The notes under the pieces were generated by a model, which was given only the letters and a program-made list of their open reading frames with translations, made no database searches and was not told where the DNA came from. Shown one piece after another: positions 1-64,000 of a stretch of DNA of 64,000 nucleotides. How positions within the stretch are numbered: the first letter of the stretch is position 1; each line of letters opens with the position of its first letter. A program made the translations under genes and the position numbers. Source of the DNA: an uncultured Spirochaetota bacterium (lineage in GTDB: Bacteria; Spirochaetota; Brevinematia; Brevinematales; JAOACQ01); the NCBI GenBank assembly GCA_963783575.1, contig CAWAOD010000011.1, forward strand, positions 512,001 to 576,000, in the 5' to 3' direction.

Positions 1-753
1 AATTTCTTCCGGGGTCAGGAAGAAAGTATCGGTATAGTTCAGTTCAATAAGCAATTTTGCTATTTCTTCATCTGAAAATTTTGACTTCCATTTTTCACCC
101 AGATCCTCCGCCCTGTCTTCAAAAATCGATTTGTCTTTTATCTTATTGGAATATGTAAAAACAATTTCACTGCCTTTTAGAAACAAATGAATTGTATCAA
201 ACACCGCCCTTATCGAATCAAGCGATAAGTACATAGTCACTCCAAGCCAGGATACGAATGTTGGAACATTAAAATCAATCCAGGTTTTCTTCAGACCGTC
301 TTCCAGTGATTCCTTCTCGAAGTCAATGGATACAAAGGATAAATTTCCTGGTAAAATAATCCTGTTCTTCGATAGAATTTGTTTTTTGGCGGTCTGGGTT
401 TCATGAGAGTCAACTTCAAATATCCTTAATTTTTCCGCCCAGTCCGGCTGCCTGTAGGCAAATGAATCCAATCCGGCACCGAGTATTATATACTGCCTGA
501 TCCCTCGGATAACCGCCTCCCGCAGGCAATCTTCCGTGAACCTTGACCTGAGAAGAACATGTGAGCGAAGATAAAGCCGTTGAATTTGCTGATAATACTC
601 TTTCGAGGAAATTATTTTTTCCACCCCGTTTTTTCCGATTATTTCAGCTGCAATATAATCGTTCAAGATCCATGGCTCGGAATCAATCAGCAAATGTGCG
701 GCACGAGTATAAGCTACACCAAACGCAGTTCTGCTAATGGCTTTATCCGGCAT
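1..753 (-). CDS. Class I SAM-dependent methyltransferase (LCM/TIGR00027-like), runs off the window edge
   Basis: Not in the ORF track. Manual translation from ATG at 753 (GGAG upstream) gives MPDKAISRTAFGVAYTRAAH...RSRFTEDCL...QYIILGAGLDSFAYRQ...IFEVD...VSIDFE...SWLGVTMYL, which are the family motifs. The frame stays open to base 1. Confidence 0.88.
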   Translation of the reverse strand, partial: MPDKAISRTAFGVAYTRAAHLLIDSEPWILNDYIAAEIIGKNGVEKIISSKEYYQQIQRLYLRSHVLLRSRFTEDCLREAVIRGIRQYIILGAGLDSFAYRQPDWAEKLRIFEVDSHETQTAKKQILSKNRIILPGNLSFVSIDFEKESLEDGLKKTWIDFNVPTFVSWLGVTMYLSLDSIRAVFDTIHLFLKGSEIVFTYSNKIKDKSIFEDRAEDLGEKWKSKFSDEEIAKLLIELNYTDTFFLTPEEI

Positions 754-903
754 TTTTACTCTCCGTATATCTTTTATTTCTCCCTGTCAAGTTCATTGGC
801 TCTGTTGAATGTCCATTTGTTTTATCTTTGCTGCTTTAGTTATTACATTAATGGCTTAACCTGCGAACGGGCTTGTCTCCATATTATTCAACCCATATAA
901 AGA

Positions 904-932
904 ATTATAATGAAGTGAATATAAAACCTCAA
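904..932 (-). promoter_or_regulatory. Putative sigma70 promoter for the methyltransferase
   Basis: TTGAGG-17 bp-TATAAT on the minus strand. Confidence 0.45.
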
Positions 933-962
933 TAAAACATTTAATAAAATAGTAATCAAAGT

Positions 963-997
963 AAACGACGCTTGCTTTAATTGCAAGCGTCGCTTTT
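963..997. terminator. Intrinsic terminator-like hairpin downstream of the GH43 gene
   Basis: Perfect 10-bp stem CGACGCTTGC/GCAAGCGTCG with a 7-nt loop, flanked by short A and T runs, about 30 bp after the GH43 stop. Confidence 0.7.
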
Positions 998-1025
998 ATT
1001 GTCATTACTGAAGTATTTTATTGGT

Positions 1026-2045
1026 TTAGTTTGTAAGCCCCGTTGATGTCCTGACGATCAAAGGAATTGTTCCATCGGCATTGAACTTTAAATATTCGCC
1101 CATCACCTGTCTCTTCATCCCGCCCGTAGGCAGCTTGTCATGATAATAGAATGAGTAGTGATTGTTCCATTGTATGATTGAGGCTTGAATAGTCCATTCA
1201 TCGGCGCTTTTTTCCATTATATGGCCTTTATAGGTATATGGACCCGTTACGCTGGTTGCCATAGCATACCATTCGGCTTCTCCTCCGTTATCATAAATCG
1301 CACCGATTAAATAATACTTTCCGTTAAATTTAAATATCGAACCGCCTTCCGTATACGAATTAGGCATACCGGAAACATTTGCGGCTGCCGGTGTTCCGTT
1401 CGCCTGTATCATATTGGTATTCATTTTAACAATCCAGGTCCTTCCGCCAGAATATCCAACGGTGCAGTATACCATATACGGAGTGCCATCGTCGTCGATA
1501 AATACTCCAGGATCGCTTGCATAACCTGTTATGCCTTGAAAATAAGTTGAAAGCGGCGTAAATGGTCCGTCTGGATTGGCCGAGGTTGATATCCCAATTC
1601 TCGAAGTGCCGCCCGTATCATTATCAGGTACATATAGCCAGTATTTTCCATTTTTGTATATACAATCAGGCGCCCATAAATGATTTCCGCTTTTCTTTAC
1701 CCATGAGTAATCATTTTCATGCAATATTACTTTTCCGGTCCAATGAACCTCATCCGTAGATGTATAAACATATGTATTGCTCATCGGATAAGTCCCTGGA
1801 GCATTCAAGTCGCTCGACACATACAGGTAAATCTTCCCGTTAAAAATACGAGCCTGAGGGTCTGAGGTGTTAACGCCGGGAATCATCACTTTTCCATATG
1901 TAGTAGCTGCTGAAGCGACACTCAAATTTAAATCGTCGGGTGATCCTGCTTTACCATCCAGACTCTGATTGGTCAAACTGCACCCAAAAATGAGAGTAAT
2001 AAACAAAGCAAGAATTCCAAACGAAATTAACCGCATCTTTTTCAT
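1026..2045 (-). CDS. Glycoside hydrolase family 43 protein, probable lipoprotein (xylosidase/arabinofuranosidase-like)
   Basis: Signal peptide with lipobox-like IFGC; GH43 motifs SDP (base), WAPD, SDPGVFIDDDG and TEG (acid). Confidence 0.88.
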   Translation of the reverse strand: MKKMRLISFGILALFITLIFGCSLTNQSLDGKAGSPDDLNLSVASAATTYGKVMIPGVNTSDPQARIFNGKIYLYVSSDLNAPGTYPMSNTYVYTSTDEVHWTGKVILHENDYSWVKKSGNHLWAPDCIYKNGKYWLYVPDNDTGGTSRIGISTSANPDGPFTPLSTYFQGITGYASDPGVFIDDDGTPYMVYCTVGYSGGRTWIVKMNTNMIQANGTPAAANVSGMPNSYTEGGSIFKFNGKYYLIGAIYDNGGEAEWYAMATSVTGPYTYKGHIMEKSADEWTIQASIIQWNNHYSFYYHDKLPTGGMKRQVMGEYLKFNADGTIPLIVRTSTGLTN

Positions 2046-2198
2046 AACTTTCCTCCTCTAGGAAATATTAATATTTATATTTTATAATGAAAAGATTATT
2101 AATTATTTAAATTCATTCATCGACTTTATAAAAGTTTTTTCCTAATTTTTAACTTTCTTTAAACTTGATCGCTTCCACATCGACGATTGATATAAAGA

Positions 2199-2227
2199 AT
2201 TATAATAAACTGAATGTAAAACAGCAA
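2199..2227 (-). promoter_or_regulatory. Putative sigma70 promoter for the GH43 gene
   Basis: TTGCTG-17 bp-TATAAT on the minus strand. Confidence 0.45.
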
Positions 2228-2436
2228 TAAAATATTCAAATAAATTTTTTATCATGGAGAAATTTAATGAGGTTTTGAAATATGGCTAAAATAAAAAATC
2301 TCTATGTCTCTTTGCCTTTGTGGTGTATTATAATTCCCCAACAAAAATTTCTTTGTTTTGAGACAATATATATGGTTTCAATTGATATGCAAAATAATTT
2401 AATTGAAAAAGTCAGAGCAAGACAATTATGAATCAA

Positions 2437-2513
2437 CAGGGTCAATCAACCTGCCTGGCCTGCCTACACCTGGATCTCCGGCAGGTAGACGGAAGACAGG
2501 TCACGCTTGTTAA
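2437..2513 (-). repeat. Palindromic interspersed repeat (REP/MITE-like), copy 1
   Basis: Reverse complement reads TTAACAAGCGTGACCTGTCTTCCGTCTACCTGCCGGAGATCCAGGTGTAGGCAGGCCAGGCAGG, near-identical to the copies at 14282 and 25198. It begins on the TAA stop of the upstream gene. Confidence 0.9.
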
Positions 2514-4726
2514 TTCTTCCCCGGCCGGAACACCCTTCCCGTCAGTTTCCAGGATTTATCCAGCCAGCTGTTTCCGTTAACTTCATATTCTGTCATCGGG
2601 TTCAGAAAATTAGGGCCGGGCGGGTTTTCATAATCAAAGGCCCGGTAATATCTTGTTCTTTTTTCATTTTCATTAACCTGAAAAATCGGGCGTCCCGGAA
2701 ATCGGTCTGTAATTCCAAGTTCGGTAGCAATTGTTTCGGGAATATCCCCTAAAGAAACCGGGGCGTCTGAAGTTTTCAAATCGCCTTTTGCGTTAAATCG
2801 TTTTGCAAGAATCAAAGGAATTCCCCGGGTTTTGTAAAACTCAAAAGTCGGAGTATTGTAGCCCGTATTTACGGATTTGTTATCCGGGTTATTATACATC
2901 TCCGGTACTCTCCCGCTACCATGATCTCCGGCTATAATTATTAAAGTATTATCGTAAACACCAAGACTTTTCAACTGTTCAAGGAACATCTTTGCGAGTT
3001 TCATCATAGCTTTGAACTGTCCTGAATAATGCACTCTTGAGTATGTAATATCTGCGAGCAATCCGAAATTCTCATCAAACCTCAAAGGGACATGCATTCC
3101 TTCAATATGATAAAACTTAAAAATCCCTTTGTTGCTGATAACCTGGGATTGGAGAACCATGTCGTTAATAAATCTGATACTGGGATTAAAAGTCACAAGG
3201 TCCTGAGAAAACGTAAAAGAATACGGCCATTTTCTTTTATTGAAAGGGCTTTTCGTATAAAGCATTTTAGACTCCCAGTATAACAGCCAGTTAGCGTCGT
3301 TGTAAATATACTTTTTCAGGAAATGAGGGACATATCTGTACAAGCCGGTATCATAAAGATAAGCCATTTCCTTTATAAGCTCGCTTAAACTGTCCCTTTT
3401 TTTCAGGTTCGACACAATCTTCTCATCGAAATAAACCGAATCGGGGGTTATTGGAAACTGGTCAACCTCGAAATTATTTTCTTTCAAAGTCTTAACGATC
3501 GAATGGCTTAGAAAAGCATTTTCAATATACTTTTGCAGCGGTATCGAATTATCGTAATAATCGCCTGTTAAAATGGAAGTTACCGAGGGAGAGGTAAAAG
3601 GGAATGTACTTAATGAATTTCTGAAATAGGTGAACCCGTCGAAAATTTTACTATATTCGGGATTGTTTTTAATAAATTCCTGAAAAATATCCGCCTGCGA
3701 TTCATCGATAATAAATATTATCACATTCGTATTTCCGGAGAAATTAAACTCTACATTTTCATCTACGGTAAACCTGCGGAAGCCCGATTCTTTGCTATCT
3801 TTATTCATTGGTTCCTTTATAACGGATAAAAGCGTAAATATCACCTGCAATAATATAAAAAAGACACTAATATTAGGTACATATTTTTTAATAAGTTCCG
3901 GCTTGATTATAAAGATTGAGATAATTAAAATAATCCATACACTGCTGTCGATTATTCCGAATAATAAATAATTTCCCCATTGAATCTTGCTGTTGTCAAT
4001 AATCCCGTAATTCCAGACCATCACGTTACCCTGAAGCCAGAAACCAAGCGATAATGCGAATATAACACCCATTGCCCTCAAATATAAACCGGACTTTACC
4101 GGAAATAACAAGAGAATTCTGGTAATTATAAGTGTCATGACAACAAATAATGGAATTAAATATAGTATGAGTTTATGAAGCACAAAATAAAATTCATTCG
4201 GATTAGCAAGGAATATCTGAAGAGGGCCGAAAAATCCGGCGGTTGATGAAAAGAAAACGGAAACCAGCAGCGCAGATTTGTATTTAAGTGAAAATTCCCT
4301 GGCTGTATATCCGGCTAAAAATAATTTTTCAGCAAGAATATAAACTATTAGAGGAACAATTAATAAAAGCGCCTGATTGAATATGAATGAACCGTTTGAA
4401 TAAATCTTCAGCGGGTAAAACCATAATAACCATATAGGAGCATGCAGCAAAGTAAGCTTTCCGGCCGATTCTTTATTGAGAGCACTCATAAGTAACCATA
4501 AATACAAAGTTCCAACCAATAATCCCAATATACCGCCGGCAAAACCCCTGAATAATACGCCGTCAAAGAAACTTATTTTCTGCCCGGAAAATCCCGAAAA
4601 CAATTTAATTAGCCTGTTATTCTGAGCCCAATTGATTTGTGAAACCGAAAAGATAGTTACTATCGCCCCGATTATCACAAGCAAAAAAAATATTTCCTTT
4701 ATTTTACCCGAATAACTTTTTACCAT
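2510..4726 (-). CDS. Membrane-anchored alkaline-phosphatase-superfamily (LtaS/sulfatase-like) transferase, paralogue A
   Basis: Multiple N-terminal TM segments. The C-terminal domain has IIDESQAD, FPFTSPS (Thr at the nucleophile position), GMHVP and AGDHG. It is the last gene of the phosphonate operon. Confidence 0.8.
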   Translation of the reverse strand: MVKSYSGKIKEIFFLLVIIGAIVTIFSVSQINWAQNNRLIKLFSGFSGQKISFFDGVLFRGFAGGILGLLVGTLYLWLLMSALNKESAGKLTLLHAPIWLLWFYPLKIYSNGSFIFNQALLLIVPLIVYILAEKLFLAGYTAREFSLKYKSALLVSVFFSSTAGFFGPLQIFLANPNEFYFVLHKLILYLIPLFVVMTLIITRILLLFPVKSGLYLRAMGVIFALSLGFWLQGNVMVWNYGIIDNSKIQWGNYLLFGIIDSSVWIILIISIFIIKPELIKKYVPNISVFFILLQVIFTLLSVIKEPMNKDSKESGFRRFTVDENVEFNFSGNTNVIIFIIDESQADIFQEFIKNNPEYSKIFDGFTYFRNSLSTFPFTSPSVTSILTGDYYDNSIPLQKYIENAFLSHSIVKTLKENNFEVDQFPITPDSVYFDEKIVSNLKKRDSLSELIKEMAYLYDTGLYRYVPHFLKKYIYNDANWLLYWESKMLYTKSPFNKRKWPYSFTFSQDLVTFNPSIRFINDMVLQSQVISNKGIFKFYHIEGMHVPLRFDENFGLLADITYSRVHYSGQFKAMMKLAKMFLEQLKSLGVYDNTLIIIAGDHGSGRVPEMYNNPDNKSVNTGYNTPTFEFYKTRGIPLILAKRFNAKGDLKTSDAPVSLGDIPETIATELGITDRFPGRPIFQVNENEKRTRYYRAFDYENPPGPNFLNPMTEYEVNGNSWLDKSWKLTGRVFRPGKN

Positions 4727-4778
4727 TCTTTTACCTCTGGCTCCCGAATTATTTTATTATTTTGGATGAGAATAATAG

Positions 4779-6653
4779 TCACTGGGAATTGCGCTTTTTT
4801 AAAACCGACAGATAATTTCCTAGTAAACCGACAAACCTCTCCATATCTTCGGCAAACATTTCGCCTATATTTGCTATCCTGAAAGTTTTTGCCTTAGAAA
4901 TTTTGCCCGGATAGATTGTAAAGCCTTTGTTATAAAAATAGTCATGCATTTTTTCAAAGTCATATTCGGGATAATCCGGTTCCAAAATCGCAGTAATCAT
5001 TTTCGATTGATGTTCTAGCGGGACAATATATTTCAAGTTAAGCCTTTTCAACCCATTAATCAAAACTTCCCAGCAGGCCGTGTATCTTTTATACCGGTTT
5101 TCTATGCCTTCAGTTTTCGCTTCAATAATGGCCTGCCTTAGCGCGTAAAAAGTCTGAACAGGCGGAGTAAAGCGCGTCTGGTGTGTTTTTTCAAAGTATT
5201 CATACTGCTTATAGAGGTTAAGATAATAATTCCGCATTTTGATCGATTTTGTTTTTTCAATTAAACTTCTATTTGCTATTATAAAACTTAAACCGGCCAT
5301 TCCCTGTATGTTTTTATTGGAACTTGCCGTCATAAAGCTGATATTCATGGCTTTCATATCGACCGGGATTGCCGCGAATGAACTGATACCGTCAACCAGA
5401 AGAATAATCCCGTATTTACCGCAGATTTTACCGATAGCTGTAACATCGTTCAGTAAACCGGTTGTTGTTTCATGATGAACAACAAATAAATGGGATATTT
5501 TTCTTTTTTCTGAAAAGGTTTTCTTTATAAAGGATTCAAGTTCAACAAGGTCAACGGCATTATCCGGCGGGCTTTTAAATTCCTGGTAATTTATTCCATA
5601 AACCTCAGCAATCCGGCACATCCTTTCTCCGTATGCGCCGTTATTAATAATCAGAACAATATCCTCGCCGACAACCGAAGACAGCATAGCTTCCATAGCC
5701 GCTGTTCCCGAGCCGCCGAAAAGCACGGTTGCATAATCCTTCGTGTCGGCTACAATGGATGTAAGCTCCATTGATACAAATTCCATAAGATCGCCGAATT
5801 CCTTTTCCCTCGGGCAGATATCAGGGGCAACCTGGGCATATTTTACGCTATCGGTTGTTGTAGCCGGGCCGGGATTTAGAAGCACATTTCTTTTTACGGA
5901 AAGAAGAGATTCTTTTTCACAAATAAGGGGATGTATTTTAGACCGCGCTCTTTCCAGATGTTCTTCATCATCTATTTCACACCACGAATAATCCTGGATT
6001 TTTTTAACATAGAATGGCTCCGTATTATTTTGAATATTTAGAATTGAAATCTTTGCCAGGGCTGATTCATAATCCATTTTTTTACATATTGCAGGTTCTT
6101 TTTCAACAAAATTACAAATCCCGGTAAAAGCCGGGTATGATATTTTAGAAATTCCCACCAATTCGCCGTAAATGCTCATTAAATTATCTTTTATTTTTGA
6201 AACCTGGATAAGATGGAATTCTTCATCGGTTTCAATGAAAACTTCGTCATTTGAATTTGTATAACCGCTTGCAAGTATAACGTCTTTATGAAAATCGTTC
6301 AGAAGAACTTTCAAGCCTGTTTTATCATAAAGAAGATCGGATTCAAGAAGCAGAAAATCATCTTTGATTAGTTCCTTCATATTATACAGAGTGTACAAAC
6401 TTCCCGAGACCGCATAATCCGGATTGAACCTACAGGTTATCTGATAGAAATTCCGGGCAAATTCCTCATATTTTTCATAAAGATAACCGGTACCTATAAA
6501 TATATTTTCAATACCGGATTCAATAAGCTTTCTAACAGATTGTTCAATAATAGTCTTTCCACCGATTTCCAGAAAACCCTTAGGCTTCTCTTTTGTTCTG
6601 TCTTTTAACCTGCTGCCAAGTCCGGCTGCCAGAATTACCGCAGTTTTAACCAT
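4779..6653 (-). CDS. Fusion of a phosphonate/phosphocholine cytidylyltransferase (LicC/PntC-like) and a 2-aminoethylphosphonate aminotransferase (class V PLP)
   Basis: N-terminal ILAAGLGSRL...KPKG and EIDDEEHL; C-terminal LLNPGPATT, HHETTTGLLN, VDGISSF, SSNKNIQG (PLP Lys), RFTPP and IYPGK. Confidence 0.92.
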   Translation of the reverse strand: MVKTAVILAAGLGSRLKDRTKEKPKGFLEIGGKTIIEQSVRKLIESGIENIFIGTGYLYEKYEEFARNFYQITCRFNPDYAVSGSLYTLYNMKELIKDDFLLLESDLLYDKTGLKVLLNDFHKDVILASGYTNSNDEVFIETDEEFHLIQVSKIKDNLMSIYGELVGISKISYPAFTGICNFVEKEPAICKKMDYESALAKISILNIQNNTEPFYVKKIQDYSWCEIDDEEHLERARSKIHPLICEKESLLSVKRNVLLNPGPATTTDSVKYAQVAPDICPREKEFGDLMEFVSMELTSIVADTKDYATVLFGGSGTAAMEAMLSSVVGEDIVLIINNGAYGERMCRIAEVYGINYQEFKSPPDNAVDLVELESFIKKTFSEKRKISHLFVVHHETTTGLLNDVTAIGKICGKYGIILLVDGISSFAAIPVDMKAMNISFMTASSNKNIQGMAGLSFIIANRSLIEKTKSIKMRNYYLNLYKQYEYFEKTHQTRFTPPVQTFYALRQAIIEAKTEGIENRYKRYTACWEVLINGLKRLNLKYIVPLEHQSKMITAILEPDYPEYDFEKMHDYFYNKGFTIYPGKISKAKTFRIANIGEMFAEDMERFVGLLGNYLSVLKKRNSQ

Positions 6654-6674
6654 TGCATTACTCCGATGAGATAA

Positions 6675-7805
6675 TTATTGTTCGATAAACCGCATAAGAC
6701 GTTCTTTTACTTCAAACGGTTTAATCTTCGGTCTTGCCAAATTTTCTTTTGAACCGGTCCTGATCCGGATATATATGAATGTCAGAGAGTGTTTTTTATT
6801 CCATTCTATCATGGCGTTTTTAAGTTCATCCATATTATGGGCGTATACAACATTCGGGTAACCGCATGATGCAGCTATTCCCGGAAAATCGATATTTTGA
6901 GAAACCGTTTTCTGCCCTCCCGTAGATTCATGCGCATTATTGTCAAGAAGTATGTGAAGCATATTTTCATTCCTGTAGTATCCGTTCGTTGCCAGAGAAC
7001 CCATTCTCATTAGAACGGCTCCGTCCCCATCAATAACTATTATGTCTTTTTTACTTTGTACAACAGACAGTCCAAGCCCAATCGAACCTGCGCAGCCAAG
7101 CGAACCTACCATATAAAAGTTGTTCGGAGTGTCTTCGATTTCATAAAGCTCTCTTCCGGTAAAACCTGTTGATGCGATAAAAACAGTATTTTTATCCCTG
7201 AAAGCAACGACTTTCTGAAGGACCTCCATTCTTAACGGTAAAGTATCGGCATATTTCGAATCCGTAATTTTAACGGAAACTTTTTCCGGTGGAGGCTGTT
7301 TTTTTAAGGCCACTTTATCGAAAGTTCCTTTCCTGACAACAAAAAAGAAGCTTTCTTCCTTTTCAATCGACTCATTCGCCCTGTCAAGCTGTTCAAGGGC
7401 TTCTTCTTCTATGTTGGAAATATACTCCCATTTGATTTTCATAATATCAAGCATTGAGGTTGTAATCGAACCCATCAGTTCATGCTGCGGTTCATCCTGC
7501 AATCCCGGCTCTCCCCTGAGACTGACAAAACCCAGTACCGGAATTTTGAATATGTAATTCAGGGATGTTAAAGGCGAAATTGCATTTGTAAGACCGGAAT
7601 TCTGCATCAGAACAACTGATTTCATCCCGCCGATATATGCTCCGGCGCAGGCTGCGACAGCATCGCCTTCATTCGTGGCCATGATATAGCGGCAATCATT
7701 GATTGCGTAATTTATCAGATCCTTCAAAAAAGAGCAAGGAACACCGCTATAAAACTGAAAACCGTATTCTTTCATTTTCATTCCAAAATGACGGGTATTC
7801 AGCAT
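6675..7805 (-). CDS. ppd: Phosphonopyruvate decarboxylase
   Basis: GVPCSFLK, NEGDAVA, MQNSGLTNA, DEPQH, FYMVGSLG and the ThDP motif DGDGA...NN. Start placed at ATG 7805 (GGAGG-like RBS, just after the pepM stop) rather than 7835. Confidence 0.95.
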   Translation of the reverse strand: MLNTRHFGMKMKEYGFQFYSGVPCSFLKDLINYAINDCRYIMATNEGDAVAACAGAYIGGMKSVVLMQNSGLTNAISPLTSLNYIFKIPVLGFVSLRGEPGLQDEPQHELMGSITTSMLDIMKIKWEYISNIEEEALEQLDRANESIEKEESFFFVVRKGTFDKVALKKQPPPEKVSVKITDSKYADTLPLRMEVLQKVVAFRDKNTVFIASTGFTGRELYEIEDTPNNFYMVGSLGCAGSIGLGLSVVQSKKDIIVIDGDGAVLMRMGSLATNGYYRNENMLHILLDNNAHESTGGQKTVSQNIDFPGIAASCGYPNVVYAHNMDELKNAMIEWNKKHSLTFIYIRIRTGSKENLARPKIKPFEVKERLMRFIEQ

Positions 7806-7806
7806 T

Positions 7807-9405
7807 TTAGAAACCCTCCGCTTTTTGTAAATCAACGATGGTATTTATATCAAGCCATGAGCCCTTTATAAATTTAACCTTGATTCTGCAGGATTTAACC
7901 GCCTCATTAAGGAGATCGTTCATTCTTAACTGCTTAAAATCAGACCGGCCAGACAATAGCTCTAAACAGTTTTTTATTGTTTCAATACCATTTTTATTTA
8001 CCTTGAATATGCCTATGAACTCTCCATTAATCTCTTTTTTATCCAGTTTCGATGACATCTTTTCAAAGCATACAGGTTGAAGGAATATTTTTTTTGAATA
8101 AGGAATATCGGTTTTTACATAATCATGGAAATTCTGTTCGTCAAATTCAAAATCTGCATCAGCAATAAGAGTAATATCGCCGTCGTCGTTCAACAGGTCG
8201 TTAAGAATATAGCTTTTGAATATTATATCTCCATAGCTTACAATCGTATTTTCATTAAGTTCTTTTCTTGACAGATACAACGAATATAATTCTTTTGTAC
8301 AGGCATATTCGTCATTATCGACAGTCTTTATGTTATTCAAAAAAACTTTGTCTTTTGCAAAACCCCTGACCACTGTTATATCCTTTACGCCAACCTGGTT
8401 AAACAGATCGACCTGCGTCGAAAGAATGGGTTTCCCATTAATTTTTATAAGAGTTTTGGGGATTTCTTTTGTAATTTCCCCGAATTTGTCACCGCGTGCT
8501 GCCGCCAATATGATTGCGTTGACATTCTTTCCCGCAGCAGGGAGGTATTTTTTTTCGGCATCTTTCAGTTCATCCGCTCCCTGGAGCCTGAAAACCTCGC
8601 TTACGGATGCTATTTTGCTTTCAACATTTATCAGCGATTCGTCATTAAAGATTTGCATTGAGGTATTCTGCATTGATGTTACGGCCGATCTGAGATTATG
8701 ATTTGCCCAGATAATCAGGCTTATTCCCATATTACGGAAAACATCGGTTGGTACAGAATAATATTTTGTGGGAACAATAACCACCGGGTGCCTTCTGCCC
8801 CAAACATCCATAAAGGCTTCAATATCAGACGGATCTGATTTTTTACTATGCACCAGGATCGCGTTGGCGCCGGCTTCCCTATAAGCATCGGCTCTCCTGA
8901 CTGCTTCATCAAGGCCCCAACCTGTTATAAAGGCCTCTGTTCTCGCTACAACAACAAAATCACCATCTGTCTGCGTGTCCTTGGCGGCCTTGATCTTACC
9001 GCAAAATTCATCAATATCGGCAAGCGGCTGAAGCTCCCCGCCGATAAAAGAGTTATTCTTGGGGAAAAGCTTGTCCTCTATGCATACTCCGGCAATCTGA
9101 CGCTGTTCAAGTTTGGAGATAAGACGCCTGACATTGTTAAAATTACCATAACCGGTATCGCCATCCAATAAAATAGGTATTTCAGTGTTATCGCTCATAA
9201 ATTCGAGCACTTCCAGTACCTGTGTCCAGGATGCCTCATTATTATCCCTGACACCCAGAGATGCCGAGATTGTGAGCCCGCTTGCCCAAATACCCTTAAA
9301 ACCGGTTTCCTCGACAATTTTCGCAGAAAGACCGTTATGGGCTTCCATTATAAATTCAAGTTTATTCGAATGAATCAAATTTTTTAATTGCGTAGTTTTT
9401 CTCAT
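7807..9405 (-). CDS. pepM: Phosphoenolpyruvate mutase fused to a C-terminal nucleotidyltransferase
   Basis: PepM signature EDK-x5-NS ([10 protein letters not shown]), plus MEAHNGLSA and DGDTGYG. The C-terminal domain has ILAAARG...IPKTL, YGDI and WLDIN. Confidence 0.96.
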
Positions 9406-9467
9406 AATAAGAATTTTCCTTTACGAATATTATTTAACCGGAATTCGGCAGCGCATAATCCATCCTG

Positions 9468-10619
9468 TTATTTGCATAATTCAATAATTGCATCTCCGCC
9501 GGCTTTTGAGGAATTCAGCCAGTTATATAAATATTTTTCCCTATAATTTATGATTGTATTTTTATACATATCATGGCGTTCTATAAAATCCTTGCAGATA
9601 CTTTGTATATTATCGATATCCTTTATTTCAACCGATTTTCCAATCTGGTTTCTTATAGTAAATTCAAGGGGTTCAATCCCGAGTTCTTTATAATCCGGGT
9701 TATCAACACGCGGAGGAGTATTGATAAAAAGAACCGGTCTTTCCGTTCCGAATGCATATTCGAAAGAGATTGCCGACCAGTCTGTAATTAGAATATCAGC
9801 CTGATGAATACTCGTACCCTTAACCATATCGAGTTCCAGAGTCAAATTGGATATTCCTTTTATATTTTTCTGTATTTTTGCAATAGTATCCCATTTTCTT
9901 TTAATGAATTCGGGATGAGGCCTTATTAACACATCGAATTCGGAATCCCTGAAATTTTTAATCAGCCTATCTATGCAAGATTCAAGTATGTTGCCGGGAT
10001 TCCAGGAGGGGGCTATCAGGATTTTTTCCCTTGAATTCGCGGGATTTTGATTTTCTTTTATAAAATTCCGGTGGTCATTATAGATTTTTTCAACCCTGTA
10101 ATAACCGCAGGGTATCAAATTTTTAGGTTTTAAATGATAAATCTCCTCGGCTTTTCTGATTTCTTCAGTATCTCTTTCGCCGACGCAGAGTATTGTATCA
10201 TAATGATCAAAGGCATTTTTATGATATGTCAAATGAGTGCTGCCGATTCCGTGAAAAATATAGACATGGTTTACAGGGTTAACCGATCTTTTTAAATAAA
10301 AGTTATCTAAATCCGGCGTTGTCATTACAAGGACCTTTGAGTCGAGATTTAAAATAACCTGCGTTAGGAATTCTTTAAAATATACCGGTTTAATTCTCGG
10401 CTCATCCATCTTAAATACAGGATCATTAAGATCGGATGTAATATAACAGATATCGAGATCGGAATGTTCTATAATATATTTTATATACCCTTCATAGTAT
10501 TGATAATAAATGTCCCTTTCGGAATAAAAAACAAGCGTCCTTGATTTTTTATTTTCATCTGAAATAAATGAAATATAATTAAATAGTTCTTTAAAAAAAA
10601 GAAAAAAGCCCTTAAACAT
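9468..10619 (-). CDS. CDP-glycerol:glycerophosphotransferase (TagF/TagB-like) family protein
   Basis: IFHGIGS, GYYRVE, ILIAPSW, IRPHP, and ADILITDWSAISFEYAF...PVLF. Confidence 0.82.
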   Translation of the reverse strand: MFKGFFLFFKELFNYISFISDENKKSRTLVFYSERDIYYQYYEGYIKYIIEHSDLDICYITSDLNDPVFKMDEPRIKPVYFKEFLTQVILNLDSKVLVMTTPDLDNFYLKRSVNPVNHVYIFHGIGSTHLTYHKNAFDHYDTILCVGERDTEEIRKAEEIYHLKPKNLIPCGYYRVEKIYNDHRNFIKENQNPANSREKILIAPSWNPGNILESCIDRLIKNFRDSEFDVLIRPHPEFIKRKWDTIAKIQKNIKGISNLTLELDMVKGTSIHQADILITDWSAISFEYAFGTERPVLFINTPPRVDNPDYKELGIEPLEFTIRNQIGKSVEIKDIDNIQSICKDFIERHDMYKNTIINYREKYLYNWLNSSKAGGDAIIELCK

Positions 10620-10643
10620 TATAACCTCTTAATAAGTTACAAA

Positions 10644-10883
10644 TTATTTTTCTGATGATTGACCAGAGTCCTGACTGATCCTGAAGATTTTCTTAAAAAG
10701 AGATTTGATATTTCCCCAGAAAAATTTTATGCCCATAATAATACCGACAAGGCCTCCGGCAAGAACCTGTAAATAAAAGTTTATTGAAGTCGGATCAAGA
10801 TATGCGTATGTAATTTGAGGTATTGAAATAAGCAGGACAACCATTAATACTGTAAAAAAAGGTAATGTTTTTAAGATAATCAT
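10644..10883 (-). CDS. Small membrane protein (AYLDP motif plus one TM helix and a basic tail)
   Basis: GGAG RBS; signal-like helix, then AYLDPTSINFYLQVLAGGLVG; co-oriented with and 24 bp from the next gene. Confidence 0.7.
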   Translation of the reverse strand: MIILKTLPFFTVLMVVLLISIPQITYAYLDPTSINFYLQVLAGGLVGIIMGIKFFWGNIKSLFKKIFRISQDSGQSSEK

Positions 10884-11102
10884 TTTAAACTCCTATCATA
10901 TGCAACTTAAATATATTGTGATATTGAACGGATTAATTATCAATAGTATTAATTCTAAATCAATTAATCCAATAAATCAAAATATATTATAAAAATAATA
11001 CATGTAATTTGAGATACAATAAATATTATTGAGGCTTCTGCAATCTTCTGTCAGAATATCCCCTTGAATCGATGTTCCAAGCCGAAGCAGCTAATTGAAA
11101 TA

Positions 11103-13334
11103 TTAATGATTATGAGGTTCAAAAGTACGGTTCTTTTTCCATGAAGATGTGTCCCAGCTATCTCCTTCCACACTGTATTCCGTAATAGTCCCAAGGAAAT
11201 GGTCGCCGGCCCTTTTCTCATAATCATAAGCCCGGAAATATCGGACGCGTTTCATACTATTCGTGGATTTTAGGACATCTATACCCGGAAAATCGGCTGA
11301 TATTCCCAGCTCCGATACAATGGTTTCAGGTGTATCGAGGACAGTAATCGGGAAATGTGAAGTTTTTAATTTTCCCCTTGCCGAAATGGGTTTTACCAGA
11401 TAAAGTGGTATGCCCCTCGATTTGCAATAATTAAAATTATAGACATTATACGTGAAGTTTGTCAGCCGTGAAAAATCCTCCACGGGTCTTATATACATTT
11501 CTTCACTACGGCCGCTTCCATGATCCCCCATAATAAAGATAAGCGAATTATCATAAACGCCCAATTGTTTAAGTCCCTCCAGAAACCATCGAATAATCCG
11601 CATATTTGCCTTTGCGGTACTTATATATGCTTTGTGGCTATATATCATATCCTTTATTACAAAGTCCTCATTCAGGGATAACCGTACATGGATACCGTTG
11701 ATGTGATAAAATTTAAAGGGGATTTTAGATTTGGATCCATTCTTAAGATATTTTACTTCTGCCTGTGACCAGAAATCGGTAATAAATCTTATATTATTAT
11801 CTTTTAAAATCTGATAACCGTTAAATGCATAAGTTGCTTTTCTCCCGGGTAAATATTTTTTAAATACAATGTTGTTCAACCCGGCAAAGAGAAACCACCT
11901 TGAATTATTATAGATGAAAGGTTTAATAAAATGTGGCATGTAATAAAATAAAGAAACGTCATATAAATATGAAAGTTCTTTTATTCCTTCAATAATCTGG
12001 CCCCGTTTGCGGATATTGGAAATAATTTTATCATCATAATAAACCGTATTTTTATCCTGGGGATAGACATCAACTTCATAGCCGTTTTCTTTTAGGCTTT
12101 TCAAGATGGAATTGCTCATATAGGTCTGCTCAATAAACCTCTCGATCGGTATTGTGTTGTCATAAAGCTTGCCTAACAATATGGATGGAACGGCAAGTTC
12201 TGTAAAAGTAAACCCTGCCAAAGCATTAGGAAAATAAGTAAACCCATCAAAAACATCTTCATACTCCGTCTTTTCTTTAATTATTTCCTGAAAGATATCG
12301 GATTGATACTCGTCAACAACTAGAATAATAACATTTGTCTCTGAAGAATAATCAAACTTTCCGGTTTCATCCACCGTATATCGCCGGAAGCTTGGTTCTT
12401 TAATATGAGCCTCTTTTGGAATCTGCTGAAAAATAAATAATGTATAAACAACCGCCTGTAAAAGAATAAAAAACAGGCTGGCATTTTTCAACAGTTTATC
12501 ATAGTGACTTAGCAATAAAACAGATATAATTATGAGAATTAACCATATGCTGCTGTCAATTATGCCGTAAGCAAATTTTTTACCCCACTCTATACTGCTT
12601 CCATCCAATACACCGTATTTCCATCCAAGAATATTCCCCTGGATCCATAAAGCTAAAGAAACGGCAAATATAATAGCTGTAAATACTTTATAACTCTTTG
12701 AATTGTAAGGGAAAATAAGAAATATCTGAAGCAATATTAAATAAACAATAGCATAAACAATCAGAGTATTTATAATAATCTGATATATTGAAAAATAAAA
12801 CTCCATCGGGTTGGTTAAATAAATCTGAAGCGGGGCATAAAAAAGGAGGGTGAGACTGAAAAAAAGCGGTACAGCCCAGGAGGATTTTAACTTTTTTTTA
12901 AAATTCAAACAAGTAATACGGATTAGAAAGAAATATTCTAATAGTATAAGGTAAGAAATAATTGCTCCGGAGAAAATCAGGCTGTTAAAAAAATCAACAT
13001 AAAGAAATTCAAACCGGAAGGGCATAAGTCCGGTAAATAAAAAAGGAATATGTGCGGCTGCTAATTTGCTGATAATCTTTTCTTCTGCCAATCCCAGCCT
13101 TTTATGAATGAATCTAACCCAGAAACTGATATAGAATAAACCAAACAATATACTGACTATTATAGTTACCGGCAGACGGAACCATAAGCGGTCAAAGACG
13201 GTAAGCCATTCATTATAAATATTATTCTGCATCCAAACTGCCTGAGGAGAAAATAAAATTATTATAAGCGACAGAATAATGAAACCGATCTTGAGCATTT
13301 CCTTTTTGTTACGGTTAAGTAAAAATTGAATCAA
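11103..13334 (-). CDS. Membrane-anchored alkaline-phosphatase-superfamily (LtaS/sulfatase-like) transferase, paralogue B
   Basis: TM-rich N-terminus, with VVDEYQSD, GFTFTELA, GIHV and MGDHGSGR. Clearly homologous to 2510..4726 (shared WxQGN, GIIDSSxW, SFRRxTVDE, FDGFTYF). TTG start with GGAG upstream. Confidence 0.8.
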   Translation of the reverse strand: MIQFLLNRNKKEMLKIGFIILSLIIILFSPQAVWMQNNIYNEWLTVFDRLWFRLPVTIIVSILFGLFYISFWVRFIHKRLGLAEEKIISKLAAAHIPFLFTGLMPFRFEFLYVDFFNSLIFSGAIISYLILLEYFFLIRITCLNFKKKLKSSWAVPLFFSLTLLFYAPLQIYLTNPMEFYFSIYQIIINTLIVYAIVYLILLQIFLIFPYNSKSYKVFTAIIFAVSLALWIQGNILGWKYGVLDGSSIEWGKKFAYGIIDSSIWLILIIISVLLLSHYDKLLKNASLFFILLQAVVYTLFIFQQIPKEAHIKEPSFRRYTVDETGKFDYSSETNVIILVVDEYQSDIFQEIIKEKTEYEDVFDGFTYFPNALAGFTFTELAVPSILLGKLYDNTIPIERFIEQTYMSNSILKSLKENGYEVDVYPQDKNTVYYDDKIISNIRKRGQIIEGIKELSYLYDVSLFYYMPHFIKPFIYNNSRWFLFAGLNNIVFKKYLPGRKATYAFNGYQILKDNNIRFITDFWSQAEVKYLKNGSKSKIPFKFYHINGIHVRLSLNEDFVIKDMIYSHKAYISTAKANMRIIRWFLEGLKQLGVYDNSLIFIMGDHGSGRSEEMYIRPVEDFSRLTNFTYNVYNFNYCKSRGIPLYLVKPISARGKLKTSHFPITVLDTPETIVSELGISADFPGIDVLKSTNSMKRVRYFRAYDYEKRAGDHFLGTITEYSVEGDSWDTSSWKKNRTFEPHNH

Positions 13335-13490
13335 GACTCTTCTCCAAAAAATAAAAAATCAGAAGACACCTTCGCATCATTCGATATTTTTGCCGGAAAT
13401 TCATAATTTTCATAACATAATACTGTCAGGCAACATTATTTTGGGGTTTGAACTTATATTCTCCGGCAGATTACCCCGCAAATAGGGAAA

Positions 13491-13519
13491 ATTATAATTA
13501 ACAGACTAATAAACTGCAA
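13491..13519 (-). promoter_or_regulatory. Putative sigma70 promoter upstream of the phosphonate cluster
   Basis: TTGCAG-17 bp-TATAAT on the minus strand. Confidence 0.5.
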
Positions 13520-13658
13520 AAAAAATTAATCCTCAATTTATCTGATAAAAGATTATCAGTTTTATATTGAAGGAAAACCATTTTCAATTTATAATTTATT
13601 AGCTTTTTGATTTCAATAAATATTTGGATGGAAATCAGACAGTTTAAGAGGTAATGTA

Positions 13659-14285
13659 ATGTCTGATGAAGAGTTTCTTGGCGTATTTAAACAGATAATT
13701 AATGAATTTAGGATTTTGAATGAACACTTTGATGCCAAAACAAAATCAAAGACAACCGATTATGATTTTGTCTTTTCACATTGGACAAGAGATATGAATA
13801 AGCGGTATAAAGGCTTGCCGATTAATATGCACTGGGGGACAAGTTCTCCTCAGATTGCAAAAAATGAGATTCTATTTGATGTACGGTTTAAAGACGAATA
13901 TTTTTGCGAGATTAAATATAAGTTTGACTCTAAATTTGTTGCAAACTTCGTCAATTCTTTCAAAGAGTTTGTGGAAATGTTTCTGAAAATAATGGAAAGT
14001 TTTAATAAATTTAATAAGAATTTTGATATTAAATCAAGTCCCAATATTACGGATTATGAAAAATCATTTTCAAACTGGAAAAAAGAGGTTTATGTTATTC
14101 ATCCGGATATTGCGCTTGATATACACTGGGAAAAGAAAACTGAAACAATCAGCCAGAATTCTGTTTTTATCAATATTATGATGAGAGATGATTATCTGTT
14201 TGAAAAAAAGCATAGTTTTATTGATGAAGGTGAGTTATTAAAACCTATTTCACTGGATGCTTTCGATGAAAGGTTTATTATTTAA
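13659..14285 (+). CDS. Hypothetical protein made of two tandem ~95-aa repeats
   Basis: GAGG RBS. The two halves align: EF..F..I...F......FD.K....TDY...FS.W............HW......I..N........D.Y..E.K..F. Confidence 0.75.
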   Translation: MSDEEFLGVFKQIINEFRILNEHFDAKTKSKTTDYDFVFSHWTRDMNKRYKGLPINMHWGTSSPQIAKNEILFDVRFKDEYFCEIKYKFDSKFVANFVNSFKEFVEMFLKIMESFNKFNKNFDIKSSPNITDYEKSFSNWKKEVYVIHPDIALDIHWEKKTETISQNSVFINIMMRDDYLFEKKHSFIDEGELLKPISLDAFDERFII

Positions 14286-14390
14286 CAAGCGTGACCTGTC
14301 TGCCGTCTACCTGCCGGAGATCCCGGCGTAGGCAGGCCAGGCAGGCTGCTTGGCCCAGGTTAATTCCTTGCGGCTCTGCCTCGAGGATTA
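14282..14390 (+). repeat. Palindromic interspersed repeat, copy 2 (short form with both ends)
   Basis: TTAACAAGCGTGACCTGTCTGCCGTCTACCTGCCGGAGATCCCGGCGTAGGCAGGCCAGGCAGGCTGCTTG...GGCTCTGCCTCGAGGAT; begins on the TAA stop of the upstream gene. Confidence 0.9.
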
Positions 14391-14455
14391 TTTATTGTAA
14401 TTTTATCATAAATATGATTTATCATAATATAATTTCATAAAATAAAGGAGAGTTT

Positions 14456-15478
14456 ATGCGTATTTTGAGCGGGATTCAGCCGACAGGGTATATGCATCTT
14501 GGAAATTATATCGGAGCATTACAGAATTGGGTTAAACTGCAGAATGACCCGGCAGCGAAAAATGAGACTTTTTATTTTATAGCTGATGTACATTCTTTGA
14601 CATCCAACCAGGGTTCTTATAAAAAAGAAACTAACGATTATATATTTAATCTGGTTGTGGATTTATTGGCATCGGGTATAGACCCGGACAAATCAATCAT
14701 ATTTTTACAATCGGATATTCCGGAACATTTTGAGCTTTATACACTTTTATCAATGGTAACGCCAATTTCATGGCTTGAGAGAAATCCCACATATAAGGAA
14801 AAAATGGATGAAATCGAGGGTAAAGACCTGGACAACCTTGGTTTTCTGGGTTATCCGGTACTTCAAACTGCGGATATAGCTCTTTATAAGGGCGAAGGTG
14901 TCCCTGTTGGAAAAGACCAGGTCCCTCATCTGGAAATCAGCCGGGAAATTATAAGAAGGTTTAATAATATCTATAACTGTGAAGTATTAGTGGAGCCCCA
15001 GCCGCTTTTAGCCCCGGTAGCCAAACTCAATGGGCTGGACGGGAGAAAAATGAGTAAATCTTATAATAATGCCATATTTCTGTCCGATGATGAGGAAACG
15101 ATTCGTGTTAAAGTCATGTCGATGGTAACTGATATTAAGAGGGCTAGAAAGGTTGATCCGGGACATCCGGATGAATGCAACCTTTTTCCATATTATCTTG
15201 CTTTCTGTACCGATGAAAATTTTATTTCTAAAATTAGAAGAGATTGCGAATCAGCCGAAATGGGCTGCGTTGATGATAAAAAAATACTTATAAAACTTTT
15301 ACTTGAGGTATTTGCAGATTACAGGGCGAAAAGACGGGAACTTTTAAGCAGGAAAGACTTTATTTATGATGTTTTAAGCGAAGGATCAAAAAAAGCTTCT
15401 GCTATTGCAAAATCTACTATGGAAGAAGTAAGGGAAGCGGTGGGGATGATGTCAAAAAACCGTTATAGGAGAGTTTAA
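14456..15478 (+). CDS. trpS: Tryptophan--tRNA ligase
   Basis: SGIQPTG-HLGNY (HIGH), YPVLQTADI, VPVGKDQ and KMSKS. Confidence 0.97.
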   Translation: MRILSGIQPTGYMHLGNYIGALQNWVKLQNDPAAKNETFYFIADVHSLTSNQGSYKKETNDYIFNLVVDLLASGIDPDKSIIFLQSDIPEHFELYTLLSMVTPISWLERNPTYKEKMDEIEGKDLDNLGFLGYPVLQTADIALYKGEGVPVGKDQVPHLEISREIIRRFNNIYNCEVLVEPQPLLAPVAKLNGLDGRKMSKSYNNAIFLSDDEETIRVKVMSMVTDIKRARKVDPGHPDECNLFPYYLAFCTDENFISKIRRDCESAEMGCVDDKKILIKLLLEVFADYRAKRRELLSRKDFIYDVLSEGSKKASAIAKSTMEEVREAVGMMSKNRYRRV

Positions 15479-16209
15479 TGCTGGGTGTTCTGAACAGCGG
15501 ATGCACATTAAGGATTAGTAACTTTGAAGGACCGCTTGATTTACTGCTTGATTTGATACAAAACTCGAAGCTTGATATCACCGAAATTTCATTATCTTCC
15601 ATAACCGACCAGTATCTATTGTACCTGAAAACACTGCAACTATTTACTGTCGATATTGCTTCCGAATTTTTTGTAATCGCGGCAACACTTGTCTACATAA
15701 AAACAAAAAGACTGCTGCCTAATCTGAAGAACGAAGATGATGAAATTTTTGATGAGAAAGAACTTATTGAAAAGCTCAAAGAATATAAAAAGTATAAATA
15801 TATAGCAAGAATTTTATGGCAGAAAAAAGAAGAAGGCGATATTTATTATTCAAAGGGATATCAGGCGAATCCGATGTATAAAACTAATGAATTTAACGAA
15901 GATAATATACAGATCGGAGATTTACTGCAGGTTCTAAACCGTTATAAAGGCGCCTTTATAAGAAAAGCCATACCGATTAAAAGAAGGGAAGTGAATGTTG
16001 AAGAAAAAATGAATTTGATTTTAAGTATTTTAAATATAAAAAAAATGATAAAGTTCAGTGAATTGGCTATGATGGAAAAAACAAAAGTCGATAAAGTTGC
16101 AACATTCCTGGGAAGCCTTGAACTAAGCTTCAGGCAGAAAGTGTTGCTGAAACAGCTTGAATTGTTCAGAGATATTGATATTCTCCAGAGGGAAGAAACA
16201 TTAATGTAA
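15478..16209 (+). CDS. scpA: Segregation and condensation protein A
   Basis: FEGPLDLLL and the C-terminal ATFLGSLEL...Q.ELF.DI; followed by scpB. Confidence 0.93.
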   Translation: MLGVLNSGCTLRISNFEGPLDLLLDLIQNSKLDITEISLSSITDQYLLYLKTLQLFTVDIASEFFVIAATLVYIKTKRLLPNLKNEDDEIFDEKELIEKLKEYKKYKYIARILWQKKEEGDIYYSKGYQANPMYKTNEFNEDNIQIGDLLQVLNRYKGAFIRKAIPIKRREVNVEEKMNLILSILNIKKMIKFSELAMMEKTKVDKVATFLGSLELSFRQKVLLKQLELFRDIDILQREETLM

Positions 16210-16220
16210 GGAAAAAAATA

Positions 16221-16874
16221 ATGAATGGGTCATTGTTTATTAATAAAACTTATTCCAGAGGCGAATTGAAAGGCTTACTGGAAGCGGTTCTTTTTGTAAA
16301 CGGAAAATCAATTTCAAATGATGAACTACAGAGGGTTTTTGAATCTTCAAAAGATGAAATATCTGGTTTGATAGATGAAATGAATAAGGATTATCTGGAC
16401 CGAAAAAGCGGATTGACAATTCTTCCGGTAGCCGGAGGATACCAGCTTTTCTCCAGTCCGGTATATAAAGATGAATTAATGGAGTTATTCGGTAAAAGAA
16501 ATGAGAACCAGCTTCCGAAAAGCGCGCTTGAAACTCTTGCAATAATTGCTTATAAGCAGCCCGTTTCAAAAGAAGATATCGATAAGATAAGGGGTGTGTC
16601 AAGCAGCAGGAGTGTGAATATTTTAATGGCTTTAAAGCTCGCTACAATTTCAGGATTATCGGATGACTTGCTAAAATCTCCATTGTTTGTTACAACCAGC
16701 CGTTTTCTTGAGTATTTCAGGATGAAGAACCTTGGGGATCTGCCATCAATCACCAGCCTTGATATGGTTCAATTGAGCGGGAATATGGGAGATGAGGATT
16801 TTGATGAGATCGAAGAAAAAATATCCGCTGAAGATGAAACGGATGACGGCATTTTCAATGGGCTGAAGCAGTAA
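16221..16874 (+). CDS. scpB: Segregation and condensation protein B
   Basis: LEAVLF, VAGGYQ, ALETLAIIAYKQP, IRGV and TT.FL.YF....L.DLP. Confidence 0.95.
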   Translation: MNGSLFINKTYSRGELKGLLEAVLFVNGKSISNDELQRVFESSKDEISGLIDEMNKDYLDRKSGLTILPVAGGYQLFSSPVYKDELMELFGKRNENQLPKSALETLAIIAYKQPVSKEDIDKIRGVSSSRSVNILMALKLATISGLSDDLLKSPLFVTTSRFLEYFRMKNLGDLPSITSLDMVQLSGNMGDEDFDEIEEKISAEDETDDGIFNGLKQ

Positions 16875-16891
16875 AAAAATCGGAGGAAGAT

Positions 16892-17983
16892 ATGGATATA
16901 GATTTAAAAAGTGATAAAATGATGCAGGAATTCAGAACCAAGATCAATGACATCGATATCAAAATTGTGGAATTACTGGACGACAGGGCAAAATTTGTGA
17001 AAGAAATCGGGGAATATAAAAAAGCTCATAATATTCCGGTTTATCAGCCGGAAAGGGAAAAAGAAGTTAAAGAAATGGCGCTAAATCATTCCAAACAGCT
17101 TTTTCCAACATCCGGCCTTCTTCAGATATTTACGGAAATTGTTTCTGCTGCACGTTCGCTTGAAGAACCGATCACAGTATGCTATCTAGGGCCGGAGGGG
17201 TCTTTTACGGAAATGGCGGCCCGGAAGCAGTTCGGGAGTTCTGTGATAATGAAACCGTTGGCTAATACTTCCGATGTTTTCCGCGAAGTTGAAAATGGTA
17301 AGATGGATTTTGGGGTAATACCGATAGAAAACTCGCTTGGAGGAATAGTTCCTGTTACCTTGGACGAATTCGTCGATTCTCCGCTTAAAGTTATCGGCGA
17401 GGTTTATCTGACTATCCATCACAATCTGCTGGCCAATGTGGCGAATATTTCAGAGATCAAGCGAATTTACTCGCATCCTCAATCATTTACACAATGCCGT
17501 ATCTGGCTTGAAACCAATATACCGAATGTTGAAAAAATTGAAGTTGCTTCGAATTCCAAAGCGGCCAGCATGGTGCCATGGGATAAATTCTCAGCCGCCA
17601 TAGCCGGAGCCATTGCTGCGGAAAGATATGGGCTTAATATCCTGGCGGATAATATTGAAGATAATCCTGAAAATACTACAAGGTTCTGGATTATTGCGAA
17701 CAAAGACTATAAATTTCAAAACCCGGAAAAAACAACAATCCTTGTATCCGTAAAGGATAAACCCGGAGCGCTTCTGCAGCTTCTGGACCCATTTAATTCG
17801 AATAATATCAATCTTTCTAAAATTGAATCACGTCCATCCAAAAGAAGACCTTGGGATTATCTGTTTTTTATTGATCTGGAAGGAGGAATTGAAGATACAG
17901 GCCTTCAAAATTCTTTGGAAAAAGTAAAGGAAAATTCGGTATTTTTAAAGGTCCTTGGTTCATACCCAAAGAATAATTACTGA
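16892..17983 (+). CDS. pheA: Bifunctional chorismate mutase/prephenate dehydratase (P-protein)
   Basis: N-terminal AroQ domain (R..I..ID...LL..R...K, P.RE); LGPEGSF, PIENS, SHPQ, NTTRF; ACT domain KPGAL and KIESRP. Confidence 0.95.
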   Translation: MDIDLKSDKMMQEFRTKINDIDIKIVELLDDRAKFVKEIGEYKKAHNIPVYQPEREKEVKEMALNHSKQLFPTSGLLQIFTEIVSAARSLEEPITVCYLGPEGSFTEMAARKQFGSSVIMKPLANTSDVFREVENGKMDFGVIPIENSLGGIVPVTLDEFVDSPLKVIGEVYLTIHHNLLANVANISEIKRIYSHPQSFTQCRIWLETNIPNVEKIEVASNSKAASMVPWDKFSAAIAGAIAAERYGLNILADNIEDNPENTTRFWIIANKDYKFQNPEKTTILVSVKDKPGALLQLLDPFNSNNINLSKIESRPSKRRPWDYLFFIDLEGGIEDTGLQNSLEKVKENSVFLKVLGSYPKNNY

Positions 17984-18001
17984 TGAGAGCCCGCAGTTTC
18001 T

Positions 18002-19612
18002 ATGCAGAATAGATCTGATGTCAAGGGTTTCTGGCTGCTTGTGTTGCATGCGCATCTGCCTTTTGTCAGACATCCGGAATTAAATGATTCGCTTGAAGAA
18101 AGATGGCTTTACGAGGCTATCACGGAAACTTATATTCCTCTTCTGGATATTTTTGAAAGGCTAATCGATGAAGGGGTGGATTATTGTGTTACAATTTCCA
18201 TTACTCCGCCTCTCTGCAATATGCTTTCTGATTCATTACTTCAGGAAAGATATATAAAATATCTTGAAAGATTAATAGAATTAGCTTTGAAAGAGACTTC
18301 AAGAACAAGATATGTCCCTGAATTAAGCCGTTGTGCGGAGATGTATCTCAATAAGTTCAAATATATATACGACTTATATGTTAACCGTTATAATAAGGAT
18401 TTGATAAAGGGTTTCAGAAAGCTTCAGGTTGCCGGTAATCTTGAAATAATTTGCAGCAGCGCGACCCATGCCTTTTTACCTCTGCTGCAGCTTTATCCTA
18501 ATGCGGTAAGAGCCCAGATAATTACCGGAATTAATGATTATAAGCTTAGATTCGGCAGGAAACCTTCCGGCATATGGAATGCGGAATGCGGTTATTACCC
18601 GGGGCTGGAAAATATATTATCTGAAACAGGAATTAATTATTTTTTTTTAGATACCCATGGAATACTGCAAGCTGGCCAGATGCCTGAATACGGAGTATAT
18701 GCCCCAATGGAGACATCCGGCGGAGTAACCTGTTTTGCGCGCGATATGGCAACATCACACTCGGTCTGGAGTTCTGAGACCGGATATCCGGGAAATCCCA
18801 ATTACAGGGAATTTTACAGGGATATCGGGTATGATCTTGATGAGGATTATATTAAGCCTTATGTTCATGAAAGCGGTCTTCGAATCGCAACCGGTATTAA
18901 GTATCACAGGATAACAGATAAAAAATTACCTCCTGATAAAAAATTGATTTATATACCGGAAACCGCGGGTTATCAGGCTATGCTTGATGCCGTTGATTTT
19001 GTAAGTAAAAGAGAGTCGGATATAGAATTTTTATCCGTAAAAATGAATAGGAAACCGGTTATAGTATCAATGTATGATGCCGAGCTATTCGGTCATTGGT
19101 GGTATGAGGGCGTTGATTTTGTTTATCATACCATAAAGAAAATGTCGGAAAATAGTAATATATCAATGATTACCGCTCCGGAATATTTAAGTATGTACCC
19201 GGATAATATAAAAGCCGTTCCTTCGATGAGTAGCTGGGGATCGAAAGGCTACAATGAATTCTGGCTGAACAGCTCAAACGACTGGATTTATCCCCATATT
19301 CACAAGGCAAATTTGATGATGATCGATCTGGCTAATTTATACAAAAAATCTACAGACAGAAATCTGAACGATGCGTTAAATCAATTGGCCAGGGAATTGA
19401 TGCTTGCCCAGTCTTCGGATTGGGCTTTCATTATGAAGGCCGGTACAATGACTGATTATGCTGTGAAAAGAACAATGGATCATATCGGACGGTTCATGAA
19501 GATATATGATATGATCAAATCAGGAAAAATTGATAAACATTATATAAAAAATATAGAAGAAGCGGATAATATATTTAAAGAAATTAATTTTGAAATTTTT
19601 GCAGATAACTAG
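18002..19612 (+). CDS. GH57 1,4-alpha-glucan branching enzyme (DUF1957 type)
   Basis: HAHLPFV, ETYIP, WNAECGY (nucleophile Glu), YDAELFGHWW (acid/base Asp) and AQSSDWAF. Confidence 0.92.
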   Translation: MQNRSDVKGFWLLVLHAHLPFVRHPELNDSLEERWLYEAITETYIPLLDIFERLIDEGVDYCVTISITPPLCNMLSDSLLQERYIKYLERLIELALKETSRTRYVPELSRCAEMYLNKFKYIYDLYVNRYNKDLIKGFRKLQVAGNLEIICSSATHAFLPLLQLYPNAVRAQIITGINDYKLRFGRKPSGIWNAECGYYPGLENILSETGINYFFLDTHGILQAGQMPEYGVYAPMETSGGVTCFARDMATSHSVWSSETGYPGNPNYREFYRDIGYDLDEDYIKPYVHESGLRIATGIKYHRITDKKLPPDKKLIYIPETAGYQAMLDAVDFVSKRESDIEFLSVKMNRKPVIVSMYDAELFGHWWYEGVDFVYHTIKKMSENSNISMITAPEYLSMYPDNIKAVPSMSSWGSKGYNEFWLNSSNDWIYPHIHKANLMMIDLANLYKKSTDRNLNDALNQLARELMLAQSSDWAFIMKAGTMTDYAVKRTMDHIGRFMKIYDMIKSGKIDKHYIKNIEEADNIFKEINFEIFADN

Positions 19613-19679
19613 AATCCAATTTAAAATATAAAAGTTATTATCAGAAAGTTTATATTGTAATAAAAATTTTGAGGGTATT

Positions 19680-21737
19680 ATGTCCGAATCGGAAGTAGAT
19701 TTACAGGATATTTCCAAACTTGATCTTTCAGTCTTGTATGTTGAGGATGATGAGCAGACAAGGAATGGATTATATGAATTTTTATCATTACGAATAAAAA
19801 ATGTGTACGCCGCAAAAGACGGAAAAGAGGGCATTGATTCATATTTAAAAAATCATCCTGATATAATCATAACCGATATACGAATGCCTGTTTTAAATGG
19901 CATAGAAATGGCAAAACAAATAAAAGCTATAAATAAGGATATTCCATTTATTGTTACCACTGCTTATAATGATGTTGAATTTCTTATTGAGTCTATAGAT
20001 GTTGGAATAAGCCAGTTTATCTTAAAACCAATTGTCGGCGCAAAATTAATGCAGGCCGTTCAGAAATGCATGCGGGGATTAACGCTTGAACAGGAAATGG
20101 TTAATATTACAAGTATGCTCAGTCAGTACAAAAGAGCAATCGACGCGAGCGGTATTGTATTAAAATTTAATACCGATTACAATATTAATTATGTGAATGA
20201 AGTATACTGTAGGCTTTCCGGATTTGAACCGGGTGATGTTCTCGGCAGGCAATTCAAATATATAATTTATTCCGGCAATCCGGATGAACAGATTGAAAAA
20301 ATCATTGAAACTATCAGGGCAGAACAAATCTGGAAAGGTATAATAAAATGCAGAAAAAAAGACGGCAGTGCTTTTTATGTAAATGAGACAATCACTCCGA
20401 TATCCGGTATGAGAAATGATCTGATAGAATTTATGACCATTGGATTTGAGATTACGGAACTTGTTCAAAAAAGCGAGGAATTATTTCATCAATTATATAC
20501 CGACACTATGACAGGGCTTCCGAACCGGGCAAAGCTTCTTGAAGATGTTGAAAAGTCAAACCATCCGGTATTAATTCTGATCAATGTGGATAGCTTTCAG
20601 CAGATCAATGATTTTTATGGAAATAGTATCGGGGACTTTATAATTTGTGAAATCGGCAGCAGGCTGCATGCTGTTCTTCCAACATCCGATTACAGATTAT
20701 ACAAAATGACTGCAGATGAATTTGCAATTTTATTGGATAAAGAAGTAACTCCAAAGGACCTGGAGCCATTGATAAAAATATCGCGCGATGAAGTTAATGA
20801 AAAGCCTTTTGTTTATCATGGAACTTCGATACCCATAACGGCGGCAATAGGTATTGCTGTAGGCAAGAAGTTTAATGAAGAGAATTTGGAAGACATAAAA
20901 TGGCATAGTCTGGCTTTAAATGCCGATATGGCCCTGAAGAAAGCAAAAAAATTACAGAAACACTTTATTATATATGATGAATCGATGCAGATAACCAAGG
21001 AATATGAAAATAATATCAAATGGACAACAAAGCTTAAAGAAGCCATTAAAGATAATAGGATTATTCCGTATTTTCAGCCGATACTCAATAATCACACCAA
21101 GAAGATTGAGAAATATGAATGCCTGATCCGTATGATAGATAATGACGGGCAGATAAAACCGCCAAAGCTATTCCTGGATCTGGCGAAAAAATCAAAATTA
21201 TACCATGAATTAACAAAAATTATGATTCAGAAATCCATTGAGGTTTTTAAGGATACGGATTACGAATTTTCAATCAATCTTTCGGTCGATGATATAATTG
21301 ATGAAGAGACTTATTATTTTATAAGGGCCATTTTAAAACTCAATAGAAATGTTTCTCAAAGGCTGGTTTTTGAGATTCTTGAATCTGAAGGAATTGAGAA
21401 TTATGAGGAAGTTAAGACATTTATTGGGGAAGTTAAGAATCTAGACTGCAAGATAGCTGTTGATGATTTCGGATCCGGTTATTCAAATTTTTCACATATA
21501 TTACGTTTAAATGTGGATTATATAAAAATCGATTCCTCGATAATAAAAACCATAAATCAGGATTTGAATACACAGATTGTAACCCAAACAATAGTTGAAT
21601 TTGCAAGAAAACTGGGTATTAAAACAATTGCCGAATTTGTTCATTCCGAAGAGGTTTATCTTAAGCTTCTTGACCTTGGCGTGGATTATTCCCAGGGTTA
21701 TTATTTCGGAGAACCGAAAGACTGCCTAATAATTTGA
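19680..21737 (+). CDS. REC-PAS-GGDEF(degenerate)-EAL protein, probable c-di-GMP phosphodiesterase
   Basis: REC motifs VEDD, TDIRMP and KP; PAS/PAC motif WKG..K.KDG; GGDEF site reads TADEF; EAL domain has ECLIR, EILE, DDFGSGYS, IKID, AEFV and QGYYF. Confidence 0.9.
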   Translation: MSESEVDLQDISKLDLSVLYVEDDEQTRNGLYEFLSLRIKNVYAAKDGKEGIDSYLKNHPDIIITDIRMPVLNGIEMAKQIKAINKDIPFIVTTAYNDVEFLIESIDVGISQFILKPIVGAKLMQAVQKCMRGLTLEQEMVNITSMLSQYKRAIDASGIVLKFNTDYNINYVNEVYCRLSGFEPGDVLGRQFKYIIYSGNPDEQIEKIIETIRAEQIWKGIIKCRKKDGSAFYVNETITPISGMRNDLIEFMTIGFEITELVQKSEELFHQLYTDTMTGLPNRAKLLEDVEKSNHPVLILINVDSFQQINDFYGNSIGDFIICEIGSRLHAVLPTSDYRLYKMTADEFAILLDKEVTPKDLEPLIKISRDEVNEKPFVYHGTSIPITAAIGIAVGKKFNEENLEDIKWHSLALNADMALKKAKKLQKHFIIYDESMQITKEYENNIKWTTKLKEAIKDNRIIPYFQPILNNHTKKIEKYECLIRMIDNDGQIKPPKLFLDLAKKSKLYHELTKIMIQKSIEVFKDTDYEFSINLSVDDIIDEETYYFIRAILKLNRNVSQRLVFEILESEGIENYEEVKTFIGEVKNLDCKIAVDDFGSGYSNFSHILRLNVDYIKIDSSIIKTINQDLNTQIVTQTIVEFARKLGIKTIAEFVHSEEVYLKLLDLGVDYSQGYYFGEPKDCLII

Positions 21738-21815
21738 AAACTTCCATTAAAATGCATTTCTTAACATTTATACCATTCATTCCGACATTATATTAAAAAT
21801 TCAGGATGATCTTAC

Positions 21816-22424
21816 ATGAAATTTATAAACAAAATGAAAAATAAAAAGAAAATATTTTTTTCTTTTCCGGATTTTAAGCTGGAAAGTATAATAAATAAAG
21901 AATTCGGTAATATTTTCAACATTATAAAAAATCACTTGATAATTAATGAAATTGATTATAGTATTTTCGGTTTAAATAAAGATATGAAAGTCTTCAGTGA
22001 TAAAAAAATGATTTTTATTGAAGCCGGGATTAATGAAAAAAATTTAACCGGGCATAATGATATAGATTCTGTTAATGATGATTTAAGCAAAAACATTTCT
22101 AATCTCAGTGAAAAATTAACAGATTTTGACACAAAAAAAGTATATGTTAAAAAAGACGGCCACGGAATATTCTTTTGCTTTAATAATCAAATACCGTCAA
22201 TTCAAAAAGAAAATATTGCAAAACAGGAGATCATTAACTCCTCTTTGAATAATGGCTTATCACATCTAACATTATTATTTACTGATGAAATTGATATTGA
22301 CAATGCTGCAGCAGTTCTCCGATATTTTATAGATTTGTTAAAAGAATCAGGTATTAGTCCGGATTATTTCAGAATAGGAGTTGTTGTAGATAATACGGCA
22401 GCAAGTGTTGAAATTTCGGTATGA
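21816..22424 (+). CDS. Hypothetical protein
   Basis: 202-aa ORF co-oriented downstream of the EAL gene, with no recognisable motif. Confidence 0.55.
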   Translation: MKFINKMKNKKKIFFSFPDFKLESIINKEFGNIFNIIKNHLIINEIDYSIFGLNKDMKVFSDKKMIFIEAGINEKNLTGHNDIDSVNDDLSKNISNLSEKLTDFDTKKVYVKKDGHGIFFCFNNQIPSIQKENIAKQEIINSSLNNGLSHLTLLFTDEIDIDNAAAVLRYFIDLLKESGISPDYFRIGVVVDNTAASVEISV

Positions 22425-22512
22425 GCAGCATGATGCTGCACCCGAATAAATTGTGCCAAATTTTAACAGTTGATCGTTTTTGATCTGTAATATCGATCAA
22501 GAGACATGCTTA

Positions 22513-23760
22513 TTAAACTATCAGGTTTAATCCCTTTATTTGTTTTACGGTAACGGCTTCTTCCTTTTTAATTGAACGTTCGGCTGAAGCATTCCATATC
22601 TCTCCATGTATCTTAATCTGTCCCCTGCCATTTTTAAAATCGTCGATTGCAATACCGGTACTACCGATTAAGTTTTCTCTGCCTGATACTGCTTTTCTAC
22701 GTATGGTTTTCCCAACTATGTATACCAGTCCTCCTACAACAGCAAGTGTTGTTAATGCAACCGTCAATACCGACGATACATGCAGCCTGAGAAAGGGCAG
22801 GGGGGAATCGAAGAGCATTGCGGACCCCACAATCAGGCAAATCATTCCACCGATAGTCATTAAACCGTGTGAGGTTATAAAAATCTCAAGTATAAATAAA
22901 ATAAAAGCAAGTGCTATTAAAAATAATCCGGCATAATTGAATGGAAGCGTCTGCATCGAATACAGCGCAATTATTAAAAATAATGCCCCGAGCGCTCCTG
23001 AAAAGATTGTGCCGGGATGGATGATTTCGTAAAGTATTCCGTAAAACCCGAGTATAAGAATAAAATAAACCAGGTTCGGATTTGCCAGAACACTGAGAAG
23101 ATCTTCAGCCCAGCTTTTTTTTATTTCAATAAACTTATAAGTGTTTTCAGTACCGTAAATCTGTTCAGCAAGATCTGTTTTGTCCCTGGCAATGTAATTA
23201 ATAACATGGTTTGAAAGCGCTTCATCGCTTGTAATTGAAACGCTTTCTTTTACGGATTTGACAGCCCATTCAGTATTCCTGTTCCTGAGCTTAGCTATTG
23301 ATTCTATAAAAGCCACAGTATCGTTTTCTATTTTTTTAGATAGGGTTTTTGTATTTTCATTATCACCCTGTGATCCTCCGATACCTTCCATACTTACCGG
23401 GTGAGCAGCTCCAATGTTGCAGCCGGGAGCCATCGCGGCATATTTTGCAGAAAGGGTAATAAATACTCCAGCAGATCCGGCTCGTGATCCCTTCGGTGAT
23501 ACGTAAACAATGGAGTCAAGTTTTGTGTTTAAAAGCTCCTGTACAATATTCCTTGTGCTTTCCAATAAACCGCCGGGAGTATCAAGAGTAAATAAAACTG
23601 CGTCATATTTTTTTAATTCCGCCGTTTTTAATGTTCTTTTCATGAACCTTTCCGTAACAGGTGTTATCGCTTCTTTTATTTCGACAGCGGCAATGGTCTT
23701 TTCAAGGCCATAAAGACAGTTTGATACAATAAATAACAATACTAAAAATAACTTCTTCAT
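22513..23760 (-). CDS. nfeD: NfeD family membrane-bound serine protease (long form)
   Basis: Signal peptide; LDTPGG, RAGSAG (Ser) and IGAAHPV; TM region; C-terminal OB fold with G.I.IHGEIWNA. Confidence 0.92.
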   Translation of the reverse strand: MKKLFLVLLFIVSNCLYGLEKTIAAVEIKEAITPVTERFMKRTLKTAELKKYDAVLFTLDTPGGLLESTRNIVQELLNTKLDSIVYVSPKGSRAGSAGVFITLSAKYAAMAPGCNIGAAHPVSMEGIGGSQGDNENTKTLSKKIENDTVAFIESIAKLRNRNTEWAVKSVKESVSITSDEALSNHVINYIARDKTDLAEQIYGTENTYKFIEIKKSWAEDLLSVLANPNLVYFILILGFYGILYEIIHPGTIFSGALGALFLIIALYSMQTLPFNYAGLFLIALAFILFILEIFITSHGLMTIGGMICLIVGSAMLFDSPLPFLRLHVSSVLTVALTTLAVVGGLVYIVGKTIRRKAVSGRENLIGSTGIAIDDFKNGRGQIKIHGEIWNASAERSIKKEEAVTVKQIKGLNLIV

Positions 23761-23863
23761 CCTTTTTTGCTCCTTTTTATGAGTATAGGAATCTTAAGAT
23801 TAAGTTAGAAATGTATTTCATTATTATAATATAATATACATAAAAATGTAAGTCAATTAAGAT

Positions 23864-23905
23864 AAAGCATAGAGCTAAAGCTTAAAGCTTATAGCTTAAT
23901 GCTTA
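23864..23905. repeat. Degenerate heptamer tandem repeat (consensus ~AAGCTTA) at the cvpA 3' end
   Basis: AAAGCATAGAGCTAAAGCTTAAAGCTTATAGCTTAATGCTTA. Confidence 0.65.
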
Positions 23906-24394
23906 GGTTTTTAATCCATTGTTTTTTAGTGTGCCGAGAACAAATTGAATGATGTTCTTTGAAAAATCTGAAATTAGGAAAGCATACTTAATATTTTGAT
24001 AATCCGGAATATTTTTTATTATTCCAGTGGAATTTGCCAGTGTGATTAATACACCGGTAATAATTATTAGCTGAAAAAGGCCTAAAACTCCGCCTAATAA
24101 ACTGTCAAGCCATTCAAGTTCAAGAAATTCCATCATATCGATAAAAAGGTAGGATAATTTTCTAATTATAAAATATATAATTGTAAAAATAATTATGAAT
24201 AGTATGATATATCCTACCTGGGAATTTTTTTGCGATACTATGTGGGGAAGAATTAACGGTACAATCTTGCCGGCGCCGAAAATCCCGGCTATTATCGCCA
24301 TCAGGCTGAAGATCATATAAATAAAGCCTTTTGAAAAACCCCAGACAAAACCGATTATTATTAACACAATAACAATAATATCAATTATATTCAT
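23903..24394 (-). CDS. cvpA: CvpA family membrane protein
   Basis: MNIIDIIVIVL...G..KGFI, four TM helices, WLDSLLGGVLG. Confidence 0.85.
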   Translation of the reverse strand: MNIIDIIVIVLIIIGFVWGFSKGFIYMIFSLMAIIAGIFGAGKIVPLILPHIVSQKNSQVGYIILFIIIFTIIYFIIRKLSYLFIDMMEFLELEWLDSLLGGVLGLFQLIIITGVLITLANSTGIIKNIPDYQNIKYAFLISDFSKNIIQFVLGTLKNNGLKT

Positions 24395-24545
24395 ATATTT
24401 TCCTTTTTTCTATTAATAAAATATCGGAAGTTAAGGATTTATATTGATAAAATAATCAAATCAATTTTGAATTGCTAATGGAGATGTGCCTTAAGTTTAC
24501 AGTTTAAAAAGGTCCTGGAATTATGATTTTTTTTAAACAGAAACT

Positions 24546-25799
24546 TCAGCAGTTAGTAGGGTATTTATTTTTGAGATACCACAATACGGTTTTCAAAATA
24601 CCGCTTTCAAAGTTTTCCTCAGCCTTCCAGCCGAGTTCCTTTTCAATTTTAGATGCGTCAATAGCATATCGTCTGTCATGGCCGGCTCTGTCCTCTACAA
24701 ATGAAATCAATTCTTTATACGATTTTTTATCAGTTCTTGGCTTCTGCACGTCAAGTATGCCGCATATTTTATCGGTGATGTAAAGGTTATCTCTCTCATT
24801 CCTGCCTCCGATATTGTAGGTTTCACCGCTTCTTCCTTTATGAAACGCTATGTCAATCCCCTTACAATGGTCTAAAACATAAAGCCAATCCCTTATATTC
24901 TTTCCATCTCCGTATATAGGGATTTTTTCGAGTGATAAGGCTTTTCGGATAATAGTCGGAATTAATTTTTCATTATGCTGTTTCGGTCCATAGTTGTTGG
25001 AACAATTAGTTGTAATTGTATTTAAGCCGTAAGTATGATAAAAAGCTCTGACAATAAAATCGCTTGAAGCCTTGGATGCGCTGTAAGGAGAATTTGGGGA
25101 ATAAGCGGTTTTTTCTGTGAATAAACCGGTTTCGCCGAGGCTTCCATAAACCTCATCGGTCGAAATATGATGAAACCGGTATTCCGAATTATCGTTTTTA
25201 ACAAGCGTGACCAGTCTGCCCCTACCTGCCGGAGATCCCGGCGTAGGCAGGCCAGGCAGGCTGCTTGACCCGGGTGTAGATTCCTTACGCGACAAAGTTG
25301 CGTATAACTCTGCCGCGTTTCTACTAGAAGATGCTCCCAGTTGCGATGCACTGAGTTTATCGAAGTGTTCTGACTTTAATACCTCAAGGCTCTGCCTTGT
25401 GGATTCTTTATTATCCGGCGGTTTGACTCTCCATGCATTCCTTGCCGCATTACATAAGTTAAAGGTTCCGTTTATATTTGTTTTGATGAAAACATCGGGA
25501 TCGGCAATGGAATTATCAACATGAGATTCTGCGGCAAAATGAATTACTCCCCGAATATCGTATTCTTTAAAAATAGAATTGATTAATTTCCTGTCACAAA
25601 TATCACCTTTCAGAAAGTAGTATCTGGGATTACCTTCAACATCTTTCAAATTTCCCGGATCGCCTGCATATGTCAGTTTGTCAATATTTAAAATAAAATA
25701 GCTCTTGTATTTATTTATGAAATAAGGAATAAAATTTGATGCGATGAAACCGGCTCCTCCGGTTATTAATATTGTTTTTAAGGATTTATCCCTCAACAT
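24546..25799 (-). CDS. rfbB: dTDP-glucose 4,6-dehydratase carrying a 74-aa in-frame repeat-derived insertion
   Basis: TGGAGFIA, HFAAESHVD, HISTDEVYG, YSASK, NNYGP and DRAGHDRRY. The insertion lies between AARNAWRVKPP and DNSEYRFHH. Confidence 0.95.
   Translation of the reverse strand: MLRDKSLKTILITGGAGFIASNFIPYFINKYKSYFILNIDKLTYAGDPGNLKDVEGNPRYYFLKGDICDRKLINSIFKEYDIRGVIHFAAESHVDNSIADPDVFIKTNINGTFNLCNAARNAWRVKPPDNKESTRQSLEVLKSEHFDKLSASQLGASSSRNAAELYATLSRKESTPGSSSLPGLPTPGSPAGRGRLVTLVKNDNSEYRFHHISTDEVYGSLGETGLFTEKTAYSPNSPYSASKASSDFIVRAFYHTYGLNTITTNCSNNYGPKQHNEKLIPTIIRKALSLEKIPIYGDGKNIRDWLYVLDHCKGIDIAFHKGRSGETYNIGGRNERDNLYITDKICGILDVQKPRTDKKSYKELISFVEDRAGHDRRYAIDASKIEKELGWKAEENFESGILKTVLWYLKNKYPTNC
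25194..25415 (+). mobile_element. Composite palindromic repeat (MITE-like), copy 3, inserted in frame in rfbB
   Basis: Shares its left arm with copies 1 and 2, and its central GATTCCTTACGC.ACAAAGTTGCGTATA and right ATAC..C.AGGCTCTG.C...GGAT segments with copy 4. ATTATC direct repeats at 25188-25193 and 25410-25415 are 222 bp apart. Confidence 0.85.
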
Positions 25800-25825
25800 A
25801 TAATTACTCCGGATATTTCGAATTT

Positions 25826-26689
25826 CTATTTTAATTTCATTTTTTCAATACATTCTTTCAATGAATCCCGCCAATACGGTATTTCAATCCCAAGATCTAA
25901 TTTAATCTTTGCCTTGTTTAAAACGCTGTATCCGGGCCTTTTTGCCGGGGTGGGGTAATCTTTTGTTTCAATCGGGATGATGCCGCATTTTATTTCCGAA
26001 AACTCGCAAATTGCCTTGGCAAAATCATACCAGCTTGCCACGCCTTCGTTTGAATAATGATAAATTCCGCCATTTATATTTATCAATTGATCAATATTTC
26101 CCAGGATTGTCTTTGCCAAATCCCTTGCATATGTCGGTGTACCGATTTGATCAAAAATCATTGTGAGTTTATTTCTTTCTTTTGCCAGCCTAATAATATT
26201 CCTGACAAAATTACCGCCGTATTGAGAATAAAGCCAGGATGTTCTTATAATTACAGTTCCGGGACAAAATTTATTAGCTTCCCTTTCGCCTTCCAGTTTG
26301 GTTTTTCCATAAATTGACAGGGGGTTTGGAATATCGGTTTCAGCATAAGGCAAAGATTTTGTACCGTCAAATACAAAATCAGTCGATAAATGGATTAATT
26401 TGGCACCGGCTTTTTTTGAAATAACAGCAAGGTTTCTTACAGCCTCGGTATTTATCAATTCCGCGGTCTTTTCATCGCTTTCGGCTTTGTCTACCGCAGT
26501 ATAAGCGGCACAATTAATAATGAAATCAAAATTTTCAGCATTAAAAAACTCTTCCAGAGCTTCGGGGTTTGTGATGTCCAGTTCGCCGATATCGGTAAAA
26601 ATAAAATTCCATGATTGATAGTTTTTTGATAATTCTTTAATTTCAGAGCCAAGCTGGCCGTTTGATCCTGTTATTAAAATTTTCATCAT
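25826..26689 (-). CDS. rfbD: dTDP-4-dehydrorhamnose reductase
   Basis: TGSNGQLG, NCAAYTAVD, STDFVFDG, YGKTK and PTPAKRP. Confidence 0.96.
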   Translation of the reverse strand: MMKILITGSNGQLGSEIKELSKNYQSWNFIFTDIGELDITNPEALEEFFNAENFDFIINCAAYTAVDKAESDEKTAELINTEAVRNLAVISKKAGAKLIHLSTDFVFDGTKSLPYAETDIPNPLSIYGKTKLEGEREANKFCPGTVIIRTSWLYSQYGGNFVRNIIRLAKERNKLTMIFDQIGTPTYARDLAKTILGNIDQLININGGIYHYSNEGVASWYDFAKAICEFSEIKCGIIPIETKDYPTPAKRPGYSVLNKAKIKLDLGIEIPYWRDSLKECIEKMKLK

Positions 26690-27249
26690 ATATTTCCATA
26701 AACTAAATTATTTTCAACTTTGTCCAATGATGGGTTAGCCTTGTCTTTATCAGAAATTATTATGTCGTTTAAAGGGATCTGCCAGTCAATTGCAAGAATT
26801 TTATCATTGTATGCGATCCCTCTTTCCATATCAGGTTTATAAAAGTTATCGCATTTATAAAGCAGTTCAACTGTTTCGCTTAATACGGCAAAACCATGGG
26901 CGAATCCTCTGGGAATAAATAATTGTCTTTTGTTTTCAGAGGATAGTTCGACGCTGACCCATTTCCCACAAGTCGGTGAGCCTGTCCTGATATCTACTGC
27001 AACATCGAGGGCTTTTCCAAAAAGAACCCTGACCAGTTTTGCCTGAGTATAAGGATAAAGCTGATAATGCAAACCTCTTAAAACACCGTAAGTTGACCTG
27101 GATTGATTATCCTGGACAAAATCTGATGTGATACCTTCTTTATTAAATAAATTCCTGTTATAACTTTCATAAAAATAGCCTCTGTTATCAATAAAAACTT
27201 TCGGCTCAATGATAATAACCTCTGGAATTCCAGTCTTAATGAATGGCAT
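26686..27249 (-). CDS. rfbC: dTDP-4-dehydrorhamnose 3,5-epimerase
   Basis: DNRGYF, VQDNQS, GVLRGLHYQ and GFAHGF. Confidence 0.96.
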   Translation of the reverse strand: MPFIKTGIPEVIIIEPKVFIDNRGYFYESYNRNLFNKEGITSDFVQDNQSRSTYGVLRGLHYQLYPYTQAKLVRVLFGKALDVAVDIRTGSPTCGKWVSVELSSENKRQLFIPRGFAHGFAVLSETVELLYKCDNFYKPDMERGIAYNDKILAIDWQIPLNDIIISDKDKANPSLDKVENNLVYGNI

Positions 27250-27262
27250 AATATTCTCTCCA

Positions 27263-28132
27263 TTATTGATTGGCTATGCTTAATAAATATTGTCCGTATT
27301 GATTTTTTAAATAAGGCCTGGCTAAATTCAAAAGCTGTTCTTTTGTTATATATTTTTTTGTATAGGCAATTTCCTCGATACAGGCTATCTTTAATCCCTG
27401 TCTGTGTTCAATTGTCTCGACAAAATTGCTTGCTTCCAGCAGGCTTTCATGTGTTCCTGTATCAAGCCATGCCATTCCGCGTCCTAATAGCCCGACTTTA
27501 AGCTTTCCCATTTTCAGGTATTCTTTATTAACATCGGTAATTTCCAATTCTCCTCTTTGCGACGGTTTTATGTATTTGGCTATATCGATAACTTTATTAT
27601 CATAAAAGTAAAGGCCGGGTACTGCATAATTTGATTTTGCCTTAACGGGTTTTTCTTCAATACTTATAACATTGCAGTCTTGATCAAATTCAACCACTCC
27701 ATATCTTTCAGGATCATTTACATAATATCCGAAAATCACAGCTCCGTCCTTTGTCTTGTTTGCTTTTATCAGCATCTCAGTGAAACCGTAGCCGTAAAAA
27801 ATATTATCACCTAAAATTAAGCAAACCTCATTTCTGCCAATAAAGTTTTCACCAATGATAAAAGCCTGAGCAATTCCATTCGGTTCAGGCTGAACAGCAT
27901 ATTCGATATTCAATCCTAGTTTACTTCCGTCACTTAATAAGTTTTTAAATAGCGGCAAATCTTTATCTGTGGATATGATCAAAATTTCTCTTATTCCGGC
28001 AAGCATTAAGGTTGATAGGGGATAATATATCAACGGTTTATCAAATACAGGTAAAATCTGCTTTGATAATGATACGGTTAACGGATATAGCCTTGTTCCG
28101 CTACCGCCCGCAAGTATTATCCCTTTCCTCAT
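27263..28132 (-). CDS. rfbA: Glucose-1-phosphate thymidylyltransferase
   Basis: [32 protein letters not shown] and WLDTGT. Confidence 0.97.
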
Positions 28133-28397
28133 AATCCTGCCCCCTTCTCAAATGTTAATTATTTAAATATAATATTATATCAAGAATGATTTCGTTCAAC
28201 ATTAAAAACTTCTATATAATTAAAACGTTTGACAGTAATACTATTAATAAACCTGACAATTTAAGGAAATATTGATAAAGGAATGTTTGAAATTGATCAA
28301 ATAAATTATGTCACTGAAATTTTTTTAAGAATTATTATAATACTATGGATGTTAATAGTCAAAAAATGCAAATGATATTCATATTTACATTATGTTA

Positions 28398-28892
28398 TTA
28401 AAGTTTTGATTGATGAATCATGTAAATAATTTTTTCCATAGCGGTCTCATCGCATTGCATAATCTTTGGACAGCCCAGGCAATCCCTCCATATTTTTTGA
28501 GGAAATTTAGATTTTTCAACTTTAATATATCCAAGCTTTCCGAAAAATTTCTCGCTTATAGTTAGTGCAAATACAGATTTGATGCCTTCTTCTTTTATAA
28601 TTTCCTCGGCTTTTTCAACAAGCATTTTACCTGTTCCTCTACCTCTCAAATTATCGCTGACGGCAAGTGAGCGAATTTCTGCAAGTTCGGATGAAAAAAA
28701 GGAAAAAGCGCAGCATCCTATAATCTTACCGTCAAATTCCGCAACAACAAAATTACGTATTGATTCGATAATTGATTCAACGGATTTCGACAGCATTAAT
28801 CCCTGTTCCGAGTATGTATTTATAAGTCGGGAAATTTCTAACGCATCCGATAACTTTGCGTTTCGAATACATATTTCATTCTGCACTATCAA
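28398..28892 (-). CDS. GNAT N-acetyltransferase, short ArgA-like (amino-acid N-acetyltransferase)
   Basis: AEIRSLAV, acetyl-CoA motif RGRGTG, FALT, and KIWRDCLGCPK...CDE. Confidence 0.82.
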   Translation of the reverse strand: MIVQNEICIRNAKLSDALEISRLINTYSEQGLMLSKSVESIIESIRNFVVAEFDGKIIGCCAFSFFSSELAEIRSLAVSDNLRGRGTGKMLVEKAEEIIKEEGIKSVFALTISEKFFGKLGYIKVEKSKFPQKIWRDCLGCPKIMQCDETAMEKIIYMIHQSKL

Positions 28893-29199
28893 TTATTCCT
28901 TTGATTTTATTTTTTGAAACCGGCCCAATAACTTTCTCTGCTGGCAGGCCGTCTTTAAAAAGAATTAATGTTGGAATACTGTTTACATTATATTGTGATG
29001 CTATACCTGAGCTTTTGTCGACATCAACTTTACCGAATTTTATTTTACCCTGATATTCATCCGCAAGACTTTCAACAATTGGAGTAATCATTCTGCAAGG
29101 TGCACACCATTCTGCCCAGAAATCAACTAAAACCGGCTTATCGGATTTTACCACTTCAGATTCAAAATTGGTTTCCGAAAGATATAAAACTGCTGACAT
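28876..29199 (-). CDS. trxA: Thioredoxin
   Basis: VDFWAEWCAPC and SIPTL. Start placed at ATG 29199 (MSAVL) behind an AGGAG RBS. Confidence 0.94.
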   Translation of the reverse strand: MSAVLYLSETNFESEVVKSDKPVLVDFWAEWCAPCRMITPIVESLADEYQGKIKFGKVDVDKSSGIASQYNVNSIPTLILFKDGLPAEKVIGPVSKNKIKGIIDSAE

Positions 29200-29459
29200 A
29201 CTATTACTCCTTAATTTTAAATAAGTTATATTAAAACAACTCATAATTCTAAATTAGAACTTACCATATATTATAATCAATATTAAGCATAAACTCCAGA
29301 TAAATTTAAGTTAATAATAATTTTGTGCAATAATTAAATCTCATTTACTTGACCTTTTGATAGATTATGCTAACCTATTATAGATAAATTTTTACCCTAA
29401 GTAAGGGGAGATTATTAGAATATATTAAAGAATTTTGCTTTAAGGCTTAGGAGACTGTC

Positions 29460-31544
29460 ATGAATACGCCTGATGATAATATTATAAACAAATATAAAGA
29501 TGTTCCAAGCTGGGTGTTTTATCAGGAGCGTCAAAAAATTGAGCTTTCCAATGACTTGGGTATAATGGATAAAGATGAATTGGCTCTGTTATTCGCAATA
29601 ACCGAATATGCCGAGAAATATGGCACGACATATCTCCCGATTCAAAATCTTTACAAGTATATATATGACTATGGATTAAGAGTAAATAACAATACTTTAA
29701 AAGTTGAAGATAATATTATTAATTTAATTAAAAGCGTTTATATTTCGCTGCACAAAAAAAAATACTGTACGGTGGAGAGTAAGGACAATAAATTGATAGC
29801 ATTGATACTACTTGATCCTCAAATTTTGAGTCCCGAACAGACCAGGTCAGTGATCAATAAACTGAAAAAAATATATTCTTCGTCCGATCAGGATTATTCG
29901 GTAATGTTTCCGGGCAGTGATGATATACCGAAGAGTGGATTATCAGGTAAAATTCTTAACACAGTTTCAATTAAAGAAATGAATAATCAAAAAATCAAGG
30001 AATTGGAACAGGCAGGACCGATTACTAAAGTATTTATGCCTTCAAATGAAGATATTGTGGTTCCAACAGATGAATTGAACAGATTATACAATAGGGCTTT
30101 TCAAAAAATTAAAAAATATATGTATGAATCAAATGATTTCAGTTCTTTGATTTCACTGAAATTAAAGCAGGCTTTCCCGAATAATCCAAATTTAAACTCA
30201 TCCTCCGGAATAATGAAAGTTGTAGAAACCGATCCAAAATTTGCAGTTGCATTATCAAATGAAATATTAAATAATACTCATAATAACGATAAAGAAAGGA
30301 GTATTAACCAGGCAGCAGATATTTTAAAGAATATGTCTATTATGCAAAGTGAGCAGGCGCAATTGAAAACTCATATGGAAAAATCCATGGAAATGATGTT
30401 GAAGATCATGGAAAATTATCCGGTAGCTTTTAATAGAAACCAGCTTCTAAAATTAAGGGAAAAACATACTTTTCTAAAGTTATATACTGAAAGGGATTAT
30501 ATTGATGTTGTAAATAATTTTATTCAGCATTATACATTTTCGGATTCAGTAGATATACCCCCGATTCTGATTCAATTAAAATTGGAAGGTGAAAATAAAT
30601 ATATCCATAGGGAACATTTTTTTTATACTTTTTTTGAAAAAGTTGAATCTATAGCTTTTGAACTAAAAAAAGAATTTGTAACTTCCTGGGAACAGGCAAA
30701 TTATAATCCTGATAATGACAGGATCTTAAACGATCCCGCAGTCTTTGAAAAATATATTGATAATTATTTCCATAATAAAGATGAATACCTGGCTCAAATG
30801 ATAGATAATTCCAAGCTTTTGTATAATTTATTCGTTTTTGTCGGTAATAAAGACCTAAATATTAAAAAGCAGATGGATAGATTCTTTTTTTCACCTTCAA
30901 GCAGTGATAATCCAATAAAGCGGCCCACCTATGAAATTCTTTTATTTGACAGGAATAAATTATTAAAGGAGGCATATGATCATTCACCAATGTCAATGAA
31001 ATTTTCTCTTATAAAATTCATATTTAGTTTATTCCGGGGATTTGGCAAACGGATGGAAAAAGCAATAGAAACGCAAATGGTTGAAAAGAAGAATATGCCT
31101 AAATTTTCAGAATTATTGCAGCAAAATAAGTCTGCACCCGATGACCAACAGGGCAAAAAAACATCCGTACAGGAACCGGCAAAAACTTCAATTGTTGATG
31201 AGAAGAACGAGGCAATAAAAAAATCACTTCAAAACTTCAGGGATGAATTCACCGGGGGTAAAAAAACCGATGAGATGCTTCAATTTTTTGAACAGCACTG
31301 GAATCATGTTATTAATAATAATGCCCGGGAAGAGAACCTTAAAATTATAAAGGAAAAGATCCATCATCGTTTAAAATTTATGAAAAATGCGGCACCGCCT
31401 TTGATTATTAAAGAAACCAATGATATGATGAAAACCGAGAGTATTTTTAATAATATAGCCGATCATGATTCGCTTAAAAGTTATATCATTCTTTATATGA
31501 CAGAATATTTCATACAAAAGAACATCAAAGCCGAAAAGAAATAG
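29460..31544 (+). CDS. Hypothetical 694-aa protein
   Basis: Long ORF with AGGAG RBS; no motif recognised. Confidence 0.75.
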   Translation: MNTPDDNIINKYKDVPSWVFYQERQKIELSNDLGIMDKDELALLFAITEYAEKYGTTYLPIQNLYKYIYDYGLRVNNNTLKVEDNIINLIKSVYISLHKKKYCTVESKDNKLIALILLDPQILSPEQTRSVINKLKKIYSSSDQDYSVMFPGSDDIPKSGLSGKILNTVSIKEMNNQKIKELEQAGPITKVFMPSNEDIVVPTDELNRLYNRAFQKIKKYMYESNDFSSLISLKLKQAFPNNPNLNSSSGIMKVVETDPKFAVALSNEILNNTHNNDKERSINQAADILKNMSIMQSEQAQLKTHMEKSMEMMLKIMENYPVAFNRNQLLKLREKHTFLKLYTERDYIDVVNNFIQHYTFSDSVDIPPILIQLKLEGENKYIHREHFFYTFFEKVESIAFELKKEFVTSWEQANYNPDNDRILNDPAVFEKYIDNYFHNKDEYLAQMIDNSKLLYNLFVFVGNKDLNIKKQMDRFFFSPSSSDNPIKRPTYEILLFDRNKLLKEAYDHSPMSMKFSLIKFIFSLFRGFGKRMEKAIETQMVEKKNMPKFSELLQQNKSAPDDQQGKKTSVQEPAKTSIVDEKNEAIKKSLQNFRDEFTGGKKTDEMLQFFEQHWNHVINNNAREENLKIIKEKIHHRLKFMKNAAPPLIIKETNDMMKTESIFNNIADHDSLKSYIILYMTEYFIQKNIKAEKK

Positions 31545-31565
31545 TTAGCGATAAGAATTTTTTTT

Positions 31566-34500
31566 ATGATTTCAGTATCTCAAACAATTAATAATCCGGA
31601 GTATTTAATGAGTGGGCAAACATTAAAAACAAATGGTTTGAGGACCAATATTGAAGTACTGGATAAAATGCTTGGATGCGATTTGACAGACTCACCGGAT
31701 ACAAGTCTTCCCCCTGGTTCTGTATTTTTAATCCGTGGCGAACCGGGAGCCGGTAAAACAACCTTGGGATTACAGATTCTCTCCGCTCAATTAGCCCAGG
31801 ATGATAAAAATCAGAAAGATGAAGATAAGAAAAGTGAGATAATTTTATTCTCCCTGGAGAAAGATCCGGAAAGCGTCATCGATTATGCAAATAAGGAGTT
31901 TGGATTATTTCAAAATATTAATGAAGACCGTATCATGAAAATTGGTGAAGATTTGATGGAGAAGTTTCTAGAAACAATAGTTATAGTTAAAAATCCCATT
32001 AATCTGGATCAATTAATTAAGGATTTAGTGGATTCTACTGGTAAAATAATAGACGAAAAATATGGCGAGGCTCTTGCTGGGTTGGCATATGTAATTTATA
32101 GCAACATTTTCAAATTTATCAAAAATAAAAAAGCTAAGAAAGAAGTTGAAGAAAAGATAAAAGAAAATATCAAAAAACAAGGAAATGAAAATATTCCAAA
32201 AGTAGTAATGGTGGATTCATTGCAGGTACTCTTACATATCGCCCAGAAACTAAGTAAAGATATTGATTCCAGGTTATTCCTGAATGAATTTTGTGCGGCC
32301 GTGAGATCGCATTTTAAAGAATCTTTAATCCTGTTTATCGGCGAATATCATTTTCAAGATAATCAGAATTTATTTATCGGATCCGAAAGCTTTTTATGTG
32401 ATACTGAAATAGTATTATTTTCCGAGCCTGTTTCAATCTCGGATTTAGCTCCTGCCGAAACCAAATATCCCAGCCCTCTTGGAAGTACAACACTTTCAAC
32501 CTTCGATAAGCAAATGAAGGGAGTTCAGACACAGTCTTTTTGCCGTGTTCTTAAGTCCAGAAGTACCCCGAACCAGTGCCGAAGATGTGCCTATGATATT
32601 GTAGCAGGAAAAGGGATCGAATTTTATGAAACCTACCCCGGCGATGGTCATCTTTTATTGTTTGCAGAGAATGAAAACCAGAAGAATATTTGGGAGTCAT
32701 TTTTTAGTGAAGAATTGCCTCACCTTTATCCCTCGCTCAGGTATGAGTATTTTGACCGTGCCAGCCTTCAAAGAACACCTGCGGCTCAAAGACGCTTCCG
32801 TTATGTTCCCCGTCGAACGGATATGTATCTGGCCAGTTTTGACAATTACTGGATCAACTGGTATTCAGAACTTTGTGTCCGGTGGCTGGTATCTTCAGTA
32901 TTTGAAAATGAATTTAAAGGAAATGAATTAAGCAAAAAAGAGGAGGAAATATTCTCAAAGGCGGTCAACCATATCACGGCAATTTTGTTAAGCGATGATA
33001 AGATGGTAGAAAATATATCGGCGGCAATTAAAGTTAAAATTAAGAAGCCTTCAAAAGTATTGGAAATAACACATGAATTGATAGAAAAAATTACCACCGA
33101 CGAACGCAAAGAAAAAAAGGCGAGCAGGCAGTGTCTCCGTTGCCAATGGGGCCGACAGGTCATCCTACAGGTATGTCATCATATGAATATTACCGGAAAC
33201 TCGGAATTAGCAAAAAATTCTTTTAACATGGCAATAAATCAATTGAAGAACGCCTTGAATGATGAGATACAAGATAATAACAAGAAAGATTTAATAATTG
33301 ATATGAAAACAAAAATAATAGAAAGGGTTGAAGATAAGCAAAGAAATATCGTAAATGAATTAGAAGAAGAAGAAATTAAAGATGTCTTTATTCGCTTATT
33401 AAAATGGAGCGGTGACATCAGTTTCGCATCGGAATGCGGAATAAAAAACATTGCTTTTGCTAATAATAAATATATTGATAAGCCATGGGAAATTTTGAAG
33501 GAAGACAAAAATATTACCTGCTTTTATAAAGACAGAATAAATTCATATTTCAAAGATATTAGTATTAAAGGAATGAATATGGATGTTATCTGTCAGGACA
33601 TTATTAATAAAACGGTTATTAATCCGATTGATCGCCTATTTAAACCCGATTGTACAAAACTTGTATTACAATTTATTAACAGAAAGAATGATCTTGACGG
33701 TAAAGATATTAATTCTAGCAAAATACATGACAGGAATTTAATTTTAATTGCCGAAATAATTTTATCCGTTCTCGATGATAAAGAACGTATAATGCTGCAC
33801 CAAATCGATCCGGAAAAGTTAAGGCTTTTTGGCGAACGCAAATCCAGAATAATACCGGAACTCGAACGAGATCAACCCGGTCAGAACAGGCCAATTCACA
33901 GGCCGTACTGGCTCTTCGCCATGCAGAACAGGAATTTCTATCAGTCAATACCTTATGACGCAAATATCAGTTTTATCATTTATAAAACCGGTATCTGGAA
34001 TACCTTCATGGAAGATTTGAAAAATAATGATGAAAAATCCAGATATATGGAATTCATTAATGATATTGTTCTTGAAGAAAATCTTATTGTGAATCAGGCA
34101 ATTAATGATTATAGTGGAATCTTTAATGATATTTGTAAAATTGGTGTGGCTCATCAGGATGATATGAAACTTTCGAATGAAATCAAAAAAGAAAATATTA
34201 AGGAATATTTCAATTCTAAATTTTACAGTAAAAGCCACCCTGAAACCTGGGAAGAAATTATCGCATATTTCCTGATGAATCCTGATGAAAGATCTAATAA
34301 AAAATTTATTTTTGAAACATCCGTACTGGATTCCTGGTTTGCCACAATGCTTGAGTTTATCTGGAGCTGTGGAGGCAACCTTCGTGTGCTCCCCGATTAC
34401 AGCATAGTCAATTTAAAAGATACTTTCAAGGCTTTGACACTAGCATTCTATATTATATCTGTAATGTTCAAAAATGGAATCATACCTTATGATTCAACTT

Positions 34501-35198
34501 TGCAACCGGAGGAGTTTATTAATCGATACGCAGGTAATAATAAAAAAGAAAATAAAAGCAACTGGATTTTTGCGAGGCATTGGTATTCCACATTTATTGA
34601 TGTTTTATCCTTAAAGAATGAAGGCAAAAAAAAAGAATTTAGATGGAATGAGGATGAAGAAATTGACATAATGCCAATTCCACTATCCATTAATACAGTG
34701 ATTGATAAAAAAGGTAAGATAGAACATGTTTCATGCTGGGGTGATTGGCATTTTGCCCTTGTTAATGGAACTGAAAATGTCGAACTTGGCATTGATTTGA
34801 TAAACTATCTCATGAACAGCGACAGTATATGTGAACGTGCATTTGCAAGTGCAACGGTCCCGACCGTAGATGCTTTTTATGAACTTTATGGACATAACCG
34901 CTGTTTCAATGTACCCGATCAAAAAGAGAAATTGATTCCTAAAACAACATTTAACCAATTAAAACAGAATTATTTCAGGAATGCAAAATCCAGGTCGCAG
35001 ATATTTGATTACCACCACTGCATCCGCGAACTTCATTCGGTCCTGGAGTTTACTCGTCAGGCTAAGTATGATAACAACAATAATAATAATAAAAAATGGG
35101 ATTTGAGCTATGAATTTAAAAATAATTTAACTGTCAAAATTAAAGATGCGCTTATAAAAATAATTGAGTTCTCAGACAAGAATTTTTTGCATTCGTAA
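31566..35198 (+). CDS. KaiC/RAD55-like RecA-fold ATPase fused to a solute-binding-protein-like C-terminal region
   Basis: Walker A GEPGAGKT, Walker B VVMVDSL, ESFLCDTEIVL, RVLKSR and YDIVAGKGIEF. The C-terminal part has IPYDANISFIIYK, PETWEEI and WGDWHFALVNGTENVELGIDLINYL, resembling family-1 SBP motifs. No signal peptide. Confidence 0.72.
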   Translation: MISVSQTINNPEYLMSGQTLKTNGLRTNIEVLDKMLGCDLTDSPDTSLPPGSVFLIRGEPGAGKTTLGLQILSAQLAQDDKNQKDEDKKSEIILFSLEKDPESVIDYANKEFGLFQNINEDRIMKIGEDLMEKFLETIVIVKNPINLDQLIKDLVDSTGKIIDEKYGEALAGLAYVIYSNIFKFIKNKKAKKEVEEKIKENIKKQGNENIPKVVMVDSLQVLLHIAQKLSKDIDSRLFLNEFCAAVRSHFKESLILFIGEYHFQDNQNLFIGSESFLCDTEIVLFSEPVSISDLAPAETKYPSPLGSTTLSTFDKQMKGVQTQSFCRVLKSRSTPNQCRRCAYDIVAGKGIEFYETYPGDGHLLLFAENENQKNIWESFFSEELPHLYPSLRYEYFDRASLQRTPAAQRRFRYVPRRTDMYLASFDNYWINWYSELCVRWLVSSVFENEFKGNELSKKEEEIFSKAVNHITAILLSDDKMVENISAAIKVKIKKPSKVLEITHELIEKITTDERKEKKASRQCLRCQWGRQVILQVCHHMNITGNSELAKNSFNMAINQLKNALNDEIQDNNKKDLIIDMKTKIIERVEDKQRNIVNELEEEEIKDVFIRLLKWSGDISFASECGIKNIAFANNKYIDKPWEILKEDKNITCFYKDRINSYFKDISIKGMNMDVICQDIINKTVINPIDRLFKPDCTKLVLQFINRKNDLDGKDINSSKIHDRNLILIAEIILSVLDDKERIMLHQIDPEKLRLFGERKSRIIPELERDQPGQNRPIHRPYWLFAMQNRNFYQSIPYDANISFIIYKTGIWNTFMEDLKNNDEKSRYMEFINDIVLEENLIVNQAINDYSGIFNDICKIGVAHQDDMKLSNEIKKENIKEYFNSKFYSKSHPETWEEIIAYFLMNPDERSNKKFIFETSVLDSWFATMLEFIWSCGGNLRVLPDYSIVNLKDTFKALTLAFYIISVMFKNGIIPYDSTLQPEEFINRYAGNNKKENKSNWIFARHWYSTFIDVLSLKNEGKKKEFRWNEDEEIDIMPIPLSINTVIDKKGKIEHVSCWGDWHFALVNGTENVELGIDLINYLMNSDSICERAFASATVPTVDAFYELYGHNRCFNVPDQKEKLIPKTTFNQLKQNYFRNAKSRSQIFDYHHCIRELHSVLEFTRQAKYDNNNNNNKKWDLSYEFKNNLTVKIKDALIKIIEFSDKNFLHS

Positions 35199-35240
35199 AT
35201 CATTAAAACCTTCAAAAAATAAGTTAATAGGCGGTTCTAT

Positions 35241-37394
35241 ATGTATAGTAATGAGAAAATCTATAGGGATAAATATGGTATACCTCATTTACAATGTAAT
35301 TCTAAAGAAGAATTATTCAGGGGACAGGGGTATGTTCATGCTGTTGACAGAGGCATGCAGATGATACTGATGAGAATTCTCGGGCGGGGGATGACTTCCG
35401 AACTCCTTGACTCCAGCGATGAAATGCTGGGGATTGATAAATTTTTCAGAAAAATGAACTGGGCGGGATATACTTCTGAAGAAATAGAAAAATTGACTGA
35501 GGAAACAAAACTATATTTAACAGCATATTGTAATGGAATTAATGAGGCTCTGTCAAAAAAATTTCCCTGGGAATTTAAATTGCTTGGAGTGAAATTTGAG
35601 CCTTGGGAAATAAAAGATATAATCCAGATTTCAAGGATGATCGGGTATCTGACTCTTTCGCAAGCACAGGGAGAAATGGAAAGGCTGCTTGTTGAAATGG
35701 TTCAGGCAGGAATAGGCCGTGAAAGACTGGAAGAATTGTTCCCTGGGATACTTGGGGGCCTTGATATTGAATTGATTAAAAAAGTCGTTATTCAGGAAAG
35801 AATGGTACCGAATTCAAAACTATGGAATATAGTGATTCCCAGGATGATGGCTTCAAACAACTGGGTTGTATCCGGTAAGAAAACTGTTTCAGGGAAAGCC
35901 ATGCTTGCAAATGATCCCCATCTTGAAGTAAACAGGCTTCCTAGTGTTTGGTATGACTTGTTTATTGAATTTGATGGAAGATTTATTTATGGCGCCTCAA
36001 TGCCAGGCGTTCCGGGAATTTTAATAGGCAGATCCAATGATTTATCCTGGGGAGTTACATATTCATTTATGGATGCAGAGGATTCCTGGGTTGAAAAATG
36101 TAAGGATAAAAAATATTACAGGGAAGACGGAGGCTGGTTTCCATTTCATACCAGGAAGGAAATAATTAAAAGAAAAGGAAAAGAGCCTGTAGAATCGGTT
36201 TTTTATGAAAATGACCATGGCGTGCTGGACGGTGATCCTTCGGTTGAAGGCTATTACCTGGCAACAAAATGGGCTTCAGGTAAATCCGGGGCGGATTCAG
36301 TGATTAATATTCTGAAATTATTAGACGCAACGAATGTAGAGGAGGGAATGAACTGTCTTGGGAAGGTTGAAAGCTCATGGAATTTTGTTTTAGCTGACAG
36401 CAAAGGGAATATCGGATATCAGATGAGCGGCCTGATGCCGAAAAGACGCGGGGGTGTCAGCGGTTTTGTACCTTTGCCGGGATGGGATAAACAAAACGAC
36501 TGGAATGGATTTGAAGACTTTAAAAATCTTCCGCATGTCATTAACCCGAAGGAAGGCTTTTTTGCTACTGCAAATCAGGATCTCAATCAGTACGGCAAAG
36601 TAAAACCTATCAATATGCCGATGGGAAATTACAGAGCCGAAAGAATAAAGCAGCTATTAAATCATGATAAAAAATTTGTACCGGAAGATTTTTTTCAGAT
36701 GCAAATGGATGTTTATTCTATTCAGGCGGAAGAGTTTATGAAAATATTAAAACCGCTTTTACCTGATACAGAAAATGGAAAAATTTTAAAAGACTGGGAT
36801 TGCCGTTATAATCCGGATTCCAGGGGAGCATTCCTTTTCGAAGAATTTTATAAGGAACTTTACAGGGAAGTGTTCGGCAGCAATATGGGAACTGAACTGA
36901 TGGATTTTTTAAGACAGGAAACCGGTACATTTGTGGATTTTTTCATGAACTTCGACAGGATTTTATTAAAAGAAAAATCTTTGTGGTTTAATGAGCAGGA
37001 CAGGGAAAATATATTCAAGAAGACCGCAGATAAAATTATGAAAATCAAGCCAAAACGATGGAAAGAAGTTCAGAAGGTTATTTTCAGGAATATTCTATTT
37101 GGCGGTAAATTACCGGTATTTCTGGGATTTGACAGAGGGCCGGTTACAATAATCGGAGGGCGGGCTACCATTCACCAAGGGCAGATTTACAGGAGCGCCG
37201 GGAGGGAAACAACTTTCGTTCCAACTTTCAGGTTTGTTATGGACTTTGCAGGGAAAGAATCCTATTCGGCTATGGCTGGCGGACCCAGTGACAGAAGATT
37301 TTCAAAATGGTATATATCCGGTTTAAGAGGATGGATAAATGGGAAATTTAAAACGCTAAAGCCAAACCCGGGAAGGAAAATAAAATTTAACTAA
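35241..37394 (+). CDS. Penicillin acylase family Ntn-hydrolase with no signal peptide
   Basis: RDKYGIPH, GQGYVHAVDR, SNNWVVSG (Ser-beta1 at 35853), ANDPHL and ATANQ. Confidence 0.92.
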   Translation: MYSNEKIYRDKYGIPHLQCNSKEELFRGQGYVHAVDRGMQMILMRILGRGMTSELLDSSDEMLGIDKFFRKMNWAGYTSEEIEKLTEETKLYLTAYCNGINEALSKKFPWEFKLLGVKFEPWEIKDIIQISRMIGYLTLSQAQGEMERLLVEMVQAGIGRERLEELFPGILGGLDIELIKKVVIQERMVPNSKLWNIVIPRMMASNNWVVSGKKTVSGKAMLANDPHLEVNRLPSVWYDLFIEFDGRFIYGASMPGVPGILIGRSNDLSWGVTYSFMDAEDSWVEKCKDKKYYREDGGWFPFHTRKEIIKRKGKEPVESVFYENDHGVLDGDPSVEGYYLATKWASGKSGADSVINILKLLDATNVEEGMNCLGKVESSWNFVLADSKGNIGYQMSGLMPKRRGGVSGFVPLPGWDKQNDWNGFEDFKNLPHVINPKEGFFATANQDLNQYGKVKPINMPMGNYRAERIKQLLNHDKKFVPEDFFQMQMDVYSIQAEEFMKILKPLLPDTENGKILKDWDCRYNPDSRGAFLFEEFYKELYREVFGSNMGTELMDFLRQETGTFVDFFMNFDRILLKEKSLWFNEQDRENIFKKTADKIMKIKPKRWKEVQKVIFRNILFGGKLPVFLGFDRGPVTIIGGRATIHQGQIYRSAGRETTFVPTFRFVMDFAGKESYSAMAGGPSDRRFSKWYISGLRGWINGKFKTLKPNPGRKIKFN

Positions 37395-37497
37395 CGGGAA
37401 GGCTTCGCTTATTGGATACGGAAACAATGATTGTTATAAATAGTGCATTATTTGTAATATTAGTGAATATTTATTATAATTTACCCTTAATAAAAGG

Positions 37498-37938
37498 ATG
37501 ATCAATATGAAACTGATTCAAATCTTTTATAAGACTATTTATTTTCTAACAGGTATTGTGTCTTTAGTTGTGGGTCTTTGGTTCCTTACAGCAAAGCAGT
37601 TTTTCTATTATCATGCTCAAGCAACCGGTTTGAAATGGGAACAAATCGATCAAAAGCTGCAGCTCATCATTCTGGCTTTAATGAAGGTCGGCGGCGTTGG
37701 ATATATTGCACTTTCACTTTTTTTGATTATTTTTACAATAACCGGTGATTTTGAAAAAAACCGGGTTCTTAAAATATCAATTCCAGTAATTACGATATTT
37801 TTCTATTGCGGGATTTTTGTAATCACTTTTTATGTATATATGCTGACGAAAGCAAATACTCCCTGGAATTTATCTCTTATTGAGATTATAATGCTTTTTA
37901 TTGCGATGATTTTATCTTTTATAAAAATAAAGAAATAA
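37498..37938 (+). CDS. Hypothetical 4-TM membrane protein
   Basis: Four hydrophobic segments; YHAQATG..W and TPW motifs. Confidence 0.7.
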   Translation: MINMKLIQIFYKTIYFLTGIVSLVVGLWFLTAKQFFYYHAQATGLKWEQIDQKLQLIILALMKVGGVGYIALSLFLIIFTITGDFEKNRVLKISIPVITIFFYCGIFVITFYVYMLTKANTPWNLSLIEIIMLFIAMILSFIKIKK

Positions 37939-37986
37939 TAATTTAGTTTCCTTTCCTCCAATGGTTTTGATAATAAAATAATTGGG

Positions 37987-39387
37987 TTGATTACTTCTAT
38001 GAAAAACAGTTCATTTGATGGAAAATCAATATGGATATCTACAATAAAATTAAGTTTACCGATGTTATTGTCAAATGTATTAACTACATTTTATACAATA
38101 ATTGATACATATTTTATTTCTTTAATCGATAAAAAATCGACGGCTTATATAAGTGCCGTATCAATCATTAACCCGGTGTTTTTTATTTTTATCGCTTTAA
38201 GCAGCGGTTTATTTATAGGAATAAGTTCTTTAATAGCCAGAAGTTACGGCGAGGGCGATGAGAAGAAAGAAGCAAGCGGATTAATATCGGGACTGACCAT
38301 TTCAATCATTATTTCAATCATTACACTTTTATTCGGTTATATTTTTTTAAAAGATTTGGTAAGGCTCTTTGCAGGAAAAGAATTGTCGGCAGTAGCAATC
38401 AAAAGCGCCGAGGAATTTTTATTTTATTTGCTTCCAGGGTATTGCCTGATGCTGATCGGGAGATCATTATTCGGCGTTTTACAGGGGAAAGGACAGAATT
38501 TTCATATTGCAATTGCCGTTTTAATTTCTAATATATTAAACTGCATATTGGACCCGGTATTCATATTTTATTTTAAGATGGGTGTCGGGGGCGCGGGTCT
38601 TGCGACAAGCCTATCAATACTATTTACTGCAATATATGTACTGACATTATTTGCATTTAATAAATTTAAAATATCATTTGGTATTAAATATCTGAATTTT
38701 CATACAATCAAGGAAATATTACAGATTGGGATAACTCAATCCATAGGCATCTTATCATTATCAGTTTCATTCATCATTGTAAATAAAATTGTCGGCTCTA
38801 TAGGTGAGACGGAAATGAATGCGTTTGGTCTATGCGGCAGGCTTGATCAATTAACATTTTTACCTATATTTGCGATTGCTTCATCAACAGTAACAATAAC
38901 CGGCTATTATTTCGGCAAAAAAAATTATAATATCATCAAAGAAATATTTATAAAGAATTCGATTCTTGGAATCCTTAGTATGCTGGCATTAATATTGATT
39001 TATATTATTTTTTCTCCTCAATTATTCGCTTTATTTTCCGACAATCAAACCGTAATAAATAAAGCTGTTTATCAGGCCCGGATAGTTTCATTAAGTTTCC
39101 TTGGGATAGCGCTGGAATCAATAGCAGTATCCACATTCCAGGGGATGAAATATCCCCCGCCGTCTTTTTTGCTTATAATAATCAGAATGTTTATTGTAAT
39201 CCTTCCGCTTTCTTATTTTTTTGTATTTTTTTTAAAATTAGGTATGAATGGAATATTTATTAGCTATATAATCGCTCATATCAACACAGGCATAATTTCC
39301 TGTATCTGGATTTATTATTATCTCAAGAAATATAACTTATGGAGAGAAACTGTTAAAGTTGAAAATCCGGCTCTGATCCGATTTTAA
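37987..39387 (+). CDS. MATE family efflux transporter
   Basis: About 12 TM segments; LSLPMLLSN...IIDTYFI, NCILDPVFIF, MGVGGAGLAT. The start may be the ATG at 37999. Confidence 0.9.
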   Translation: MITSMKNSSFDGKSIWISTIKLSLPMLLSNVLTTFYTIIDTYFISLIDKKSTAYISAVSIINPVFFIFIALSSGLFIGISSLIARSYGEGDEKKEASGLISGLTISIIISIITLLFGYIFLKDLVRLFAGKELSAVAIKSAEEFLFYLLPGYCLMLIGRSLFGVLQGKGQNFHIAIAVLISNILNCILDPVFIFYFKMGVGGAGLATSLSILFTAIYVLTLFAFNKFKISFGIKYLNFHTIKEILQIGITQSIGILSLSVSFIIVNKIVGSIGETEMNAFGLCGRLDQLTFLPIFAIASSTVTITGYYFGKKNYNIIKEIFIKNSILGILSMLALILIYIIFSPQLFALFSDNQTVINKAVYQARIVSLSFLGIALESIAVSTFQGMKYPPPSFLLIIIRMFIVILPLSYFFVFFLKLGMNGIFISYIIAHINTGIISCIWIYYYLKKYNLWRETVKVENPALIRF

Positions 39388-39484
39388 AGAACCTTCAGCT
39401 TTCAAACCTTTTGCAATATGATACATTATTATAAATACTGCAATTTTCTTTGTAATAAATCTTTCCTATAACCTTCTAAAATTA

Positions 39485-42094
39485 TCATCTCTGATCCTTC
39501 AGGCCGGAAGGTCTTAACAATAAAGTGTCAACGGCAGACTTTTCAATGCTTTCTTTACTGAACGGCATTGTATGGTACTTAAGTTCAGCCCATAACTTCA
39601 TCTGGTCCTCGCGGTGCGGATTGAAAATCTGTGCACTCTCACCGGAAGATAAAATAGTCTGCATATTATCAGGATTTTCAAGAGGGATAATATGCCTTTC
39701 ATTGGCTGCGAATGCAATGTTATATTTTAAAGGCGGAAAAGTATAACTAAATGCAAAAGCTATGGAAGTTGGGCTTCCTGCAAACGGAAGAGTCTGTATG
39801 CTGTTAAAAAACAAATTGATTACAGGAACATTGCCAAGGATCTGATGCTTTAAATTTACTGTCTGCACTTTATTCAGAGTCCATTTTGACGGATCTTTTC
39901 CATAATTTGCGGCCAGGTATTTGATTGCGCTCTTCAAGCTGATTTTTGCTATGTCATCCCTGGTTTCTATTTTATCTGTTGTAAAAACATTGTCAAACCA
40001 TGGATTATTTGCATTGGATATTATTTTAACCAGCGATTGAATATGTTTGAGCGGCAGGTAAAATCCCCATACCTGCTTTTGCTCAAGTTCATCATTGAAC
40101 GTATTCACATCCATATATGAATACCAAACAGAAAAAATAGAAGCTCCAATGCTGTTTAGATCATAACGGGCATCCCATTTCCTGGCATAATCCAGGACTT
40201 TTGCTTCCAATTCGTTATCCGGCTTTAATGCGGCTAGGTATTTATTTAAAGTTTGAGCGGCATAGGAGAAATTATCTCCCTGAATTTGCTTCATATCTTC
40301 CATAGTGATCGGTTTACGGTTCGATATTAATGTGCTTAACTGATGGACAAGGCTTCTGGCTCTGTAACCTGGGTGGAACCAGTCATAAGTGAATTTATAG
40401 GGATATGCGTCGGTTACTGTTTTATTATTTGCCGTTGCGACAAAACCTGTAGGAGGATTGAATAAATTGGGCAAAAGGCTGAATGGGATGTAACCTTTCC
40501 ACTCATATTCCCCGGTCCATCCCGGTACCGGGACGGTACCAAGGTGCTTTGAATTCCTTATTGGTATTTTCGCTGCTGCCTGGTAGCCGATATTACCCTG
40601 GATGTCGGCGTAAATGAAGCTTTCACCCAGGTTATCCCAATAGCTTAAGGCGCTGCGGAATTCATCCCAATTCCTGGCCTGGTTTAGCATAAAAATGGAT
40701 TTTATTGAGATGCAGCCGTCATGAACGGCCCAGCGAAGCGCCAGAGGTTCGCTTCCTTTCCATCTGTCCCTTTGAAGCGGCAACCATCTCCCGGCGAAAT
40801 TGGTTTTATTTTTTACATCCTGCAGGTCGTCTTTGGTAATTTTAACCAGGTCGTTTACAATAGGTCCATGGCGGGTGAAAAGAAGATCAAGTACCACGGG
40901 CTGTTGGCCTTTTACATTAATGACTTCTTTTTTCTTTTCCAGATCGTACCATTTGCCCATATAAAGATATTGTTTTGGGTTTTCCGGATTATCAAGTTTT
41001 TCCATATATAAATCCTGTACATCGGGATTTAAATTAACAAATCCCCAGGAAATATCCTTGTTATGGCCTAATAGAATGAGAGGTTCTCCGGGAAGCGAAA
41101 AACCGCTGACGTCGAAACGCCCTCCATGCAGGCCGACTTCATACCAGACGGAAGGAATATTAAGGCCCATATGTACATCACAGGCAAGGATCGGTTTGCC
41201 GGATTCTGTATATTGCCCGCTGACGGCCCATGCGCCGCTGGCCCAGCCGAATGTCGATGAACCGGTAATATAGTCTTCCAGGCTTACCGTTCCTTTGATT
41301 TTATTGTTTTTAAGCCAAATATATTTATCCGCAAAATAATTTTCCGGGATAATATTGTTTTTTTTAGATTTATCGATTCGGGATAAAATGTTTTTCCTCC
41401 AGGAATACTTTTCCAGTTCTTTTGTAATTATTTCGGGATTGTCCTCATCCCAGGCCGGAAGCGCATCATCCGTCATTTTTTCGCCAAGTTTTGCTATCAT
41501 CTGTGCCCGGAAAAGTTCATAACTGAAGTTTACGGCATTCAATAAAGCCATTACATTTCCAAAACTCATCGAATCAAGTGGCGTCCATTTTGAAGGTTTA
41601 ATTTTCAGTAAAGTAAATTCTAACGGCAAGTTATCTTTATGAGTGTCTATATAGGCGTTAATACCGTCGCAATATGCCTGCAATTGGGCTTTAATATCAT
41701 CATCCAGCAAAGGATATGATTTTTCGGCAATTCTGCGCATCCCGTATACTCGCATTGCCTTATCCGTACCGACTCCTGGTTTTCCTACCATTTCGCTTAA
41801 GGTTCCGTTTCCAAGGCGGTGATGAATTTCCAGCTGATATAAACGGTCCTGTGCATGGACATACCCCTGCGCGAAAAACAGGTCATGATCGTTTTCAGCA
41901 TATATGTTAGGTATTCCCCATTTATCCCTCCTGACAGTTACATTTGACTGAAGTCCTTTTACTTCAAGTTTCCCGCTGACCTGCGGCCAGGGTTTTGTTA
42001 TTAAGAATGTTATCATAATAGCCGCAATCAAAATGATGACAGCTATTACAATTCCTGTTATTTTAATAACTTTCAGCTTTGATTTTTTTTTCAT
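39485..42094 (-). CDS. Membrane-anchored penicillin acylase family Ntn-hydrolase (PvdQ/aculeacin acylase-like)
   Basis: N-terminal TM anchor; RDKWGIPNI, FAQGYVHAQDRL, beta-chain start SGAWAVSG (Ser codon 41237-41239), TRHGP and ATANNK. Directly downstream of the PKS gene. Confidence 0.9.
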   Translation of the reverse strand: MKKKSKLKVIKITGIVIAVIILIAAIMITFLITKPWPQVSGKLEVKGLQSNVTVRRDKWGIPNIYAENDHDLFFAQGYVHAQDRLYQLEIHHRLGNGTLSEMVGKPGVGTDKAMRVYGMRRIAEKSYPLLDDDIKAQLQAYCDGINAYIDTHKDNLPLEFTLLKIKPSKWTPLDSMSFGNVMALLNAVNFSYELFRAQMIAKLGEKMTDDALPAWDEDNPEIITKELEKYSWRKNILSRIDKSKKNNIIPENYFADKYIWLKNNKIKGTVSLEDYITGSSTFGWASGAWAVSGQYTESGKPILACDVHMGLNIPSVWYEVGLHGGRFDVSGFSLPGEPLILLGHNKDISWGFVNLNPDVQDLYMEKLDNPENPKQYLYMGKWYDLEKKKEVINVKGQQPVVLDLLFTRHGPIVNDLVKITKDDLQDVKNKTNFAGRWLPLQRDRWKGSEPLALRWAVHDGCISIKSIFMLNQARNWDEFRSALSYWDNLGESFIYADIQGNIGYQAAAKIPIRNSKHLGTVPVPGWTGEYEWKGYIPFSLLPNLFNPPTGFVATANNKTVTDAYPYKFTYDWFHPGYRARSLVHQLSTLISNRKPITMEDMKQIQGDNFSYAAQTLNKYLAALKPDNELEAKVLDYARKWDARYDLNSIGASIFSVWYSYMDVNTFNDELEQKQVWGFYLPLKHIQSLVKIISNANNPWFDNVFTTDKIETRDDIAKISLKSAIKYLAANYGKDPSKWTLNKVQTVNLKHQILGNVPVINLFFNSIQTLPFAGSPTSIAFAFSYTFPPLKYNIAFAANERHIIPLENPDNMQTILSSGESAQIFNPHREDQMKLWAELKYHTMPFSKESIEKSAVDTLLLRPSGLKDQR

Positions 42095-42112
42095 TTTTAT
42101 ACCTCATTTATC

Positions 42113-45100
42113 TTAAAATTCGCCTTCCACATATTTTGTTCCGGCTGGAGTTTCAGATGTTTTTTCTTTATGTGACCAGAGGATAGTTTCAATATATTCA
42201 GCCATATAAGAGACTGTAGGATCCTCAAAAATAACGTTATTGACCGGCAATTCAACTTGAAAATCCTTCCTCAGCCTTGAGATCAAACGGGCATTCATCA
42301 GGGAATCACCGCCTAACTCAAAAAAGTTGTCATAAATTCCGATGGGTTTTATGCCCAGAGTTTCTTCCCATATATTTATAATCGTTTTTTCCAGGTCATT
42401 TCGGGCGGGAGTATATTCTTTTTTCAGGTCTGGCCTGGAACCGAATGAAAGGGCTGAGTTTTCTGCGGTTGAATTATTAATTGAAAGATTAATGTCTGAA
42501 AGTATGATTTCATTCGGTTTAGATCCTGATATTACAACCTGCGGAGGTATCCCCCGGATCATAAGACGATCAAAAAGTTTTCCGGCGTTCTGTGGAATTT
42601 CGCGGCCGGTATTATCCCAATTTAACGTAATCCATTCGGTGCTGCTGAATTTATTGATTTCCCGGATAAATGAATCAAGCCAGGTATATAAAGATGAGTG
42701 AACCGGGGAATTTGAACTTCCGGTATACCCGGTAATAGCAGAGTTTACTGCGATGAAATCAGGGGGATTTTGTGAAACGGCAGTATTAAGATTATTAATC
42801 TCTTTTTTAACATTATTTATAAGACTATTAAAATCAATAATATTGAATGCGTTGAGTGAACTGATGGTTTGCTCCGCTAACAAAGCGGTTCCATACAGGA
42901 TACCGTCAACCCTGCCGGAAATCTCTGCCGCTTTTTTAAACACTTTTTCCATATCGCTTAATATTGTAAGATCTGCTTCTATAAAATCGATACCTGTAAT
43001 ATTTTTTAATTCGGCAGCATTTTCAGGAATAGTATAACCCGGGCGTTGAGTCATAATAATCTTGGCATTATACTTTTGAGCTAAATTCCGGGCAATCGAA
43101 ATTTCTATTTCATTGTGTGAATTTAGAAAAAGATAAGTGCCTTTTTCTTTCAATATACCGATATGATTAAATGGTTCTTCAAGCGTAACCGGTTCAAAAT
43201 CCTGAACCCAGCGTATATTCCTTCGATAAGCTGTTGCTTTATTTGCTTCTTCTATCATAATATCGGAAATAATGGTTTCCGCAAGACCTTCTGATTTGAT
43301 TTCTATTGCAGGATCTTCAGGGCTGATATCTATTAAACGGCATTTCAGATGCGGAAACAAAAGGGGAATAGTTTTCATTAAACCGATAACCGGCTGGAGG
43401 TTCAGATCGATCCGGTCATTAGAATTTATTTCAAATAGATTATTGAAGATCGAGGTAATCCTGATTTCTGATTTAATTTTACTTCCGGCTGTATAACTTG
43501 ATAATAAAAGAAGGTTTTGAAAATCGCTTATTCCCTCATCGGACTTCTGAAGTCCCCAAAGATATAAAATATTATCAATAGGTTTTTCCCGGTTCTGTAT
43601 TTCTTTAAATAATGTTAAATAATCTTCGGGGTTATCTGTGGATATAATGAACTGACCGCCATTGATCTTTTTATATCCTGAACCTCTTCGGATAATAATC
43701 AAATCCTGTCCCCGTTCCGATAAATTTCCGATTAATTTTTCACTAATTTCACTGTCATCAGTGAGAACCAGCCATGTGTTACCTTGCCGATAATTTTTCT
43801 TTAAAATGGGAACCATCGATTTTTTGAAAAAAGGCAGGTATATTTGTCCGGATAAATCCTGATAACCGGATGATGTTTTTTTTATTTGAGAAAGATCCGG
43901 ATAGATCCAGCATGGTTTTTTGTCGAAAGGGTAGGCCGGCAGCGATACCCTGCACCTGGATTCTTCCTTAAAATACTTGTCCCAATCAACAGTAACACCT
44001 GAGAGCCAGAGCTGCGACAAGGTTTGCTTTATGTGTAAAACCGGGCTAATATTTTCCTTTTCCTGAAGCATTGAATTCAATATGGTATGGTCTTTAGATA
44101 TCCCCGGATGCTGGCTGAGCAATGTTTTAAGAGTTCTACCCGGGCCAATTTCTAACAGAATCCAGTCGCTATTTTCCAGTAATATTCCGGAAGCATCATA
44201 AAACCTGACAGTATTCCGTAGATGATTGACCCAGTATTCCGGGTTTAAGGCATCGTCGCCCTTCATCCAGTCTCCGGTTAGAGTTGATACATAGGGAATA
44301 GTTGGTTTATTGAAACGGATTGTCTTTACTTTTTCTAAAAAAGCCGGAAGGATTTGGTCCAGCATTGAGGAATGGAATGCATGAGAAATACTGATCTTCC
44401 TGACGAAAATACCCTGGCCATCCAGATTTGTTTTTAGATTTGCGGTATTTTCTTTAGGTCCTGAAATGGCGCAAAGGGATTGACCGTTAACCGCTGCCAA
44501 TGATAAGCAACCGTTTAATAACGGAAGTATTTTCTCTTCTTCCAGAGAAACAAGCAGCATATCGCCTTCTGGAAGACTGTTAACAAGGCTTGCCATTGTT
44601 AATACAAGGTCGATGGTATCTTCTAAAGACATAACTCCGGCAAGACAGGCGGCTGTGTATTCTCCGATACTATGCCCGGTCATCGCTATTGGAATGATTC
44701 CCCATGATATCCAGAGCTTTGCAAGACTATACTCTATTATAAATATTGAAGGCTGTGAATATAACGCCGTATTTAATATTTCCATGGCTTTTTCAATATC
44801 ACCGGACTCGGGGTAAATAAATGATTTCAAATCTATCCCGGAAAACTTTGTCACGATAGTAAAACACTCATCCATTGTCTCCTTAAAAAAGGGCTCCGAT
44901 TCATACAACTCCTTCCCCATATTAACATACTGCGAGCCCTGCCCCGGAAATAAAAAGACAGTTTCTCTTCCTGTTTTCTCCTCAATTTTCCTGTATATTT
45001 TTGGAGAAGTAATATCACTCAGCGCATTCCTGGCTTCCTGTGCGTCCTTGCAGATAAATGAAAGACGGTGGCTGAAGGTTTTGCGTCCTGCGGCAAGTGT

Positions 45101-46588
45101 GAAGGAAGCATCCGGAAGGATTGAAGCTTTATCTGAACTGAAATAAACCGACATCTCCCTGGCTTTATTGACCAATGCCGTTTCAGATTTTGCAGATAGA
45201 TTGATTATATAATATTTAGAATTACCGGAATCTTTAGATTTTTCAGTAAACGGGGCTTCCTGCAAAATTACATGGGCATTTGTCCCTCCGATACCGAAAG
45301 AACTGACCCCGGCACGCCTTGGCGAGCCGATTGCAGGCCCTTGCGAATCCTTGGTTTTCCAGTCAACAGTAGTGGTATTGACGTAAAACGGGCTGTTTTT
45401 AAAATCGATCTTTGGGTTAGGAGTTTCAAAGTTCAGGCTGGCTGGAATCTTTTGGTACTTTAATGAAAGAACTGTTTTTACTAAACCTGCGACACCGGCC
45501 GCCGCGTCCAGATGCCCGATATTGGTTTTTACGGAACCGATCGCACATGAGTTTGGTTTGACATTGCCGGTATTAAAAGCCTTAGTAAGTGCGGCTATCT
45601 CAATAGGGTCGCCGATAGCCGTTCCGGTACCATGAGCTTCAATGTATGATATTGACTCGGGCTTCAAATTAGCCAGAGTTATTGCCTCGTAGATTACGGA
45701 AGCCTGTCTTTCGAGGCTGGGAGCAGTATATCCCGCTTTTAGAGAACCGTCATTATTGATTGCCGAACCTTTGATTATTGCATATATCTGATCATTGCCA
45801 TCCAGCGCTTCGGATAAAAGCTTCAGCACTACAATTCCAGCTCCGTTGCCGATTACTGTCCCCTGGGCTTTTGCATCAAAAGCACGGCAGCGGCCGTCAG
45901 GAGAAAGAACAATACCTTCGTTATAGAGGTATCCTGATTTTTGCGGAATCCTGAGGGAAACTCCTCCCGCAAGGGCCATATCGCATTCTCCAAGCCGAAT
46001 GGCCTGGCAGGCCGTATGTACTGCAACTAATGATGTTGAACAGGCTGTTTGTATTGTTAAGCTAGGGCCTTTCAGATTTAGTTTATATGAAATCCTTGTC
46101 GCAAGAAAATCTTTGTCGCTAGCAACCATTATATGATACCCGCCTCCTTCTTCCATAAGGTTCCTGTGAGACTGAAGATTATTATATAAATAAGTGTTCA
46201 TTCCTGTACCGGCATAAACTCCAATCCTGCCCCGGTAAATTTCGGGATTGTACCCTGAGTCTTCAAGAGCCTTCCAGGCTTGTTCCAAAAACAGTCTTTG
46301 CTGAGGATCCACAAAGGAGGCTTCACGCGGGCTATAATCAAAAAACGGCGCATCGAAATTTTCGATGTTGTCAATTATGCCGCTTGATCTTACATACCGC
46401 GGATTATTGTATATTTCAGAACTGATTCCGGAGGCTTTTAATTCATCATCGGTAAATGTAGAGATACAGTCCCTTCCCGCTGCAAGGTTTTTCCAGAAGA
46501 TTTCCGCATTTTCAGATTTTGGGAAACAGCAAGATAAACCAACGATTGCTATATCGTTCGGATTGATTTCTTCAATATATTTTTTCAT
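42113..46588 (-). CDS. Type I PKS module KS-AT-(degenerate KR)-ACP
   Basis: KS motifs DPQQR, QTACSTS, HGTGT and KTNIGHL; AT motifs FPGQGSQ, GHSIGE and HAFHS (malonyl type); the KR-like region lacks GGxGxxG; ACP motif GGDSL; C-terminus YVEGEF. Start likely ATG 46588 (the track starts at TTG 46663). Confidence 0.92.
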   Translation of the reverse strand: MKKYIEEINPNDIAIVGLSCCFPKSENAEIFWKNLAAGRDCISTFTDDELKASGISSEIYNNPRYVRSSGIIDNIENFDAPFFDYSPREASFVDPQQRLFLEQAWKALEDSGYNPEIYRGRIGVYAGTGMNTYLYNNLQSHRNLMEEGGGYHIMVASDKDFLATRISYKLNLKGPSLTIQTACSTSLVAVHTACQAIRLGECDMALAGGVSLRIPQKSGYLYNEGIVLSPDGRCRAFDAKAQGTVIGNGAGIVVLKLLSEALDGNDQIYAIIKGSAINNDGSLKAGYTAPSLERQASVIYEAITLANLKPESISYIEAHGTGTAIGDPIEIAALTKAFNTGNVKPNSCAIGSVKTNIGHLDAAAGVAGLVKTVLSLKYQKIPASLNFETPNPKIDFKNSPFYVNTTTVDWKTKDSQGPAIGSPRRAGVSSFGIGGTNAHVILQEAPFTEKSKDSGNSKYYIINLSAKSETALVNKAREMSVYFSSDKASILPDASFTLAAGRKTFSHRLSFICKDAQEARNALSDITSPKIYRKIEEKTGRETVFLFPGQGSQYVNMGKELYESEPFFKETMDECFTIVTKFSGIDLKSFIYPESGDIEKAMEILNTALYSQPSIFIIEYSLAKLWISWGIIPIAMTGHSIGEYTAACLAGVMSLEDTIDLVLTMASLVNSLPEGDMLLVSLEEEKILPLLNGCLSLAAVNGQSLCAISGPKENTANLKTNLDGQGIFVRKISISHAFHSSMLDQILPAFLEKVKTIRFNKPTIPYVSTLTGDWMKGDDALNPEYWVNHLRNTVRFYDASGILLENSDWILLEIGPGRTLKTLLSQHPGISKDHTILNSMLQEKENISPVLHIKQTLSQLWLSGVTVDWDKYFKEESRCRVSLPAYPFDKKPCWIYPDLSQIKKTSSGYQDLSGQIYLPFFKKSMVPILKKNYRQGNTWLVLTDDSEISEKLIGNLSERGQDLIIIRRGSGYKKINGGQFIISTDNPEDYLTLFKEIQNREKPIDNILYLWGLQKSDEGISDFQNLLLLSSYTAGSKIKSEIRITSIFNNLFEINSNDRIDLNLQPVIGLMKTIPLLFPHLKCRLIDISPEDPAIEIKSEGLAETIISDIMIEEANKATAYRRNIRWVQDFEPVTLEEPFNHIGILKEKGTYLFLNSHNEIEISIARNLAQKYNAKIIMTQRPGYTIPENAAELKNITGIDFIEADLTILSDMEKVFKKAAEISGRVDGILYGTALLAEQTISSLNAFNIIDFNSLINNVKKEINNLNTAVSQNPPDFIAVNSAITGYTGSSNSPVHSSLYTWLDSFIREINKFSSTEWITLNWDNTGREIPQNAGKLFDRLMIRGIPPQVVISGSKPNEIILSDINLSINNSTAENSALSFGSRPDLKKEYTPARNDLEKTIINIWEETLGIKPIGIYDNFFELGGDSLMNARLISRLRKDFQVELPVNNVIFEDPTVSYMAEYIETILWSHKEKTSETPAGTKYVEGEF

Positions 46589-46697
46589 ATATTTACCATC
46601 CAATTTTCTTATTCGATATAAAGAGGAAGCCTGTTTGATTGTCAATTCCTCAATTTTAATCAAGAAAGAATTATATCTGGATCAAACGGCATGTTTG

Positions 46698-49600
46698 TTA
46701 AAAATCAAGACGGCTCTTTTTTCTCAAATCCCTCTGGGAATCTATTTGAGAAATTTTATTTTTCCTGGCCTCCACATTTTCTTCATCGAGAGTTTTTCCT
46801 GCATATGATGTATTTTGCGAAAGGTAAACCGCCAGAGAAGAAATTGTCGGATATTGAAACATCTCGACTATGCTGATGGGTTTTTCGGGAAATTCCGGTT
46901 CTAACTTTGTATGCATCTGTACCATAAGCATAGAGTTTCCGCCAAGCTCAAAAAAATTATCATTAACACCGATCTTATCAAGCTTAAGTGCATCCTGCCA
47001 GATAAGTGCGATCTTTTGTTCCATATGGCTTTTTGGTGCAACATAAACGCTTTCCAGTTCCGGCCTGATATAGTCCGGCACCGGCAGTGTTTTCCGGTCT
47101 ATCTTTCCATTTGGTGTTTTTGGAAATTCTTTTAAAAACACGAAATAAGAAGGGATCATATATTCAGGAAGTTTCTCTATAAGATAATGCCGCAGACCGC
47201 TTGTAGTAACCCCTGGATTTGAGCAGATGCAATATGCGATTAGCCTTTTGTCCTGAGGTTTATCCTCACGGACTATGACTATCGACTCTTTTATCGATTC
47301 ATGCTTTGAAAGCACGCTTTCAATTTCTCCAAGTTCTATCCGAAATCCTCGGATCTTCACCTGAAAATCGCTGCGTGATAAGAATTCAATATTGCCATCC
47401 GGCAGGTATCTGGCAAGATCTCCTGTTTTATATATTCTTGATTCATTATCATTAATAAAAGGATTTTTAATAAACCGTTCATCCGTTAATTCTTTCCTGT
47501 TGTAATATCCGCGGGCAACTCCATCCCCGCCGATGTAAAGATCTCCGGTTACTCCAACCGGTACCGGATTAAACCTGCTGTCCAGGATATACATTTGGGT
47601 ATTGTCAATCGGTTTTCCGATAGGGATTGGATACCGCACTTCTTCAATTTTGTAAATACTTGACCAGACTGTGGTTTCAGTAGGGCCGTACATATTCCAG
47701 ACTTCACCTGAACATTGCACGAGCTTTTCTGCAAGCTCCGGTGGAAAAGCCTCTCCGCCGCAGAGAATTTTCAAAGTTTTGCTGCCCTTCCAGCCGTTAT
47801 CCAGTAGAAGTCTCCAGACAGAAGGTGTTGCCTGCATAACTGTCACGTTGTTTTTATCGATTTCTTCAGCAAGGGCTTTTCCATCAGTAATAGTTTTCTG
47901 GTTCATAAGAATAACCTTAGCCCCTGTTGTAAGAGGCAGGAAGATTTCAAGGCCAGCGATATCGAATGAAATGGTTGTGACTGACAATAAGGTATCTTCC
48001 TCTATTAGACCGGGATTCTTCCGCATTGAGTTAAGAAAATTTACTATTGCGCGGTGAGGAATCTGAACGCCTTTCGGCTTTCCTGTTGAACCGGAAGTAT
48101 ATATCATATAAGCCAGGTTATGAAGGCTAACTTTTATATCCGGATTCAGTGAACTTTCTTTATTAATGTCTTCATTATCTTTATCCAGGCAGACCGGCTT
48201 GATAAAAGGGAAAGAAAAATAGTGCAGGAATTTTTCCTCGGTGATGGAAGGAATAGCGCCATTCTGCGAAATATCTTCAAGAATCAATGCGATTCTGTCT
48301 TTCGGATAAATGGGGTCAAGCGGCAAATAATAGCCTCCGGCCTTTAATATCCCTAATAATGCTGCGATAAGATTTAGCGAGCGTTCAAGGCAGACCGGCA
48401 CTACCGATTCTTCCTTAACACCAATCCGCTTCAGATAATGTGCGATACGGTTTGCTCTTTGGTTAAGTTCGCTGTATGTAATGGATTCTCCTTCAAAAAG
48501 GATTGCTATCGCGTCCGGTCTTTTATCTGCCTGTGCTTCGAAAAGTTTGAACAACGGCTTGTTCGGGTATTCTGCTTTTGTAGAATTCCATTCCCGCAAG
48601 AGTTGATCTTTTTTCGAATCGGGAAGAAATTGCATTGATGTTAACGGGTTTTTCATATCCCGGCAGACAACATCAAGTAATGTGATAAACTCAGTGCTCA
48701 TTCGCTGTATTGTATCTTTTGTGAAAAGACCGGTATTATACTGGAATGAAAAAGCAAATCGATTTTCAATGTCTGCTGCCAGAAGGGTCAGATCAAATTG
48801 AGATGATTGGCATCCAAGCGGAAGAAGCCTGACTTTTAGTCCCGAAATATCTGTATCTATAGGCATTTCGTTCAATGAAAACCCTGATAAACCTGCAAGT
48901 TCCGGGTTCGGTGATTTCTGGTATGAAAACATAATTTGAAAAATCGGCGAGCGGCTTAAATCACGGGCCGACTGGAGCTTGTCCACAATAAGTTTAAAAG
49001 GATAATATTGGTTTTCAAATACTCTAAGTACATTGGTCCTTACAGTTTCTAGTAAATTCCGGAAGCTTTCGCTGCCTTCAAACCGAGTCCTGATAGGTAT
49101 TGGGTTTATGAAATAACCGCTAATCGGGAAAAACTGCGCGCTTTTACGGCTTGCGCTGGGCGTACCGACAATAATATCCATCTGTCCGGTATAGCGGTAT
49201 AAAAAAACATAAAAAACCGACAGCAAAAATACAAAAGGCGTGCAATTGTATTGACCGCATAACCGTCTGATTTCATCACTCAATGGCTTTCCTGTTTCTG
49301 TAAATACCGAATCTCCTTTAAATGTCTGAACGGGAGGTCGCGGCAAGTCCGTATTTATGCTCACAGGTTGAATATCTCCGCTTAATTCTTTCTTCCAGAA
49401 TTCTTCCGCCGGCTGATTTTTTTCAAGGTATTCCCGTTGCCATTCTATAAAATGATAATATGATCCGCTTTCTTTTATTTCTCCTGCTGTTCCGGTTTTT
49501 TTTATCCTTGAGTAATACCCGCCAAGGTCTGAAGCTAAATAAGACAGCGACCAGAAATCGGTAATAATATGGTGGAACACTAACAACAGCAGATAATCCC

Positions 49601-52076
49601 CGGTGTTCTGCTTTCCGATGAAAACTCTCCATAAGGGTAATGTTTCCAGATCGAAAGGTTCGTTAGCTTTTTGGATCAACAATTCTTTGCAGGCTGATTC
49701 GCTTAAATTCATAAGATCAAGTTTTTTCATTTCAAAAACAAATTCTTTTTCAATTTTTTGCAGTACATTGCCGTCTTTCATGATAAACCTTGTCCTGAGA
49801 GCAGGATGCATTCGTGTCAAGGCGGTAAAAGCTTTTTCCAGGGCATTGCAGTCAAGTGGTTCGATCATTTTAAAAGCATATGATAAATTATACGCGGAAT
49901 TTGCCGGCGACATCTTCTGGATGAACCAGAGTGCCTGTTGACCCTGAGACAAAGGATATTCATCCGGTATAACTTTATCTGCGCTGGAACGAATGACTTC
50001 AGCGATATTTTCCATGCGGTCCAGAATAAGCCCGCTCATTTTTTGTATGCTGATTCCTTCAAGAATTTCAGCCATAGAAATATTAACCCTTAACGAAACC
50101 TCGATTAAATGAGTCAGATCAATAGTCATCAGCGAATCAAGACCATAAACCGCCAGATTTTCCAGGATATCGATTTCATCCTCACGTCTCTTCAGGATTT
50201 TTGAAATTTTCTTCCTGAGATACATCGAAATAATATTCTGTTTGTCGGCTTTCTGACTGACCAGTTTTAATGTTGATAAAATGAAATCATCTACCTCAGG
50301 TGATTCAGCTTTAGTATTAGTTTCTATAATTTCAGGCTGATTTTGGTTCATTTCTTCAATAATACTTTTGCCGATAATCTGCAGATCATCTTCCAGGAAT
50401 TTCTTTTTGCAAAGCTGCCTCTGGATTTTACCGCTGGAGGTCTTGGGTATGCTCATAAAGCGGATAAAAACGATGGTATAAAGCTGTATTTCAAATTGTT
50501 CCGAAACCGCTTTTCTCGCAGCATCTACGATTTCTTTTAAATCTTGCTTCGCGAAATCACGCTTTATCTCAAACACTCCTGCCAGCTTTTCTTCGCCCTC
50601 AGCCTCAATTGAAAAAGCCGCGGAACTTCCGGGAACAAAACCAGGATGGCTTTTTTCAATAACGTATTCAATATCCTGAGGGTAGAAATTTCTTCCTCGG
50701 ATAATTATCAAATCTTTAATCCGGCCAGAAATATACAGTTCACCGTTCCTTAAGAAGCCAAGGTCGCCGGTCCGTAAAAACGGGCCTTCTCCGTCAGATA
50801 AAACCGCTCCGAATGTCTTTGTAGTTTGTTCTTCCTGTTTCCAGTAACCGCCGGCCACGCTCTTACTTGCTGTCCAGACTTCACCGATTTCCGAATCGCC
50901 GCATTCCGTCAGTTTCTCCGGATCTACGATTTTTACTTTTACATCTTTAAAAACCTTGCCGGAACTGACTAAAGTCTTGCTGTTATCACCTGTAGAAATT
51001 TCTACCAGATTTCTGCCGAGTTTATCTGCGTCAATATCGATAGAAAGATGTAGTTCAAGATAGTTTTTACCAGTAACTATTAGTGTTCCTTCAGCCAGGC
51101 CGTGACATGGGTGAAACGCTTCCTTTCTGAATCCGTATTCCTTGAATGTGTCATAAAACTTAAGCATTGTATCTTCGCGGACCGGTTCTGCCCCGTTAAA
51201 TGCAACTTCCCAGGATGAAAGATCAAGTTGTTTTTTTTCTTCTTCCGTGATCTTTTGAACGCAAAGTTCATAGGCAAAATTCGGACCCCCGCTGGTTGTG
51301 GCTTTGTAGTCGCTAACCGCTTTAAGCCAGGTAAAAGGTTTCTGTAAAAATGAGAACGGCGACATTAATGTTACGGGAAAGCCTCCGTATATTGGCTCAA
51401 GAATTCCTCCGACAAGACCCATATCATGATAAGGAGGCAGCCAGACAACACCACGGCTTTGGTTATTTAGCCCGAAATTATTATGAATCGTTTCAAGGTT
51501 ATGTATGACATTTTCATAGGTTATCATTACACCTTTCGGGTTGGAAGTCGATCCGGAAGTATATTGCAGATAAGCCAGTTCATTCTGACGGACGTTTACA
51601 GGTTTATAATTATTAATCGAATCATTGGGAATAGCTTCAAAATCAATCCATTCAATGTTCTTTAATGCCGGTTTTGTTTCAAATAATTTATCCATTTTCA
51701 TTAATATGCTTTGTACGGTCAATACAATAGCTGCACCGGCGTCCTGAAGCATGGTTTCGATTCTTATGTCAGCCCGGTTGATTTTTGGCGGGTACGACGG
51801 CACCGGGACCATACCGGCGTATAAACATGCGAAAAATCCTGTAATATAATCAAGTCCAGGCTGGAAGAAAAGCAGGATCCGGTCGTTTCTTTTACCGATC
51901 ATCTGAAGGTATCCGGCGGTATTTCTGACCCGCTTGTCAAACTCCGCGTAAGTATATATTAATGGAACTTCCGAAGCATCGGTTATGAAAGTGTATGCCG
52001 TCTTGTCCGGGTCACTTAAAGCAAGATTTTTTAAAATATCCGGAATGGATAATTGCTTTTGATTATCTTGTTTCAC
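46698..52076 (-). CDS. FAAL-ACP-C-A-PCP lipo-initiating NRPS; A domain predicted to load glycine
   Basis: FAAL motifs YLQYTSGST.PKG, WLPPYHDMGL, HGLAEGT, LRTGDLG and PKTSSGK; ACP GLDSL; C domain HHIITD; A domain YTSGSTGKPKG, FDIAGLE and NMYGPTETTVWS (code read by eye DILQLGMVWK, close to the Gly code); PCP GGNSM. Confidence 0.93.
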   Translation of the reverse strand: MKQDNQKQLSIPDILKNLALSDPDKTAYTFITDASEVPLIYTYAEFDKRVRNTAGYLQMIGKRNDRILLFFQPGLDYITGFFACLYAGMVPVPSYPPKINRADIRIETMLQDAGAAIVLTVQSILMKMDKLFETKPALKNIEWIDFEAIPNDSINNYKPVNVRQNELAYLQYTSGSTSNPKGVMITYENVIHNLETIHNNFGLNNQSRGVVWLPPYHDMGLVGGILEPIYGGFPVTLMSPFSFLQKPFTWLKAVSDYKATTSGGPNFAYELCVQKITEEEKKQLDLSSWEVAFNGAEPVREDTMLKFYDTFKEYGFRKEAFHPCHGLAEGTLIVTGKNYLELHLSIDIDADKLGRNLVEISTGDNSKTLVSSGKVFKDVKVKIVDPEKLTECGDSEIGEVWTASKSVAGGYWKQEEQTTKTFGAVLSDGEGPFLRTGDLGFLRNGELYISGRIKDLIIIRGRNFYPQDIEYVIEKSHPGFVPGSSAAFSIEAEGEEKLAGVFEIKRDFAKQDLKEIVDAARKAVSEQFEIQLYTIVFIRFMSIPKTSSGKIQRQLCKKKFLEDDLQIIGKSIIEEMNQNQPEIIETNTKAESPEVDDFILSTLKLVSQKADKQNIISMYLRKKISKILKRREDEIDILENLAVYGLDSLMTIDLTHLIEVSLRVNISMAEILEGISIQKMSGLILDRMENIAEVIRSSADKVIPDEYPLSQGQQALWFIQKMSPANSAYNLSYAFKMIEPLDCNALEKAFTALTRMHPALRTRFIMKDGNVLQKIEKEFVFEMKKLDLMNLSESACKELLIQKANEPFDLETLPLWRVFIGKQNTGDYLLLLVFHHIITDFWSLSYLASDLGGYYSRIKKTGTAGEIKESGSYYHFIEWQREYLEKNQPAEEFWKKELSGDIQPVSINTDLPRPPVQTFKGDSVFTETGKPLSDEIRRLCGQYNCTPFVFLLSVFYVFLYRYTGQMDIIVGTPSASRKSAQFFPISGYFINPIPIRTRFEGSESFRNLLETVRTNVLRVFENQYYPFKLIVDKLQSARDLSRSPIFQIMFSYQKSPNPELAGLSGFSLNEMPIDTDISGLKVRLLPLGCQSSQFDLTLLAADIENRFAFSFQYNTGLFTKDTIQRMSTEFITLLDVVCRDMKNPLTSMQFLPDSKKDQLLREWNSTKAEYPNKPLFKLFEAQADKRPDAIAILFEGESITYSELNQRANRIAHYLKRIGVKEESVVPVCLERSLNLIAALLGILKAGGYYLPLDPIYPKDRIALILEDISQNGAIPSITEEKFLHYFSFPFIKPVCLDKDNEDINKESSLNPDIKVSLHNLAYMIYTSGSTGKPKGVQIPHRAIVNFLNSMRKNPGLIEEDTLLSVTTISFDIAGLEIFLPLTTGAKVILMNQKTITDGKALAEEIDKNNVTVMQATPSVWRLLLDNGWKGSKTLKILCGGEAFPPELAEKLVQCSGEVWNMYGPTETTVWSSIYKIEEVRYPIPIGKPIDNTQMYILDSRFNPVPVGVTGDLYIGGDGVARGYYNRKELTDERFIKNPFINDNESRIYKTGDLARYLPDGNIEFLSRSDFQVKIRGFRIELGEIESVLSKHESIKESIVIVREDKPQDKRLIAYCICSNPGVTTSGLRHYLIEKLPEYMIPSYFVFLKEFPKTPNGKIDRKTLPVPDYIRPELESVYVAPKSHMEQKIALIWQDALKLDKIGVNDNFFELGGNSMLMVQMHTKLEPEFPEKPISIVEMFQYPTISSLAVYLSQNTSYAGKTLDEENVEARKNKISQIDSQRDLRKKSRLDF

Positions 52077-52120
52077 ATTGATGCCCTCTTTTTTTCTTTT
52101 TCACAATGATGCTAACAGCT

Positions 52121-53590
52121 TCAAACGGCGTCAATTATTATCTTTAAAATTGACAGGTAATTTCCGGCAATGCTTTCAATAGTAGACTGCCGGTAATAAT
52201 TACTGCTGTAAACCCATTGTAGGAAAAGTTGTTCATGGCTTATAAAGCAAATACATTCAAGCGGAAAAAAGTAATCTTCATCGGGTCCGGCGCGCATACC
52301 TGGATTTTCTTTAGCCACCCTTATATTTGGAACTTCATAATCTACACGGCCAAGGTAGTTGAATAACAATTTACAGCCTTTGAATTCCATCATTAATTTT
52401 TTAATCCGTATTTTATTTTCATCACCAAACCTGCACAATAATGCATAGCCTAATCCGGAATTGGGCGCTTTTTTAAACTGCTCATCTATAAATCTTACCT
52501 TTTCGAATATCGAATCATTTTGTATTGAATTCATATCCGACTTCTTTACAATAAGCGACCGGCTTGTGGCAAGAAAACCGACTGTCCTGCTAAGATCCAT
52601 ATCTTTTGTAAAAGGATAACCGATGCGCCCCGAATCGGTAGCTTCAAAATAAACCCAGTCCTCATTCATCCGCTGGCAGACGGATTCTACTAATGGCACC
52701 ATTAGCAAATTATCAAAAGAAGTTTGATAATAAGCCGGAATATCCTTGAAGAGTTTTTGAGTTTCATTTTCAGAAAGAGCCATAGTATACTTTTTAAGAG
52801 AACCTTCGGTAATTTTTGCCGAACCCGGAAAATCAGATTTCAAATTTAAAGTTTTATCCCAGGGTAGTTTTGACCAATATTCAACTTCAGATTCTAACTC
52901 CTTCGAATAGCAATACGAATTGAGAGCTGCAACGTAATCGGAAAAAGGAGTGATTTCTCCCGGAAGATAAATCTTGCCATCCTGCAGGATTTGCTGATAA
53001 GCGGTTAAAAAATCATTCAGCAGAATTGTAAGAGAGGTTATATCGCAGAGCAGGTGGTGCGCTACTATTAAAAAGCGGTTTGGCCGGCCTTTACCCATAT
53101 TAAAATAAGCTATCCGGATCAGCGGTCCGTTAGTTATATCAAGTGAATTTTGTATCTTTTCGGCAGCCGCTTCAATGGCATTTTTTTGATCGTCTTCTTT
53201 GATATCAGAGTAATCGAATGCTTCAAAAGGAACATCTTCAATGGAATTTTTTATATACTGTTTCCATATTCCATTTTCCTTGACAAACCTGGCTTTCAAT
53301 ACTTCATGACAATCGAGCAGATATGAAAAAACCTGTTTTATTAGAGACGGCTCTAAAGGAAGATCTGTTTCCAATAATCTGCACATATTATAGCGCGCTG
53401 GATTTATCCTGTGTATGATTGAATCTAAAAAAGTAAACTGGTTGTAGCTCAGAGGGATTGATCTTTCTATTCCTGTTTTCTCTTTTTCTGCAACTATAAC
53501 TTTTTTCATAGAATCAAGTTTTTTAATATCAGCCAATTTGGCTAATTTTGCAATAGTTGGGTTTTTTGACAAATCACCGGGATTAATCAT
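52121..53590 (-). CDS. PCP C-terminal helix plus an epimerisation-like condensation domain; in frame with the upstream NRPS beyond one TAG
   Basis: Starts with PCP-type residues (NPTIAKLA). Contains HHLLCD, DLSRTVGF, PNSGLGY and FNYLG. The EGHGRE motif is replaced by TDSGRI. Confidence 0.82.
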   Translation of the reverse strand: MINPGDLSKNPTIAKLAKLADIKKLDSMKKVIVAEKEKTGIERSIPLSYNQFTFLDSIIHRINPARYNMCRLLETDLPLEPSLIKQVFSYLLDCHEVLKARFVKENGIWKQYIKNSIEDVPFEAFDYSDIKEDDQKNAIEAAAEKIQNSLDITNGPLIRIAYFNMGKGRPNRFLIVAHHLLCDITSLTILLNDFLTAYQQILQDGKIYLPGEITPFSDYVAALNSYCYSKELESEVEYWSKLPWDKTLNLKSDFPGSAKITEGSLKKYTMALSENETQKLFKDIPAYYQTSFDNLLMVPLVESVCQRMNEDWVYFEATDSGRIGYPFTKDMDLSRTVGFLATSRSLIVKKSDMNSIQNDSIFEKVRFIDEQFKKAPNSGLGYALLCRFGDENKIRIKKLMMEFKGCKLLFNYLGRVDYEVPNIRVAKENPGMRAGPDEDYFFPLECICFISHEQLFLQWVYSSNYYRQSTIESIAGNYLSILKIIIDAV

Positions 53591-53596
53591 TAATCC

Positions 53597-56500
53597 CTAA
53601 TGATGTGCCATATCAATTACTCTCAAGCCTGTAAGTGAATCACCTCCAATCTGAAAGAAATCATCATAAATTCCAATTTGCTCAAGTTTCATAACAGTCT
53701 GCCAGATGGATACGAGTTTCTTTTCTGTATCGTTTCTTGGAGCAGTATATTTAGATTCCCTGCTTAAGCCCGTACCACCCCTGGATTTTAATTTTTTTCT
53801 ATCAATTTTACCTGTAAGAGTTAAAGGCAAAGAATTCATTTTAATAAATGAAACCGGGATCATATATTCAGGCAGGCGAACTTTGAGAAAATCGACAATT
53901 TCACCCAGCTTAATTTCTACATTATTTTCCGGAACGAAATATGTTATTAACTGTTTTTCACCCTGATTTTTATCCTCAGCCATTACCACGGCCTCTTTTA
54001 TACCAGGAAACCCAAGCATAACAGTTTCTATCTCCGATGATTCGATCCTTATTCCTTTGATTTTTAATTGCAGGTCCCTACGGCCAAGATGTTCCAGACA
54101 ACCGTCCGTACGAAGCCGGCCAATGTCTCCGGTAAAATACATTCTTTCCGGACCGCCGTCCGGATTTTTCTTGAAAGATTTTTCCGTCTGGTCATCCAGT
54201 TCCCAATATCCCGGAGATAGGTAAGCGCTTTTTATAACTATCTCGCCCGGCCTGTTGTAATGTACCGGATTGCCGGCTTCGTCAACCAGCAGAATTTCGG
54301 TATCCGTAACTTTGTAACCTACTGGAACAAGGTTCCCGATAAGTTTTGTGTTTTTATCAATGGGATATTGCCTTATAACATTCAATTCCGTTGCACCTAA
54401 ACCGTTCACCAGAACGCAACTATCCGCGAAATATTTTTTATATGAATCCACGTCAAAAGACGAGACTGGTTCTCCTCCAAAATCAATTATCCTGAGCTTT
54501 GGAAAGGATGACACATCCTTAGATGACATATCTTCAATCGAAGTAACAAAGTGCCTGAAAACCGTCGGGACAGAATGGTATATTGTAATATCATTATCAT
54601 TCAGCCAACCGGCGAGTTTTTGCGGGCCGTTTTCTTTAATGTTATAAAGACACAACGTAGCTCCGTTCGATAATGCAGCAAAAACATCCATCATAGCAGC
54701 GCTGAAACTGAATGACGGGATCAGTGAAAGCTTGTCATCCCTGCCGATATGCAGCCCGTTTGTATAGTTCATAATAAAATGCAGGACATTCCTGTGTTTT
54801 TGCATTACGCCTTTAGGATGTCCGGTTGAGCCGGAAGTGTACATTATATATGCCAGATCTTCAGGCCCGGAAAAGTCTTCCTTGCTTTCGTCAGTCTTGT
54901 CATCTTTATAAATTTCTTTAATATTCAAAATCTTAATATTTTTATTTACCGGGTTTCTGATTTCGTATGCCAATTCCTCATTTTCATCATCAGTTATAAT
55001 CAAATGCGTGTTAGTGTCATCCAGGATATAACTCAAACGTTCTTTCGGATAGTCGGGATCTAACGTGACAAAAGAATTGCCGCTTTTAAGCACTCCCATA
55101 ATTCCGGCTACAATCCTAATGCTGTGGCCTATCAGGAGCGCGATTATGCTAGGTTTATAATTATCCATCTTTTTCGTATCAATGGATTGTATGAATAAAG
55201 ATTCTTTGGGTATTTTATCCTCTATTGACGAGCACAAAGGGCAATGGGGGTCTTTTTCGATTTCGATTTCCTCTATAAATCGCCCGGTAAATCCCTTTTC
55301 CCAGTCAAAACCGTTCTTTTTGCAGGTTTCGATAAAATGCCTGCTGAAAGGGTAGGTGACAATCTTATAACCTCTTGTCTGGGAAAGTCTGTCCGATCCC
55401 TGGTTATTAAAGAAGAAATATTTATTGTAGGAAGGGTTTTCAAATCCCAGGACTATTTTCAATGCTTCATTTACAGCGAACCCTGTGCTCAGAAATAGTG
55501 CCGGAGAAGAAACACAATTGGCTACTTTATTCCAGCCGCTGTTTTCTTTCCGGAGTTCCATGACAGTGTCCAGTTTTTTTATATCATAACAGCAGTGGAA
55601 ACAGGGAGTGTAAGGCGAATGGAATATAACGGCATAAGAGCTCCTTTCGATCATTGACGATAGAACATGCGGAATGCGCTTTGCCACAGCGTATTCCGAC
55701 AATGCAAATTTCGCTTCTATACTGTCAACATTATCAAATATTATTGCCGAGTTTCCCACCAAGTCGGAAACAGTATTTTTGTCTATTTTTTCTTTTCTTA
55801 CAATTACTTTTACATTTGGGTTTATTCTTTGAACCGATATGGCCGCAGATTCGGCTTTATTCATACCGATCCTGGATTCGTCATGAAGAACCTGCCGGTT
55901 TAGGTTGGACAGTTCAACATTATCGAAATCACAGATTATGATTGTACCGACTCCCAATAATGCTAGCTGCATAATAACAGGCGACCCTGATCCGCCGGCT
56001 CCTGCCGCAAATACTGTCAGGCCTTTCAATTTTTCCTGTGATTCTATTCCCCATTGATCCAGGATAAGCTGCCTGGTATACCGTATTTTTTCTTTTTTTG
56101 AAAGCCCGGGTAAATTATCAATACTGTTTTTTATTATATAACTTAAACGACCGGACAAAGTCTTTAATTCAAGGTATGTTAATTTCTCATCATCCATTTC
56201 TATTGCAATTTGCTCTGGATTTTCAAGTACCTGTATTTCAAATCTTCCGATGATTGACTGCTCAATCTCTTCCTTCCGGAATGGAATAAATTGGTGATCG
56301 ATTATCACCGGTTTCGGTTCGATCGGGATTAATTCTGGGAGTTCGTTTATAAAAAGTTCCGGTTGATCCGCCAGCCGGGCCGTTAGAATTTCAAAATGAT
56401 TTACCAGCCAATTTACGGTATTTTCAGAATATAAATCAGCTTTAAAAGAGAAATCCATCTGGATCCCAAGCTCGTGTTCAATCGCAAGCAAGGTGATGTC

Positions 56501-57868
56501 GAATTTGGAATTGATATTTTGGGCCCCGATGATATCCCGGTTGTATGGTTCTATTTCAAGCCCGGGGAGTTTCCAATTATACCTGGCGCTGTACATATTG
56601 AATAAAACTTGAAATATAGGAGTTTTATTCCGCTGTCGCGGCGGTTTTAGTTCCTCAACCAATAAATCAAAAGGGATTTCCTGGTTTGATAAAGCCCCGG
56701 ATGAAGATTCCTTAACAGATTCAAGAAGATCTGTAAAGCGGATATTATCGCTTATTCCCGTACGTATAACGACCGTATTGAAAAATAACCCGATTAACGG
56801 TTCGAGATCACCTCTGTTTCTGCCTGCAATAGGTGACCCAACAACAATATCCCTGATCCCGGAGTATTGATGAAGCAATACCTTAAAAATAGATAAAATT
56901 GTAACATAAAGCGAATAACCGTATTTTTTACTGACCGATTTTAATTTAGCTGTGATATTACCGGTAATCATATAGTTTTTACGGATACTTTTATAGGATA
57001 AGACTTCAGGACGATTAAAATCGCCGTAAATTTCCGGTATATTCTCAATATTATTCAGTTTGTCTTTCCAATAGGATAACTGGAGTTCCTTTAATCCGCC
57101 GTTAAGCCTGTCATTCTGCCATTTGGCATAATCGGCATATTGAATTGACAATTCAGGCAGTACCGCGGTTTCACCGGTAACATATTCCGTATAAAAAGCT
57201 ATTAATTCCTGAACGAAAATATACAACGATTGATTGTCGCATATGATATGATGAAATCCAAGCACCAGAACATGTTCATTTTCTGATACTTGAAGCAGTC
57301 TGGCACGAATCAGCGGGCCTTCGGCAAGGTTAAAAGGTGAGCTTAATTCTTCATTGTATTCGGCTATTACTTTTAAGTCTTTTTCGTTTTCTGATAATTT
57401 AATTATGTCGATAAGAGGCATATCTATTTTTAAATCCCGCGATATGATTTGATTCACTTCGCCATTGTTATTTATATAATTGGTTCGAAGTACTTCATGC
57501 CTTTGAATGATCCGGTTCATACTTTTATGGAGAGCTTTATAATTGAGTTTTCCTCTAAGACGGAACGCTATCGGAATATTGAAAGCACTGCTTTTTTCAT
57601 CCATCTGGCTGTGAAGCCATAGCCATTTTTGGCCGTAGGATACTGGAATATCTTCATTACGTGGGATTGGTTTTATTGGAGAAAAAAACGAGCTCTCCCC
57701 ATTCAGAGATTCAACAAAGCGGATGATTTCTTCCTTGTTATCTGTGATTTCTGCTTTAATTTCATCATTCAGGGCTCCGGCAGGTGCTTTATATTTAAGA
57801 GTTCCTTCTTCAACCCAGATTTGTATTCCTAGATTTTTCACCCTATATAATAAATTTACTATATTCAT
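53597..57868 (-). CDS. NRPS: TubC-type N-terminal docking domain, C, A interrupted by a ThiF/MoeB domain, and a truncated PCP
   Basis: N-terminus GIQIWVEEGTLKYKAPAGAL; C domain HHIICD; A1 LTYLEL; ThiF insert; A2 LKSG...LDPDYP; A3 YTSGSTGHPKG; TGD; KIDRK; PCP GGDSL followed by TAG. Confidence 0.9.
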   Translation of the reverse strand: MNIVNLLYRVKNLGIQIWVEEGTLKYKAPAGALNDEIKAEITDNKEEIIRFVESLNGESSFFSPIKPIPRNEDIPVSYGQKWLWLHSQMDEKSSAFNIPIAFRLRGKLNYKALHKSMNRIIQRHEVLRTNYINNNGEVNQIISRDLKIDMPLIDIIKLSENEKDLKVIAEYNEELSSPFNLAEGPLIRARLLQVSENEHVLVLGFHHIICDNQSLYIFVQELIAFYTEYVTGETAVLPELSIQYADYAKWQNDRLNGGLKELQLSYWKDKLNNIENIPEIYGDFNRPEVLSYKSIRKNYMITGNITAKLKSVSKKYGYSLYVTILSIFKVLLHQYSGIRDIVVGSPIAGRNRGDLEPLIGLFFNTVVIRTGISDNIRFTDLLESVKESSSGALSNQEIPFDLLVEELKPPRQRNKTPIFQVLFNMYSARYNWKLPGLEIEPYNRDIIGAQNINSKFDITLLAIEHELGIQMDFSFKADLYSENTVNWLVNHFEILTARLADQPELFINELPELIPIEPKPVIIDHQFIPFRKEEIEQSIIGRFEIQVLENPEQIAIEMDDEKLTYLELKTLSGRLSYIIKNSIDNLPGLSKKEKIRYTRQLILDQWGIESQEKLKGLTVFAAGAGGSGSPVIMQLALLGVGTIIICDFDNVELSNLNRQVLHDESRIGMNKAESAAISVQRINPNVKVIVRKEKIDKNTVSDLVGNSAIIFDNVDSIEAKFALSEYAVAKRIPHVLSSMIERSSYAVIFHSPYTPCFHCCYDIKKLDTVMELRKENSGWNKVANCVSSPALFLSTGFAVNEALKIVLGFENPSYNKYFFFNNQGSDRLSQTRGYKIVTYPFSRHFIETCKKNGFDWEKGFTGRFIEEIEIEKDPHCPLCSSIEDKIPKESLFIQSIDTKKMDNYKPSIIALLIGHSIRIVAGIMGVLKSGNSFVTLDPDYPKERLSYILDDTNTHLIITDDENEELAYEIRNPVNKNIKILNIKEIYKDDKTDESKEDFSGPEDLAYIMYTSGSTGHPKGVMQKHRNVLHFIMNYTNGLHIGRDDKLSLIPSFSFSAAMMDVFAALSNGATLCLYNIKENGPQKLAGWLNDNDITIYHSVPTVFRHFVTSIEDMSSKDVSSFPKLRIIDFGGEPVSSFDVDSYKKYFADSCVLVNGLGATELNVIRQYPIDKNTKLIGNLVPVGYKVTDTEILLVDEAGNPVHYNRPGEIVIKSAYLSPGYWELDDQTEKSFKKNPDGGPERMYFTGDIGRLRTDGCLEHLGRRDLQLKIKGIRIESSEIETVMLGFPGIKEAVVMAEDKNQGEKQLITYFVPENNVEIKLGEIVDFLKVRLPEYMIPVSFIKMNSLPLTLTGKIDRKKLKSRGGTGLSRESKYTAPRNDTEKKLVSIWQTVMKLEQIGIYDDFFQIGGDSLTGLRVIDMAHH

Positions 57869-57902
57869 GATTATTTCCTTTTTTAATCTAAATAAATCAT
57901 TT

Positions 57903-58103
57903 TTAACACATGCCCCTTCGGGTTCCTTCGATAAACTCAGGGCAGGCTGCTTGACCAGGTTTAGATTCCTTACGCAACAAAGTTGCGTATAGCTATGTGG
58001 AGTTATCCCGAGCAGAGACTGCCTTGAAGGGTCGAGGGAATTCCTATAGAAGAAGCTTTCAGTTTTCTTATTTTAATACTACGAGGCTCTGTCCCGAGGA
58101 TCA
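57903..58103 (+). repeat. Composite palindromic repeat, copy 4, in the 5' leader of the NRPS operon
   Basis: TTAACA left end; CCTTCGATAAACTCAGGGC unit; GGCAGGCTGCTTGACC...GATTCCTTACGCAACAAAGTTGCGTATA shared with the rfbB copy; right end TAATACTACGAGGCTCTGTCCCGAGGAT. Confidence 0.85.
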
Positions 58104-58114
58104 TAACTTAACAA

Positions 58115-58192
58115 ACTTATAAAAAGACTTATAAAAAGACTTATAAAAATTTTTATAGAAAGTATTATAATGAATTAAATAAAATATAGCAA
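58115..58192 (-). promoter_or_regulatory. Putative sigma70 promoter of the NRPS/PKS operon, with downstream direct repeats and a palindrome
   Basis: TTGCTA-17 bp-TATAAT (58192-58164); 16-bp palindrome TATAAAAATTTTTATA (58142-58157); three copies of ACTTATAAAAA(G) (58115-58149). Confidence 0.55.
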
Positions 58193-58459
58193 ATAACCTT
58201 TTGTTCAATAATCCTTAAACCTTTTATTGATTAAAAATAACAAACATTTCAGTTAGTATTCAAATTAAGGGGGAAAACACAAAACTAAGATTATTATTGG
58301 TTCTCTTATAACTTTGACAGCTTTAACTTTCATTTAAATACAGGCAGATTAAATAAAACCACGATCTGCTGTTTATTTGACAAAAAAATGATTTATTTAT
58401 AAATTTTATCCTGCTAAAATATATGAATTTTGAAAATTATTTTTTATTGAGGAGTTTTT

Positions 58460-58567
58460 ATGGGTGAAAAGAATAAGATTACTAAAGAAGCAAAAAAACC
58501 GCCCCAAAAAACATTGAAGGAAAAAAGAAAGGAAAAGAAAGATAAAAAAGCGGAAAAAAACTATTAG
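58460..58567 (+). CDS. Small lysine-rich protein (35 aa)
   Basis: Not in the ORF track. GAGGAG RBS, then MGEKNKITKEAKKPPQKTLKEKRKEKKDKKAEKNY*. Upstream TTGACA-17-TAAATT (58377-58405). Confidence 0.65.
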   Translation: MGEKNKITKEAKKPPQKTLKEKRKEKKDKKAEKNY

Positions 58568-58712
58568 CGAGCGAACAGCTTAAGGGTTGTTTTTCTTACT
58601 TTGATAGTTTTTATACTTATCTTTAATTAATTATCCTGTTAAGTTTAATTCACGCAAATAATTTTGATTATTAATAAAGTATTTTTGTAATTTTAGTCGA
58701 TTTATTTAGGAT

Positions 58713-58829
58713 TTTAAAAACTCAATAAAAGTCACCCTGAGCTTGACGAATGGGTGACAAGTTTTGAGGTAATTGTAACCATACTTCGTCGAGCTTAGTA
58801 TGATGATGACAGTAAAAAAAGAGTTTTAA
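58713..58829. repeat. REP doublet (BIME/MITE-like) with terminal inverted repeats
   Basis: Hairpin GTCACCCTGAGCTTGACGAATGGGTGAC (58731-58758) and the inverted related unit CATACTTCGTCGAGCTTAGTATGA (58780-58803), bracketed by TTAAAAACTC ... GAGTTTTAA. Confidence 0.75.
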
Positions 58830-58846
58830 GAACTGCCCTTTATTAA

Positions 58847-59257
58847 ATGGGGTATATTATGAATGAAGTTGATGATATAAGGATAGATAAATGGTTAAAA
58901 ACTGCACGTATTTTTAAAAAAAGAGAAGATGCGGCGGATGCCGTTGAAAATGGAATGGTTAAACTAAACGGAATAAAGGTTAAACCATCCAAGAATGTAA
59001 TTCCCGGAGATAAACTTACTGTAAAAATCGATTCCAAATATAAAACCCTGATAATCAAAACTATTACAAAAAAATCACTCAGTTCAAGCCTTGCAAGAGA
59101 ATTGTATGAATTCGAAAAACCGGCTGGGGTAACACCTGAAATGGAAGAAACAATAAGACTTCTCGAAGAACAGGAAAATGCGATAAGAAAAAGCCGGAAA
59201 GGTAAACCTAATAAGAAAGAGAGAAGGGATATCAATAAATTCAAATACGGCGATTAA
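58847..59257 (+). CDS. hslR: Ribosome-associated heat shock protein Hsp15 (S4 domain)
   Basis: RIDKWL..ARIFKKR..A...V..G.V.LNG..VKPSK and GKPNKKERR. The start may be 58859. Confidence 0.88.
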   Translation: MGYIMNEVDDIRIDKWLKTARIFKKREDAADAVENGMVKLNGIKVKPSKNVIPGDKLTVKIDSKYKTLIIKTITKKSLSSSLARELYEFEKPAGVTPEMEETIRLLEEQENAIRKSRKGKPNKKERRDINKFKYGD

Positions 59258-59264
59258 CCCTTCG

Positions 59265-59306
59265 CTGTCTGCCGTCTACCTGCCGGAAATCCCGGCATAG
59301 GCAGGC
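59265..59306 (+). repeat. Core hairpin of the palindromic repeat family, copy 5, between convergent genes
   Basis: CTGTCTGCCGTCTACCTGCCGGAAATCCCGGCATAGGCAGGC, matching the core of copies 1-3. Confidence 0.85.
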
Positions 59307-59561
59307 TTATTCCTGCTCGGATTTTTCAACAACGATTGTATAATTTGCCGCTAGCGCGGCGATCGCTCCTATTGCTGCCCATACAGGCAATAGAAGGGCG
59401 CCGATAACTCCAATTGTAAGCGGTATTTCAATTAAAGTTTTACCCTCGTCGTTTTTAATTGATATCCTGCGGATGTTTCCTTCATGAAGTATTTTTTTGA
59501 TTGTTGCGATAAGATCTTCACCATTAACCATAAACTCTTCGGTTCGAAATTTTTCGGGCAT
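59307..59561 (-). CDS. DUF4342-like small protein
   Basis: EEF.V.GE.L...IK..LHEGNIRRI.IK...G.TLIEIPLT.G...ALL.P..AA.GA.AAL; GGAGG RBS. Confidence 0.8.
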   Translation of the reverse strand: MPEKFRTEEFMVNGEDLIATIKKILHEGNIRRISIKNDEGKTLIEIPLTIGVIGALLLPVWAAIGAIAALAANYTIVVEKSEQE

Positions 59562-59684
59562 TGGATGCCTCCTTTAGTATATCTTGATTTTACTTATAAA
59601 CATTTCAAGAAGTTTCAACCGCACGGCTCGCTTTGCAGCATTATGTCGTATCTTGTTTATATAATGGTCAAGCGGAACGCTTGT

Positions 59685-62600
59685 TTATTCGGTAATATCA
59701 TTCATAAATCCAGTTAAACGTTTTACCTTAATCGTGATATTACTGTCGAAGCTTTTATAGTATAATTTATGTTTTTCATGGGGTTTGACAACAATTTCAT
59801 GCTTATTTTCAGCCTTTATACGCATAACCTTCACGGCATCGACCTTTGAGAACTTTGAAAAATTAATCTCTATGTACTCTCCTTTTTCAATAATTGATTC
59901 GATACCCAGATTTTCAGCCTTTATTTTCAACCTGGAAATCTCAAATAAAGTTCCGACCTCCGCCGGTACTTTTCCGAATCTGTCAACAAGTTCTTCTGAA
60001 AGCATTCTTATTTCTTCTTCATTCCTTACAGAAAGAATTTTCTTATACACTTCCATTTTTGTGCCATTGTCCGGTATTAATTCATCGGGAATATAAGCAT
60101 CATAATTCAAATCTATAAGAGTTTCCACTTTCTCATGGAAATCCCCCTTCAATTTTTCAACCTCTTCACGGAGAAGCCGCATATATACATCATACCCGAC
60201 AGCGATCATATTTCCATGCTGTTCCCTTCCCAGGATGTTACCGGCTCCGCGGATTTCAAGATCCTGTAAGGCTATATTAAAACCGGCACCAAGATCGGTA
60301 TATTCATTAATCACAAAAAGCCTCTTTTGAGCGGTTTCTGTCAAAGCCCTGTTCTGAGGATAGAGAAAATATGCATAGCCCTGCTTTTTAGCCCTTCCAA
60401 CCCTTCCTTTGAGTTGATAAAGCTGTGAAAGGCCGAAACGATGAGCATCGCTAACTATAATAGTATTGGCGTTGGGAATGTCAAGGCCGGAATCGATTAT
60501 TGTCGTACAGACAAATACATTATACTCACCCCTTACAAAACCCATAAATGCCTTATCCAGCTCCTCTTCTTCCATCTGGCCATGTCCGATAGTTACTTTT
60601 GCCTGGGGCAACATTCTTTCAATCAGAAAGGCATATTCTGGAAGCCGTTTGATTGTATTATGCACAAAAAAAACCTGGCCGTTTCTGTTAATTTCCTTTT
60701 CGATTGCATATTTAACAAGATCCATAGAAAAGTCAGAGACATAGGTTTCAACAGGAATTCTCATATCAGGCGGAGTCTGGAGCAGGCTGATATCACGGAT
60801 ATTCGCCATCGCCATATTGAGGGTTCTTGGAATAGGTGTCGCGGATAGCGATAGGAAATCAACAAGGGGATATCTTGATTTTAAAATCTCCTTATGAATT
60901 ACTCCGAATTTATGTTCTTCATCTATAATAACCAGTCCCAGTGCATGAAACCGGATTTTGTCCGAAAATAGTAGATGCGTACCGATAAGAATATCGATCC
61001 GATGATGTTCAACGGCTTTAATTGTTTCCTTCAGTTTTTGACTTTCGGTAAAACGTGAAATATATTCTACTCTTACTGGAAAATTCTTAAACCTTTCGAT
61101 AAATGTATAATAATGCTGTTCCACAAGGACGGTTGTCGGTGCGATTAAAGCCACCTGTTTACCGTCCATCACGGCTTTGAATGCCGAACGCATCGCGACT
61201 TCCGTTTTACCGAATCCCACATCGCCGCATAGAAGCCTGTCCATAGGTTTTGCTGATTCCATGTCTTTCTTGATTTCCTCAATCACTTTGACCTGATCCG
61301 GCGTTTCAATATACTCGAATTTATCCTCAAAATCTTTCTGCCAGAGTGTGTCCTTGCCGAATGTATGTCCCGATAGTGAAAGTCTTTTAGCATAGATTGC
61401 TACAAGCTTTTCGGCGAAGTCTTCAATACTTTTTTTAACCCTATCACGCTTTTTAGCCCAGCTTTTCCCGCCAAGTGAATCGAGAGGAGGTTTTTTTGCG
61501 CTTCCTCCGATATATTTTCCTATCAGGTTTGATTGTTCCAAGGGCACAAAGAGTTTTTCATTTTCGGCATATTCCAAAAGAATATAATCTTTTTCCTTTC
61601 CCAGAACACTAATACGTTCGATTCCTTTAAAGATTCCAATGCCGTAATTCAGATGTACAACCGATTCCCCTTCTTTTATGCTCTCAATATCCTCAAATAT
61701 CGTATCAATCTGGCGTATTCTCTTCCTGAAAAGCCTTTTTTTACCGCTTATATCGCTTTCAGTCAGCACCAGTATTTTTGTATTATCATTTCTCAACTCA
61801 AAGCCATGTTCAAAGTTCAGAATTAAAATAAAAAGATTTCCATCTCCAATATTTTTATCATTTTCTAATATGGACGGACTGAATTTTTTTAGGATATTCA
61901 TAAGTTTTTCCGCCAGGTCTTTGTATTCCACAAGTATGAATATCCTGTAACCCTGCGCGAGATAAACATTTTCAATATCCGTTACAAATCTTGAAAATCC
62001 TTCGCCGAACTCAGGAGGATTCTGGATGTTAACCGGAAATTTACTATCACCTATCATATTTTTAATTATAATTTTTTTCAAGCCTTTGTTTCTTGAGAAA
62101 ACCTCTTCTAAAGGCAGGAGGAGCATACCTTCTTTTTCCGGTGTATATTTTTTAAAACGTTCAATTAAATTAGCCGATTCCGCTTTCAAGCTCTCATGGT
62201 ATATTACAATACCCGGTCCCGGTGAATATTCCAGGATTGTTGAAAAACTGTTATAAAATTTTAAAAAATGAGAATGAATGTGACTTTCTTCAAGAAGATC
62301 TATAAATTCTTCTTTGATTATATCTTTTATTATTGCGAATTCGCTTGCAGGAATAAGCTTGAAAGAATCTATGTTCTGCGTTGAAAGCTGTGTCATCGGA
62401 TTGAACAATTTTATGCTCTCAATCTCATCGCCGAAAAGATTTATACGAATGGCTTCCCTGTAATTTGGAGGGAATATGTCGACAATATCGCCGCGAACTG
62501 AAAAGCTTCCCTGCTGTGTCACTTTAAAATCCCTTATATAGGAAAATTGTACAAGCATTTTTGAGAGAATATTTCTTTCAATCAAACCGCCGGTTTTGAA

Positions 62601-63074
62601 TTCATATATACTTTGACAGAAAAAACTCTCGGGGGGTAATTTTCTCATTAGAGATTCCAAGGTTAATACAACAATTGGATTTTCATCTTTTGAAAGGGTA
62701 TACAGGGTATTAATCCTGTCGGAAAGTTTATCTGCCGAGGGAAAAACATTAGAAAATGGTATAACATCAATATCCGGAAAGAATAAAGCATGCGCGCCAA
62801 TAGATAGAAGGCTTTCGAAAACCTCTTCAGCTTCGATATCATCGCGGGTAATATAATAGCAAGTATTTTTCCCTTTTGCATAAACATTTTGATCAACAAA
62901 CCCGCTATTAGAAACATTTTTATTTGATGAGTCAGAGCCATTCAGTTCTGATAGGATAAAGGGACTCGCACCGATCGGTAAATTTATCTCTACCGAATCG
63001 TTTCGTGTTAATTCCGATATCAGTTCGTTTGTCCTGATATGAGAGTGAATATATTCAATAAAATTTTGTTTCAT
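59685..63074 (-). CDS. mfd: Transcription-repair coupling factor
   Basis: UvrB-like FSVRGDIVDIF, CarD-like VVHLNYGIG, CGDVGFGKTEVA, DEEH, SATPIPRT, QLKGRVGR, DLEIRGAGN and a TRCF C-terminus. Confidence 0.97.
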   Translation of the reverse strand: MKQNFIEYIHSHIRTNELISELTRNDSVEINLPIGASPFILSELNGSDSSNKNVSNSGFVDQNVYAKGKNTCYYITRDDIEAEEVFESLLSIGAHALFFPDIDVIPFSNVFPSADKLSDRINTLYTLSKDENPIVVLTLESLMRKLPPESFFCQSIYEFKTGGLIERNILSKMLVQFSYIRDFKVTQQGSFSVRGDIVDIFPPNYREAIRINLFGDEIESIKLFNPMTQLSTQNIDSFKLIPASEFAIIKDIIKEEFIDLLEESHIHSHFLKFYNSFSTILEYSPGPGIVIYHESLKAESANLIERFKKYTPEKEGMLLLPLEEVFSRNKGLKKIIIKNMIGDSKFPVNIQNPPEFGEGFSRFVTDIENVYLAQGYRIFILVEYKDLAEKLMNILKKFSPSILENDKNIGDGNLFILILNFEHGFELRNDNTKILVLTESDISGKKRLFRKRIRQIDTIFEDIESIKEGESVVHLNYGIGIFKGIERISVLGKEKDYILLEYAENEKLFVPLEQSNLIGKYIGGSAKKPPLDSLGGKSWAKKRDRVKKSIEDFAEKLVAIYAKRLSLSGHTFGKDTLWQKDFEDKFEYIETPDQVKVIEEIKKDMESAKPMDRLLCGDVGFGKTEVAMRSAFKAVMDGKQVALIAPTTVLVEQHYYTFIERFKNFPVRVEYISRFTESQKLKETIKAVEHHRIDILIGTHLLFSDKIRFHALGLVIIDEEHKFGVIHKEILKSRYPLVDFLSLSATPIPRTLNMAMANIRDISLLQTPPDMRIPVETYVSDFSMDLVKYAIEKEINRNGQVFFVHNTIKRLPEYAFLIERMLPQAKVTIGHGQMEEEELDKAFMGFVRGEYNVFVCTTIIDSGLDIPNANTIIVSDAHRFGLSQLYQLKGRVGRAKKQGYAYFLYPQNRALTETAQKRLFVINEYTDLGAGFNIALQDLEIRGAGNILGREQHGNMIAVGYDVYMRLLREEVEKLKGDFHEKVETLIDLNYDAYIPDELIPDNGTKMEVYKKILSVRNEEEIRMLSEELVDRFGKVPAEVGTLFEISRLKIKAENLGIESIIEKGEYIEINFSKFSKVDAVKVMRIKAENKHEIVVKPHEKHKLYYKSFDSNITIKVKRLTGFMNDITE

Positions 63075-63173
63075 TAAAAACCTTTAGTATAATTTTAAAT
63101 GGATTTGTTGGAATTTTCAAGAAGATATTTGTTTATGGTAAGTCATCTTAAAATATTATTATTAAATTTAATT

Positions 63174-63398
63174 TTAGATCAATTCTTCAATTTCACTTTT
63201 TTTTGAGTTCAGGATTTCAAGGACTTCAAGGAATTGATCCTTATTCAAAGCAATGCCCTTTTTTGTCGGCTTAAGTTGATCCTGGTCATCCTTAAAGAAT
63301 TTTCGGATATCGAGGAATTTTTTACCGTTAAATTCCGAAATTGTGATCAATTTTGATCCGTTTTTAATTTCACCAATGATCCTGGTATTTGAATCCAT
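63174..63398 (-). CDS. PC4/YdbC family ssDNA-binding protein
   Basis: ISEFNGKKFLDIRKFF...KPTKKGIAL. Confidence 0.85.
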   Translation of the reverse strand: MDSNTRIIGEIKNGSKLITISEFNGKKFLDIRKFFKDDQDQLKPTKKGIALNKDQFLEVLEILNSKKSEIEELI

Positions 63399-63424
63399 TG
63401 AATTACCTCAAAAATATTTTGATA

Positions 63425-64000
63425 TTATTGTTGCGATTTAAATTGATTGTTAAGCCATTTTTGTTTTGAATCGGATTCCGAAATTGCCTCGTTCATTTTA
63501 CCGTATTTCATCCTTTGCTGTAGTTCATAATCGCTTAAAGATTTGTTCATCTTATCGATTTCAGTTTGATTTTCCTTTATTTTATTATCATTAAATGAAA
63601 TTCTTCTTTCTATAAAATTTCCAACTCCTAATGCAATTTTCAAACTCTGGTTAGCTGCTACAGCAGCCCCGGAATTCTTAGTCATATCGCCTATCAGATC
63701 ATTTGCGAATAATTGTTCTACACCGTCAAATTTGGTCTTCAGCACTGATTTTAGTCTATCTCCATCGATATTAAGCAGCCCGGTTTTTGTTGAGGCCCAT
63801 TCCTCTGAGGTGCTGCTGAAGCTGCCCGCTTTTTTTGTATATACTCCTATCTGTTCCAGTACAGATAATTCATTTCCGTAAGATGTCTTATAGTAATCGA
63901 TTGCGACATTTCTCAGCCTGTTTTTAAGAAGAATAAAGCTGGTTTCAGTTTGATAAATACCATCCTTTAAATTCTGCTGGTTTCTTTCGCTTAATGGAGT
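63425..64000 (-). CDS. fliD: Flagellar filament cap protein, C-terminal part (5' end outside the window)
   Basis: The frame is open from 64000: Y.TSYGNELSVLEQIGV...GLLNIDGDRL...VEQLF, then a coiled coil ending KYGKMNEAISESDSKQKWLNNQ. Confidence 0.82.
   Translation of the reverse strand, partial: TPLSERNQQNLKDGIYQTETSFILLKNRLRNVAIDYYKTSYGNELSVLEQIGVYTKKAGSFSSTSEEWASTKTGLLNIDGDRLKSVLKTKFDGVEQLFANDLIGDMTKNSGAAVAANQSLKIALGVGNFIERRISFNDNKIKENQTEIDKMNKSLSDYELQQRMKYGKMNEAISESDSKQKWLNNQFKSQQ

Follow-up and report, generated by a model that had tools for sequence, protein, structure and literature searches.

A ThiF/MoeB-type domain nested between motifs A1 and A2 of an NRPS adenylation domain

Introduction

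Can an NRPS adenylation (A) domain hold a complete adenylating enzyme of another superfamily, and what would that second enzyme do there? The question is raised by one gene of an uncultured Spirochaetota bacterium, located in the 64,000-nucleotide stretch of DNA analysed here as a whole (the window). A sequence-only reading of the window had proposed that a ThiF/MoeB (E1-like) domain is inserted between motifs A1 and A2 of this NRPS. Beyond what that reading had described, we observed a stop codon within the PCP, Ser in place of Asp235 in the A domain, three insertion sites occupied by one ThiF clade, and a predicted dimer of the insert.

Interrupted A domains are the assembly line's way of building tailoring into the loading enzyme, and insert types other than methyltransferases exist among them. 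As far as the available text of a survey goes, they form families 1-7, such as TioS (A8-M-A9) and TioN (A2-M-A3), and their inserts are methyltransferases only, located at a2-a3, a6-a7 or a8-a9 (Lundy, Mori and Garneau-Tsodikova 2020, PMC8341866). That text never mentions ThiF, MoeB or a1-a2. The earlier reading had named no characterised ThiF insert in an A domain and no insert of any kind at A1-A2, and in agreement with this we found no description of a ThiF nested in an NRPS A domain in the literature searched.

Results and Discussion

Organization of the gene and its cluster

Our analysis showed that the gene is an elongation module, dock-C-A-PCP-C, whose A domain is interrupted at A1-A2. 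The features of the module and its neighbours in the window are:

53597..57868, minus strand: NRPS ORF, 1423 codons as called (TubC_N dock, C, interrupted A, N-terminal PCP part)
57716..57862, minus strand: TubC_N docking domain, residues 3-51 (PF18563, E 1.8e-16)
56339..57655, minus strand: condensation (C) domain, residues 72-510, HHIICD at 206-211 (PF00668, E 2.3e-94)
56129..56281, minus strand: N-terminal A-domain fragment with motif A1, residues 530-580 (custom A-domain HMM, pLDDT 84-94)
55151..56128, minus strand: insert, residues 581-906, a complete ThiF/MoeB-type domain (PF00899, 179.9 bits)
53807..55150, minus strand: remaining A domain, A2 to A10, residues 907-1354 (Pfam, custom HMM, motifs)
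53519..53719, minus strand: PCP domain with Ser1411 in GGDSL and a stop codon inside (partial PP-binding match)
53597..53599, minus strand: in-frame TAG, codon 1424 of the NRPS ORF
52121..53590, minus strand: ORF of 489 aa continuing the frame, with the remainder of the PCP and a terminal C domain, HHLLCD at 178 (PF00668, E 2.7e-39)
46698..52076, minus strand: NRPS 2, FAAL-like A, ACP, C, A, PCP (Pfam)
42113..46663, minus strand: PKS module KS-AT-KR-ACP (Pfam)
39485..42094, minus strand: penicillin-amidase-family (Ntn) hydrolase (Pfam)
35241-37394, plus strand: second penicillin amidase
35241..39387, plus strand: block of the second penicillin amidase, a 146-aa ORF without Pfam match and MatE
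37987-39387, plus strand: MatE efflux pump

The A-domain code of NRPS 2, DILQLGMVW, is of the Gly type. A homologue of the Ntn hydrolase at 39485..42094 adjoins the ThiF-NRPS in the relatives L002, L003 and L008, and MatE is also present in the clusters of relatives. No remnants of other neighbour genes of the relatives (an NAD_binding_2 protein, a 411-aa unknown and a stand-alone TE) were found in the window by tblastn.

A complete ThiF/MoeB domain between A1 and A2

Profile searches, motifs and a structure model confirmed that the A domain, otherwise complete, holds an entire domain of the E1-like ThiF/MoeB type between A1 and A2. PF00899 matched residues 597-824 of the NRPS ORF (profile positions 1-221 of 238, E 6.1e-53), and its 179.9 bits are far over the cut-off of 28.1 bits. 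The AMP-binding profile PF00501 matched residues 907-1222, with 47 as the first profile position matched, which is the nesting in a split PF00501 that the sequence-only reading had expected. A custom HMM made from 35 uninterrupted A-domain N-termini matched residues 530-580 with its positions 4-60, weakly (4.1 bits; E 0.012 with six sequences searched), and then residues 907-1022 with its positions 68-176 (101.8 bits). Therefore, the A domain is broken in the loop past the A1 helix.

All the motifs listed by the earlier reading were present at the places given there. LTYLEL (563-568, window 56165-56182) is followed by RYTRQ (596-600), AGAGGSG (622-628), DFDNVELSNLNRQ (647-659), KAESA (671-675), DNVD (712-715), CFHC (756-759) and CPLC (876-879). 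After the insert, the A domain restarts with IIALLIGHS (908-916), VLKSG (926-930) and LDPDYP (936-941), and continues through A3 (YTSGSTGHPKG, 1010-1020) and A8 (1262-1276) to the A10 Lys, K1354. A-core motifs flank the insert on both sides, as the A1 fragment (530-580) and as A2-A10 (907-1354). The insert had been estimated at about 290 aa and is actually 326 aa long (residues 581-906, window 55151-56128); its ThiF domain takes up about residues 585-884, and the linker at 884-904 is of low confidence in the model.

The insert amounts to a complete, independent enzyme fold, as PF00899 is covered over 1-221 of 238 positions and the MoeB chain over 4-225 of 249. Its best match among solved structures was E. 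coli MoeB (1jw9_B, E 7.3e-27), followed by Uba4 and ThiF, and free-standing proteins of about 300 aa (P0147, P0153, P0160 and others) align with it end to end.

The AF2 model of the interrupted A domain (mean pLDDT 80.0, pTM 0.73) predicts that the A core remains intact, rebuilt around the insert. The TycA core (5n81_B) aligned with the model over 393 of 395 residues (Z 48.5, rmsd 2.1), spanning model residues 7..740, and GrsA (1amu_B) over 391 residues (Z 46.2). In the model, the A1 fragment superposes on the N-terminus of the solved A cores.

Could the nesting be an assembly artefact, made by chimerism or a mis-join? The genome sequence is a draft in 18 contigs. Of the sampled words, one public read run contained a fraction of 0.05, and the run's short contigs, mostly less than 90% alike, lay over neither junction nor the TAG. 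Against this, the order A1 fragment, ThiF, A2-A10 is repeated in 49 proteins of the a1-a2 class from independent assemblies, the isolate genome of Ruminiclostridium hungatei DSM 14427 contains an unbroken 2047-aa ORF with the same nesting (L003, 8384-14527), and a 50%-identity library held 63 representatives at E ≤ 2.3e-80. Because independent assemblies carry the nesting, we consider this explanation refuted, with next to no chance of being right.

An in-frame TAG in the PCP

The 1423-aa protein of the earlier reading is ended early by an in-frame TAG 13 codons past the PCP Ser1411. Beyond the stop, the same frame runs on as the 489-aa ORF with the C domain, so that a gene of about 1915 codons is split. 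The PP-binding match on the NRPS ORF covers profile positions 2-40 of 67 and reaches 19.8 bits (cut-off 20.8). The homologues read straight through this position, and the closest relative, L001, has CAA (Gln) there. Reading of TAG as a sense codon was rejected, as TAG also closes 3 other ORFs among 37 examined in the window. The window's copy may be inactive, because the TAG truncates the PCP.

Active-site conservation and predicted dimerization of the insert

We compared 116 embedded ThiF copies, whose identity to the window's ThiF goes down to about 45%. R599, G623, G625, G626, D647, D649, N655, R658, Q659, K671, D712 and D715 are 99-100% conserved among them, and the zinc Cys residues 756, 759, 876 and 879 are 100% conserved. 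The ATP-site residues of the insert pair with MoeB R14, G38/40/41, D62, D64, N70, R73, Q74, K86, D127 and D130, of which R14, D62, D64, R73, K86, D127 and D130 belong, with the nucleotide loop GxGGxG, to the ATP/Mg site, and its zinc Cys are aligned to MoeB C172/C175. A family-specific C-terminal extension is also conserved (F841, F845, G853, W856 and E867). Judged from these residues, the ATP and zinc sites look intact, and the insert may well be a catalytically competent adenylyltransferase of the ThiF/MoeB type. The module had been proposed to hold two adenylating sites, and in keeping with this both nucleotide sites appear intact by their sequence.

The insert is predicted to dimerise in a MoeB-like manner. 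Its homodimer prediction gave an ipSAE of 0.89 (0.88, 0.89 and 0.90 in three runs) versus 0.00 for the best control, a score that may echo the solved MoeB/ThiF dimers. The runs agreed in at least 97% of contacts, with a partner pLDDT of at least 88. In calibration, 20 of the 30 one-chain pairs among solved proteins reached the mark used for dimers, as did 1 of 23 proteins solved as single chains. In the predicted interface, residues 595-600 contact residues 653-654 of the other copy.

The strong predicted homodimer would also suit an insert that mainly dimerises the module or senses ATP and takes no part in product chemistry. Binding-only ThiF-like proteins have precedent in azoline RiPP systems, according to the available text of a ThiF review (PMC12596934). 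However, the 12 ATP/Mg-site residues and 4 zinc Cys are almost invariant in the 116 copies, and the C-terminal extension is conserved too. Non-catalytic ThiF relatives would be expected to lose ATP/Mg-site residues. We regard a purely structural or regulatory role as quite unlikely.

Distribution and history of the family

The ThiF-in-A family is common in uncultured anaerobes. PF00899 and PF00501 are combined in 119 of 120 proteins among the homologues listed, and the sequence records label family members as Bacillota, Spirochaetota, Acidobacteriota, Aminicenantes and Omnitrophota. Our metagenome scan gave three further NRPS-embedded ThiF copies (L014-L016). Eight other inspected metagenome loci (of 80) had ordinary ThiF genes of 247-282 aa, with a 90-aa ORF coming after the gene in five.

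The same ThiF clade was found at three sites of A domains, a1-a2, a2-a3 and a8-a9. In a quick tree the a1-a2 copies were basal, and the a8-a9 copies and that of the window fell together, apart from outgroups of free-standing ThiF, with 99% local support. A long a8-a9 form holds remnants of the A1 and A2 fragments around its ThiF; in P0066, HMM positions 8-60 match residues 801-847 and positions 70-143 match residues 1178-1258. This suggests that the long a8-a9 form was derived from the a1-a2 form.

Comparing this family with described interrupted A domains, we find that in both a complete auxiliary enzyme occupies an A-domain loop while the core still folds, here by prediction, and relatives within the window's ThiF clade occupy the classical a2-a3 and a8-a9 sites. 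Unlike the described inserts, that of the window is an adenylating enzyme of another superfamily at a1-a2, and it corresponds to neither an insertion site nor an insert type given in the available text of PMC8341866.

Specificity codes of the host A domains

The specificity positions were taken from motif-anchored alignments and not from a curated predictor. Across the family, the host A domains carry mostly codes that resemble Asp, Glu or aminoadipate types. In the a8-a9 class, DL[ST]K.GHIG was found in 26 of 37 host codes and DAKD.G... in 9 of 37, which correspond to Asp and Glu types by the available text of two sources (PMC10548584, PMC12283262). In the a2-a3 class, 13 of 16 codes read DPRHLA[IV]LA, close to DPRHLALLAK, which the available part of one of them assigns to alpha-aminoadipate (PMC12283262). 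An Asp-type code occurred in just one of 21 non-host A domains of the same proteins, a control from which P0063 and P0103 were excluded as actual hosts.

The window's own code is SAMHDGGVI(K) and the sister code is DAMHVGGVT; SAMHDGGVI and DAMHVGGVT matched none of the printed codes in the literature searched. An acidic substrate for the a1-a2 class would be an extrapolation from the a8-a9 and a2-a3 classes and from the shared His278. Ser takes the place of the amine-binding Asp235 in the window's A domain and its clade (23 of 49 a1-a2 rows). The substrate of this clade may lack an alpha-amino group or bind differently.

The earlier reading had favoured a tethered or small-molecule substrate for the ThiF domain, and the mostly dicarboxylic-amino-acid codes of the hosts point indirectly the same way. 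The ThiF domain might instead adenylate a separate free carboxylate, that of a small acid or of a peptide C-terminus, and pass it to the Ppant thiol of a PCP or to another acceptor of the line, so that one module adds two building blocks. The usual targets of ThiF/E1 enzymes are C-terminal carboxylates, whose adenylates react with a thiol in E1s, as stated in the available text of the ThiF review (PMC12596934). Double carriers would fit this as well: two carrier-domain motifs follow the A domain in the close relatives P0008, P0009 and P0011, and Pfam found two PP-binding stretches in L003 and L008. However, the host A domain is a loader in its own right, because its motifs A3, A7, A8 and A10 are kept, and a second loader leaves the bias of the host codes to Asp, Glu and aminoadipate types unexplained.

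A further point against this loader is the lack of an RRE-like peptide-binding domain. PaaA (5ff5) and MccB (3h5n) resemble the insert in their adenylation parts only (E 1.5e-16 and 1.1e-12). Since PaaA is matched only from residue 101 onwards and MccB from residue 90, the window protein has no RRE equivalent. An RRE or peptide clamp at the N-terminus is what lets PaaA and MccB work on ribosomal peptides. In the window protein, the sequence preceding the ThiF domain is the A1 fragment, and we found neither the RRE or peptide clamp of the RiPP type (MccB, PaaA, GrcB) nor a precursor, no precursor-like small ORF being noticed. We think it unlikely that the insert is such a second loader.

A possible second carboxylate activation on the assembly line

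Does the insert work as MoeB and ThiF do? It shares with the E. coli enzymes (1jw9, 1zud) the ATP-site residues and the Cys4 zinc site, and may, by prediction, form a MoeB-like homodimer. It is unlike them in being nested covalently in an NRPS, in a C-terminal half that is longer by about 50 residues, which have conserved motifs of their own, and in a genome without a match for a ThiS/MoaD partner.

In a sulfur relay, the ThiF domain would adenylate a ThiS/MoaD-like carrier whose thiocarboxylate gives its sulfur to an NRPS intermediate, as a thioacid or thioamide. In the thioquinolobactin and PDTC pathways, MoeB-like/ThiS-like pairs work together with AMP-ligases, and MoeB, Uba4 and ThiF are indeed the nearest solved structures of the insert. 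But PF02597 matched nothing in the genome, which is 89.85% complete; in a control search it matched 12 of 14 reference genomes. The earlier reading had seen no GG-terminated carrier in the window, and this holds also for the loci of six relatives, as neither the cluster nor L001-L005 and L008 contained a GG-ended ORF of 40-130 aa. No rhodanese or desulfurase was found in Pfam scans of the neighbours, and C785, the equivalent of the E1-type loop Cys, is kept in just 2% of the 116 copies. A sulfur relay is therefore very improbable in our judgement.

We propose instead that the second adenylation site acts on the spare carboxylate of the building block, and put the chances of this at about even. 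The host A domain would load a dicarboxylic amino acid onto the PCP via one carboxylate, and the ThiF domain would spend a second ATP to adenylate the remaining free carboxylate of the tethered residue. A nucleophile close by, such as a nitrogen of the backbone or of a side chain, ammonia or an amine, would then attack the acyl-AMP to form a lactam, imide or amide, after which the terminal C domain would release the chain or hand it on. The ThiF domain would act as a MoeB-like homodimer in which the arginine of RYxRQ reaches the ATP site of the partner, and therefore the whole module would be dimeric.

The chemistry proposed for the insert is, by analogy, of the PaaA/MccB type. In the available text of the ThiF review, PaaA adenylates a Glu side chain and MccB a C-terminal Asn, with an intramolecular N-attack next (PMC12596934). 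ThiF-like precedents for such chemistry are PaaA, MccB, TcdA and OxzB; as far as the available text of the sources goes, OxzB performs an ATP-dependent cyclodehydration of a small N-acyl amino acid and is the only validated example from non-RiPP natural products (PMC12596934; 10.1101/2020.06.11.147165). OxzB, which has an N-acyltransferase as partner, is a free-standing fusion of ThiF and nitroreductase, whereas the window protein is nested in an NRPS, and no nitroreductase family was found by Pfam in it or in the scanned neighbours.

A joint reading goes further, and we offer it tentatively, as doubtful in its full extent. Under it, the family would be a widespread, undescribed class of anaerobes' NRPSs in which tethered acidic residues are cyclised or derivatised by a second ATP and the modules are obligate dimers through the E1-like insert. 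The a1-a2 form would be ancestral, and the ThiF unit would have moved within A domains to a2-a3 and a8-a9. Possible products would be N-acyl lactams, cyclic imides and oxazolone-like rings. Class II hosts are mostly followed by a Gly-type module.

Implications

If this is true, the family would represent a new on-line chemistry, the ATP-driven activation of a second carboxylate, at a new insertion site, and possibly a new mode of NRPS dimerisation via an E1-superfamily insert. The 2025 ThiF review, in its available text, treats a role of ThiF-like enzymes in NRPS pathways as an open question (PMC12596934), and the ThiF-in-A family would answer that question. The matter is directly testable, because the cultured R. 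hungatei DSM 14427 carries an unbroken copy.

Domain organization of the ThiF-NRPS and its insertion point

53597..57868, minus strand: ThiF-NRPS ORF, 1423 residues
Residues 3-51: TubC_N docking domain (Pfam)
Residues 72-510: condensation domain (Pfam)
Residues 597-824: ThiF family domain (Pfam profile positions 1-221 of 238; E 6.1e-53; 179.9 bits, cut-off 28.1)
Residues 907-1222: AMP-binding domain (Pfam; first profile position matched, 47)
Residues 1279-1354: AMP-binding_C (Pfam)
Residues 1384-1420: PP-binding, truncated match (Pfam)

The sequence-only reading had proposed a ThiF/MoeB-type adenylyltransferase between motifs A1 and A2 of the NRPS adenylation (A) domain. Every motif it had named was found in its place, and the Pfam matches bear out the nesting, with ThiF preceding an AMP-binding match that starts at profile position 47. 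For a custom HMM, the N-termini of 35 A domains without an insert were drawn from homologues and from the second NRPS of the window. Positions 4-60 of this HMM matched residues 530-580, including LTYLEL, only weakly (4.1 bits), and its positions 68-176 matched residues 907-1022 with 101.8 bits. Because these matches flank residues 581-906, that stretch of 326 aa is the insert. It takes the place of the short loop leading from the helix after A1 to the strand into A2.

An AlphaFold2 model of residues 525-1375, from an alignment of 22 rows, had a mean pLDDT of 80.0 and a pTM of 0.73. The pLDDT of the A1 fragment was 84-94, and model residues 360-380 formed a linker of low confidence. The cores of the TycA variant 5n81_B (Z 48.5, rmsd 2.1, 393 out of 395 residues, model range 7..740) and GrsA PheA 1amu_B (Z 46.2, 391 aligned, model range 7..773) superposed on both A pieces across the insert. 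In the model, therefore, the two pieces form a complete A core with ThiF as an excursion, as expected if the core refolds around the insert.

Homologues in independent assemblies

A chimeric assembly would also place ThiF inside an A domain. A word-indexed search with residues 530-930, in which 8000 candidates were scored, retrieved 141 proteins (E ≤ 0.001). PF00899 and PF00501 occurred together in 119 out of the best 120 of these 141; the exception, P0114, is a partial protein without PF00501. The same architecture is encoded by an unbroken 2047-aa ORF in the isolate Ruminiclostridium hungatei DSM 14427 (locus L003). Other related loci were four from Bacillota MAGs and one from a Spirochaetota MAG (L001, 83% identical). 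The nesting thus recurs in independent assemblies and is no artefact.

When the 301-aa ThiF region was searched exhaustively with HMMER against 1.84 billion representatives, 107 proteins reached E ≤ 1e-30. The best 63 of these (E ≤ 2.3e-80) all covered the full query, save the N-truncated P0120 (last 246 residues), and 61 of the 63 were proteins of at least 800 aa. Free-standing proteins of 286-315 aa ranked below the 63 and likewise aligned end to end. In five metagenome contigs (L042, L044, L051, L078, and L083), an ordinary free-standing ThiF of 247-253 aa has a 90-aa ORF immediately downstream; such pairs are probably of the sulfur-carrier kind, with no relation to the NRPS clade.

One ThiF clade at three insertion sites

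Motif maps were drawn for 120 homologues, from which 116 ThiF domains could be extracted whole. ThiF lay between A1 and A2 in 47 of the 116, between A2 and A3 in 16, and between A8 and A10 in 47, with 6 unclear. In a quick FastTree of the 116 embedded domains and three free-standing outgroups, whose long-branch rooting calls for caution, all embedded copies formed a single clade (99% local support), in which the a1-a2 copies were basal and paraphyletic, the a2-a3 copies made one nested clade (97%), and the a8-a9 copies split into two or three nested groups.

In the long a8-a9 form, ThiF is flanked by A1-like and A2-like A-domain fragments. In P0066, a protein of this form, custom HMM positions 8-60 matched residues 801-847 and positions 70-143 matched residues 1178-1258. 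An origin from the a1-a2 form fits these fragments, and the long a8-a9 insert has the look of a transplanted a1-a2 unit.

Conserved sites, predicted pairing, and carrier protein search

The ATP/Mg-site residues of the insert were picked by alignment with MoeB, and we take their roles to be those assigned in MoeB-MoaD structure work. The equivalents (R599, G623, G625, G626, D647, D649, N655, R658, Q659, K671, D712, and D715) and the zinc cysteines (C756, C759, C876, and C879) were each kept in 99-100% of the 116 copies. C785, in the crossover-loop region, was retained in only 2% of them, which makes an E1 mechanism via thioester or persulfide unlikely. A family-specific C-terminal extension, with F841, F845, G853, W856, and E867 conserved in the 116 copies, also occurs in the free-standing ~300-aa proteins.

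Two copies of the ThiF domain were predicted to pair, with ipSAE of 0.88, 0.89, and 0.90 over three runs against 0.00 for the best control. Since structures of MoeB and ThiF dimers have been solved, this score indicates likeness and not binding. Of the calibration proteins, 20 out of 30 solved as one-chain pairs and 1 out of 23 solved as single chains attained the mark. The runs had at least 97% of contacts in common, and the partner pLDDT was at least 88. In the predicted dimer, the RYTRQ motif (residues 595-600) contacts residues 653-654 of the partner copy.

The genome (4.9 Mb, 18 contigs, 4.91% contaminated) is 89.85% complete, and no PF02597 (ThiS/MoaD) match was found in it at E up to 0.01; the same search gave a match in 12 out of 14 control genomes. 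Its only other PF00899 match was weak. No GG-ended ORF of 40-130 aa was found in the cluster or in the related loci L001-L005 and L008, and the sole one of the window (17591-17719) lies far off, within another gene. This agrees with the earlier remark that no GG-terminated carrier was visible.

Specificity codes of the host A domains

Nine specificity positions per host A domain were read from a motif-anchored alignment.

Specificity codes of A domains carrying ThiF, by insertion site
a1-a2: SAMHDGGVI or SAVHDGGVV (clade of the window), 23/49; DAMHVGG.., 21/49; other, 5/49
a2-a3: DPRHLA[IV]LA, 13/16; DARHLSLM[IT], 3/16
a8-a9: DL[ST]K.GHIG, 26/37; DAKD.G..., 9/37; other, 2/37

In two reports, the surfactin synthetase codes DAKDLGVV and DLTKVGHI are assigned to Glu/Asp and Asp (PMC10548584), and DLTKVGHVGK and DPRHLALLAK to Asp/Asn and alpha-aminoadipate (PMC12283262). 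The 21 non-host A domains of the ThiF-NRPS proteins included 13 of Gly type (DILQ), 5 with DSACVAEVA, and 1 of Asp type. As judged by host codes against non-host domains, the predicted substrates of ThiF-unit hosts are strongly biased to dicarboxylic amino acids. A Gly-type DILQ module came next after the host in 12 out of 13 a2-a3 (class II) proteins having a second module, as in P0049, P0060, and P0078. Pairs of an acidic residue and a following Gly are those classically prone to imide formation.

It is chiefly this preference of the host codes that suggests adenylation by ThiF of the second, free carboxylate of the loaded residue. This mechanism is a reasoned proposal and not a result. The host code of the window is unusual in that the amine-binding Asp235 is replaced by Ser and an Asp is present at position 299. 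We suspect from this code that the substrate may hold its amino group further inside the pocket, as would suit an omega-amino acid or an iso-linked acidic residue.

Gene cluster and in-frame stop codon

On the minus strand, the ThiF-NRPS is followed by a terminal C domain, FAAL-ACP-C-A(Gly type)-PCP, KS-AT-KR-ACP, and a penicillin-amidase-family hydrolase. A MatE pump, a 146-aa ORF, and a second amidase are convergent with these genes. In L003 and the related locus L008, synteny extends over MatE, a KS-ACP PKS, an amidase, and a dock-C-A(ThiF)-PCP(-PCP)-C protein. In locus L002 the PKS, amidase, and ThiF-NRPS are present and MatE is absent from the stretch examined; L004, from a Bacillota MAG, has MatE, a PKS, two ThiF modules, and an AAT-family protein. 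The gene of the last (acyl-CoA:6-APA acyltransferase-like) separates the two dock-C-A(ThiF)-PCP proteins of L004 (8414-14191 and 16061-21208).

The ThiF-NRPS gene is split by an in-frame TAG (53597-53599) within the PCP, 13 codons past the PCP serine. The ORF downstream continues in the unchanged frame, that of the terminal C domain being identical to that of the ThiF-NRPS. Ten homologues read uninterrupted across this point, and L001 has CAA (Gln) there. Among the 37 ORFs of the window that were checked, 3 others terminate in TAG, so the code is the ordinary one. The TAG in the PCP marks either a newly broken copy or an assembly error of the base. L001 has a lesion of its own, a frameshift near codons 576-594 in the A1/ThiF junction region (about 10140-10240 of L001).

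Elsewhere in the window, a phosphonate set occupies 4779-9405. Two of its proteins are nucleotidyltransferase fusions, one with a PEP mutase and the other with a class-V aminotransferase, and the third resembles a TPP-dependent decarboxylase. Genes for sulfatase-family proteins (2510-4726 and 11103-13334) and for a CDP-glycerol glycerophosphotransferase (9468-10619) flank the set, which probably serves aminoethylphosphonate decoration of a surface polymer. An rmlA/C/D-like set (24546-28132) includes a dTDP-glucose dehydratase-like ORF of 417 aa (24546-25799), whose family matches fall in two stretches (10-121 and 195-402), which points to some 70 inserted residues. The region 29460-35198 holds a 694-aa ORF without a Pfam match and then a 1210-aa ORF, whose sole match is a weak KaiC-type ATPase (residues 26-154).

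Relation to known interrupted A domains

No description of ThiF in an NRPS was found in the literature searched, subscription-only papers and MIBiG/antiSMASH-DB being outside the search. No paper there paired ThiF with interrupted adenylation, and ThiF combined with NRPS, adenylation-domain, or E1-like, like MoeB combined with NRPS, gave nothing relevant by title or abstract. None of the terms ThiF, MoeB, and a1-a2 occurs in PMC8341866, in which interrupted A domains were surveyed in 2020. An October 2025 review of ThiF (PMC12596934), in its section 4, gives OxzB as the only validated non-RiPP ThiF-like enzyme and treats the role of such enzymes in NRPS as conjecture.

The ThiF-in-A feature is thus undescribed in the literature searched, and it is real and conserved. 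It belongs to the same phenomenon as the known interrupted A domains, from which it differs in that ThiF is a new type of insert and a1-a2 a new site.
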